A stretch of 32,000 nt of DNA from Ktedonobacterales bacterium (lineage in GTDB: Bacteria; Chloroflexota; Ktedonobacteria; Ktedonobacterales; JADMIN01), in NCBI GenBank assembly GCA_030167145.1, contig CP126532.1, positions 1,080,001-1,112,000 of the forward strand, given 5' to 3'. The notes below the pieces were generated by a model. The model worked only from the letters and a program-made list of their open reading frames with translations, ran no database searches and was not told where the DNA came from. The first letter of the stretch is position 1; the number at the start of each line of letters is the position of its first letter. The position numbers were made by a program, and so were the translations under genes. Below, in pieces: positions 1 through 32,000 of the stretch.

Positions 1-65
1 AAACCCCCGTCCCCCAGGTCTGACATGCGCCCATTCGGCACACAGCGCAAAAAGCAGACAACGTC

Positions 66-129
66 CCATCGTCATCCGCCTGCTCGTCATGTGCCTGCTC
101 GTCATGTGCCTGCTCGTCATGTGCCTGCT
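66..129. repeat. 15-bp tandem repeat tgctcgtcatgtgcc: three perfect copies (81-125), a degenerate copy upstream (66-80, 10/15 matches) and a 4-nt partial copy
   Basis: Read directly from the sequence. It lies 8 nt downstream of the stop (138-140) of the minus-strand MFS gene. Confidence 0.9.
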
Positions 130-137
130 GTGGCCAT

Positions 138-1448
138 TTATGGCCGAGCGCCAGTGCTTCGGTGCGGCGCATCTGGCTGAGGGACACGCCGGAAGATCCG
201 CCACAGCGCCAGATCATATATCGCCTTCAGCCCGCCCGCCACCAGCAGCGGCAAACCCAACACCACCAGCGGCCCCTGCAACAGCGCCCCCGCCAGCACC
301 GGACTCGACGCCGAGCCAGCGCTGCGCGCCAGCGATGTCACGCTCGCCGTAGCCGTGCGTTCGCCCGGCTCGACCAGCGCCATTGTGTACGCCTGCCGTG
401 TCGGCACATCCAACTGCGAGAGCGTCTGCCGCAGCAACAAGGTGATCGCCGCCAGCGGAAACGTCGGCATTAGCGGCACCAGAACCAGCAGCACATTGCT
501 CGGCAAATGTGTAAACACCATCGTATTCAGCAACCCAAAGCGCCGCGCCAGCGCGGGCGCCGCCAGGAACGACAACGCCGCCAGCAGATTCGCGCCGAAG
601 AACAGCACCGCCAGCGTATCCAGAGGAATACCGAACCGCAAATGGAAGAACAATGCCAGCAACGTCTGGGTCACAAAGCCGCCCGCGAACGCATCTACGC
701 TATACAGCCCGGCCAGCCGCAGCACCATCCCGCGCGACGCACCCAGCACCGGCAGCGGCAACCGATGCCAGGGCGACCTACGCTGGCCCGCCGCGGGCGG
801 CGCGTCTGCAACTGCGGACACCGCCTCTGGCTCATCGGCTTTGCGCGCCACCAGCGAATCGTGCGCCTCGACGGCAGGCGAGAGATGCGCCGCCAGCCAC
901 GCCACCACCAGCGCCGCCAGCGCATACAGCGCAAATGGCACGAACAGGCTCACCCGCGCGGCCACGCCATGCCGCACCAGCAGATCGGGCAGCCCAGCCG
1001 CGAGTGCGCCCAGTGCCCCAGCCAGCGAAGCGACCAGGTTATAGCGTGCGAACAAAGCCGTGCGCCCATGCGATGGCCCCACCTGAGCCAGCATCGCCTG
1101 CTCGATGGGCAAGAACGGCGCGGTCTCTGAGGCCGAGGTGCCCAGTGTCCCGCAGAAGGCCACTACCAGCAACAGCGGATACCACCCCAACACACCAAAG
1201 ATGAGGCCCGTCAGCGCCATTACCACCGCCAGCACGGTGAGGGTGCGCCGCCGTCCCCACGCATCGGCCCACCGCCCAATCACCAGCGTTCCCGCGAAAT
1301 CGCCCGCCAGCGAGACCGTCACCAGCGCGCCAATCGCCGCGGGCGAGAGTCCGCGGTCCGTCAGCGACACCGCCAGCACAATCGCCAGCATGCCATACGC
1401 CGCCTGGCGCAGCCCGCGCATCGCCGCGAGTCGCCGTGCGTCACTCAT
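138..1448 (-). CDS. MFS transporter (12-TMS type)
   Basis: 436-aa hydrophobic ORF with an MFS motif-A-like GRWADAWGRRRTL between predicted TM2 and TM3. ATG at 1448. It starts 30 nt downstream of the preceding minus-strand gene. Confidence 0.85.
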   Translation of the reverse strand: MSDARRLAAMRGLRQAAYGMLAIVLAVSLTDRGLSPAAIGALVTVSLAGDFAGTLVIGRWADAWGRRRTLTVLAVVMALTGLIFGVLGWYPLLLVVAFCGTLGTSASETAPFLPIEQAMLAQVGPSHGRTALFARYNLVASLAGALGALAAGLPDLLVRHGVAARVSLFVPFALYALAALVVAWLAAHLSPAVEAHDSLVARKADEPEAVSAVADAPPAAGQRRSPWHRLPLPVLGASRGMVLRLAGLYSVDAFAGGFVTQTLLALFFHLRFGIPLDTLAVLFFGANLLAALSFLAAPALARRFGLLNTMVFTHLPSNVLLVLVPLMPTFPLAAITLLLRQTLSQLDVPTRQAYTMALVEPGERTATASVTSLARSAGSASSPVLAGALLQGPLVVLGLPLLVAGGLKAIYDLALWRIFRRVPQPDAPHRSTGARP

Positions 1449-1478
1449 TCCAGTACACCATACAGTCTTTCCTGGCTC

Positions 1479-1943
1479 CTATGCCTTGAACGCGCCGTTT
1501 GGTCTGCCCTGCGTCACCATGACCTGGCAGTACGCATAGAGCGCATCATACACAATGCTCTCCGCCGCCAGCATCGCATGGTCGTCCACCAATCCCAGAT
1601 GGCGGAAGCCCTCGGCGATAGCCTCCAGGCCAGGGCCTTCCGGCTGCTGCCACAGCGCATTATCGGTATCCGCGCCATTGACGATCTTGCCCAACAACGC
1701 CAGCGCGGGATCGTTCATCAAATTGAACTTGCGCAGGATTGCCTCGAATGAGCATTCCTGGCCGTGATGCCCCAACTCGACCCCTTTGACATCGTATGAT
1801 ATCGCCCCTTCCCGCTGGGCGATCTCCATCACCTGATCGGCTGGCGCGAACAGAAACTCCGCCTGTGGGTCAACGAACTTCTTGATGAGCCACGGGCAGG
1901 CAACCCGATCCACTTTGACGTGCTCACGTGTGATCCACTTCAT
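1479..1943 (-). CDS. Stand-alone ChrB C-terminal (Chrome_Resist-type) domain protein, paralog 2
   Basis: MKWITREHVKVDRVACPWLIKKFVDPQAEFLF ... HHGQECSFEAIL matches the hallmark WxTRxxxxVDRxAxAWLIRRFIDP ... H.G..C[ST]FE pattern of ChrB C-domains. AAGGAG lies upstream of the ATG. Confidence 0.8.
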   Translation of the reverse strand: MKWITREHVKVDRVACPWLIKKFVDPQAEFLFAPADQVMEIAQREGAISYDVKGVELGHHGQECSFEAILRKFNLMNDPALALLGKIVNGADTDNALWQQPEGPGLEAIAEGFRHLGLVDDHAMLAAESIVYDALYAYCQVMVTQGRPNGAFKA

Positions 1944-2067
1944 AAGGTGTTGCGCTCCTTTGTCTGGATAATAGGCACTTCGATACTATGGCAACGCACT
2001 CCGCAAGACTTCTCCAACGCTGGCGCTGAGTGATTATCTGGCCGCCGCCACAAGACCGGAACTTCGT

Positions 2068-2982
2068 TTACACCTCCTCGTAGACCACCGCACGGCAGGT
2101 GTCTGGCAGGAAAACATAGAGCAACTGTCGCTGATCGTCGTAGGCGGTGGTGTGTGTGCCATCTTCGGTCGGAATGTGCTGCTCAATGGTCATAGATCTT
2201 GTATTGACGACTTCTAGGACACCAGGCTGGTCAATAGCGACATAGAGCCGCGAGTGTTTGCGATTGAACCATATCGCATCCGGAGGTCCAGCAATGGGTG
2301 TGCTCGCTAGCTCCTGCCCGGTCGTCAGATCCAGCGCGACAACCGATGCCGCGTCACAGGCAATGAAGGCTTGACGCGTCGTGGAGTCAATGTCCAGGCC
2401 ATGAGGACCTGCACTGGATATCGGAAACTGCGCGATCACCTGCGCCGTATGCGCATCGAGAGCAACGACACACGCTGGCTCGCGGATGTTGACAAGAAAT
2501 CGCTCAGCCTGGTAGTCATAGACACACCAGCGCGGCCTACCAGGCAACGCGGCAATGGCATGCACCCGACCAGCGCCCCCGGCACGGGGATCGGTGAAAT
2601 CCAGAAGACGTGCGGTGTTCTCTTGTACATCGGCGACCAACAGACGTTTATTGACGGCATCCCAGGTGAGGCCGTTGGGACGCGGCCCAACTTCCACTTC
2701 ACATAGAAGAGCGCCAGTCATCACGTCAAATGCCAGAAGCTTGCCTGCGCCACGCGCAGCGGCAAAGACGACGCCAGCGTCCTGCGCGCAGATCACCCCG
2801 CTGCCTTCCGGGCAACCGGGAAGCGTCATGAGGTGCTGGCCTTGCTCGCCGTCCAGCATCTCGACGGTATTCACTGCGGTATGAGCGACGTAGACACGGC
2901 CGGTTGCCAGATGCACATCGCCGTGATCGAATTCACTGGTTGTTCCAGGTGGAATCGCGATGTGGCGCCGAAGTTGTAGCAT
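2068..2982 (-). CDS. YncE/YVTN-like beta-propeller repeat protein (cytoplasmic; no signal peptide seen)
   Basis: 304-aa ORF with repeated blade-like segments (...RVYVAHT..N.V..LD...; ...RLLVADV...; ...RLYVAI...). GAGGAG SD lies 7 nt before the ATG at 2982. Confidence 0.65.
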   Translation of the reverse strand: MLQLRRHIAIPPGTTSEFDHGDVHLATGRVYVAHTAVNTVEMLDGEQGQHLMTLPGCPEGSGVICAQDAGVVFAAARGAGKLLAFDVMTGALLCEVEVGPRPNGLTWDAVNKRLLVADVQENTARLLDFTDPRAGGAGRVHAIAALPGRPRWCVYDYQAERFLVNIREPACVVALDAHTAQVIAQFPISSAGPHGLDIDSTTRQAFIACDAASVVALDLTTGQELASTPIAGPPDAIWFNRKHSRLYVAIDQPGVLEVVNTRSMTIEQHIPTEDGTHTTAYDDQRQLLYVFLPDTCRAVVYEEV

Positions 2983-3016
2983 TTCGTACTCCTCTCAGGT
3001 CAGGCGAAATCAGCCG

Positions 3017-3436
3017 TTAGTTCGCTTCGCTTGCCAACTGGGCGTAGAGGGCATCGAAGAGCAGTGCGCCCCGCTCCAGCGCGACATGATCGTCCGAGCT
3101 GACACGCCGAAGGCCACGGCAGAGCGCATCAAGACCTGGAGCCAGCGGCTCTAACGCAATCTCCTGCACTACGTCGGCTTCATCTACGATGCGAGCGATA
3201 CGCTGAAGGATCGGATCGGTCAGGTCATACTTGCGTAGAGTTGTATAGAACGAGCAGTGCCCGCGCCTGTGCGATAGCCGCGCACCTGGTATATCAAATG
3301 GCTCAGCGCCATCTGGCAGCGGCTTGGCGCCAACAGGAATAAAGAGGAATTCAGCGTTGCTATCAATGGAGCGCCGAATCAGCCAGGCGCAGGCCATCCG
3401 GTCAACACCGACCTGTTCCCAGGTAACCCATTTCAC
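3017..3436 (-). CDS. ChrB C-terminal (Chrome_Resist-type) domain protein, paralog 1
   Basis: MKWVTWEQVGVDRMACAWLIRRSIDSNAEFLF ... HRRGHCSFYTTL. The start is GTG, overlapping the upstream stop as GTGA (3433-3436). Confidence 0.8.
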   Translation of the reverse strand: MKWVTWEQVGVDRMACAWLIRRSIDSNAEFLFIPVGAKPLPDGAEPFDIPGARLSHRRGHCSFYTTLRKYDLTDPILQRIARIVDEADVVQEIALEPLAPGLDALCRGLRRVSSDDHVALERGALLFDALYAQLASEAN

Positions 3437-3900
3437 TGGTCTTGCCTTCCTCCCGCTTCTCTGGCTGTCTCAAGTACACTACGAACTTGCTGCCCAAGCT
3501 CCGAGTGAAAGTAATCTTGCAAATACACTTGTTGGTAGCGCTGAGCCACCGCTGCCAGATCCGCGTCATCGGTCGCAAGTTCGGCAAGCAACTCGCGGTA
3601 ATGTGGCTCGACTAGCCCTAGAAACTGCTGTACGAGCGCCTCATCCCGGCCTGCCAGATTCAGATGCGCCTCCCAAACCAGTGCGCTTCCGTCGAACTCA
3701 CTGATTTCGGCGGCAAGCCACTGGAACTGTTCGAGCGTGAAAGCGGTTGCGGGCAGCACCCAGACCGCATCGTGCAGCAGCAACGCGCCTAGCCGCTTGA
3801 GTTTGCGCCAGATGTAGACACGCCGCGCCGACGGCGTTGGCGGAATTTTGTAGTGTAGCAGCACCCACCGGCGCACATTTCCGTCCTTCTTTGGTTGCAC
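3433..3900 (-). CDS. ChrB N-terminal domain protein (putative DNA-binding half of a split ChrB)
   Basis: RRWVLLHYKIPPTPSARRVYIWRKLKRLGALLLHDAVWVLP resembles the N-terminus of full-length ChrB regulators. GTG start at 3900. The stop overlaps the next gene's start. Confidence 0.7.
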   Translation of the reverse strand: MQPKKDGNVRRWVLLHYKIPPTPSARRVYIWRKLKRLGALLLHDAVWVLPATAFTLEQFQWLAAEISEFDGSALVWEAHLNLAGRDEALVQQFLGLVEPHYRELLAELATDDADLAAVAQRYQQVYLQDYFHSELGQQVRSVLETAREAGGRQDQ

Positions 3901-4030
3901 ATGACTCGCCCCACGAGCGGACGAGTGTATAGGGTGGCGCCCTAAGCGGCGTGGTACCCACCACGATTAGCAACCCAGATGCTTTCATGTCTGCTATGCA
4001 CTCACTGAGACACTATCGTGGCGCTGTCTA

Positions 4031-4046
4031 TGTAACAACGGTTACA
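4031..4046 (-). promoter_or_regulatory. Perfect inverted repeat TGTAAC-N4-GTTACA, a candidate operator over the predicted transcription start
   Basis: The palindrome was read directly. It abuts the -10 hexamer of the promoter at 4046-4074. Confidence 0.5.
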
Positions 4047-4074
4047 TTGTACCCAATGCTGCACAAAAATGCAA
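4046..4074 (-). promoter_or_regulatory. Sigma-70-type promoter TTGCAT-17 nt-TACAAT for the chrB-like operon
   Basis: On the minus strand the -35 TTGCAT is at 4074-4069 and the -10 TACAAT at 4051-4046, with an exact 17-nt spacer. It lies about 140 nt upstream of the GTG at 3900. Confidence 0.6.
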
Positions 4075-4086
4075 TGAGCGCATCTC

Positions 4087-4134
4087 AACACAAACCGAAA
4101 GGCGGCCCGCGAGCCTCATGCTCCACGTGCCGCC
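4087..4134 (-). terminator. Possible intrinsic terminator after the 4169-4957 gene
   Basis: Minus strand: GGCGGC ... GCCGCC stem with an inner GAGC/GCTC pairing, followed by TTTCGGTTTGTGTT. The loop is long, so the call is weak. Confidence 0.35.
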
Positions 4135-4168
4135 TCGCCGAAGGGCGTGTATCTGCGATTCGCGCGGA

Positions 4169-4957
4169 CTACGCCGCCGGGGTCGCCGTCACCTGCGCGC
4201 CACCAGACGCCGAGGTGTCCGACTTCAGCATGCCAACAATATTCTTCAGATCAGCGCCCGCGTTCTTGAGGTCAGTAAACGCTTGTTTCTCATCATTCTT
4301 GAGGTTGCCAAGCGCGGTCAGGTAGGCAGATTGATTGTTGTTGAAGTTCTCCGGCGTCAGTTGCGGCAGCTCACCCTGCGCCGCGTCAATCTGCGACTCC
4401 GCATCGCCGAGTTGGTTCTTGTAGTCCGTGAACCAGGCGTTGAGTTGCGTCTGCTGGTCCGCCGGGGCCTTGCTGATCGCGTCGGCAATCTTGCCCTCCA
4501 TGCCCACCAGCTTATCGTGCAGGTTGATCATGCGATCCAGGAACAGGGTGCGATAATCGCGCGGCAACACCACCGCGTAGATGCGGAACTGAAGGAAGAT
4601 GTTCTTCACATCCGTGCGCGCCGTCGTAGCGTCGGTATCGCCATCCAGCTTGGCCTTCAAATTGGTCAGCCCTGTCTGGTTCGTCGAAACGTCGGCCTCA
4701 AGCGCATTCGCCTGATCGCTGCTGATGCGCTTCGCGGTGAGGGCGGCGGTCACTCTGGCGTTCAGCGCGGTCAGCGATGCCTGGCGCGCGGCGATCAGGG
4801 CGTCGCCAACGCCGATGATGCACTTCACATTGCCGGCACACCCCCCCACCGAGGGCGCGGCCAGCGCCGTCGCTGGAATCGCGGCGCAGAGCGAGAGGAT
4901 GGTCAGCGCGCCCAACAGTATGGCGCGAAAAGGACGCTTGCGGAAAAATGTCAACAT
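4169..4957 (-). CDS. Secreted hypothetical protein, predicted helical
   Basis: N-terminal signal peptide MLTFFRKRPFRAILLGALTILSLCAAIPATALA/AP. AGGAG SD lies 9 nt before the ATG. No family recognised. Confidence 0.7.
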   Translation of the reverse strand: MLTFFRKRPFRAILLGALTILSLCAAIPATALAAPSVGGCAGNVKCIIGVGDALIAARQASLTALNARVTAALTAKRISSDQANALEADVSTNQTGLTNLKAKLDGDTDATTARTDVKNIFLQFRIYAVVLPRDYRTLFLDRMINLHDKLVGMEGKIADAISKAPADQQTQLNAWFTDYKNQLGDAESQIDAAQGELPQLTPENFNNNQSAYLTALGNLKNDEKQAFTDLKNAGADLKNIVGMLKSDTSASGGAQVTATPAA

Positions 4958-5011
4958 GGTCGAGACTCCTGCTATCCTGAAGATTCACACAGTCCATCAC
5001 GGCGCCAGGCG

Positions 5012-5323
5012 CTACGGATTGACCGGGTTTTCCTGACTGGCATTGTCGGCGTTGGTTACGTCGTTGCTGGCGCCATTCAATTCGTTGAATTGCTGCTGAA
5101 TATCCTGATAGCTGCTGATCACCTGCGACGCGGAACTGTTGTCGCCGCCGCTGGTCTGGCCGCCCTGCTGTGTGGCGCTCGTCGAGGTTGTATTCGCGCC
5201 GTTGCTGCTCTGTTCACGGTGTCCGAGCCGCCCGCCGCAAGCCGAAAGCGCCAGCCCCATCACCAACAAGCCAACCACCAGTACGGCCAGCGCGCGCCGC
5301 CGGAACCGCATGTGTTGTGTCAT
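5012..5323 (-). CDS. Small lipoprotein (hypothetical), S/T/N/Q-rich
   Basis: The internal start at 5323 has a GAGGAG SD. The signal ends in the lipobox L-S-A-C. The longer 149-aa ORF in the track lacks an SD. Confidence 0.6.
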   Translation of the reverse strand: MTQHMRFRRRALAVLVVGLLVMGLALSACGGRLGHREQSSNGANTTSTSATQQGGQTSGGDNSSASQVISSYQDIQQQFNELNGASNDVTNADNASQENPVNP

Positions 5324-5558
5324 ACCGCTGCTCCTCACATATGAAAAGAATTGAGCGATGTTCCTGCTTCGGCGTCCACCAATGGGCATGCGAAGCCTCA
5401 CTGAGGCTATGCTAGTCGTCACGGCTGAGGATCGGCTGAGCAGTTCTTTAGAAAATGCCAAGAAAGCGTCAGGGTTACTTTTGGGTAGGTGTGCGTCCGC
5501 TCATCCAAAGACGCGGGCCATGTGTATGTGCAGGTGAGGGTACCCGCAGGAGCATCTC

Positions 5559-6077
5559 GTGAGTCTCCATCTCATGCGCCTGAAATCGGTCAGGCGCGCG
5601 CCATCCACCACTCCGCCCGCGAAGGTTTCACAAACGGACTGGCTGGTGGCAGTTACTATCGTCGGCGCTGGCGTCGTCTGTTTCGCGCTGTTGCTCTGGG
5701 GGCATTTGGGCCTCAGCGCATGGCTTCATCCGCCCGCGCCCACCGCGACACAGCTCGTCACCACTGCCGGACCCTACGCAGTGACGGCGCGGCTGGCATC
5801 GGGCCAGCTCACAGCCGGTGGCCCCAACAGCGTTGTCCTTGCCGTGCGCGATCACGCGGGCTACCCGCTCACCAACGTCAAAATCGAGGTGCGGGCCACC
5901 ATGACCACCATGGCTATGGACGCGCCCGCGATACCGGTGCGCGCCAGCGCAAACGGTCAGTTTCTGGCCAATCCACGCTTCGGCATGGCTGGCACCTGGC
6001 GGCTGGACGTGATCATCACCGCGCCCGGCCAGATGGCGCAACACGCAAGCTTCAGTGTCAGTGTCCGGTGGGGCTGA
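5559..6077 (+). CDS. Membrane-anchored FixH/YtkA-like domain protein
   Basis: GTG start with AGGAG 6 nt upstream and one N-terminal TM helix. The Ig-like segment ...NSVVLAVRDHAGYPLTNVKIEVRATMTTMAMDAP...GTWRLDVII is typical of YtkA/FixH domains. Confidence 0.6.
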   Translation: MSLHLMRLKSVRRAPSTTPPAKVSQTDWLVAVTIVGAGVVCFALLLWGHLGLSAWLHPPAPTATQLVTTAGPYAVTARLASGQLTAGGPNSVVLAVRDHAGYPLTNVKIEVRATMTTMAMDAPAIPVRASANGQFLANPRFGMAGTWRLDVIITAPGQMAQHASFSVSVRWG

Positions 6078-6125
6078 TTCGCGTCCCACCGCACTGCAAT
6101 CGCATCCTTGAAAGGACCACCTCTC

Positions 6126-6518
6126 ATGGCCAATATCGCCAAACTCTACGCGCAACTGCTGGGCATCGTGCTGACACTGGTCGGCCTATTGGGCTTCGTC
6201 GGCGCGCTCGCCCCCGATAGCCGCCTACTGGGCATCTTCGCGATTGATCCGTTCCACAACGTCATCCACCTGCTTTCAGGTATCGTCGGCCTCCTCGCTG
6301 GTTTCGCTGCTGGCAGCCGGTATGCGCGCCTGTATGCAGGTGTCTTCGGCGTCGTCTACGGGCTGGTCACCGTCGTCGGCTTCATTCAGGGCACGACCGT
6401 TCTGGGCCTCATCTCGGTCAATCTGGCGGATAACGTGCTGCACCTGCTGATCGCGGTAGCGTCGCTGGGAGTGTTCTTTCTCTCCAGCGACACCACCACT
6501 GCTCCGGCCCGCGCCTGA
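6126..6518 (+). CDS. DUF4383-like small membrane protein
   Basis: Four hydrophobic helices with the FxxNxxHNVIHLLxG and DNVLHLLI motifs. AAAGGA lies 9 nt before the ATG at 6126. The track ORF starts at a TTG at 6108. Confidence 0.65.
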   Translation: MANIAKLYAQLLGIVLTLVGLLGFVGALAPDSRLLGIFAIDPFHNVIHLLSGIVGLLAGFAAGSRYARLYAGVFGVVYGLVTVVGFIQGTTVLGLISVNLADNVLHLLIAVASLGVFFLSSDTTTAPARA

Positions 6519-6608
6519 GACAATGAGGTTTCTTGCGTCATTCTGGATACTGGGCCGGCCTCGCTCTCGCTTCGCCTTGAGACCAGCCTAGCGCCGTGGT
6601 TCATGGGG

Positions 6609-7013
6609 TCACCGGGGTTGCTGGCCGTACTCTTCGTCAGTCACGTGCTCGCCCCAGGTCGCGCTATTGCCTGCGTCGTCCACCTGGAGCATTGCGAGGT
6701 GGGTCATGAAGCGGTTGGGGGCCGCGCCGTGCCAGTGATCCTCACCTGGCTCGAAGAACACACGGTCACCGGGGCGGATGACCTCCACTGGCCCGCCGCG
6801 CCGCTGGCACAGGCCCATGCCCTCGGTGACATAGATGGTCTGGCCGTTGGGGTGGGTATGCCAGGCCGTGCGGGCGCCCGGCGTGAAGTGGACACTGCTC
6901 GCGCTTAGCCGCGAGGCCGCTGACGGCATCGCGACCGCGTCAACGTAGACCGCGCCCGTGAACCACTCGCTCGGCCCAGCCATGGTCTCGATAGAGTTCT
7001 TGGTGACCTGCAT
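6609..7013 (-). CDS. Cupin domain protein
   Basis: Cupin motifs are G.RTAWHTHPNGQ and PGEDHWHGA. GGAGAA SD precedes the ATG at 7013. Confidence 0.75.
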   Translation of the reverse strand: MQVTKNSIETMAGPSEWFTGAVYVDAVAMPSAASRLSASSVHFTPGARTAWHTHPNGQTIYVTEGMGLCQRRGGPVEVIRPGDRVFFEPGEDHWHGAAPNRFMTHLAMLQVDDAGNSATWGEHVTDEEYGQQPR

Positions 7014-7074
7014 GTCGTTCTCCGTGTCTTGTTGTGGGACCCATTCAGTTCTCATAAACTACGTGGTTGTTGCA

Positions 7075-7467
7075 CTACGGGTTCGTTCCGCGCGGCACGA
7101 GTTTGAGTGTCGCGGCTCGTGCTTGTGGGGTGAGGGTGGTATTGACAATACCCGTGGCATAGCGGCGGTACTTGGCACGGTAGGCGGCGTCTATGGCGTT
7201 GTTCACATCGTCGCTGGCGTCCACCTCCACCAAGGTGACGTCTTTCTCGACGCCGCTGGCCTGGATGTGGCCTTCATGGCGCGCCTGCGCGGCGCGGAAC
7301 CAGCCGCCGCCACGCCCGTTCACGGAGCGGACATAGAGATTGTCGCCGTGGCGCACGACCCAGATCGTCACCGATGTGCGCAGTGTCCCATTGCGACGCT
7401 CCAGCGCAATCTCCAGCTCTTCTGCTGCCCCAATCCTGGTAAGCTCGTCATTGCTCCATGTCGCCAT
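7075..7467 (-). CDS. DUF2255 family protein
   Basis: MATWSNDELTRIGAAEELEIALERRNGTLR..VTIWVVRHGDNLYVRSVNG...AYRAKYRRY is typical of DUF2255. It has its own perfect AAGGAGG SD 7 nt before the ATG at 7467. Confidence 0.75.
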   Translation of the reverse strand: MATWSNDELTRIGAAEELEIALERRNGTLRTSVTIWVVRHGDNLYVRSVNGRGGGWFRAAQARHEGHIQASGVEKDVTLVEVDASDDVNNAIDAAYRAKYRRYATGIVNTTLTPQARAATLKLVPRGTNP

Positions 7468-7821
7468 AGGTATGCCTCCTTCGTATGTGATGCCAGGTGC
7501 GGTGTAGGCGTCAATGGCTACGCGAGCCATAACGGCACACCGTACCGTATGCGCAAGACGCCCGAAGGTTTCGATGGTCCTGCCAAGGGCCGCCCGCACC
7601 TCCGCGTCCTGCCGCACGTCGCACGTGACGGCGAGCGCCCGCCCGCCAGCCGCTTCGATCATCCGGGCCGTTTCCTGGCTGCCCGGTTCCGACACGTCGG
7701 CGACCACGACGCTGGCGCCCGCGCGGGCGAATGCCAGGGCGGTAGCCCGGCCAATGCCGCTTCCCGCTCCGGTGATAAACGCGACCTTTCCCGCGTAGCT
7801 TCCGTTCAGGTTCGTTGCCAT
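7468..7821 (-). pseudogene. Short-chain dehydrogenase (SDR) remnant read in frame into the DUF2255 gene
   Basis: The Rossmann N-terminus KVAFITGAGSGIGRATALAFARAG...CDV...TIETFGRL is intact with an AAGGAGAA SD (ATG 7821). The central catalytic part (NNAG, S, YxxxK) is missing. Only a possible C-terminal trace remains (VAIDAYTAP versus VDGGYTA). Confidence 0.6.
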
Positions 7822-7910
7822 GTGGTTCTCCTTGCCACTCGCTTTGTTGCTCACGTCTCTGATGAATGGCATCGTCGCGACGATGGTGTGGTAGCCGACG
7901 ATGGGTTACC

Positions 7911-7935
7911 GTCAGTTGCTGTCAGTTGCTGTCAG
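7911..7935. repeat. 10-bp tandem repeat gtcagttgct x2.5 spanning a stop codon
   Basis: Read directly. The TGA stop of the 7922-8317 gene lies inside the second copy. Confidence 0.85.
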
Positions 7936-8317
7936 CGGAAAACGCGATCACAACTGGGAGGGCGGTGCGGCCCCACTCGTCGAGGTTGTCGCCCTTCCGG
8001 TACTTGTGGACCAGCAGTGCGCGCGCCCGTTGATCCTCGGCTGTGCCTGGCTGGAGGACACAGGCCACGCCGACGTGCGTCTCGTTCCCCAGCTCGACCA
8101 TGACGTGCGCGTTCGCCTGGAGATTGCGCACCCAGTCGGACCGCTCGCGGCCACCGGCAAGCAGGTACACGCGCCCATCCTGCGTGGCGAACCAGATCTC
8201 GATGCGATGGGGCTGGCCAGTCCGCCGCCCGATCGTAGTGAGATACGCATATGGTTCGCTTGCCCATTGCGCCAGCCACTGCCGCATACCGAGTGATTTT
8301 TCGGTCAATGTCCACAT
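7922..8317 (-). CDS. Deazaflavin (F420)-dependent nitroreductase-family / DUF385-like oxidoreductase
   Basis: LTTIGRRTGQPHRIEIWFATQDGRVYLLAGGRERSDWVRNLQANAHVMVE is the typical G+xSG.PR ... W..NL.A.P core. The start is uncertain (8317, 8287 or the GTG at 8356). Confidence 0.65.
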   Translation of the reverse strand: MWTLTEKSLGMRQWLAQWASEPYAYLTTIGRRTGQPHRIEIWFATQDGRVYLLAGGRERSDWVRNLQANAHVMVELGNETHVGVACVLQPGTAEDQRARALLVHKYRKGDNLDEWGRTALPVVIAFSADSN

Positions 8318-8464
8318 CTCCTGATATTTGGCCCTACACCGTGATCGCTGAGGCACATGCCCCGTGGTCGGGATCCACGGTGTGGTGCGCCCGCGTTCGG
8401 CGATGTCGAGTTATGGATCACGACGCGACCCACCCGCCTCAAGGTCGCGTCGCCCACGTTGTCA

Positions 8465-8992
8465 TCAGCGGACGACCTCGACGGTGACAGCATGGCCTTC
8501 GAGCTGTTCAAGCTGTCCGAGTGAAGCCTTGTAGGTTCCAAGATGGATCGTCTGGTCTGAGTACCCGATACCGGTGGTGTTGTAGTAGAAGCCGATGTTG
8601 CCCCATGGAACGTAGTAGATGAGGTCGCCGTCTTCGGGATCGGAACCAGGCGATCCGCTGTAGGCGAGCTTGCGCGGAAGGTAGCCGATCTTCTCCCGCC
8701 CGGCGAACTCCTCCAGCTTCAGGGTGAGCGGGAGCATCGAGAGGAAGTCGCGGACCGCCGGATTGTCCTGGTCAATCGTCACCTCGACCGACGTCGATCC
8801 GGCGGAGAACCGCACCACAGTACCGACGACCTGTCCCGTGCCACCGGAACCTGGGGTCTCAGATGAGCCTGCGGCCTGGCTCGACGAGGGTACGCCCCCC
8901 GACGATCCCTGTCCCGCACCGCAGCCAACGTCCGCCCAGGCCAGGAGCGCCAGCAAGCCAGCGACTGCGACGCCTCGCGCTTTGCGCTTCAT
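8465..8992 (-). CDS. Secreted cyclophilin-like-fold protein (Cyclophil_like2-type)
   Basis: GGAGG SD lies 7 nt before the ATG at 8992. The signal peptide is MKRKARGVAVAGLLALLAWADVGC, with a non-canonical lipobox. The core is ...FLSMLPLTLKLEEFAGREKIGYLPRKL...GDLIYYVPWGNIGFYY. Confidence 0.65.
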   Translation of the reverse strand: MKRKARGVAVAGLLALLAWADVGCGAGQGSSGGVPSSSQAAGSSETPGSGGTGQVVGTVVRFSAGSTSVEVTIDQDNPAVRDFLSMLPLTLKLEEFAGREKIGYLPRKLAYSGSPGSDPEDGDLIYYVPWGNIGFYYNTTGIGYSDQTIHLGTYKASLGQLEQLEGHAVTVEVVR

Positions 8993-9063
8993 AGAAACCT
9001 CCGTAGGAAGCCCCGCGCCTTCAAGCCGGGGAGGAATGCAGAGCCGTCTGCACACTGCGGTCC

Positions 9064-10086
9064 TCACAGGCGCAGCAGCGCCTTGATCGCGCGGCGTTCA
9101 TCCATCGCGCGGTAGCCCTCCGCCGCCTGTTCAAGTGGCAGCTCCAGGTCGAATACTTTGCCGGGATTAATCTGTTGGCTGTAGATCAGATCAATCAGCT
9201 TGGGCAAGAAGCGGCGGACCGGCGCCGGTCCGCCAAACAGGTGGACTTCCGCGAAGAACAACTCCTCGCCGGGCAGCTCTACCCCATGAGAGACCCCGAC
9301 GAAGCCGACATGCCCGCCGGGGCGAGTGGAGCGGATGGCCTGCAGCATGGACTCCTGAGTGCCAACGGCCTCGATGACCGAGTGTGCCCCGAGGCCGTCG
9401 GTCAGGTCCTTGATGCGCGCCACGCCCGCATCGCCGCGCTCGGTCACGATGTCGGTCGCGCCGAAGGCGCGGGCGAGCCGCTGCCGCGCCTCATGTCGGC
9501 TCATAGCGATGATGCGCTCGGCGCCTAGCTGCTTCGCGGCCAGTACGCCCAAAAGCCCTACCGCACCGTCGCCGACGACCCCGACTGTCTTGCCGGGGCC
9601 TACCGCGGCTGCGTCGGAGGCGAACCAGCCGGTGCCGAGCACGTCGGAGGCGGCGAGCAGGCTGGGGATCAGGTCGTCGGGCGGGAGATCCGGCGTAGCT
9701 ACCAGCGTGCCATCCGCGAGCGGGATGCGCGCGAACTGCGCCTGAGTGCCGATTGAGCCTATCGGCACTGCATGCACGCATCGGGACTGGTAGCCTGCCT
9801 GGCAGATGGGACATGTGTTGTCGGAGGCCCAGAACGAGCCGACGACGAACTGGCCGGACTTGATCTTCGTGACCGCACGGCCGACCTCCTCGACGATGCC
9901 GACGTACTCATGGCCCATCGGCGTTGGCCCGGTGACTGGCTCGAGGCCGCGGTAGGGCCACAGGTCGGACCCGCAGACGCAAGTGGCCGACAGCCGGATG
10001 ATAGCGTCGGTCGGTTCGATAATCGTTGGGTCGGGGCGCTGCTCGACGCGCACGTCGTACGGCCCGTACAAAATTGCTCCACGCAT
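9064..10086 (-). CDS. Zinc-dependent alcohol dehydrogenase family (MDR) oxidoreductase
   Basis: Zinc ligands are in ATCVCGSDLW ... GHEYVGIVEEVG and the structural-zinc cysteines in CPICQAGYQSRC. The NAD fold is GVVGDGAVGL. AAGGAGATATACC precedes the ATG at 10086. Confidence 0.85.
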   Translation of the reverse strand: MRGAILYGPYDVRVEQRPDPTIIEPTDAIIRLSATCVCGSDLWPYRGLEPVTGPTPMGHEYVGIVEEVGRAVTKIKSGQFVVGSFWASDNTCPICQAGYQSRCVHAVPIGSIGTQAQFARIPLADGTLVATPDLPPDDLIPSLLAASDVLGTGWFASDAAAVGPGKTVGVVGDGAVGLLGVLAAKQLGAERIIAMSRHEARQRLARAFGATDIVTERGDAGVARIKDLTDGLGAHSVIEAVGTQESMLQAIRSTRPGGHVGFVGVSHGVELPGEELFFAEVHLFGGPAPVRRFLPKLIDLIYSQQINPGKVFDLELPLEQAAEGYRAMDERRAIKALLRL

Positions 10087-10172
10087 GGTATATCTCCTTG
10101 CCTTTCCATGCCTTGCCTCTTGCGTGCTCATCGCTCCACTTCGCTCACCACGCAGCGTTGGCGAGCGTCAAG

Positions 10173-10508
10173 TTAGCTGCCCCGGAACACGCGCTTGGCC
10201 ACCGCCATCGCGGCCATAGCTTGCGGCCAGCCTGCGTAGAAGGCCAGATGGGTGATGGACTCGATGAGCTCCTACTCGCTGGCGCCGTTCTCTTTGGCCA
10301 GACCGAGGTGATACACGAGTTGTTCGGTGTTCCCGTTTGTCACGAGGCAGGCGACGGTCACGAGGCTTCGGTCCTTCGGCGACAACTCCTGGCGTGACCA
10401 GACCTGCCCGAACAGGACGTCGTCCGTGAGACGCACCAACCCGGGGGCGAAATCCCCAAACATAGTCTCGGCGCCCGACGGCTCATAGTGGTCTGTGTCT
10501 TCCGGCAT
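10173..10508 (-). pseudogene. Carboxymuconolactone decarboxylase (AhpD-like) family gene interrupted by an in-frame TAG
   Basis: The 78-aa ORF ends ...LGLAKENGASE at the TAG (10274-10272). The same frame continues ELIESITHLAFYAGWPQAMAAMAVAKRVFRGS to the TAA at 10175-10173. That tail is the conserved C-terminal helix pair of CMD proteins. Confidence 0.65.
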
Positions 10509-10769
10509 GGCGTTTGCCCTTTCTTCTTCACGTCGTCTTCACTCATCCCCGTACCCGGTCACAGCCGACCTTTCCCTTGCAGAAATATCCAGCGCGCATG
10601 AACCGGTCCGTCGGCACGACCGCTGTCTAGAGCTAATTGTAGATGCCTAGAAGCACCGGAGGGTAGAATGATCGTGGACAATAACTGCGTGATTCCTCAA
10701 CGCGGGCCGATGAGCCAACGCGAGCCGATCTCCAGGCGGATGCGAGATTGTTAGGGTAGATCTTCCGCG

Positions 10770-11651
10770 CTATCCTCTGGCCAGCCACGCATCGCGCAGT
10801 GTTTTCGCCTCGTACAAGGTCGCTTCGAGGGTGGTGTCGGCGCTGGCGAGCCGCTCGCGCAGATCGTGGAGTGTGGCCAGGTAGGCGTCGAGCGCGGTCA
10901 GCAACGGCTGCGTATTGGTCAGGCAGATGTCGTGGCCCATTCGCGGATCGCCGGACGCGACCCGCGTGCCATCGCGAAATCCGCCTGCCGCGAGCCGCCG
11001 GGCAGCGGGCCAGTTCGGCATGCCAGCGGCGGTGAGCATCAGCGCGACGGCGCTCAGCAGCGGCAGATGGCTGATGAGCGCGACCGCCGCATCGTGCTGC
11101 GCTGGCGCTATCATCAGGGGCTGCGCGCCGAGGGCGGCGATCAGCGATTGTGTGCGCTGGAGCGCCCGCGCACTGGTGCGCTCGGTCGGCGTCAGGCACC
11201 AGACGCAGCCGCGATAGAGACCCGCGTCCGCCGCCTCGACGCCGGAGCACTCGCTCCCCGCCATTGGGTGCCCGCCGACGAAGCGCGCGGCATTGGGTAG
11301 CGCCTCCTCGGCCCAGTGTGTTACCTCGGCTTTCGTGCTGCCCAGATCCGTGACGATGGCGCGCGGCGCGAGGTACGGCGCGACCTCTGCCAGCAGCCCA
11401 CGCAGCGTCAGCACCGGCGCGGCAAGCACGACAAGGCTCGCCCCCGTCACCGCCTCAGCGGCGGTCGCGCATGCCTGATCCACCGCGCCGCGTTCGCACG
11501 CCCGCTGCGCCATGCCTTGCGCGGCATCGTAGCCCGCGACGGAGCGCGCCAGTCCCCCCGCGCGCAGCGCCATGCCCAACGACGCACCCATCAGCCCCAG
11601 ACCGAGAATCGCCACGCGACGAAACGGCACAACCGTGGCAGATGTAGCCAT
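10770..11651 (-). CDS. tyrA: Prephenate/arogenate dehydrogenase
   Basis: The NAD fold is VAILGLGLMGASLG, followed by DLGSTK, GGHPMAG and the TyrA C-terminal helical domain. The ATG at 11651 has an AGGAG SD. An alternative ATG at 11675 overlaps the aroH stop as TGATG. Confidence 0.85.
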   Translation of the reverse strand: MATSATVVPFRRVAILGLGLMGASLGMALRAGGLARSVAGYDAAQGMAQRACERGAVDQACATAAEAVTGASLVVLAAPVLTLRGLLAEVAPYLAPRAIVTDLGSTKAEVTHWAEEALPNAARFVGGHPMAGSECSGVEAADAGLYRGCVWCLTPTERTSARALQRTQSLIAALGAQPLMIAPAQHDAAVALISHLPLLSAVALMLTAAGMPNWPAARRLAAGGFRDGTRVASGDPRMGHDICLTNTQPLLTALDAYLATLHDLRERLASADTTLEATLYEAKTLRDAWLARG

Positions 11652-11674
11652 GCGCGGCTCCTGTCGTCTATGCA

Positions 11675-12058
11675 TCAGCTAGCACTAGCGCGGTCAACCG
11701 CAAACCCAGGCCGCAACATCACCGCCTCGCGCAGGTACACGTGGCGCATCTGCTCCTGCGTCCGCTCTGTGTTGACATGCAACAACACGCGGATGCAGCG
11801 CGTCAGCCCGCCCGGCACGGGAATCTCGCGGGCGCAGAGCAGCGCCACCTGCTCCCAGCCCGCCTGGCGTGCGGCCAGCGCCGGATAGGCGGCATCAAGG
11901 TCATCGGTCACGGTGAAAAAGACGCTGGTGATCTCATCCACATCGAGCGTGTTGTGCGCCACCAGCGCGACCAGTAGTTCACGAGTGGCGGCCAGAATCG
12001 CCTTGCTGGTGTTCTCGGCGACGGTCGTCGCGCCACGAATCCCACGGCATCGCATCAT
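11675..12058 (-). CDS. aroH: AroH-type chorismate mutase
   Basis: 127 aa. MMRCRGIRGATTV ... GLTRCIRVLLHVNT ... MRHVYLREAVMLRP is colinear with Bacillus AroH (MMIRGIRGATTV ... CIRVMM ... IRHVYLEKVVVLRP). A GGGAGA SD is present. Confidence 0.9.
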   Translation of the reverse strand: MMRCRGIRGATTVAENTSKAILAATRELLVALVAHNTLDVDEITSVFFTVTDDLDAAYPALAARQAGWEQVALLCAREIPVPGGLTRCIRVLLHVNTERTQEQMRHVYLREAVMLRPGFAVDRASAS

Positions 12059-12147
12059 AGTCTCGTCTCCCTCTCTTATATGGCTTCTGCGCGTTCGCCC
12101 TTCACCTATGTCGTAGGGGCGTCCGGCAGACGCCCGGCCTCGCGGGC

Positions 12148-12179
12148 AACAAAAAAGCAGAAGCATTGCTGCTTCTGCT
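12148..12179 (-). terminator. Intrinsic terminator hairpin inside the aroH 5' leader (candidate attenuator)
   Basis: Minus strand: AGCAGAAGCA-GCAA-TGCTTCTGCT, a perfect 10-bp stem with a GNRA loop, followed by TTTTTGTT. It lies 89 nt upstream of the aroH ATG. No upstream minus-strand gene is present for it to terminate. Confidence 0.7.
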
Positions 12180-12217
12180 GCCCTTCGACGGATTGTGCGG
12201 CGGATGCACCGCTACGC

Positions 12218-12313
12218 CTAACGCTCGCGCGGCGACACCATCAGCCCACCCCGGCAAAGGGCGGGCCGATAATACCCATAACGGTCTGTTCGCGCAAGAC
12301 GTGTGTGCATCAT
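12218..12313 (-). CDS. Candidate leader peptide MMHTRLARTDRYGYYRPALCRGGLMVSPRER with three TAT Tyr codons
   Basis: The ATG begins exactly 7 nt after the -10 hexamer, predicting a leaderless start. Codons 12, 14 and 15 are TAT. The ORF ends 38 nt before the terminator stem. It is too short to appear in the ORF track. Confidence 0.45.
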   Translation of the reverse strand: MMHTRLARTDRYGYYRPALCRGGLMVSPRER

Positions 12314-12319
12314 GGCGGC

Positions 12320-12349
12320 AGTATAGCCGCGACCACTGCGCGCTGTCAA
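12320..12349 (-). promoter_or_regulatory. Sigma-70-type promoter TTGACA-18 nt-TATACT for the aroH-tyrA leader
   Basis: On the minus strand the -35 TTGACA is at 12349-12344 and the -10 TATACT at 12325-12320. Confidence 0.6.
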
Positions 12350-12473
12350 CCGCCGCGCGCCGCCAGCCGCGCCAGAACGCCGAATTGGCGATACAATAGA
12401 GGTGAGACGAAGGCGATACCAGACCAGCTATTGAAGCATACACAGATTTGGAGAGGAAGAGAGTGGAGAGCGT

Positions 12474-13262
12474 ATGGCGGTAACGATCAAAACGCCACAA
12501 CAGATCGCGCTCTTGCGCGAAGCGGGGCGCATCGTGGCGGAGACCTACGAGGAGCTTGCCCCATACGTGCAGCCCGGCGTCACCACGGCGGAACTGGACC
12601 GCCGAGCGGAGGAGTTCATTCGCCGCAAGGGCGCGCTGCCGATGTATAAGGGCTACGGCGCACTGAGCGACCGCCGGGGGCATGTGCTGCGCCCGCCATT
12701 CCCCGCGACTATCTGCGTGGCCATCAACGACGTGATCTGCCACGGCATCCCCAGCCCGAAGCAGGTGTTGCAAGAAGGCGACATCATCGGCATAGACATC
12801 GGCACGCTCTATCGCGGCTGGGTTGGCGACGCTTGCCGCACCTTCGCCGTCGGCGCAATTGACGCCGAATCGCAGCGGTTGATGGATGCCTCGCACCGCT
12901 GCCTGGAGCTTGGCATCGAGCAGGCGCAACCGGGCAATTATATCGGCGACATCGGCGCGGTCATCCAGAAGTATGCCGAGGGGCAGGGCTTCTCGACTGT
13001 ACGCGAACTCACTGGCCACGGCGTAGGCCGCGCCCTTTGGGAAGACCCGGCGGTTTTCCACTTCGGCAAGCCGGGCACCGGCGAGCGCATCGTACCGGGC
13101 ATGGTCTTCACCATCGAGCCGATGATCAATGCCGGAAAACCCGACATCCGCACACTGCCCGACAAGTGGACCATCGCCACCGCCGATGGCTCGCGCTCCG
13201 CCCAGTACGAGCACTCCATGGCGATCACCGAGCACGGCCCTGAACTGCTGACTGTACTCTAG
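12474..13262 (+). CDS. map: Type I methionine aminopeptidase
   Basis: MAVTIKTPQQIALLREAGRI ..., NDVICHGIP, DIGTLYRGWVGD, TGHGVG, FTIEP, and EHSMAIT carries the metal ligands. A GGAGAG SD is present. Confidence 0.92.
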   Translation: MAVTIKTPQQIALLREAGRIVAETYEELAPYVQPGVTTAELDRRAEEFIRRKGALPMYKGYGALSDRRGHVLRPPFPATICVAINDVICHGIPSPKQVLQEGDIIGIDIGTLYRGWVGDACRTFAVGAIDAESQRLMDASHRCLELGIEQAQPGNYIGDIGAVIQKYAEGQGFSTVRELTGHGVGRALWEDPAVFHFGKPGTGERIVPGMVFTIEPMINAGKPDIRTLPDKWTIATADGSRSAQYEHSMAITEHGPELLTVL

Positions 13263-13270
13263 CGTCTCGC

Positions 13271-13714
13271 TCAGCTTCCCAGCAGTTTCGCCTTGGCCGC
13301 CTGGAACTCCTCGTCGGACAGCATCCCCGACTGTTTCATCTGCGCGAGTTGCTGAAGCTGATCTACTAGCGCGGTGGGCGCGGCGGATTCGGCGCCAGCA
13401 GCGGCGTTCGGTGCAGCGGCGGCTGGCGCGGCCTGAGCTGGCGCGCCATTGCCCTGCGCCGGTTGCGCCTGCTGTGTCTGCATCGTCGCCATCTGCTGCT
13501 TCATCTGGTCAATGTCGCTCTGCTGTTGCGCCTGCTGTTGCTGGGCGGCAGCTTGATCGGCCTGCGCCTGTTGTTTGGCCTGTGCATGCGAATCCATCGC
13601 GCCACCCACCGCTTTCGCCGTCACCGTCGCGGTGCCCGCAACCACGGCTGTGCGCGCCACGGCGCCGACCACACCTGGCCCGCGCCGCCCGACCATTGCC
13701 CGTCTCCTGAACAT
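13271..13714 (-). CDS. SHOCT domain protein with a Q/A-rich low-complexity centre
   Basis: The C-terminus LVDQLQQLAQMKQSGMLSDEEFQAAKAKLLG is a SHOCT motif. A GGAGGG SD lies 7 nt before the ATG. Confidence 0.7.
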   Translation of the reverse strand: MFRRRAMVGRRGPGVVGAVARTAVVAGTATVTAKAVGGAMDSHAQAKQQAQADQAAAQQQQAQQQSDIDQMKQQMATMQTQQAQPAQGNGAPAQAAPAAAAPNAAAGAESAAPTALVDQLQQLAQMKQSGMLSDEEFQAAKAKLLGS

Positions 13715-13775
13715 CGTGTATCCCTCCTGCTGTTTACGCGCGGATGTGCGCGAACGAGTATCGCGCGCAGTGCGC

Positions 13776-14255
13776 CTACATCTGCGGTTGCGCCTGTGCT
13801 GCTGTGTCCATCTGGCTGGCGAGCAGCCCTTGGTCCGCCGTTCGCGCCGACGTCACATCCTCGATCACGGAGTTGGGAATACGCTCATCCAACACCACCT
13901 CGCCCCGCGCATTGGCGATGGCCTCGCGGAAGCGCGTAGCCCAGGCATTCTCGAAGAGCAACAGCCCCGCAGACGAATCATTCTCCAGCATGTCCGCCAG
14001 TTGCAACTCGTCATCTTCCGAGATTAGCCCTGTGATCTCTGCCACCAGCGGATCGAGCGCGGCATACGTGTCGTCGTCTAAATCACTCAGCTCGGTCGTC
14101 GTCACCGCGCCATTCGCGTCCTTCCTGATGAACACCAGATCCACAATGCGGATCGTGCCTGTATCCACCAATTCTCGCAACGCGGGGACAATCTCCCCTT
14201 TGAGTTGCGTGCCCGGAAACTTCACCACAAGCAGTTCGACTGGTCCTAGCGCCAT
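13776..14255 (-). CDS. DUF6325/DUF1269-like protein
   Basis: MALGPVELLVVKFPG..KGEIVPALRELVDTGTIRIVDLVFIRKD..G ... LLLFENAWA. AAGGAGG SD lies 8 nt before the ATG at 14255. The longer track ORF lacks an SD. Confidence 0.6.
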   Translation of the reverse strand: MALGPVELLVVKFPGTQLKGEIVPALRELVDTGTIRIVDLVFIRKDANGAVTTTELSDLDDDTYAALDPLVAEITGLISEDDELQLADMLENDSSAGLLLFENAWATRFREAIANARGEVVLDERIPNSVIEDVTSARTADQGLLASQMDTAAQAQPQM

Positions 14256-14370
14256 TGCCGAATCCTCCTTCCCTCTCGCAAGCGATTGCCGCAGAGCACC
14301 TTTGCAACATTCTTGCCACGGCTGGGCATGTCGAACCACAATCGCCACCCTTGACAGTCTACGTTACTAT

Positions 14371-14399
14371 CTAACCAGTTAGTTTAACCATACGGTTAA
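14371..14399. promoter_or_regulatory. Two adjacent palindromes, CTAAC-CA-GTTAG (14371-14382) and TTAACC-ATAC-GGTTAA (14384-14399): candidate TetR operators
   Basis: Perfect inverted repeats read directly. They lie 25-55 nt upstream of the TetR start, in the divergent intergenic region. Confidence 0.45.
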
Positions 14400-14424
14400 T
14401 TAGGCTGACGAAATGAGGTGGCAT

Positions 14425-15114
14425 ATGCGTACCCAGACCGTTGCCCGCAAGCGCGGACGTGAACGCGACTCTGACGCAGCACGCACGGCGATTCTCAGCG
14501 CGGCGCGGGAAGAGTTCGCTGCCCATGGCTTCAGCGGCGCGCGGATAGACGACATCGCGCGGGCCGCTGGCTACAACAAGGCGCTGATCTTCCACTACTT
14601 CGGCGACAAACTCGGCCTGTATCGCACGCTGATGTCGCACACCAAAGAGCGGATGTTCGGTCGCTTCAATGCGCTGTATGAAGATGTTTTCCGCCAGGAA
14701 GATGATATGGTCAGCGCCGACCGTGTCCGCTATTTCACCGCCGAATGCGTCCGCGCCGTCTTCGACTATTACGCAGCACATCCCCAGATCGCACGCATTT
14801 TCGCCTGGGAGGCGGCTGAGGGCTGGCGGACCTACATCTCCTGCTCGCCACATGCTCCCAGCAGTTGGGCAACGCGCGTGCTCGATCTGGCGCAACGCTG
14901 GCAGGCGGCAGGCATCGCGCGCAAAGACCTCGACCCGGTGCTTCTGCACACCACCTTGACCAGCCTACCGATGTTCCACCTCGTTTCGCTGCCACGCTAC
15001 CAGACGATCTACCCTGACACTGATTTCACGTCACCCGAAGCGCTGGCCCACGCTCGCGAACAACTTACCGAGCTAGTGCTGCGCGGCATCTTGACCCAAC
15101 CTGAGGAGGCTTGA
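14425..15114 (+). CDS. TetR/AcrR family transcriptional regulator
   Basis: The N-terminal HTH is RTAILSAAREEFAAHGFSGARIDDIARAAGYNKALIFHYFGDK. GAGGTGG SD precedes the ATG at 14425. The track start at 14413 is an alternative. Confidence 0.85.
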   Translation: MRTQTVARKRGRERDSDAARTAILSAAREEFAAHGFSGARIDDIARAAGYNKALIFHYFGDKLGLYRTLMSHTKERMFGRFNALYEDVFRQEDDMVSADRVRYFTAECVRAVFDYYAAHPQIARIFAWEAAEGWRTYISCSPHAPSSWATRVLDLAQRWQAAGIARKDLDPVLLHTTLTSLPMFHLVSLPRYQTIYPDTDFTSPEALAHAREQLTELVLRGILTQPEEA

Positions 15115-15119
15115 CCCAC

Positions 15120-16730
15120 ATGCGGCTGGACTACAAATGGCGCGCGGCGATTGTCGTCGCGCTCGGACTCTTCATGGCAGTGCTCGACAACACCATCGTC
15201 TCCGTCGCGCTGCCACAGATGCAGGCGTACTTTCACACCGACCGCGATACGATCAACTGGGTTGCGACCGGCTATCTGCTCTCGCAAGCCGCGATCATCC
15301 CCATCACAGGCTACCTGAGCGACCGCATCGGCACCAAGCTGGTCTTCCTTGTGGCGCTGGCGCTTTTCACCGTCGGCTCCGGCCTCTGCGCGATAGCCCC
15401 CTCTGAGCAATGGCTGATCACCTTCCGCGTATTTCAGGGCATCGGCGGCGGCGCACTCTTCCCAATGGCTTTTGCCATCGTCTTCCGCGTGTTCCCACCC
15501 GACCAGCGCGGACCGGCGGGCGCGCTGATCGGCGTGCCGGTGTTGCTCGCGCCCGCTTTCGGCCCAACGCTCGGCGGCTATCTCACCACCACATTCGACT
15601 GGCACGCCATCTTCACTATCAACCTGCCGGTGGGCGTCGTCGCCTTCGTGCTGGCCCTGGTGACGTTGCACAGCGGCAAGGAGACTGGCGAGCCTGCGCT
15701 CGACCGCCAGCGCCTGGACATCGCCGGATTGCTGCTGGCGGTGACAAGCTCCACTGCCCTGGTCTACGGGATTTCCGAAGCCGGACCCAAAGGCTGGAGC
15801 GACCCCACCGTATTGAAGTTTCTGATCGGCGGCGGCATCCTGCTTATAGCCTTCGTTATCACTGAATTGCGCGTCAGCGATCCCGTGCTGGATGTGCGCC
15901 TCTTCCTGAACTACACCTTCACAATCTCGAATGTGCTGCTGTGGGCCATCTCGGCGTTCCTCTTCGGTGGCATCTATCTGCTGCCGGTCTTTTTCCAGAA
16001 CGTGCAGGGTCACACGCCGCTGGCGTCGGGTGAATACGTCATCTCTCAGGGCGTCGCCGCCGCTATCGGGACGCTGATCGCCGGGCGCTTCTACAATTCG
16101 GTCGGCCCGCGCACGCTTGCGGTGATCGGCTTCGCGCTGGTAACGGCGGGCACCTTCGGTTTCACGCAACTGGATGTCAACACCACCTGGCAATCCTTGC
16201 AGCCGTGGATGGTCCTGCGTGGGCTGGGCCTGGGCTTTACCAATATCCCGCTGCAAACGCTTGCGCTGGCCGTCGTCAGCAACAAGCAGATGGCGCGTGC
16301 CTCGTCGCTCTCTAGCGCAACTCGCCAGATCTTCGGCGCAGTGGGTATCTCGGTGCTCTTCACGATTCTGACGCAGCAGGTAGCGCATTACGTCAGCACC
16401 CAGCGGCAAAGCCTGATTCAATCATTCGCCGCGGGCGGCACACTCGACCCCTCCACGCCGCTGGGCCAGGCGGTCGCCGCCTGCAGCAAACACTTTGGCG
16501 CGAATGTGCCCGCCGTACAGGCCTGCGTCACCCAAGCCGCACAGCAGTATGTTGGCGCACATGTGCAGACGATGGGGCTAAACGACGTGTTCGTCGTCTC
16601 GATGATTGGCACGGGCGTCTGCACGCTGATCGCGCTCTTCGTCGGGCGTGATCCCGCCGTGGAGGCCGCCAAGCGCGCCAAGGCACGTGGCGAGTCGGTT
16701 CAGCCGCGCGCGGCAGTGATCGGCGAATAA
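15120..16730 (+). CDS. DHA2 (EmrB/QacA-type, 14-TMS) MFS efflux transporter
   Basis: The N-terminus is AVLDNTIVSVALPQMQ...DTINWVATGYLLSQAAIIPITGYLSDRIGTK. Length is about 536 aa. GAGGAGG SD lies 10 nt before the ATG at 15120, which is 5 nt after the TetR stop. Confidence 0.88.
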   Translation: MRLDYKWRAAIVVALGLFMAVLDNTIVSVALPQMQAYFHTDRDTINWVATGYLLSQAAIIPITGYLSDRIGTKLVFLVALALFTVGSGLCAIAPSEQWLITFRVFQGIGGGALFPMAFAIVFRVFPPDQRGPAGALIGVPVLLAPAFGPTLGGYLTTTFDWHAIFTINLPVGVVAFVLALVTLHSGKETGEPALDRQRLDIAGLLLAVTSSTALVYGISEAGPKGWSDPTVLKFLIGGGILLIAFVITELRVSDPVLDVRLFLNYTFTISNVLLWAISAFLFGGIYLLPVFFQNVQGHTPLASGEYVISQGVAAAIGTLIAGRFYNSVGPRTLAVIGFALVTAGTFGFTQLDVNTTWQSLQPWMVLRGLGLGFTNIPLQTLALAVVSNKQMARASSLSSATRQIFGAVGISVLFTILTQQVAHYVSTQRQSLIQSFAAGGTLDPSTPLGQAVAACSKHFGANVPAVQACVTQAAQQYVGAHVQTMGLNDVFVVSMIGTGVCTLIALFVGRDPAVEAAKRAKARGESVQPRAAVIGE

Positions 16731-16777
16731 CGGACCACCATCCGCACGGAGCACATCCGCAACCTTATGCCGAGTAC

Positions 16778-16813
16778 GCGCACCCCTTTTCCTGGCGCTG
16801 AAAAGGGGTGCGC
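16778..16813 (+). terminator. Perfect 14-bp hairpin GCGCACCCCTTTTC-N8-GAAAAGGGGTGCGC, a likely terminator of the TetR-MFS operon
   Basis: Read directly. It begins 47 nt after the MFS stop. The trailing T-tract (AGTATTT) is weak. Confidence 0.55.
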
Positions 16814-16921
16814 AGTATTTACACGTACGCATCCACCGCAAGCACATCTGTGAGTGTGCGCCCTCATCACCTCTTTCTCCACAGCACCAAGAATCGTCAC
16901 GCCATATATGTAGCAACAGTA

Positions 16922-16950
16922 TTGACACAGCAGGCATTATCTTCTATGCT
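16922..16950 (+). promoter_or_regulatory. Sigma-70-type promoter TTGACA-17 nt-TATGCT
   Basis: The -35 is at 16922-16927 and the -10 at 16945-16950, in an A+T-richer intergenic region about 250 nt upstream of the hydrolase gene. Confidence 0.6.
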
Positions 16951-17208
16951 GATACTATCTCAGCCGCAGACGATTCACAGCACCTGTCCACTACACCGCC
17001 CGGCATCAGACGTACAATCCACACAATCATCACCGATACGAGCGACAGGTGCGAAAGATGTACAGGTGAATTCGGTGATGTATGCTTGTGCGCGGCTGTT
17101 TGCCCGTGATCAATGCCGCATGATGTAGGCATGGTGTGAATCGCCGTGGGTAGCTCGATGATCGCGCTTTCCGGGCACGCCATTTACAGTAGCGGAGATA
17201 CACTACCT

Positions 17209-18834
17209 ATGGTATTCCATCCCGTGTTTTCCAAAGGGCGCTGGCGTCATGCATTTGCCGCAGTTGCGCTCTGTGTGCTCGTTATGAGCATGCAAGTTGC
17301 GTTGTCGCCAACCGTAAGCTGGGCACACCCCAGCGGTAATGGACCACAGGGCAAAGACGGACTCTATATCGTCGGTTCCGGCGGATGGTCTGGCTCATCT
17401 TCCACCAGTGATGCCGCGCACGGTTGGGGCGACGATCAATGGCAAATCAATCCAACACATACGACGCGTGTCTACGTCACAGTGACGGATTGCTGCATCG
17501 TCGGCGACAATTTCACTGTTTACATTGATGGCCACGCCATCGGCACCACCCCACCCGAACCACTCAACGGCTCCACTGCCAGCAAAGGCACCGAAAGCCA
17601 CCTCGTGGGACCAGGCAAGCACCTCATCACTATTCAAGACATTGGCGGCATCAAATACTACCGCCAGGGCAACTCGTATATGATTCCCGCCGGTTATAGC
17701 GTCAGCATCTCCCTGAAGACTGAGAGCGTGGATCAGCCAGTCATCTTCGTTCATGGCATCGGTCAGGATTCCAGTAAGGCGGGCTTCGGTTCACTCTATT
17801 CGGCGATAAATCACGCATTTGGCGCGAACCCGACGACCTTCGACTACGTGGATGATCGTGCGGACGGCACTGGCTGCAAACAGCCGCCATGCGACAGCCA
17901 GAGCGCCGTACTGGACAACGCCAAGCAACTCGCACAGAAAGTGGCCGATGCGTATTCATCCAAACACCAAAAAGTGACGCTTATCGGCTACAGCATGGGC
18001 GCTGCCATCATCAGAACAATGCTCGCGGGCTGCCCTGAGTCAGGCGATACCACCTGCCAGCAAGCGCATACGCATGTCAACGCCGTTTACTTCATCGAAG
18101 GCGTGCAGCAGGGATCCGTCTTACTTCAGACGGAGCAAGGCTTCGAGACCGCCATCGCCAATGGCATGTTTCTTGGTGGCGTCACCGCCGATCCAGCAAT
18201 GGTAGCCGAGATGGCGGTTGCTGAATGGGCTGCGCATCAGGTAGTGCAAACTGCGCTGCACCTCAACCTGAATGACCTGGCAGAGGCCGACCTGGCGCCA
18301 GTGAGTGACAACATTCTGCTGCGTAACGGGGCGGCGCCGCCACGAGGGATTGACTACTACAACTTCTATGGCGATATCCAGATCGGCCTGAAGGAGAGCA
18401 TTTTTGGCTGGACATTGCCGGCTACTTTGCACGTTGGTGATCTGGTCATCTTGCCAGGAACGGATAACCCGCAAGATACTCCCGACTCCGGTGGATCGCG
18501 CTTCTGCCAGGGCTGTGGTGATCACGCTGGGTTCGAGTCGAAGCAGATAGATTCGTCCACATCGTTCACACAGTGGGCGCTCACTGATACGATCTACTTC
18601 ACCTCTGGCCAGATGTATAGCTGCTTGAACGCGGCCACCACCCTCAACGCGAGCGACTGGCAGACCTGCCTTGACGCATTTACCCAACTCTTCAAGGCCC
18701 CGGAGTTCCACACGAATATCCCCGACACGATCAACAGCATCACTGTCCATGACAACACTGGCGCCAAAGGGAGCGTCACGCTGCCACAGGAAATCGTGCG
18801 CCATATGGAACTGGAAGCGGGGATTCTGCCATGA
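17209..18834 (+). CDS. Secreted multidomain alpha/beta-hydrolase (lipase/esterase-like)
   Basis: The signal peptide is ...AAVALCVLVMSMQVALSPTVSWA/HP, followed by an N-terminal domain of about 150 aa. The hydrolase part has PVIFVHGIGQDSS and the nucleophile elbow LIGYSMGAA (GxSxG). The C-terminal ~200 aa are unassigned. Start is 17209 (GGAGA SD) or the GTG at 17146. Confidence 0.7.
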   Translation: MVFHPVFSKGRWRHAFAAVALCVLVMSMQVALSPTVSWAHPSGNGPQGKDGLYIVGSGGWSGSSSTSDAAHGWGDDQWQINPTHTTRVYVTVTDCCIVGDNFTVYIDGHAIGTTPPEPLNGSTASKGTESHLVGPGKHLITIQDIGGIKYYRQGNSYMIPAGYSVSISLKTESVDQPVIFVHGIGQDSSKAGFGSLYSAINHAFGANPTTFDYVDDRADGTGCKQPPCDSQSAVLDNAKQLAQKVADAYSSKHQKVTLIGYSMGAAIIRTMLAGCPESGDTTCQQAHTHVNAVYFIEGVQQGSVLLQTEQGFETAIANGMFLGGVTADPAMVAEMAVAEWAAHQVVQTALHLNLNDLAEADLAPVSDNILLRNGAAPPRGIDYYNFYGDIQIGLKESIFGWTLPATLHVGDLVILPGTDNPQDTPDSGGSRFCQGCGDHAGFESKQIDSSTSFTQWALTDTIYFTSGQMYSCLNAATTLNASDWQTCLDAFTQLFKAPEFHTNIPDTINSITVHDNTGAKGSVTLPQEIVRHMELEAGILP

Positions 18835-19676
18835 AACGACAGCAAATAGTCTACGTCATCGGGTTAGTGATCGTGCTGGTGGCTGCCGCTGGTCTGGATG
18901 TGGTGGTGGGAACGCCAGCCTCGCACTCCTGCCAGACCGCCGCGCTCACTACCGCTGGCAATGTGCGTTTCAACGATACACAACAGCACACGAGCTTCGT
19001 CGTGCAAACTGACACCCATGCGCCCGACGCGGGCAAATTCACCTATCTCACCGCAAATGGGGCGCAATATCGCGGCGGCCCGGCATCTGGGCTGACCACA
19101 TCGGCGGCGTCCATGGCCGCTGGCGATCCGCTCGCCTGCGCGGGCTATCTGCATCTTACCTTTGACGGAACCACGACACTGACTACACCAGGGGCAGAGG
19201 GACATCCCGCGACCAACAGCCAGGCCACCATCCATCTGGTCGCGCTGCTAAATCTCGCCCACCTGACCGCCAGCACCACCCTCACCGATAATACCAACCA
19301 CACATCATTCACCACTGTTACCTCCGCCCCACCTGATATGCGCGGCGCGGTCAATACGTACACACAAGCTGCCATACAGCAAGACTGGCAGACCGTCTAT
19401 CCGCTGCTTTCCAGGTCGGCAATCGGCAGCTACAGCGAATCACAATTCGCTGCCGCCATGAAAAAGCAGGTGGATACGGTAGGCGCGCTAACCGCGGCCA
19501 CTATCACCTCCGCGCCACAGGTGCATACCACGACGCTAGGGGTGACCTACTTCACGGTGAATGAACAGGTCACCATGACCCGAAAAGGCACACCAACCAC
19601 CACGAATCAGATGGCTGTCTATGTGCTCGAAGACAACGCCTGGAAACTCTGGTTCACTCAGCCAGCCCAGGCATAA
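18831..19676 (+). CDS. Membrane-anchored hypothetical protein with a possible NTF2-like C-terminal domain
   Basis: ATGA start/stop overlap with the hydrolase gene. It has one N-terminal TM helix (IVYVIGLVIVLVAAAGL) and a T-rich ectodomain. Confidence 0.6.
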   Translation: MKRQQIVYVIGLVIVLVAAAGLDVVVGTPASHSCQTAALTTAGNVRFNDTQQHTSFVVQTDTHAPDAGKFTYLTANGAQYRGGPASGLTTSAASMAAGDPLACAGYLHLTFDGTTTLTTPGAEGHPATNSQATIHLVALLNLAHLTASTTLTDNTNHTSFTTVTSAPPDMRGAVNTYTQAAIQQDWQTVYPLLSRSAIGSYSESQFAAAMKKQVDTVGALTAATITSAPQVHTTTLGVTYFTVNEQVTMTRKGTPTTTNQMAVYVLEDNAWKLWFTQPAQA

Positions 19677-19689
19677 GGAGTAGACAACA

Positions 19690-20556
19690 ATGGATCCAGA
19701 GTCTGCACAACAGCCCACCGACCCAGGCCAACAACCTGCGTCTCCACCACCTGTACCTCCGCAACCAGTGTCGGGGTCGCCCTACATGCTGAGCGACAAC
19801 ACCTATCCGCCACCAGCGCCACCTAATCCCAATGCCTCTTTCTCTCCACATATGACCGTGCCACCGGTGGCTGCTGGCTCGCAGCCACCTCCGCCCTATC
19901 CCACGCCGTATCCAGGCGCGCCCGCTGGCTACGCTTCGCCGCCGTCCGCGCCTACACCCTATCCCTACGGCGCTGCCCAGCCAGCGAACCAGTATCCAAC
20001 CTTTCCTGGCGCACCCACCACACCGCAGTATTACGGGAGCGAATCGGGCTATTCCGCTCTCGCCACCCCCACACTGCCGCCCTCTTCTGGCTACATGCTA
20101 GAACAGCCGGGCCAACTGGGCCAGCGCGCCGCGCGCCGCCCACTCTGGCCACGAGGCGGCTCGGCCCTGTTCGTGGCAGGCGCAGCCACCTTTATTGCCA
20201 CTTGTTTCCTGCCCTGGTATTCCGTTACCGTCTCCTTCGGCGCGCTCTATTCCGGCTCAGCGGTTGAGCATGCCTGGGGCTATTGGGCAGGCATGCTGGC
20301 GATGCTGGTTGTCGCCGCGGCCTGTCTCCTCTTCATCGCCAGGGCGCTGCGCTTTCGCGGCGCACTTCCGCTCTCTGATAGAGCGCATTACTTGTTCTTC
20401 GGAATGGTCGCGTTGGTCTGCGCCGCGCTCTACCTCGTCCATGCGTTCATCGGCTCGATTCAAAACATGGGTTCTGTGACCGCTGGACCTGGAATCGCGC
20501 TGTATGTTGGCATCGGTGGCGCCTTGCTCATGACACTTGGCGCGCTGCTCATGTAG
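19690..20556 (+). CDS. Hypothetical membrane protein with a Pro/Tyr-rich N-terminal region and about 4 C-terminal TM helices
   Basis: AAGGAG SD lies 9 nt before the ATG. The gene starts 13 nt after the previous stop. The N-terminus contains PPPYPTPYPGAP...PTPYPYG repeats. Confidence 0.6.
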   Translation: MDPESAQQPTDPGQQPASPPPVPPQPVSGSPYMLSDNTYPPPAPPNPNASFSPHMTVPPVAAGSQPPPPYPTPYPGAPAGYASPPSAPTPYPYGAAQPANQYPTFPGAPTTPQYYGSESGYSALATPTLPPSSGYMLEQPGQLGQRAARRPLWPRGGSALFVAGAATFIATCFLPWYSVTVSFGALYSGSAVEHAWGYWAGMLAMLVVAAACLLFIARALRFRGALPLSDRAHYLFFGMVALVCAALYLVHAFIGSIQNMGSVTAGPGIALYVGIGGALLMTLGALLM

Positions 20557-20596
20557 CATCTGCCGAAGATGGGGCGCCATCTCGCTGTGTCTCACA

Positions 20597-20643
20597 CCTC
20601 TAACCAACCTGTTGGCAACAGCCGCAAACAGGTCGGTTAGAGG
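20597..20643. terminator. Long interrupted hairpin between convergent genes: CCTCTAACC-AA-CCTGTT-loop13-AACAGG-TC-GGTTAGAGG
   Basis: 15 paired bp read directly. There is no U-tract on either strand. The right arm overlaps the last queA codons and its stop. Confidence 0.4.
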
Positions 20644-21779
20644 ATGAGCATGGCATCGCCGAAGCTGTAGAAGCGGTAACGCTGGGCAACAGCTTCGGCG
20701 TAGGCGCGCAGCGTGAGGTCGCGCCCGGCGAAGGCGCTGACAAGGACGACGAGCGTGGAGCGGGGCAGGTGGAAGTTGGTGAGCATGACATCTACGGCGC
20801 GGAACGTATAGCCCGGCTGGATGAAAAGTGAGGTACGGCCACGGTAGGGCATGACGAGGGCGCTGTTATCTGCTTCGGTACGCGCATCTCTCTCGCCTTC
20901 GGCTACGATGTCGCTGGGAATAGCACTCGGAATGCCGGTTGAGTTGATTTGACCACGCTGGGCGGCGGTGAGGGCGGCGACGCTTTCGAGCGTGCGCACG
21001 GCGGTGGTGCCGACGGCGACGATACGCCCGCCTGCCGCGCGTGTGCTGTTGATGCGCGCGGCGGTAGCGGCGGTCAGTTCAATCTCTTCGCTGTGCATTT
21101 TGTGGTCAGTGAGGTCGTCTTCGGCGATGGGACGGAAGGTGTCGAGGCCGATGTGAAGCGTCACGAAGGCAGTGCCGATTCCCTGAGTTTCGAGCGCGGC
21201 AAGCAGTTCGGGCGTAAAGTGGAGGCCAGCGGTGGGGGCTGCGGCGGACCCTGGCTCGCGGGCGTAGACGGTCTGGTAGCGTTCAGTATCGGCGAGCGGC
21301 TCGTGGATGTATGGGGGCAACGGCATGGCGCCATACGCGGCGAGGGCTTCGGCGACGCTGCCCGTTCTGGGAATCAGCCGTACAATACGGCCACCAGCAG
21401 GCGTGGTGGAGAGCGTTTCGGCGAGCAGCGCGCCATCGCCGAAGATGAGCCGTTGCCCCGCGTGGATGCGCTTGCCAGGGCGCACGAGGGCTTCCCAGCA
21501 GTCGGGGCCGATGTCGCCGCGGCTGGCGAGCAGCAGCAGTTCGACCTGGCCGCCGGTGCCCTCTTTAACGCCGCGCAGGCGTGCGGGCAAGACGCGGCTC
21601 TGGTTGGCGACAAGCAGATCATCGGGATGAAGATAGTCGCCAATGTCACGGAAAGTGCGATGCTCGATGAGACCGTTGTGGCGATGGAGGACGAGCAGAC
21701 GTGAGCTATCGCGTGGCTCGACAGGATGCTGGGCAATAAGTTCAGCGGGCAGGTGGTAATCGAAGTCTTGGATTCGCAT
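20637..21779 (-). CDS. queA: S-adenosylmethionine:tRNA ribosyltransferase-isomerase
   Basis: MRIQDFDYHLPAELIAQHPVEPRDSSRLLVL ..., YQTVYA, AAPTAGLHFT, VGTTAVRTLES, TNFHLPRSTL, and the C-terminus YRFYSFGDAMLIL. Confidence 0.92.
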   Translation of the reverse strand: MRIQDFDYHLPAELIAQHPVEPRDSSRLLVLHRHNGLIEHRTFRDIGDYLHPDDLLVANQSRVLPARLRGVKEGTGGQVELLLLASRGDIGPDCWEALVRPGKRIHAGQRLIFGDGALLAETLSTTPAGGRIVRLIPRTGSVAEALAAYGAMPLPPYIHEPLADTERYQTVYAREPGSAAAPTAGLHFTPELLAALETQGIGTAFVTLHIGLDTFRPIAEDDLTDHKMHSEEIELTAATAARINSTRAAGGRIVAVGTTAVRTLESVAALTAAQRGQINSTGIPSAIPSDIVAEGERDARTEADNSALVMPYRGRTSLFIQPGYTFRAVDVMLTNFHLPRSTLVVLVSAFAGRDLTLRAYAEAVAQRYRFYSFGDAMLIL

Positions 21780-21883
21780 GGGATGCGGGAACCTACTTTT
21801 TCCGTAGCATGGTTTTCTCTGGCTGACGCTCCTGTGCAGTGTATGCCGCAGATAGGAGGCGTGTCCAGGCGACAGGGATGGGG

Positions 21884-21909
21884 GTCAAGATGGGCGTCAA
21901 GATGGGCGT
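21884..21909. repeat. 12-bp tandem repeat gtcaagatgggc x2 plus a 2-nt partial, duplicating a stop codon in frame
   Basis: Read directly. On the minus strand it reads CGC CCA TCT TGA CGC CCA TCT TGA. The first TGA (21899-21897) is the stop of the DUF4870-like gene. Confidence 0.85.
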
Positions 21910-22403
21910 TGCTTGGGCTTGCGAAGGGTGGGGTAGACAAATGGCTTGCCAAGCAAGGAGTAGAGCGCGCCGATGAGCGCCGCGGCCAGGGCGATAAACA
22001 TGCCGCCGAGTAGCAAGATGACGATGCCGAAGAGCGCCAGAAAGAGGATGGGTATGGCCTGCGACCCAGTGGAATGGGTAGCGTTGATGGCGCTGCCCAG
22101 TTCGGTGAAGGCGACGCCAAGCAGCACAGCGACGGCGAGAGAGACAATGAGGGTGGTGCGCGTCTGCCAAAGCACGGCCTGGCGCGCTTGCTGTGAGACG
22201 AAAGGCGACCAGCGACGGAGCAGGAACCAGAGGACGGCTGCCACAGCCAGCCCCGGCAGGCTGAAGAAGATCAGCAGATGCGCGGTCGCCGCCAGCACAC
22301 GCTCCGCCGCGCTAGGTGGTGGATATTCGACTGGCTGTTTGTGTGCTGGCCAGCGCGGCGCGGTCCGCACGTCACCTGGGTCACTCCCGCGCATGATGGA
22401 CAT
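21897..22403 (-). CDS. DUF4870-like membrane protein
   Basis: ERVLAATAHLLIFFSLPGLAVAAVLWFLLRRWSPFVSQQARQAVLWQ ... plus three further TM helices. The start is taken at 22403 (GGAGGGGAG upstream). The ORF is open to 22589. Confidence 0.6.
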   Translation of the reverse strand: MSIMRGSDPGDVRTAPRWPAHKQPVEYPPPSAAERVLAATAHLLIFFSLPGLAVAAVLWFLLRRWSPFVSQQARQAVLWQTRTTLIVSLAVAVLLGVAFTELGSAINATHSTGSQAIPILFLALFGIVILLLGGMFIALAAALIGALYSLLGKPFVYPTLRKPKQRPS

Positions 22404-22558
22404 GCCCGCACTCCCCTCCACTTCGCCGCAAGCGCGGGGAACATGCCCGGCCTGGTTCGCCATCACAGCATACGCAGTGTATTGGCGCGCGTCAACCCAT
22501 GGCGTATAGTGGCGTATGATGTTTCCGCTAGATGCCCTTCCGCAGCAAGCCGCAGGGA

Positions 22559-23230
22559 TCAGGGGCGTGCGTAGATGGCAACGCGCCATAGGCCGACGTT
22601 GCGCTGGAAGCGGCGCTCCAATCCGGCGTTGCGCAGCAGCGAATCAATGGTGCTCGTGCGATGGGCGAAGATGCGGAAGGGGTTTTTCCTGAGGCGAAAG
22701 AGCGTATTGGCCACTGCGGAAAGCGCGCCAGAGAACCACGAGTCGCGGGGATAGACGAGGCCATAGAGTCTGCGCGCCTTGCTCGCGGACGCCTGAACCA
22801 GAGCGTGCACATCGTGGTAGCAACAGATGACGCGATCAAGCGTGACAATGTCGGCCGGGGCGATAGTGGGGGCAAGGGCGACGAAATTGCCGTGCTGGTA
22901 GGCCATGCGGTCGCCGAAACCCTGGCGGGCTGCTTCGGCACGAGCGGCGGCGATATAGGCGCTAGAAGCATCTACGTCGGTGGCGCTGGTTACGCCCACG
23001 CTGAGGAGGTCGAGCGGAATAGCGCCGATGCCGCCACCAATGTCGAGGAGAGTTGCGCCCTCTACGGGCGACGCGCGCAAAGCATCCAATAAGACGCGCG
23101 TACTGCGCGCGGGGCCATCGCGGCGGTACTTCTTTAGGCTGCGAGCGGCTTCACGTTCATTGAAAAAGCCTTCTATGCCCTGGCACTGGCAGCAATCCAT
23201 GGCGCTCATCCTTTCGATGGCTTTCGGCAT
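22559..23230 (-). CDS. Class I SAM-dependent methyltransferase with an N-terminal Cys cluster
   Basis: SAM motif I is LLDIGGGIG. The N-terminus has DCCQCQ. The ORF is 223 aa. Confidence 0.75.
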   Translation of the reverse strand: MPKAIERMSAMDCCQCQGIEGFFNEREAARSLKKYRRDGPARSTRVLLDALRASPVEGATLLDIGGGIGAIPLDLLSVGVTSATDVDASSAYIAAARAEAARQGFGDRMAYQHGNFVALAPTIAPADIVTLDRVICCYHDVHALVQASASKARRLYGLVYPRDSWFSGALSAVANTLFRLRKNPFRIFAHRTSTIDSLLRNAGLERRFQRNVGLWRVAIYARP

Positions 23231-23319
23231 ACGCTATGCGGGCACTATATATCAATTCGCAGTGGCGTGCCAGCTATGGAGGAAGTGACACATTCAAGGC
23301 CCGCGAACGGTTCTCAAGG

Positions 23320-23328
23320 TGATAGAAT
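23320..23328 (+). promoter_or_regulatory. Extended -10 element TGATAGAAT
   Basis: A TGn-TAGAAT match 45 nt upstream of the GTG at 23373. No good -35 was found. Confidence 0.3.
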
Positions 23329-23372
23329 ACAGCACAGAGAGCAGCGAGTAAGCATCCAGTCAGGGGGCAGGA

Positions 23373-25337
23373 GTGGATCAGAGCGACGAGCAGACCGCAG
23401 ACGTCACCACGCAAGACGAACAGCGGGTAGACGCAAACCCGGAGGCCGGGGCAAAGGCAGCCGATGCGGCGACAACCGACCAGGGCGAGAACACGTCGGA
23501 GACCGCTGGTGACGCGCCCAGCGCAGGGGCGGCTGATGGCGAGCCAGACGCGGGTGCGTCCGCGAATGGGACGACGCAGGAGCCTGAGGCCACGAGCAAA
23601 GGCACACCAGATGAGCATGCGCCGCTGACGCCGGGAACGCGGCTGGATTTCCTGGTGATTGATCGTCTGGTGAAGGATACGGCGGACGAGCGTGTGTATC
23701 TGGTGTACGAGGCGGGACGCGAGAAGCTTCTGGAAGATCGCATGCTCATCCATGAGGGCGAAGAGGGCGCGTTCAATGGCGTGGCGGAGATGATGAGTAG
23801 CAGTCTGCGTCATCCGCGGCTGCTGGCGCCACGTCTGATCCTCTCGCGAGAGGGCCATGACTATTTGGTGTTGGATGCGCTGACTGGGCCGAACGGCGAC
23901 TTGCTGCCCACGGCGCAGAAGAGTGGCACACGGCTGGACGTGGTGGATGCCTTGCGCGCTGGTATCGGTATTGGCGATGCGCTGAATTACCTGCATCGCA
24001 ATGATGTCGCTCATCTGCACGTTGCGCCCGATACGCTGATTGTAGTGAATGGACGCACGTACCTGACTGGGGTGGAGCAGGGGAGTTATCTTGCCAGGAA
24101 AGATGATCCCACGCCGCTCTATGCGCAGGACGCCAACAGTCTGGCGCGTGCGCTTGGCGCCTTGGCGGGGATCGCGGGCGATGAGGGCGAAGACACGGAG
24201 GACATGGCGCGCGAGAATCTACGCCGCATCGTCGCATATGGTGAGGCGGATGGATTCACCAGCCCAACGGAGGTGGTGACGGCCTGTGGGGTAGCCATCG
24301 AGAGCGCCGCACGGGCATTGCCGATTCCGCCCGCCGAGAACACCACAGAGCGAATTGCGCTGACCTACGCCACAGCGACAACGGTGGGTATGGTACGCTC
24401 GCAGAACCAGGATGCCTGCGCCGCAATGATCTTTGACGTATACGACGATCAAGCGGCAGGGGAGCCGCTGGCAGTGTTTTTGGTGGCAGATGGCATGGGC
24501 GGCGAAGCGCATGGTGAGGTTGCCAGCCGCATTGCCGCGCGCACGGTGCCCATCGAGTTGATGAGCGCACTGGCGCTGCCCCGGCTCAGCCGCGCGCTGC
24601 GGCCTGAGGTGGGGGTGCCTACCGTCGGCCAGGATTCGCCAGCAGATAAGGAGCGCGCAGAGACAGACGCTGGCAAGCCCGCTGAAGATGCAGTAGATGC
24701 GCAAGAAACGGCAAACGAGGAGTTGAGCCTGGCGCACGCGCTGGTACGCGCCTCTGAGGCGGCGAACGCGCGGATACGAGCGCTGGTAGCCGAGATTGGC
24801 CGTGCGTCGGGCACGACACTGACGGCGTTGGCGATGCACGGTACACAGGCTGCGCTGGCGCATGTGGGCGATAGTCGCGCGTATCTGCTGCGCAACAAGG
24901 TGCTGGTGGCGCTAACAGACGACCATTCGGTGCTGGCACGCCTGCAAATGCTCGACCATCCGCTGCTGAGCGACCCGGATGTGTTCATTCCGCGTAGCAT
25001 GCTCTATCGCTCGCTCGGTCAGGAGGATGAGATGCTGCCGGATTTGCTGGAGTTGCGGCTGGCGGCTGGCGATCGGCTGGTGCTATGCTCGGATGGGCTG
25101 TGGGACGAAGTGGATGCGGAGGCCACGGGCACGATTCTCGGCGAGGCTAGCGATCCGGCGTCATGCGCGCAGGCGCTGGTGCGAGCCGCCAATACCGCCG
25201 GTGGGCACGACAATAGTACGGCGGTGGCCGTCTTTGTTCACGCGGTGCCAGAGGACGAGGCAGCGAGCATGCCGCGTCCTGACGACGATGAGGATGCCAA
25301 CGCCTGGATGCCAGAACCCAGTGAGCCAGGGAAATAG
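23373..25337 (+). CDS. PP2C-family Ser/Thr phosphatase with an acidic N-terminal tail and a degenerate kinase-like middle domain
   Basis: PP2C motifs are RSQNQDA, FLVADGMGGEAHGEVAS, GTTLTA, VGDSRAYLL, LCSDGLWD and GGHDNSTAV. The region ~23640-24240 has YLHRNDVAHLHVAPDTLIV, resembling a kinase catalytic loop. No GxGxxG, VAIK Lys or DFG was recognised. GTG start. Confidence 0.8.
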   Translation: MDQSDEQTADVTTQDEQRVDANPEAGAKAADAATTDQGENTSETAGDAPSAGAADGEPDAGASANGTTQEPEATSKGTPDEHAPLTPGTRLDFLVIDRLVKDTADERVYLVYEAGREKLLEDRMLIHEGEEGAFNGVAEMMSSSLRHPRLLAPRLILSREGHDYLVLDALTGPNGDLLPTAQKSGTRLDVVDALRAGIGIGDALNYLHRNDVAHLHVAPDTLIVVNGRTYLTGVEQGSYLARKDDPTPLYAQDANSLARALGALAGIAGDEGEDTEDMARENLRRIVAYGEADGFTSPTEVVTACGVAIESAARALPIPPAENTTERIALTYATATTVGMVRSQNQDACAAMIFDVYDDQAAGEPLAVFLVADGMGGEAHGEVASRIAARTVPIELMSALALPRLSRALRPEVGVPTVGQDSPADKERAETDAGKPAEDAVDAQETANEELSLAHALVRASEAANARIRALVAEIGRASGTTLTALAMHGTQAALAHVGDSRAYLLRNKVLVALTDDHSVLARLQMLDHPLLSDPDVFIPRSMLYRSLGQEDEMLPDLLELRLAAGDRLVLCSDGLWDEVDAEATGTILGEASDPASCAQALVRAANTAGGHDNSTAVAVFVHAVPEDEAASMPRPDDDEDANAWMPEPSEPGK

Positions 25338-25354
25338 CAGGGAGAAGCGTGTAT

Positions 25355-26101
25355 ATGACTGCCCCACATTCGATAGTGACTTACAATCTGGCGGGACGTG
25401 TTGCGCTGATCCCTGGCGGGCTGGGAGGCTTGGGCAGCGCAGTGAGCCAGGCGTTCGTCGAAGCAGGGGCGACGGTGATCACAGCGGGCGCGAGTGAGTC
25501 GCCAGCGGAGCTGGATGCGCTGCAGACGGCGCTCGGCGTGGATGGGGAGCGACTGTCATACCAGCGCGCGGATGCCGGGCAGGAGGCCGACGTGGAAGCG
25601 CTGGTGTGGTCCGTGGTGGAGCAGCATCACCGGCTCGACATCCTGGTGAATCTGATCGGCGGGTGGTCGGCAGGGCAGCCTGTCACGGCGCTGGAGCTTT
25701 CCACCTGGCAGAAGATGTTCGATCTGAATCTGCGTACCGCGTTTCTGCTGGCCAAGCACGCCGCGCATCCCATGACCCAGCAGAATTGGGGGCGGATCCT
25801 GCATGTATCGTCGCGCACCGCGCGCAGCGGGCGGCGCAATGCTGCCGCCTATGCCATCTCGAAGAACGCGGTGATTAACCTCGCCGAGATTCAGGCTGAA
25901 GAACTGCGCGAGGCGCGCATTACGGTGAACGCCATTCTGCCGAGCATTATAGATACGCCAGCCAACCGCGCGAGCATGCCCAACGTTGACTTCTCGCGCT
26001 GGCCGAAGGCTGAGGAGGTCGCGCGGGTGCTGCTCTTCCTGGCGTCGGATGACGCCAAGCTGATTAGCGGCGCGGCAATCCCCGTCTATGGGCTGGCATG
26101 A
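25355..26101 (+). CDS. SDR family oxidoreductase
   Basis: The cofactor site is ALIPGGLGGLGSAV, with catalytic S...YAISK (YxxxK) and PSIIDTP. GGAGAA SD lies 8 nt before the ATG at 25355. Confidence 0.85.
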   Translation: MTAPHSIVTYNLAGRVALIPGGLGGLGSAVSQAFVEAGATVITAGASESPAELDALQTALGVDGERLSYQRADAGQEADVEALVWSVVEQHHRLDILVNLIGGWSAGQPVTALELSTWQKMFDLNLRTAFLLAKHAAHPMTQQNWGRILHVSSRTARSGRRNAAAYAISKNAVINLAEIQAEELREARITVNAILPSIIDTPANRASMPNVDFSRWPKAEEVARVLLFLASDDAKLISGAAIPVYGLA

Positions 26102-26121
26102 GGCCACATCAGCGACGAGTC

Positions 26122-26832
26122 TTATTCCGCCGCGACCGTGATATTGCCGGCGTCCACCCGCACATGGAGCGTGCCGCTGGGTTGCGCGCCCAACGGACCG
26201 CTGGCGGACTGGCGGGCGAAGTCGCGCGTGGTGTTGACACGCCACCCTGAGACCGAGACGGTGCCGGCCACCGATTGTGCGTCCAGGTAGACATTGGTAT
26301 CGCGGCTCAGAAATAGCCGTGCATTGCCTGCGTTGACGCGCGCATCCAGCGAGGCGCCGGTGGCGAGCGCACCGTGCAGCGTCAGGTTTCCGGCATTCAG
26401 CTTCAGATCAGAGCCGCTGGCGAAGGTGGCACCGCGCGTATCCAGGTTGCCCGCGTTGACTTTGGCGCGGATGCCCCCGGCGATGCCATCAATCGTGGCA
26501 TTACCCGCATTGAGTTGCAGGTCAAGCGTGGTGGCGGCAGGTGTCGTGATGTCAAAATCTACTGTGACATTCTTGCCAATGAGCGACCAGCCTTCTTTGT
26601 TGGTTTCGACGTGGATCGTATTGCCTTGCTGGGATACCTCCACCTGGACACGCCCCAGGTCGGCTTCGCTGGCGGTTCCAAAGATGCCCCCGCGGGCGCG
26701 CTTGGTGACGATTACCGTCACTTGATCCGCAGCGCCCGCCACCACGCGGACATTGCCTGCGAAGTTACGCAGTTCCAGAGTAGGCATGCCTTCGACACGC
26801 AGTTCGTGCTGTTCGGTGATCGTTGCCGCCAT
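26122..26832 (-). CDS. DUF4097-type beta-strand repeat protein
   Basis: Repeated [LV]NAGN[ALI] units occur at least 5 times (LQLNAGNATI, KVNAGNLDT, LKLNAGNLTL, RVNAGNARL, VDAGNITV). GAGGAG SD lies 9 nt before the ATG. Confidence 0.7.
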   Translation of the reverse strand: MAATITEQHELRVEGMPTLELRNFAGNVRVVAGAADQVTVIVTKRARGGIFGTASEADLGRVQVEVSQQGNTIHVETNKEGWSLIGKNVTVDFDITTPAATTLDLQLNAGNATIDGIAGGIRAKVNAGNLDTRGATFASGSDLKLNAGNLTLHGALATGASLDARVNAGNARLFLSRDTNVYLDAQSVAGTVSVSGWRVNTTRDFARQSASGPLGAQPSGTLHVRVDAGNITVAAE

Positions 26833-26863
26833 GGTGAATGCTCCTCTCGCTCCTCTGGTTATG

Positions 26864-26891
26864 TTGACGTACTATCCAGTCGGTATATGAA
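26864..26891 (+). promoter_or_regulatory. Possible promoter TTGACG-16 nt-TATGAA
   Basis: Motif match only, about 115 nt upstream of the PRC-barrel gene. Confidence 0.3.
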
Positions 26892-27005
26892 TCATACCGC
26901 AGAGCGCGAAAAACGTCAAGGACCCATCATGAAGTGGGCCGAATGTGACATGGTATGCGTCTTGCGGAATCACTGCCAGGCATGCACTTTGAAGGAGGCG
27001 CCGCA

Positions 27006-28223
27006 ATGTCACTTCAAGAGAACCCCAACAGCACGGGCATGGACCCGGTGGTGCTCTTCAATATTGCGCCAGGCGCGCTGGCGGTGGGCACGGATGGATT
27101 GCTGGGGACTATCGCGCAGATTGTGGTGGACCGTGCCACAGGTGGGCTGGATGCGCTGATTCTGCGGCGCGGTGACACGGGTACGGAGGTCGAGTTGCCC
27201 GCAACACATATCACACGTTCGACCGGCGATCAGGTATTTCTGGACATTGGCTTCGAAGATTTCACGTCCCATCCGCACCTTGCGATTCCGTATGATCCCA
27301 GCCGCTATGTGCCAGTCGAGCCAAGGCCAGCGAAACCACCGGAGCCGGAGCACAGCGCGGAACCTGCGCCGCCGACGGAGACCCGCACACCTTCTGACGC
27401 GCGTGCGCCGTTCATGCAAAGCAGCCCAACACCAGAAACCACTGGCACGCTGATCGGTGGGAAGCCGAGCACGGGTGGCTATGGCTCCGCATCCTCCGTA
27501 CCCGTGGTGGAAGAGTGGCGGGATGAACAGCCACAGCCGCCAGCAAACACAGGCGAATCGGCGCAGGAGCGCTCGGCGGAAGCTGAGGGCATGCGCGCGG
27601 TGTTTGCCGATGCGGCGAAGATGGCGTCACCGCCGAATCCGGACGCTTTTCCGGAGCTAGATGCCATGGCGGAAGCTGTGACTCAGGCGCAAGAGAAAGC
27701 GCCGCTGCCCGTAACGACGGAAGAAGCCGCCATACAAGAGGACCCCGATCCGTATCCCGAAATGGACCGGTCGCGCGACGTGTCCGATGTGACACAGACG
27801 GCGCTGCCCACCACGCCGGACGCGGCGACGGAAGTGGGTTCGCAGGAGGCGATGCAGGTCTCGGAACACATGATGCGTCCGGAGGAGATCGCCGAAACCA
27901 CACAAAACCCAGTGTCGCGGCCATCGCCGGATGAGATTCCGACACGCCCGCTGCGTGCCGTTGAGCGCATCCAAGAAGAGGATATGAAGCGGCCTGACCA
28001 GCCGCCTGGCACAGCAGGTACCATGAATTTATCGTGGCGACCGAGCGAATACCATGATATGACCGTCTCGCTGCAACCATCTGGGCTGATGAACGTGCTG
28101 ACGCTAGTGCTGGCGGGGGCGGGGTTCACGGCAGGCGTGCTGATCGGCGTCTTTACTTCGATGCGTCGCCGCCGCGAAGAGACATCAGTCCCAGCGCCAG
28201 AGCGGCAGCCAGCCATAGATTGA
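27006..28223 (+). CDS. PRC-barrel domain protein with a long acidic/Pro-rich linker and a C-terminal TM anchor
   Basis: AAGGAGG SD lies 8 nt before the ATG at 27006. The N-terminus VGTDGLLGTIAQIVVDRATGGLDALILRRGDTGTEVELPATHI is PRC-barrel-like. The C-terminus has LMNVLTLVLAGAGFTAGVLIGVF followed by RRRRE. Confidence 0.65.
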   Translation: MSLQENPNSTGMDPVVLFNIAPGALAVGTDGLLGTIAQIVVDRATGGLDALILRRGDTGTEVELPATHITRSTGDQVFLDIGFEDFTSHPHLAIPYDPSRYVPVEPRPAKPPEPEHSAEPAPPTETRTPSDARAPFMQSSPTPETTGTLIGGKPSTGGYGSASSVPVVEEWRDEQPQPPANTGESAQERSAEAEGMRAVFADAAKMASPPNPDAFPELDAMAEAVTQAQEKAPLPVTTEEAAIQEDPDPYPEMDRSRDVSDVTQTALPTTPDAATEVGSQEAMQVSEHMMRPEEIAETTQNPVSRPSPDEIPTRPLRAVERIQEEDMKRPDQPPGTAGTMNLSWRPSEYHDMTVSLQPSGLMNVLTLVLAGAGFTAGVLIGVFTSMRRRREETSVPAPERQPAID

Positions 28224-28685
28224 TATTGCCCGCTCGGTGCGGTGTCGTGGATATGTCACTATGCAAAGTAGGTTTGCATACGTGCGGATAGCATATGTGG
28301 GGCAATGCTTCGTAGGTGCGGGCTGTTAGATCACACATCATCTCGCCGCAAGGTGGGTGAGCTACAAGTCAACACTGGGATCGAAGCAGTCTATACACAG
28401 ACTTCCATACTAAAGGAAACTGTTTTTGACCGGCGAAGGATGTGTCGGCGGTCATCACTGGCAACAGGCCATCGCTCACACACAGCCGCGTGATCATCAG
28501 TTCGGCCCGATTCACCGCTATCCTCCGCGTCTGAAGTTTAGTGGTTCTGGGGACAAGCGGGGATGAACCTGGGCTGCTTACAAACACGGTACACTTCGAG
28601 ACAATCAGGTGGATAGCGGGATAGGGCAGGCGAGCTGAAATCGCGCGCTGCCTAGGCGTGACACGACCATGAGGAGGAGAGAATC

Positions 28686-31193
28686 ATGGCGATGCTCTTT
28701 ACGTTCCTGTATCGCAACCTCAAGGGCTATCGCCTGCTCGTGTTGCTCGCCGTCTTGGTCACTGTCACACAGGTGTTTGTCGCGATCAGTATGGCGTTTC
28801 CCCTAAAGTTTATCCCCAGCAAAGTCCAGAATCCCGGGAACGATCCTTCGTGCCTCTTCCCTTTCCTCAATCCCATTTTGGATAAGTTCGACACCCCACG
28901 GATCGCCCCCGAACTACAGCCGCTGGCTCCTGGCCAGCCACCGCAAGCTCCGGGACTGACGCAATGTCCATATAACCCAAGCCATCCCAGCCCGTACCTG
29001 ATGACCAGTCACCATACCGTCAATGGAGTGATCGTTTTCTCAGTCGTGATGCTGGTTATCCTTGGGCTGATCAATGCTGGCCTAATCTACTTAGACCTCT
29101 TCCTGGCGTCACACATTTCGCAGAATCTCAGCGCCAGGCTGCGAAATCGGCTCTTCGACCATCTCCAGCGCCTCTCGCTTGATTGGCACGGCAAACAGAA
29201 AAAGGGTGATCTGGTCAACCGGATCACAGGCAATGTCGCCGACATCGAGAAATTGGTGACAGACGGCATGGTTGACTTGTTGGCGGGCACGCTGACACTT
29301 GTCGGCGTGATCGTGGTGATGCTTGCCCTCAGCCCAACCTATACGCTGATCGCCGCAACCATCATTCCGGCGCTGTTCCTGATGACTTACACGTATACAC
29401 GCAACATTAAGGCAGCGACCAAGCGGGCGTCAAAGGCGACGGGACAGGTCTCAGATGTGGCGACTGAAGACATCAATGCGCTCACGGTCATCAAGGTCTT
29501 TACGCGCGAGGAACCAGAAAGCAATCGCTTTGGCGGATATGTCGAAACCACCCGTCGCTCAGGTCTGCGGGCAGGCAGATTGCAAGCGCAATTTACGCCA
29601 CTGGTGGGCTTCTTGGTTGCGCTGGGCACCGCAGCGGTCCTTGGGGCGGGTGGTTATTCTGCCGCCGGGAACAACTTTAACCTTGGCCTCGTTACCGTGC
29701 AGCCTCTCAGTATTGATATCGGGCTGCTAGTCCTGTTCATGACATTTCTGGCCCTGCTCTACCAGCCTATGCGTGACCTTTCAAAGCTGAGCACTCTGGC
29801 CGGAACAGCTTCCGCGGGCGTCGAACGCATTCAAGAGGTATTTGATCAGGCTCCCGAAATTCTGGAGAGCCAGACACCCTACCATGGCCCGACCAAACTG
29901 CGCGGTGAGGTCGTTTTCGACAATGTCTACTTTGGCTACACACCTGAACGGGCAGTACTCAAAGGGATCAGCATGCAAGTGCCTACTGGCAAACGGGTGG
30001 GGCTGGTGGGATTGTCCGGCGGCGGCAAGACCACGCTGGTGAAGTTAATCCCGCGTTTCTATGAAGCGCAACAAGGATCGGTACGTATAGACGGACTCGA
30101 TAATCGCCTCTATCCCCTCGCGGTGCTGCGGCGAAATATCAGTATGGTACTTCAGGAATCAGTACTCTTCGAGGGGAGCATTGCAGACAACATTTCCATC
30201 GGCAGACCAGATGCCACACCCGAAGAGGTGGTTGAGGCGGCGCGCAAAGCGAATATACATGAGGTAATCCTGCGGGATCTTGGTGGCTACGAGCGCCTGG
30301 TTACTGAACAAGGCAAAGACCTCTCTGGCGGTCAGCGCCAGCGCATCGCTATCGCCCGCGCGATTCTTCGCGACGCCCCAATCCTGATTCTTGATGAGCC
30401 GACGGCGGCGCTGGATGTTGAGGCCGAAACTGAAGTGATGCGCGCGCTCCACCAATTAGTGGAGGGACGTACGGTGATTATGATCTCTCACCGCCTGAGC
30501 ACACTGGGGAGTGTTGACGAGATCATCGTCCTTAAAGCCGGCCAGATTGCCGAACAGGGAACCTTTGCAGAATTGAAGGAGCGAGGCGGCGTCTTCGCCG
30601 CACTGCTTGAGGAACAGAATCGCTATAACCTCGAAAAGGTGGCGGAACAGAATCGCTATAACCTGCAAAAGGCTGGCAACGACTCCATTGTCCGTTCGGC
30701 CTTTGTGCCGCTGGGGGTGGATGACGACCACCTGTCTCGCCAGCAAGTTCCTCCTGCCACCGACCGGGTGAAAGGAGAGCGCGCGGCACAGCGCGCCGGA
30801 ACTCCGATAGGAATGGCACAGGCAGCGCCAGGAGATGGAAATCGGGGCCCGGCGGATCTTAGCGCTACTGTGATAGCAGTGCAGCGGCAGCAAGCGCCTC
30901 CAGCCGAGATCACCGTTGCGATGGATGGTCAGATACTCACCCGACATGCGCTGAACAAGTCCATCATGACGATTGGCCGGCTCGCGGCAAATGATATTAC
31001 CGTGCCATTGCCGGGTATCTCGCGCACGCACGCGAAGATCGTTGCCAGAAATGGCGCCTGGGTTATTGAGGATACCGAAAGTTTGAATGGGCTGATCTAC
31101 CACGGTGAGCGTGTTGATCGCCTCATCCTGAAGACTGGCGACCGGATCCTTTTAGCGGCAGGAGTGGTGCTGCACTACCAGACGGTATCTTAG
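28686..31193 (+). CDS. ABC exporter (fused TMD-NBD, MsbA-like type I fold) with a C-terminal FHA domain
   Basis: Walker A is GLSGGGKTT, signature LSGGQRQRIAIARA, Walker B ILILDEPTAALD and H-loop ISHRLST. The last 94 aa (30909-31190) carry the FHA signature IGR...ISRTHA...SLNG...GD.I. A ~90-aa loop lies between TM1 and TM2. GAGGAGGAG SD. Confidence 0.85.
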   Translation: MAMLFTFLYRNLKGYRLLVLLAVLVTVTQVFVAISMAFPLKFIPSKVQNPGNDPSCLFPFLNPILDKFDTPRIAPELQPLAPGQPPQAPGLTQCPYNPSHPSPYLMTSHHTVNGVIVFSVVMLVILGLINAGLIYLDLFLASHISQNLSARLRNRLFDHLQRLSLDWHGKQKKGDLVNRITGNVADIEKLVTDGMVDLLAGTLTLVGVIVVMLALSPTYTLIAATIIPALFLMTYTYTRNIKAATKRASKATGQVSDVATEDINALTVIKVFTREEPESNRFGGYVETTRRSGLRAGRLQAQFTPLVGFLVALGTAAVLGAGGYSAAGNNFNLGLVTVQPLSIDIGLLVLFMTFLALLYQPMRDLSKLSTLAGTASAGVERIQEVFDQAPEILESQTPYHGPTKLRGEVVFDNVYFGYTPERAVLKGISMQVPTGKRVGLVGLSGGGKTTLVKLIPRFYEAQQGSVRIDGLDNRLYPLAVLRRNISMVLQESVLFEGSIADNISIGRPDATPEEVVEAARKANIHEVILRDLGGYERLVTEQGKDLSGGQRQRIAIARAILRDAPILILDEPTAALDVEAETEVMRALHQLVEGRTVIMISHRLSTLGSVDEIIVLKAGQIAEQGTFAELKERGGVFAALLEEQNRYNLEKVAEQNRYNLQKAGNDSIVRSAFVPLGVDDDHLSRQQVPPATDRVKGERAAQRAGTPIGMAQAAPGDGNRGPADLSATVIAVQRQQAPPAEITVAMDGQILTRHALNKSIMTIGRLAANDITVPLPGISRTHAKIVARNGAWVIEDTESLNGLIYHGERVDRLILKTGDRILLAAGVVLHYQTVS
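30611..30676 (+). repeat. 33-bp in-frame tandem duplication (EQNRYNLEKVA / EQNRYNLQKAG) in the NBD-FHA linker
   Basis: The first 21 nt of each unit (ggaacagaatcgctataacct) are identical. The remaining 12 nt have diverged. Confidence 0.9.
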
Positions 31194-31217
31194 GGCGGTT
31201 GTGAAAAGGAGTAGGAG

Positions 31218-32000
31218 ATGGCGAAACCAGCCCCGATAGCGCCTAAAGGCCGAATTTCACCGCCGCCTGCTCGCGGAAAGCGAATCTCAGCAGGCCGCAT
31301 ATTCACCTGGATCTCAGGCATCGTCAGCTTCAGCCTAGTGCTGTATCTGTTCGGGGCGGTCGTACACCAGTTCGTCTTTCCGCCGCCAGCGCAGCGGCTG
31401 ATCATTGTCCAGGATGTTCGCCTTCCAAACGGCCTGGGCAAGAACGCGCAGGACGCAGCTTCACTGGCCCCTGGGATCGAAGACACATTGACCGACGGAT
31501 TCGATTTCCAGGCGTATGATGCCGCGACACACCGTCTGTTCATTGCCCATACCGGCCCCGATCCCGACATCATGAAGCAGCAGCACATTCCGTTCGATCC
31601 TCAGTACGACGGCAATGTAACGGTCTTTGACACTGCGCAAAATAAGGTGGTCGCGAGAATACCTGCCCCACAAGTAGCGGGGGTAATTGACGCGCCTGAT
31701 CTCGGCAAGGTCTTCGCGGCGGATGCAGAGGATAACATTATTTTTGACATCAACGTCAATACGATGCAAATCCAGGGGCAAATCCAGCTCCCTGATAACG
31801 ACGGCCCCGACGCCGTCGCGTATGACCCAGACGATCATCGCATCTTCGTTTCCGATCCCGGAACCCCGGCGGACTCCCTCGAATCTATGAACACTGATCC
31901 GAAAAATCAGGACGTAGCGGTGATTGACGCGGTGAACGATACACTGATCGGCCTAGTGAACGTTGGCTTGCTGCCCCTTCTGCCGGGGGAGAAGGCTCCG
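31218..32000 (+). CDS. Membrane-anchored YncE/YVTN-like beta-propeller protein (3' end outside the window)
   Basis: My own translation; the ORF is absent from the track because it has no stop. It reads MAKPAPIAPKGRISPPPARGKRISAGRIFTWISGIVSFSLVLYLFGAVV (TM) ... HRLFIAHTGPD ... VTVFDTAQNKVV ... KVFAADAEDNIIFDINV ... HRIFVSDPG ... VAVIDAVNDTLI. AAGGAG lies 6 nt before the ATG. The frame is open for all 261 codons to the window end. Confidence 0.7.
   Translation, partial: MAKPAPIAPKGRISPPPARGKRISAGRIFTWISGIVSFSLVLYLFGAVVHQFVFPPPAQRLIIVQDVRLPNGLGKNAQDAASLAPGIEDTLTDGFDFQAYDAATHRLFIAHTGPDPDIMKQQHIPFDPQYDGNVTVFDTAQNKVVARIPAPQVAGVIDAPDLGKVFAADAEDNIIFDINVNTMQIQGQIQLPDNDGPDAVAYDPDDHRIFVSDPGTPADSLESMNTDPKNQDVAVIDAVNDTLIGLVNVGLLPLLPGEKAP

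Follow-up and report, generated by a model that had tools for sequence, protein, structure and literature searches.

A predicted leaderless tyrosine-codon leader upstream of aroH-tyrA in Ktedonobacterales, a probable transcription attenuator

A minus-strand element located directly ahead of aroH-tyrA in a Ktedonobacterales bacterium (contig CP126532.1) most probably regulates both genes, judging from its sequence and that of its relatives, by ribosome-mediated transcription attenuation in response to charged tRNA-Tyr. The stretch of DNA analysed, herein the window, comprises 32,000 nt. The sequence features put forward in an earlier, sequence-only reading were all recovered at the same minus-strand positions, and its proposal of attenuation keyed to tyrosine is supported by 15/15 related loci, by 21 of 22 metagenome matches and by a covarying candidate antiterminator. 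Its description of the genome as very G+C-rich was overstated, as G+C content is ~62%. The features of the locus are as follows:

12344..12349, minus strand: -35 hexamer TTGACA
12320..12325, minus strand: -10 hexamer TATACT
12218..12313, minus strand: leader ORF of 31 codons plus TAG, MMHTRLARTDRYGYYRPALCRGGLMVSPRER*, predicted to be leaderless
12269..12280, minus strand: regulatory codons TAT (codon 12), GGG, TAT and TAT (codons 14-15)
12237..12273, minus strand: P1, a GC-rich hairpin of 16 bp (1:2, anti-antiterminator)
12255..12262, minus strand: 5' strand of the LR pairing, GCCCUUUG, in the apical part of P1
12180..12187, minus strand: 3' strand of LR, CGAAGGGC, the candidate antiterminator strand
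12148..12179, minus strand: intrinsic terminator T, with a 10-bp stem AGCAGAAGCA/TGCTTCTGCT and GCAA loop (12179-12156), then the tail TTTTTTGTT
within 12148..12179, minus strand: U-run UUUUUUGU in the tail of T
11675..12058, minus strand: aroH (AroH-class chorismate mutase), predicted to be the first gene controlled
10770..11675, minus strand: tyrA (prephenate/arogenate dehydrogenase)
12474-13262, divergent from aroH-tyrA: map

Pfam matches to CM_1 for aroH (E 1e-46) and to PDH_N (E 2e-36) and PDH_C for tyrA agree with the functions assigned to these genes in the initial reading. The start of tyrA overlaps the stop of aroH, and 89 nt on the minus strand separate the end of the terminator from the aroH ATG at 12058. 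As had also been observed, the terminator serves no upstream minus-strand gene, because map is divergent; the plus-strand genes likewise do not end here, and the possibility that T belongs to another gene is thus ruled out. A scan of the 32-kb window returned this as the single site that combines a promoter, an ATG 5-10 nt past the -10 box, a short ORF containing an amino-acid run, and a T-run.

With regard to transcription of the leader, a promoter scan of 2.5 kb yielded two promoter-like sites against 0.3 expected. The predicted pairing of TTGACA and TATACT across an 18-nt spacer is confirmed here, with a joint match of 11/12, and all 15 related loci have TTGAC[AG] at this position. Among these relatives the -10 box is variously TATAGT, TATACT, GATACT, TACACT or TAGAGT, and lies 6-9 nt ahead of the ATG. 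In the window nothing but GCCGCC separates these two elements, such that the A of the start codon (12313) is indeed the seventh nucleotide past the -10 box. The leader mRNA is consequently predicted to be leaderless, with no space for a 5' UTR or Shine-Dalgarno sequence, a prediction derived solely from the -10-to-ATG spacing (6 nt in the window and 6-9 nt in relatives).

The ORF that begins at this ATG extends from 12313 to 12218 and carries TAT at codons 12, 14 and 15 (12280-12269), exactly as first described. The suggestion that TAT is itself a noteworthy, A/T-rich codon did not survive: the long ORFs of the window contain 73 TAT and 82 TAC codons, and the idea that these positions matter through codon rarity was rejected. 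What is unusual is the clustering of tyrosine, which accounts for 2.3% of codons and occurs as the dipeptide YY only three times in 6770 codons. Codons 14-15 correspond to a TAT-TAY pair that is invariant and in frame in 32/32 distinct family members, each of which also has an in-frame ATG followed by an open frame; in most of these 32 the in-frame ATG stands 6-9 nt past a -10-like hexamer. In a 16-sequence alignment (A2), TATTA and the following C form invariant columns. The number of Tyr codons varies from two to four, the run taking the forms YY, YYY, YYYY, YWYY and YxYY, whilst the N-terminus of the peptide is unconserved and only the Tyr run is kept among relatives. Depending on the member, this run ends 36 to 60 nt past the ATG. 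Despite this variation, no in-frame stop codon occurs within the 30 nt 5' of the Tyr run, compared with eight and three in the other two frames. Immediately 3' of the Tyr codons the pattern is different, as an invariant CCCU is read in one frame in one clade (GCC-CTT, Ala-Leu) and in another frame in a second (CCC-TCT, Pro-Ser). As the ATG distance is variable and the frame remains open without stops, the Tyr run is apparently read as codons; given that CCCU falls in different frames, the segment 3' of it seems to be conserved at the level of RNA.

The conservation on which the initial proposal had been staked, that of a short ORF with Tyr codons before aroH in related genomes, is found in 15/15 Ktedonobacterales loci recovered through AroH. 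In each, the full layout is present upstream of aroH and in the same order: -35 and -10 boxes, an ATG 6-9 nt on, a variable N-terminus, the in-frame TAT-TAY pair, P1, the stop codon, LR and T. ATG-initiated ORFs containing YY are found upstream of aroH at all 15 loci, compared with none in the reverse complement, none in 13 distal control segments, and a mean of 0.3 (maximum 2) in shuffled sequences. A metagenome scan was performed with a pattern that left out the Tyr codons. It returned 22 distinct matches with a strong LR duplex, and in 21 of these a run of Tyr codons, or a mixed run of Phe, Tyr and Trp codons, is found a short way upstream; among matches with a weak duplex, the majority lack a Tyr or aromatic run. 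In a close relative (94% AroH identity), the promoter-to-terminator region is 94-97% identical, whilst the non-coding stretches flanking it on either side reach only 78%. The spacer separating T from the start of aroH is poorly conserved and varies from 35 to 162 nt. At all loci for which downstream sequence was checked, the next gene after the element, read in the same direction, is aroH or DAHP synthase.

Folding of the 174-nt leader gives a structure that beats 200/200 shuffled sequences (z = -3.9). P1, present both in the minimum free energy (MFE) structure and as a helix of the RNAalifold consensus, begins with its 5' arm on the third and last base of the last Tyr codon. This is the GC-rich hairpin (16 bp, 12273-12237, starting within the last Tyr codons in the window) that the sequence-only reading had expected a stalled ribosome to occlude, and it is indeed lost in folds in which the ribosome is represented. 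Similarly, the 10-bp stem with GCAA tetraloop and tail (12179-12148) was identified by a terminator scan, 38 nt past the leader stop codon as described, and T is also a consensus helix. Within the alignment, 94.5% of cells are paired for P1 and 100% for T, with compensatory changes in 4/8 pairs of each; taken together the two helices have 97% of cells paired and 8/16 compensatory pairs, and 0/500 shuffles reach the observed values. Two further observations concern the sequence beyond the terminator: a semi-conserved G(C/U)CC(G/A)CGA motif is located 3' of the U-run, and in the free fold of the window GGGC pairs with a downstream GCCC.

The earlier reading had been unable to trace an antiterminator pairing by eye. 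A candidate is now provided by LR, in which GCCCUUUG, 7 nt past the last Tyr codon, pairs with CGAAGGGC, a strand that ends exactly where the terminator stem starts. RNAduplex finds this pairing in 16/16 sequences. On alignment A3, LR displays compensatory changes in 8/12 pairs; 0/500 shuffles reach the observed score, and 87% of its cells are paired, a figure that drops to 30-50% if the partner strand is shifted. The alignment behind these counts took the invariant CCCU and AGGG motifs as anchor points, and therefore leans towards this structure. LR and P1 share a GCC and are mutually exclusive. The candidate hence covaries and excludes P1, but in the window it only abuts T, with which it shares no nucleotide (gap 0). 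Across the family the LR-T gap is confined to between -9 and +1 nt in 32/32 members; in 20 of these the two overlap, LR reaching 1-9 nt into the terminator base, and in the remaining 12 they abut (gap 0 or +1).

To represent the ribosome, a mask was placed over its footprint, and 16 leaders were folded both at full length and cut before the terminator 3' arm. None of the sequences then retains P1, and the majority form LR. The search that the sequence-only reading had suggested, for a structure exclusive with the 12156-12179 stem, had a divided outcome: RNAfold retains T in the MFE structure of every masked model of the window, with the terminator 5' arm free, whilst LR does overlap the base of T in the 20 family members noted above. 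The window accordingly has no classical sequestering antiterminator. No other conserved partner for the terminator 5' arm was found, nor, by eye, any pairing of AGCAGAAGCA with the P1 3' arm or the leader interior, and extension of LR into the terminator is blocked in the window by C-A and C-C mismatches. In some relatives LR gains two further base pairs beyond an internal loop. The LR core starts 5-9 nt past the start of the P1 5' arm, which in the modelled arrangement would be the edge of the stalled ribosome; if the ribosome were to protect a full +15 nt with the last Tyr codon in its A site, the GCCC of LR would be covered. In 6/16 relatives the free RNA favours LR over P1 thermodynamically, and an attenuator model therefore depends on the order of co-transcriptional folding.

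In the mechanism we propose, transcription would start at or within 1-2 nt of the ATG (12313), and the leader would be translated as a leaderless mRNA. With tRNA-Tyr well charged, the ribosome would pass TAT-TAT and proceed to the TAG, and P1 would re-form behind it, locking GCCC-UUUG. CGAAGGGC would then be left single-stranded, the terminator would fold, and RNA polymerase would stop at the U-run after transcribing ~165 nt. With tRNA-Tyr in short supply, the ribosome would instead stall with one of the invariant Tyr codons in its A site, covering the P1 5' arm and leaving GCCCUUUG free at its leading edge. This strand could pair with newly made CGAAGGGC to give LR, overlapping or abutting the base of the terminator stem, and LR would impair termination, including at the gap of 0 seen in the window, such that aroH-tyrA is transcribed. 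For the abutting arrangement a steric effect can be envisaged. The invariant CCC/GGG clamp of LR stops precisely where the terminator stem starts, and this end of LR would also lie at the front of the stalled ribosome. The lower part of the terminator hairpin might thereby be kept out of the polymerase's RNA exit channel, or the polymerase might be pulled against the ribosome; either effect would operate without any competition between helices for the same bases.

Of the alternatives, that which survives best, although still unlikely, retains the leader peptide as sensor and replaces the output: T would be a constitutive partial stop or serve small-RNA release, and P1/LR would act on mRNA stability, processing or aroH translation. 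Such a reading draws on the compatibility of LR and T in the window and the persistence of T through all masked folds, as well as on the downstream motif and the GGGC-GCCC pairing, which hint at structure in the read-through RNA. Against it is the near-fixed LR-T junction (-9 to +1 nt in 32/32, with overlap in 20), a constraint that is sensible only if LR acts on T. Control of the aroH ribosome-binding site is further disfavoured by the poorly conserved spacer of 35 to 162 nt, and a sister family in the Anaerolineae (see below) possesses a classical overlapping antiterminator.

A second alternative is that UAUUAY is a binding or structural element, not codons, within a translation-independent cis RNA such as a riboswitch, a T-box-like element or a protein target. 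The conserved core (UAUUAYC, P1, LR and T) is RNA-like in character, a pseudoknot between P1 and LR is conceivable in principle, and tyrosine genes of Firmicutes are under T-box control (PMC1262725). Searches of the entire window and 17 related loci with cmscan gave no Rfam 15 matches at gathering thresholds, nor did the T-box covariance model match any of these sequences; between 11900 and 12600 there was no T-box match at E <= 10, and this permissive search returned four chance-level Rfam matches below gathering (two miRNAs, a frameshift element and a CRISPR repeat). A T-box or known Rfam leader family is hence ruled out. Moreover, the P1-LR interior lacks conserved sequence for a ligand pocket, and an open frame joins the ATG to the Tyr run in 32/32 members despite its variable length. 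Variation in the number of Tyr codons from two to four, and their replacement by Phe or Trp codons before other genes of the aromatic pathway, likewise fit codons and not a binding motif of fixed sequence, making this reading very improbable.

That the element is an independent small gene, adjoining aroH without regulating it and yielding a functional 31-residue protein or trans-acting small RNA, is scarcely credible: whilst it has its own strong predicted promoter and terminator, and released attenuator RNAs and leader peptides are reported to be able to act in trans in Sinorhizobium (PMC6614838, PMC7298713), the peptide is unconserved outside of the Tyr run, the stretch after it is in different frames by clade, at the loci checked the element always immediately precedes aroH or DAHP synthase in the same orientation, and a trans function could be additional to a cis role but would not replace it.

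Attenuation by a tyrosine-codon leader thus remains the favoured explanation, and comparable leaders precede other aromatic operons. The Anaerolineae sister family mentioned above has Phe/Tyr-rich leaders before aroH-DAHP synthase-tyrA (e.g. Anaerolinea thermolimosa IMO-1, L031). As in the window, these are Chloroflexota loci with aroH as first gene, a promoter whose -10 box is closely followed by the ATG (8-14 nt on), an aromatic run, a hairpin that starts from the last aromatic codon, and a terminator. They differ in their mixture of Phe and Tyr with occasional Trp, in their unrelated RNA sequences, and in a classical 2:3 antiterminator candidate, whereby the hairpin 1 3' arm GCCGUUGG pairs with the terminator top CCAACGGC. 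Leaders with a Tyr run, supplemented in a few cases by a Phe or Trp codon, are located before aroH(-DAHP synthase)-tyrA, and mixed Trp/Tyr/Phe leaders (NWYYFYF) are found directly before DAHP synthase. Leader codon content therefore partly tracks pathway position. The composition of the leader matches the content of the operon only partially, as the operons of two Ktedonobacterales loci (L004 and L008) contain DAHP synthase and have leaders with Tyr or Tyr plus Trp. A broader proposal, that these elements represent an undescribed family of leaderless or near-leaderless aromatic attenuators spanning several classes of Chloroflexota, the first to be keyed to tyrosine and, in this lineage, employing steric, non-sequestering antitermination, is tentative and on present evidence rather doubtful.

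Leader-peptide attenuation is a textbook mechanism, and tyrosine genes are known under the control of the TyrR repressor or of T-boxes; to our knowledge, tyrosine is a gap among leader-peptide attenuators, the one aromatic leader known to contain Tyr, aroR of Corynebacterium, being reported not to respond to this amino acid. A conserved tyrosine-codon leader before chorismate mutase and prephenate dehydrogenase would fill this gap, and would extend ribosome-mediated attenuation, with leaderless translation as its sensor, to the Chloroflexota. The leaders would also offer a natural series, from Tyr leaders with aroH-tyrA, through Phe/Tyr leaders with aroH-DAHP synthase-tyrA, to Trp/Tyr/Phe leaders with DAHP synthase. 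As their antiterminators are graded from a 9-nt terminator overlap to exact abutment, the overlap needed would be directly testable. In addition, the element flags unannotated regulatory short ORFs in metagenome-assembled genomes, and might be of use as a compact tyrosine-responsive part.

Amongst known systems, the attenuators of Enterobacteria (trpL-trpEDCBA, pheL-pheA, the pheST leader and hisL) combine clustered codons for the end product with a ribosome-disrupted hairpin, an alternative pairing and a terminator, and starvation leads to more read-through (summarised in PMC11802643). The window element resembles these in its short ORF with end-product codons, hairpin, alternative pairing and terminator before a biosynthetic gene. 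In contrast to them, it is predicted to lack a 5' UTR and Shine-Dalgarno sequence and to sense tyrosine, and displays neither sequence nor covariance-model similarity to Rfam families, including any leader families in that database. Furthermore, the 5' strand of its candidate antiterminator is positioned in the apical part of hairpin 1:2 and not in the 3' arm, and the candidate antiterminator abuts the terminator, unlike the overlapping enterobacterial type.

T-boxes bind tRNA directly and do not need translation. The predicted role of the window element, sensing tRNA-Tyr charging and controlling termination before tyrosine genes, is akin to that of tyrosine T-boxes, but sensing through codons is proposed here and a match to the T-box covariance model is absent. 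For Firmicutes, tyrosine is listed as T-box regulated (PMC1262725).

Parallels also exist in high-G+C Actinobacteria, where the Corynebacterium trp, ilvB, leuA and aroF leaders are known to combine a leaderless start with attenuation (PMC11802643, PMC5784534). The C. glutamicum leaders trpL, ilvL, leuL and aroR are leaderless (Neshat et al. 2014, as cited in PMC11802643), the C. diphtheriae ilvB leader is a leaderless leader-peptide attenuator (PMC5784534), and Streptomyces lividans has eight such leaders, including leuL, trpL, ilvL, alaL, metL and thrL (PMC8079986). The window element is similar in that its transcript is predicted to begin on the leader start codon, in its hairpins and U-run, and in its high-G+C Gram-positive-type soil host. 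Like aroR, which controls aroF, it is predicted to govern a gene of the aromatic pathway; aroR contains Phe-Tyr-Phe and responds to Phe, Tyr availability having no effect (PMC11802643). None of the actinobacterial leaders named is keyed to tyrosine, their sequences are unrelated, and the phylum differs from the Chloroflexota considered here. In mycobacteria, polycysteine leaderless short ORFs are reported to act as amino-acid-responsive attenuators of the downstream operon (bioRxiv 10.1101/834739). These share with the window a short ORF, predicted leaderless in the latter, with a run of codons for one amino acid; they differ in that amino acid, and the window element has a canonical intrinsic terminator and covarying alternative helices.

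Within open-access full text, no report was found of a tyrosine-keyed leader peptide or attenuation in Chloroflexota/Chloroflexi, a search that may miss comparative genomics in subscription journals, nor did the open-access literature yield a report of RNA-level amino-acid control in Chloroflexota. The sequence-only reading had not known its combination of features as a described mechanism. This is correct in part: leaderless ribosome-mediated attenuation is already known, and what appears to be new is confined to the tyrosine specificity and the phylum.

Upstream of aroH-tyrA the minus strand of the window carries a compact leader element which, judged from its sequence and that of its relatives, is most likely a leaderless, tyrosine-keyed, ribosome-mediated attenuator of these genes. 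Its parts and neighbours are as follows.

12349–12344, minus: -35 element TTGACA, followed by an 18-nt spacer
12325–12320, minus: -10 element TATACT, 6 nt before the ATG
12313, minus: leader ATG, opening a 31-codon ORF
12313–12218, minus: the 31-codon leader ORF, MMHTRLARTDRYGYYRPALCRGGLMVSPRER, with its TAG stop at 12220–12218
Codons 12, 14 and 15 of this ORF, minus: leader Tyr codons, all TAT
Beginning within the last Tyr codons, minus: P1, a GC-rich hairpin
12262–12255 paired with 12187–12180, minus: LR, a long-range helix
12179–12148, minus: T, the intrinsic terminator (perfect 10-bp stem, GCAA loop, U-run), 38 nt past the leader stop
12058, minus: ATG of aroH (chorismate mutase, Pfam CM_1), 89 nt beyond T
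Downstream, minus: tyrA (Pfam PDH_N and PDH_C)
Divergent: map (Pfam Peptidase_M24)

Promoter, ATG, Tyr-codon ORF, GC-rich hairpin, terminator and aroH-tyrA all lie where the sequence-only reading had placed them. A promoter scan returned two promoter-like sites in 2.5 kb versus 0.3 expected, the leader promoter being an 11/12 match, and the leader fold beats 200 of 200 dinucleotide shuffles (z = -3.9). The combination of a promoter, an ATG 5–10 nt past the -10, a short amino-acid-run ORF and a T-run occurs only once in the 32-kb window. TAT, which the sequence-only reading singled out as A/T-rich, is no rare codon in the window (73 uses versus 82 for TAC); the unusual feature is the clustering of tyrosines. 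Elsewhere in the window, five long plus-strand ORFs of 243–408 aa (4118–5344, 5489–6220, 6958–8103, 18831–19676 and 19690–20556) have no Pfam match at E ≤ 1e-5. Antisense within map, the minus strand shows a promoter-like ATGACC-16-TATAAT (12937–12964) and a weak terminator-like site (12505–12520), both being consensus matches only. The gene queA (20637–21779, minus; Pfam Queuosine_synth, E 4e-133) lies 8 kb from the attenuator; tRNA-Tyr is one of the tRNAs whose wobble base carries queuosine, but this nearness is regarded as coincidence.

Judged by its AroH homologues, the window falls in or near the Ktedonobacterales (Chloroflexota). Amongst 80 genomic loci centred on aroH, with AroH identities to the window of 57–77 % over all 80, the leader layout is common to each of the 15 from Ktedonobacterales. 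These share a TTGAC(A/G) box, a 17–18-nt spacer and a -10 of the TATAGT/TATACT type, with the ATG 6–9 nt beyond it, followed by 10–15 codons without sequence conservation and an invariant in-frame TAT-TAY with up to two more Tyr codons (YY, YYY, YYYY, YWYY, YxYY). Next come a hairpin, a stop codon whose position varies, and a terminator, both hairpin and terminator being conserved. The short ORF with clustered Tyr codons and a terminator, which the sequence-only reading had proposed to seek in relatives, is therefore present at 15/15 loci. For an ATG-ORF containing YY, controls gave 0/15 in the reverse complement, a mean of 0.3 (maximum 2) in shuffles and 0/13 in distal segments of the same loci. 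In a close relative (94 % AroH identity), the stretch from promoter to terminator is 94–97 % identical, versus 78 % for both flanking non-coding stretches. Metagenome contigs were scanned with a pattern of CCCTYY and terminator arms only, Tyr codons being left out; nevertheless, 21 of the 22 distinct matches with a strong LR duplex (-15 kcal/mol or better) have a Tyr or mixed aromatic run immediately upstream. Most weak-duplex matches have no such run, and are taken to be chance matches. For all nine family matches to which a downstream ORF could be assigned, the genes that follow encode chorismate mutase, DAHP synthase or the two together.

Translation of the Tyr run is suggested by the 32 distinct family members, all of which have an in-frame ATG 36–60 nt ahead of the end of the run, in most cases 6–9 nt past a -10-like hexamer. 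In the 30 nt before the run there are no in-frame stop codons, versus 8 and 3 in the other frames, and the peptide segment ahead of the run shows no conservation. Past the run, the invariant CCCU is read as GCC-CTT (Ala-Leu) in one main clade and as CCC-TCT (Pro-Ser) in the other because of a 1-nt length difference, and this stretch is therefore constrained as RNA rather than protein. Together, these sequence patterns indicate a Tyr run read as codons within a leader whose remainder is conserved as RNA. A fixed binding motif does not fit the variable number of Tyr codons, nor the Phe/Trp codons that distant relatives add or substitute for some Tyr, whilst a codon-counting sensor would fit both. 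Rfam gave no match to the window at gathering thresholds, to the surroundings of the site at E ≤ 10, or to 17 related loci, thus ruling out a T-box, a known riboswitch or an Rfam-held leader family.

RNAalifold, applied to an unguided MAFFT alignment of 16 leaders, returned two helices, P1 and T, with 97 % of cells paired and compensatory changes in 8 of 16 pairs, values that none of 500 shuffles reached. P1 lies immediately past the Tyr codons, its 5′ arm beginning at the final base of the last one, such that the first pair uses this wobble base. Comparison of the leaders revealed the third helix, LR, in which an apical segment of P1, GCCCUUYG in one clade and GCCCUCUGGC in the other, is complementary to CRAAGGGC or GCCAGAGGGU just upstream of T. 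The pairing is present in 16/16 sequences. On an alignment anchored at the invariant CCCU and AGGG, compensatory changes occur in 8 of 12 LR pairs, and the paired fraction of cells is 87 %, versus 30–50 % with the partner slid; again, 0/500 shuffles reach the observed score. LR and P1 are mutually exclusive because GCC is common to both. The GCCC core of LR begins 5–9 nt past the last Tyr codon, about where mRNA would exit a ribosome with its A site on an invariant Tyr codon. In models that mask the footprint of a stalled ribosome, none of the sequences retains P1, and most form LR; with no stalled ribosome, the 16-bp P1 of the window greatly exceeds every other local structure in stability.

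LR is the candidate for the antiterminator that the sequence-only reading could not trace: it covaries and excludes P1, but in the window it abuts T without overlapping it. In none of the 32 members does the gap between the last LR pair and the first T pair exceed +1. LR overlaps the terminator base by 1–9 nt in 20 members (in L004, L008, L011 and L012, for instance, AAGGGC forms the lowest part of the terminator stem); of the other 12, 11 have a gap of 0 and one has a gap of +1. The window is in the gap-0 group (...GGGC, then AGCAGAAGCA...), where LR and T have no common nucleotide; T persists in all masked RNAfold models of the window, and no other conserved partner was found for the terminator 5′ arm. 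The end of LR nearest to the terminator, and likewise to the ribosome, bears an invariant G-C triple, and this position, together with the strict abutment, favours an action of LR on T. How an abutting helix might do so without common nucleotides is the mechanistic question that the window lineage raises. LR could keep the bottom of the terminator stem out of the polymerase RNA exit channel, the polymerase might clash with the stalled ribosome, or a weak GAAGGG:UUUUUU extension of the hairpin might be lost.

Just past the U-run (12138–12145, minus), GCCCGCGA directly follows UUUUUUGUUG, and is seen again as G(C/U)CC(G/A)CGA in the distant relatives L005, L006, L007 and L013. In the free fold of the window the GCCC after the U-run pairs with GGGC of the LR 3′ strand, which may be a structure of the read-through transcript. 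A GC-rich hairpin, GGCGUCUG-C-CGGACGCC (12118–12134, minus), lies between T and the aroH ribosome-binding site; it has a chance-level Rfam match only (frameshift element, E 7.7) and is largely kept in the 94 % relative L147, with one 3′-arm substitution.

Outside the Ktedonobacterales, 24–25 of the other 65 loci have short Phe/Tyr/Trp-run ORFs upstream of aroH, where shuffles give 0.1–2 cases. Most are from Anaerolineae (L025, L027, L031, L036, L041, L046, L050, L053, L055–L057, L061, L065, L066, L070, L072 and L080), including the cultured Anaerolinea thermolimosa IMO-1 (L031). These leaders precede aroH, whose start is mostly near position 3001 of the locus, by about 70–300 nt, have the ATG 8–14 nt past the -10 box, and encode Phe/Tyr-rich peptides (...FAFYFYYG..., ending ..GGA*), as in MNQPFAFTRWYYFYGYPKRTAVGGA and ...RWFAFYFYYGSR..AGGGA. 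The operon is aroH-DAHP synthase-tyrA, the family has no Rfam match, and a classical antiterminator candidate exists, in which GCCGUUGG (3′ arm of the first hairpin) pairs with CCAACGGC (top of the terminator). Metagenome relatives harbour mixed Trp/Tyr/Phe leaders (..NWYYFYFTPP..) on the Ktedonobacterales-type RNA backbone (L102, about 1358–1452, minus; L108, 9900–9994; and L144), directly before a DAHP synthase gene and without aroH. DAHP synthase, as first enzyme, opens the pathway that the three aromatic amino acids have in common, and the mixed codons would fit sensing of all three at this entry point. In outline, leader codon content thus tracks pathway position; exceptions are L004 and L008, whose operons include DAHP synthase and whose leaders are Tyr or Tyr/Trp. 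As to gene arrangement, aroH and tyrA are separate in the window, overlapping at 11675; in L001 they are fused (2959–4248, one 429-aa ORF with CM_1, PDH_N and PDH_C), and a comparable ORF of 438 aa occupies the corresponding place in L011 (2968–4284), the likeness being one of ORF size and position alone.

For trp, phe, his, leu, thr and ilv, attenuation by a leader peptide is a classical mechanism. Among the Actinobacteria, two groups have documented leaderless forms of it, Corynebacterium and Streptomyces (PMC11802643, PMC5784534, PMC8079986). The C. diphtheriae ilvB leader is leaderless (PMC5784534), and of eight leader peptides in Streptomyces lividans those with a described start are leaderless and none is tyrosine-keyed (PMC8079986). 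A 2005 survey counts tyrosine among the T-box-regulated amino acids and found no tyrosine attenuator in Actinobacteria (PMC1262725). No report of tyrosine leader peptides or of Chloroflexi attenuation was found in the open-access full-text literature, with a prediction in a subscription journal being possible. Of the combination that the sequence-only reading did not know as described, the mechanism class and the leaderless form are known, and the Actinobacteria share both with the predicted window element. The reading as a leaderless, tyrosine-keyed attenuator gains strong comparative support, and tyrosine specificity, phylum and RNA family appear to be undescribed so far. In C. glutamicum, according to PMC11802643, which cites Neshat et al. 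2014, the leader peptide trpL governs the trp operon and the leader peptide aroR governs aroF; although its sequence includes Phe-Tyr-Phe, the reported response of aroR is to Phe, not Tyr, whereas the window leader is predicted to be keyed to tyrosine.

Follow-up and report, generated by a model that had tools for sequence, protein, structure and literature searches.

A gene of a Ktedonobacterales bacterium encodes an ABC exporter that ends in an FHA domain, which raises the question of what a phosphothreonine (pThr) reader does on such a pump and with which partners the pump works. FHA control of an ABC pump has, to our knowledge, been studied in essentially one protein, Rv1747. The gene lies in a stretch of 32,000 nucleotides that was analysed as a whole (the window), and its parts are as follows.

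28686..31193, + strand: ABC-FHA gene, encoding an 835-aa type I ABC half-transporter with a C-terminal FHA domain
28806..29015, + strand: ECL1 insert (residues 41-110), a Pro-rich extracytoplasmic loop with C56 and C94, from hydropathy
29016..29780, + strand: TM2-TM6 and intracellular coupling loops (residues 111-365), from Pfam ABC_membrane, hydropathy and AF2 helices
29883..30620, + strand: nucleotide-binding domain (NBD; residues 400-645), with Walker A, Q-loop, LSGGQ, Walker B plus catalytic Glu, and H-loop
30611..30676, + strand: 33-bp in-frame tandem duplication (EQNRYNLEKVA / EQNRYNLQKAG) at the NBD-linker junction
30633..30902, + strand: disordered Ala/Gln/Pro-rich linker (residues 650-739), AF2 pLDDT about 28-31
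30903..31190, + strand: FHA domain (residues 740-835), from Pfam, residue invariance, AF2 and the closest solved domain, 6cah

The three-part architecture proposed in the first-pass annotation (a six-TM exporter domain, a canonical NBD and a C-terminal FHA domain) is borne out by Pfam and by motifs. Positions 28686-31193 form one uninterrupted 835-aa frame, in which all three profiles score above cut-off in the order ABC_membrane (PF00664; residues 117-338, 145 bits, cut-off 28), ABC_tran (residues 425-574, 108 bits) and FHA (PF00498; residues 762-823, 53.9 bits, cut-off 20.7; 59.1 bits in the genome scan). Hydropathy gives six hydrophobic segments, with TM1 at ~17-40 and TM2 at ~111-140. The NBD motifs GLSGGGKTT, Q490, LSGGQ, ILILDEP and H602 are all present and invariant in 44 relatives, and by these intact motifs the pump is predicted to be a catalytically competent ABCB-type half-transporter. 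Its best solved relatives by sequence matches are ABCB1, TM287/288, TmrAB, Sav1866 and MsbA; full-length ABCB proteins of 1200 aa dominate the representative search, of which only the first few matches are informative. The pump stays below the NCBIfam equivalog cut-offs for MsbA (TIGR02203, 397.8 vs 602) and the CphA-associated ABC protein (NF052233, 403.3 vs 880), as it does for all MsbA-like and HlyB-like NCBIfam models. It shares the six-TM type I domain and the canonical NBD with MsbA, Sav1866, TM287/288 and TmrAB, but these have neither the 70-aa Cys-pair ECL1 insert nor a propeller partner, and the solved half-transporters are without the FHA tail, since none aligns past about residue 660 of the pump. 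A profile scan found only one frame of ~840 aa with an FHA match in this genome, and the pump therefore most likely works as a homodimer here. The AF2 model of the monomer is poor (pTM 0.42), and a reading of FHA docking from it was dropped.

A fusion of this kind could in principle be an artefact of assembly or gene calling, with an ABC gene and an independent FHA gene wrongly run together, and an error near 30600-30900 joining two ORFs had been considered at the outset. The probability of this is practically nil. The frame is single and the genome is one contig, and all but one of the 120 best clusters of homologues (62-95% identity, 812-882 aa) have the same three domains. The architecture recurs in hundreds of independent clusters, whose sources are NCBI, JGI, ENA and Logan assemblies and include a cultured organism, Ktedonosporobacter rubrisoli.

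The C-terminal domain is predicted to be a phosphothreonine-reader FHA with an intact pocket. The earlier identification of a complete domain from the motifs IGR, SRTHA and NG agrees with the HMM score, well above threshold, and with the pThr-pocket residues, of which G764, R765, S779, R780, H782 and G802 are found in 44/44 relatives and N801 in 43/44. The FHA is a confident beta-sandwich in the AF2 model, and its closest solved counterparts are Rv1747 FHA-1 (6cah) foremost, and also Rv1747 FHA-2 (6ccd), GarA and EmbR. These data make it highly improbable that the domain serves structure or oligomerisation independently of phosphorylation, as FHA-like domains do in YscD or EssC, and that the pump is outside kinase control. 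Such a role would fit the weak overlap of Yop-YscD_cpl with the FHA (29.4 bits, below the cut-off of 33.2), and neither a cognate kinase nor a pThr site was identified, but the true FHA model is far over its cut-off, R765, S779, R780, H782 and N801 are kept as given above, and the closest solved domains (Rv1747, GarA, EmbR) are phospho-dependent. Phospho-dependent regulation of the pump through its FHA domain is what the pocket would suggest.

The tether that carries the FHA is ~85 aa long, with an AF2 pLDDT of ~30 across residues 650-734. Its variable core (residues 676-739) has a conservation of 0.41, a length of 50-85 aa and a Pro content of 22% among 44 relatives. No linker Thr is conserved: no column exceeds 30% Thr, and 7 of the 44 linkers are devoid of Thr. 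No conserved Thr was found in the cytoplasmic tail of the neighbouring propeller protein either, and self-binding of the FHA to a linker pThr, as in Rv1747, or to the propeller tail was rejected for lack of a conserved Thr in both.

In Mycobacterium tuberculosis, the FHA-domain ABC exporter Rv1747 has PknF as its cognate Hanks kinase (PMC3138270, PMC8339232), which regulates it positively via its FHA domains (PMC3138270). The pump described here is similar in being an ABC exporter polypeptide with an FHA domain on a disordered tether and an intact pThr pocket; in relatives of family f4, moreover, a kinase-fold gene (APH) is located directly upstream, in the place of pknF in M. tuberculosis. 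The topology differs, as the first-pass annotation had proposed: Rv1747 has two N-terminal FHA domains, the NBD and then an ABC-2/ABCG-type membrane domain, whereas the Pfam order here is an ABCB-like domain, the NBD and one C-terminal FHA. Moreover, pT152 and pT210 of the Rv1747 linker have no conserved counterpart Thr, the operon of Rv1747 includes a Hanks kinase and that of the pump does not, and the ECL1 insert and the dedicated propeller partner are additional features of the present system. Judged from fold class and domain order, the pump appears to be analogous to Rv1747 and outside that family, which would make it a second, independent coupling of an ABC exporter with a phosphothreonine reader and a natural point of comparison for the regulation of transporters by tethered FHA domains. 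Mycobacteria also have the FhaA-MviN(MurJ)-PknB system, in which an FHA domain reads pThr and controls the flippase of lipid-linked precursors of the cell envelope, likewise in bacteria of mycelial or Gram-positive-like type. There, FhaA is a separate protein and the flippase is a MOP-family member with a pseudokinase domain, whereas the present FHA domain is part of the ABC polypeptide itself.

The surroundings of the gene were searched for a source of the phosphothreonine and for other control elements, including the region directly upstream.

28224..28685, + strand: upstream intergenic region (462 bp), with a ribosome-binding site, AGGAGGAG, just 5´ of the ATG

None of the 30 Pkinase matches in the genome falls in the window, in agreement with the initial reading, and the nearest is ~21 kb downstream; a kinase is found next to the pump neither here nor consistently in the loci of relatives. 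A PP2C gene had been noted 3.3 kb upstream. Its position stands (23373-25337, 3.35 kb from the pump), but a link to the pump does not: this PP2C/pseudokinase gene is syntenic in 0/7 loci of relatives and was rejected as the cognate regulator. The 462-bp region contains no credible ORF and one weak promoter-like site. It gives no Rfam match at E<=1, and a riboswitch or other known RNA was ruled out on this ground. A conserved small upstream ORF was also considered; an 83-aa ORF precedes the pump in the type A relatives L003 and L005 and is missing here.

On the other side of the pump, the next gene extends beyond the window.

31218..32000, + strand: 5´ part of the propeller gene, encoding a 463-aa protein; the gene ends ~609 nt past the window (L001:5218-6609)

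The membrane-anchored beta-propeller announced in the first-pass annotation could be confirmed. The 463-aa protein is N-in, with one N-terminal TM helix (25-53) followed by a 7-bladed propeller of the YncE/YVTN type; the model has a pLDDT of 79.5, and the best Foldseek match is YncE (E=7e-16, target-normalised TM-score 0.79). Sequence models do not assign it to a family: the 261-aa part inside the window scores 16.2 bits vs 400 with NF052280 (7_blade_YncE) and a marginal 29 vs 27.85 with the YVTN repeat TIGR02276, where no single stretch passes, and no Pfam family exceeds its cut-off on the propeller. It has the 7-bladed fold of E. coli YncE and archaeal YVTN propellers (3vgz, 7seu, 1l0q), at ~15% identity, but is set apart by its N-terminal TM anchor, invariant CSTPHG and ACTD motifs, and a genetic tie to an ABC pump. 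Its C330 and C349 are a candidate disulfide pair. Only 24 nt, without a terminator-like site, separate the pump gene from the propeller start at 31218, and co-transcription of the two genes, as already suspected, is probable. The pairing is conserved. In Ktedonobacteria the pump is almost always encoded beside a membrane-anchored propeller, in three gene orders, and 63/69 propeller copies are within 5 kb of a pump; in 46/69 the propeller is <=300 nt from the FHA end of the pump gene (27 co-directional, 19 convergent), and in ~10 further cases it is directly upstream. From the side of the propeller, 54 of 56 genomes with this gene also have the pump. Natural pairs of the two proteins number ~270.

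The loop between TM1 and TM2 offers a possible counterpart for the propeller on the outer face. By hydropathy it comprises ~70 aa, shorter than the ~90 residues first estimated, with 16 Pro and the two expected Cys, C56 and C94, the sole Cys of the whole pump. The loop is nearly as conserved as the TM core (0.81 vs 0.82), the Cys are kept in 42/42 long-loop sequences, and they probably form a disulfide that braces it. The insert tracks the propeller gene: it is present in all propeller-linked pumps and missing from short-loop paralogues. The propeller adjoins 20 of 24 insert-bearing pumps and lies within 3.3 kb in 2 more, while 0/6 short-loop, Cys-free pumps have a propeller of their own. The earlier idea that the loop is a substrate- or partner-binding ectodomain gains support, because the Cys-pair insert is limited to pumps with a propeller neighbour; from this co-occurrence of genes, we infer that ECL1 may physically contact the propeller. 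The partnership of an outer loop with a probable disulfide and a dedicated propeller is testable.

Taken together, we favour with moderate confidence an exporter or flippase under pThr regulation, with the propeller as its partner on the outer face of the membrane. The pump would probably export or flip a putative envelope or secreted compound. Outside, the 70-aa ECL1 insert may work with the propeller as a docking site or as a point of substrate hand-over. On the cytoplasmic face, the FHA of each subunit would hang on its ~85-aa disordered tether and bind pThr on another protein, either one of the ~30 Hanks kinases or a kinase substrate, and through this binding Ser/Thr kinases could control the transport activity of the pump, its assembly or its location.

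The propeller could also be read in the opposite sense, as capturing an external ligand and passing it to an importer with an exporter fold, for instance IrtAB, YbtPQ or Rv1819c. The structural matches include ligand-binding propellers of the BtuG type (target-normalised TM-score 0.65-0.71), and BtuG is known to capture cobalamin; the propeller is, furthermore, extracytoplasmic and tied to the outer loop of the pump. The best fold matches are, however, YncE and YVTN, an importer-specific feature was not found, and the biosynthetic-type genes (RimK, APH) that are co-operonic in relatives suit export better. We consider import very unlikely. An outward binding module and an inward signalling module in one design would also be compatible with a sensor, in which the propeller and ECL1 pick up a cue from the envelope or from outside and the FHA is exposed by the ATPase cycle to recruit proteins of a kinase pathway, much as BceAB-type transporters sense flux. 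Genes for signalling often lie nearby but vary from locus to locus: two-component systems, Pkinase and, in this genome, PP2C. These neighbours are not conserved, and the catalytic motifs are without exception canonical, like those of working transporters, which leaves the sensor with a very small probability.

In relatives, the pump often has further company. A small operon of two RimK-type ligases and an APH-fold kinase (RimK-RimK-APH) usually abuts the pump in family f4; loci of types A and B have the RimK pair and APH next to the pump, those of type D a RimK gene. In 31/56 cases APH directly precedes an ABC-FHA gene on the same strand, abutting its 5´ end, and 54/56 genomes with APH have the pump. 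In the cultured Ktedonosporobacter rubrisoli, APH occurs along with the ABC-FHA gene and a propeller gene in convergent orientation. These genes suggest a cargo or adaptor receptor: RimK and APH would make a phosphorylated peptide-like product, and the FHA would pick it out for export by its phospho-group, in the way that PCAT exporters recognise leader peptides with their C39 domain. The absence of a conserved pThr site in the pump and in the propeller tail would agree with such a role, as would the sole family match of the APH protein, the peptide Ser/Thr kinase LxmK. This match reaches just 30 bits vs a cut-off of 315, however, and the APH protein has no solved relative. A gene for a precursor peptide was not found, and a domain that hangs on an 85-aa tether at the far end of the NBD is oddly placed for cargo loading. 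Moreover, the genome studied here, like the rest of family f1, retains pump and propeller but has neither APH nor an orthologous RimK. A cargo receptor is thus unlikely. Equally doubtful is a wider scheme in which pump, propeller and, in relatives, RimK-RimK-APH form one undescribed pathway, with a phosphorylated peptide-like product that the ATP-grasp ligases and the APH-fold kinase build, that the FHA selects, directly or on a carrier, by its pThr and that ECL1 hands to the propeller. Export would then depend on a phospho-tag, and the present genome would have a stripped-down and possibly horizontally acquired pair.

Orthologues of the type B cluster were sought in this genome and rejected: APH is missing, the RimK matches are 30-34% identical, and a lone GT4 (MraY-like) gene is 3 Mb off. 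The murF/mraY-like adjacency in type B is probably incidental, because a 259-nt gap precedes the operon there and the GT4 gene is 3 Mb away here. This genome carries the reduced form, pump and propeller only. In a comparison with the congener G055, homology resumes ~140 nt past the propeller stop; a clean empty site was not seen in G055, whose second flank falls on a different contig and whose neighbouring gene shows no relationship.

All named clusters with the ABC-FHA architecture are from Ktedonobacteria, and none was found in ~355 genomes of other Chloroflexota. A contig scan for a census across phyla listed at least two members of the family. The first-pass annotation had asked whether this domain order is common and already characterised, and the answer is divided. 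It is not rare, being common and diversified in Ktedonobacteria with one or two FHA domains and in homodimer and tandem-pair forms, and it already appears in JGI automatic annotation; on the other hand, no literature characterising it was found. Pump and propeller are an uncharacterised, lineage-specific system, probably for export. ABC-FHA pumps have expanded into a large family in these mycelial, kinase-rich bacteria, and they provide an entry point to the envelope and secretion biology of a poorly studied phylum. The 33-bp duplication at the NBD-linker junction is likewise present in P0001, P0003, P0007, P0009, P0012, P0033 and others and is, since relatives share it, inherited and not private to this genome.

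The window's pump gene is followed directly by the gene of its partner:

28686-31193, + strand: ABC-FHA pump gene, a single open reading frame of 835 aa, ATG start preceded by AGGAGGAG
From 31218: partner gene, 463 aa, starting 24 nt after the pump stop, with no terminator-like site found between them

The three-part architecture described in the first-pass annotation holds, all three Pfam matches falling in one frame: ABC_membrane (residues 117–338, 145 bits), ABC_tran (residues 425–574, 108 bits) and, at the C-terminus, FHA (residues 762–823, 53.9 bits, the cut-off being 20.7). The nucleotide-binding domain (NBD) has canonical motifs (Walker A GLSGGGKTT, LSGGQ, Walker B with the catalytic Glu in ILILDEP, and the H-loop His), and the protein behaves as a type I exporter in every sequence test. 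No curated equivalog family was reached, all NCBIfam equivalog models scoring below their cut-offs. Hydropathy gives six TM segments; because the gap between TM1 and TM2 runs from near residue 40 to near 111, the first extracytoplasmic loop (ECL1) is about 70 aa long and not about 90 as first estimated. It contains 16 Pro and the two Cys previously noted. Frame, domains, motifs, the 24-nt gap and the absence of a Ser/Thr kinase from the window (no Pkinase match anywhere in it) were all verified, so the earlier description of the pump was correct except for loop length.

That the fusion is an artefact of two wrongly joined frames, as the same annotation had allowed, is scarcely conceivable and can be set aside: the genome is one 5.07-Mb contig, and 119 of the 120 best homologous clusters share all three domains (62–95% identity, 812–882 aa). 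A 33-bp in-frame duplication (EQNRYNLEKVA / EQNRYNLQKAG) does lie at the NBD-linker junction (window 30611-30676); being common to many homologues at 63–95% identity (including P0001, P0003, P0007, P0009, P0012 and P0033), it is inherited rather than a recent private event. The named clusters among the 120 are from Ktedonobacteraceae, Ktedonobacterales or Chloroflexota. The last 197 aa of the pump (NBD end, linker and FHA), used as a query, were found in open frames of about 800–880 aa in at least roughly 70 of the 169 genomes of the class, mostly in family f4 and with most genomes surveyed being incomplete MAGs. Among the matches listed, the tail appeared in only five of the 44 further genomes in f1, the family of the window genome, and in neither of two same-genus genomes (both only 84–88% complete); 401 evenly sampled Chloroflexota genomes gave no match outside families f1–f4. 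In clusters at 43–49% identity the outer loop is short and the C-terminus bears two FHA domains. A search seeded with the tail of one of these returned 489 proteins; in the best 120, all but a few partial fragments unite ABC_membrane, ABC_tran and FHA, and the taxon-named ones are all Ktedonobacteraceae, including the cultured Ktedonosporobacter rubrisoli. The suspicion that this domain order might be common and already characterised is therefore half right: it is common in Ktedonobacteria, and the FHA fusion is already named as such in JGI automatic annotation, but the literature searched yielded only work on Rv1747 and no paper on a C-terminal FHA behind ABC_membrane-ABC_tran. Two pump-core relatives at 51–58% identity, P0245 (1032 aa) and P0246 (916 aa), have long C-terminal extensions in which neither FHA nor another Pfam domain was found, indicating a different tail module.

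Conservation, taken as the majority-residue fraction per column across 44 relatives, is 0.86 in the NBD, 0.82 in TM2–TM6, 0.75 in the FHA domain and 0.41 in the linker; ECL1 reaches 0.81 among long-loop sequences only, i.e. those with the ECL1 insert and its Cys pair. C56 and C94 are the sole cysteines of the entire pump, and all 42 long-loop sequences keep both, suggesting an extracytoplasmic disulfide between them. The variable linker core (residues 676–739 in the pump) is 50–85 aa and Pro/Gln-rich across the family, and the whole tether (residues 650–734) is predicted to be disordered (pLDDT ~30) in an AF2 monomer that is weak (pLDDT 63, pTM 0.42) and was used for per-region confidence only. 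No conserved Thr was found in the linker: Thr is missing altogether from seven of 44 linkers and makes up at most 30% of any column. In the FHA domain, G764, R765, S779, R780, H782 and G802 are invariant in 44 of 44 sequences and N801 is present in 43. Beside these residues, a phospho-independent mode of action for the domain appears quite improbable. The nearest solved FHA domains are Rv1747 FHA-1 (6cah, E = 3e-8), Slr1951, Rv1747 FHA-2, GarA and EmbR; the nearest solved whole proteins (ABCB1, TM287/288, TmrAB, Sav1866 and MsbA) include none that aligns beyond about residue 660.

The partner consists of a basic N-terminal tail, a single TM helix (residues 25–53) and a seven-bladed propeller (AF2 pLDDT 79.5, pTM 0.78). 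Since the basic tail precedes the helix, the propeller would be located outside the cytoplasm. Its best fold matches are E. coli YncE, which it resembles in fold alone (target-normalised TM-score 0.79), an archaeal YVTN S-layer propeller, hydrazine synthase beta and BtuG-type lipoproteins. That the pump is an importer of exporter fold, for which the propeller captures the ligand, is in our judgement very unlikely. The partner family is small and lineage-restricted (273 homologues, annotated as hypothetical or YncE-like), with invariant CSTPHG and ACTD motifs and no Pfam domain found. The pairing was followed in 69 near-full-length propeller matches from 56 genomes, adjacency counts being lower bounds. 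In at least 46 of them, no more than 300 nt separate the propeller gene from the FHA end of a pump gene, the two running in the same direction in 27 and converging in 19; at least about ten more are on the pump's strand and 5´ of it, spaced as expected for direct neighbours; and at least 63 in all are within 5 kb, confirming the synteny that had been proposed for checking; the pump is present in at least 54 of the 56 genomes. The persistence of the pairing through three gene orders argues for functional coupling of pump and propeller.

The ECL1 insert tracks with the propeller. In 24 long-loop pumps examined, the propeller is adjacent in 20 and within 3.3 kb in two; of the remaining two, one is close to the end of a contig and the other belongs to a genome (G108) without a detectable propeller. 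None of six pumps with a Cys-free loop of 38–40 aa has a propeller of its own: four are from genomes in which the propeller search found none, and two are upstream members of tandem pairs whose downstream partner bears the insert. This co-occurrence, which is correlative, is the main support for ECL1 as a docking or hand-over site for the propeller, and lends weight to the earlier suggestion of a partner-binding ectodomain.

Gene neighbourhoods in relatives are of several types:

Type A (this window and loci L003, L005, L110-L112): pump then propeller, co-directional, 24–27 nt apart
Type B (L002, L004): tight operon of RimK, RimK, APH, short-loop ABC-FHA and long-loop ABC-FHA; convergent propeller
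Type D (L089-L092, in G080, G096, G082 and G077): pump with Walker A GYSGSGKT and signature FSAGQ, then propeller

The tandem ABC-FHA genes of type B (L002:7501-12517, L004:7430-12487) encode an upstream subunit of about 800 aa without the insert or either Cys and a downstream one of about 830–840 aa with both; FHA is kept in each, and the two likely form a heterodimer. Type D pumps, whose start is overlapped by an upstream RimK gene in L090 and L091, keep insert and FHA domain despite the degenerate signature and could be an asymmetric or heterodimeric variant. In L003 and L005, a conserved acidic 83-aa ORF without a Pfam domain (9709-9960 in both) lies 40 nt 5´ of the pump; it is absent from the window.

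The RimK-RimK-APH operon raises the alternative that FHA is a receptor for phosphorylated cargo made by these enzymes. At least 31 of 56 full-length APH genes directly adjoin a co-directional pump gene at its 5´ end, and at least 54 of 56 APH genomes have the pump. In L110, an 80%-identical relative, 19 nt separate the operon end from the propeller stop; in L112 the operon is 2.6 kb off, with a Hanks kinase in between. The ATP-grasp proteins are RimK/LysX-like, and the sole family match of APH, for which no solved relative was found, is the lanthipeptide peptide kinase LxmK, at a weak 30 bits against a cut-off of 315. APH occurs in 59 of 112 f4 genomes versus none of 44 in f1. It was not found in the window's genome, where RimK paralogues are only 30–34% identical, so this genome carries a reduced form of pump and propeller. 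We consider the cargo receptor unlikely.

The reading towards which we lean, a little beyond even chances, is a homodimeric ABCB-type pump, predicted to be catalytically active, that would export or flip an envelope or secreted compound. Outside, the disulfide-braced insert would cooperate with the propeller; inside, the tethered FHA domains would dock on pThr of a second protein: one of the roughly 30 Hanks kinases, or a substrate of such a kinase. That the pump with its tethered FHA serves instead as a sensor is highly improbable. Rv1747 likewise is an ABC exporter with tethered FHA, and its FHA domains are among the nearest solved relatives of the pump's own. The pump nevertheless differs from it in every architectural respect (domain order, membrane-domain class, operonic Hanks kinase and linker pThr sites), and the distinct topology noted at first reading extends to the membrane-domain class. 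This abundant, lineage-specific pump family, as yet uncharacterised, has a dedicated partner and, in many cases, a small biosynthetic operon. It should interest those who work on ABC transport or on Ser/Thr signalling in bacteria; the evidence so far does not indicate a new principle.

Two genes lie upstream of the pump in the window:

23373-25337: PP2C gene, 654 aa, C-terminal PP2C domain
26955-28223: 422-aa protein whose long central part is acidic and rich in Pro and Glu, with one TM helix at the C-terminus

At its N-terminus the first weakly resembles a kinase (PK_Tyr_Ser-Thr, 16.9 bits, under the cut-off), which is suggestive of a pseudokinase-PP2C fusion, and it shows no synteny with the pump among the relatives' loci examined. 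The second adjoins the pump's upstream intergenic region, has no Pfam match and is not kept beside the pump in relatives. About 15–20 kb past the window end (G000:C1:1127064-1131895) are two RimK-like ATP-grasp matches, 30–32% identical to type B RimK, one with in-frame stops. The pump-propeller pair itself has a G+C of 0.545–0.59 against 0.60–0.64 in its flanks (window 28001-32000, L001:2401-6600). It was not found in the same-genus genomes G055 and G056, and DNA homology to G055 restarts about 140 nt past the propeller stop. This genome's copies of the two genes are nearer to those of f4/f2 (propeller 68–72% identical) than to those of its own family, f1 (46–50%), and the pair may have been acquired horizontally.
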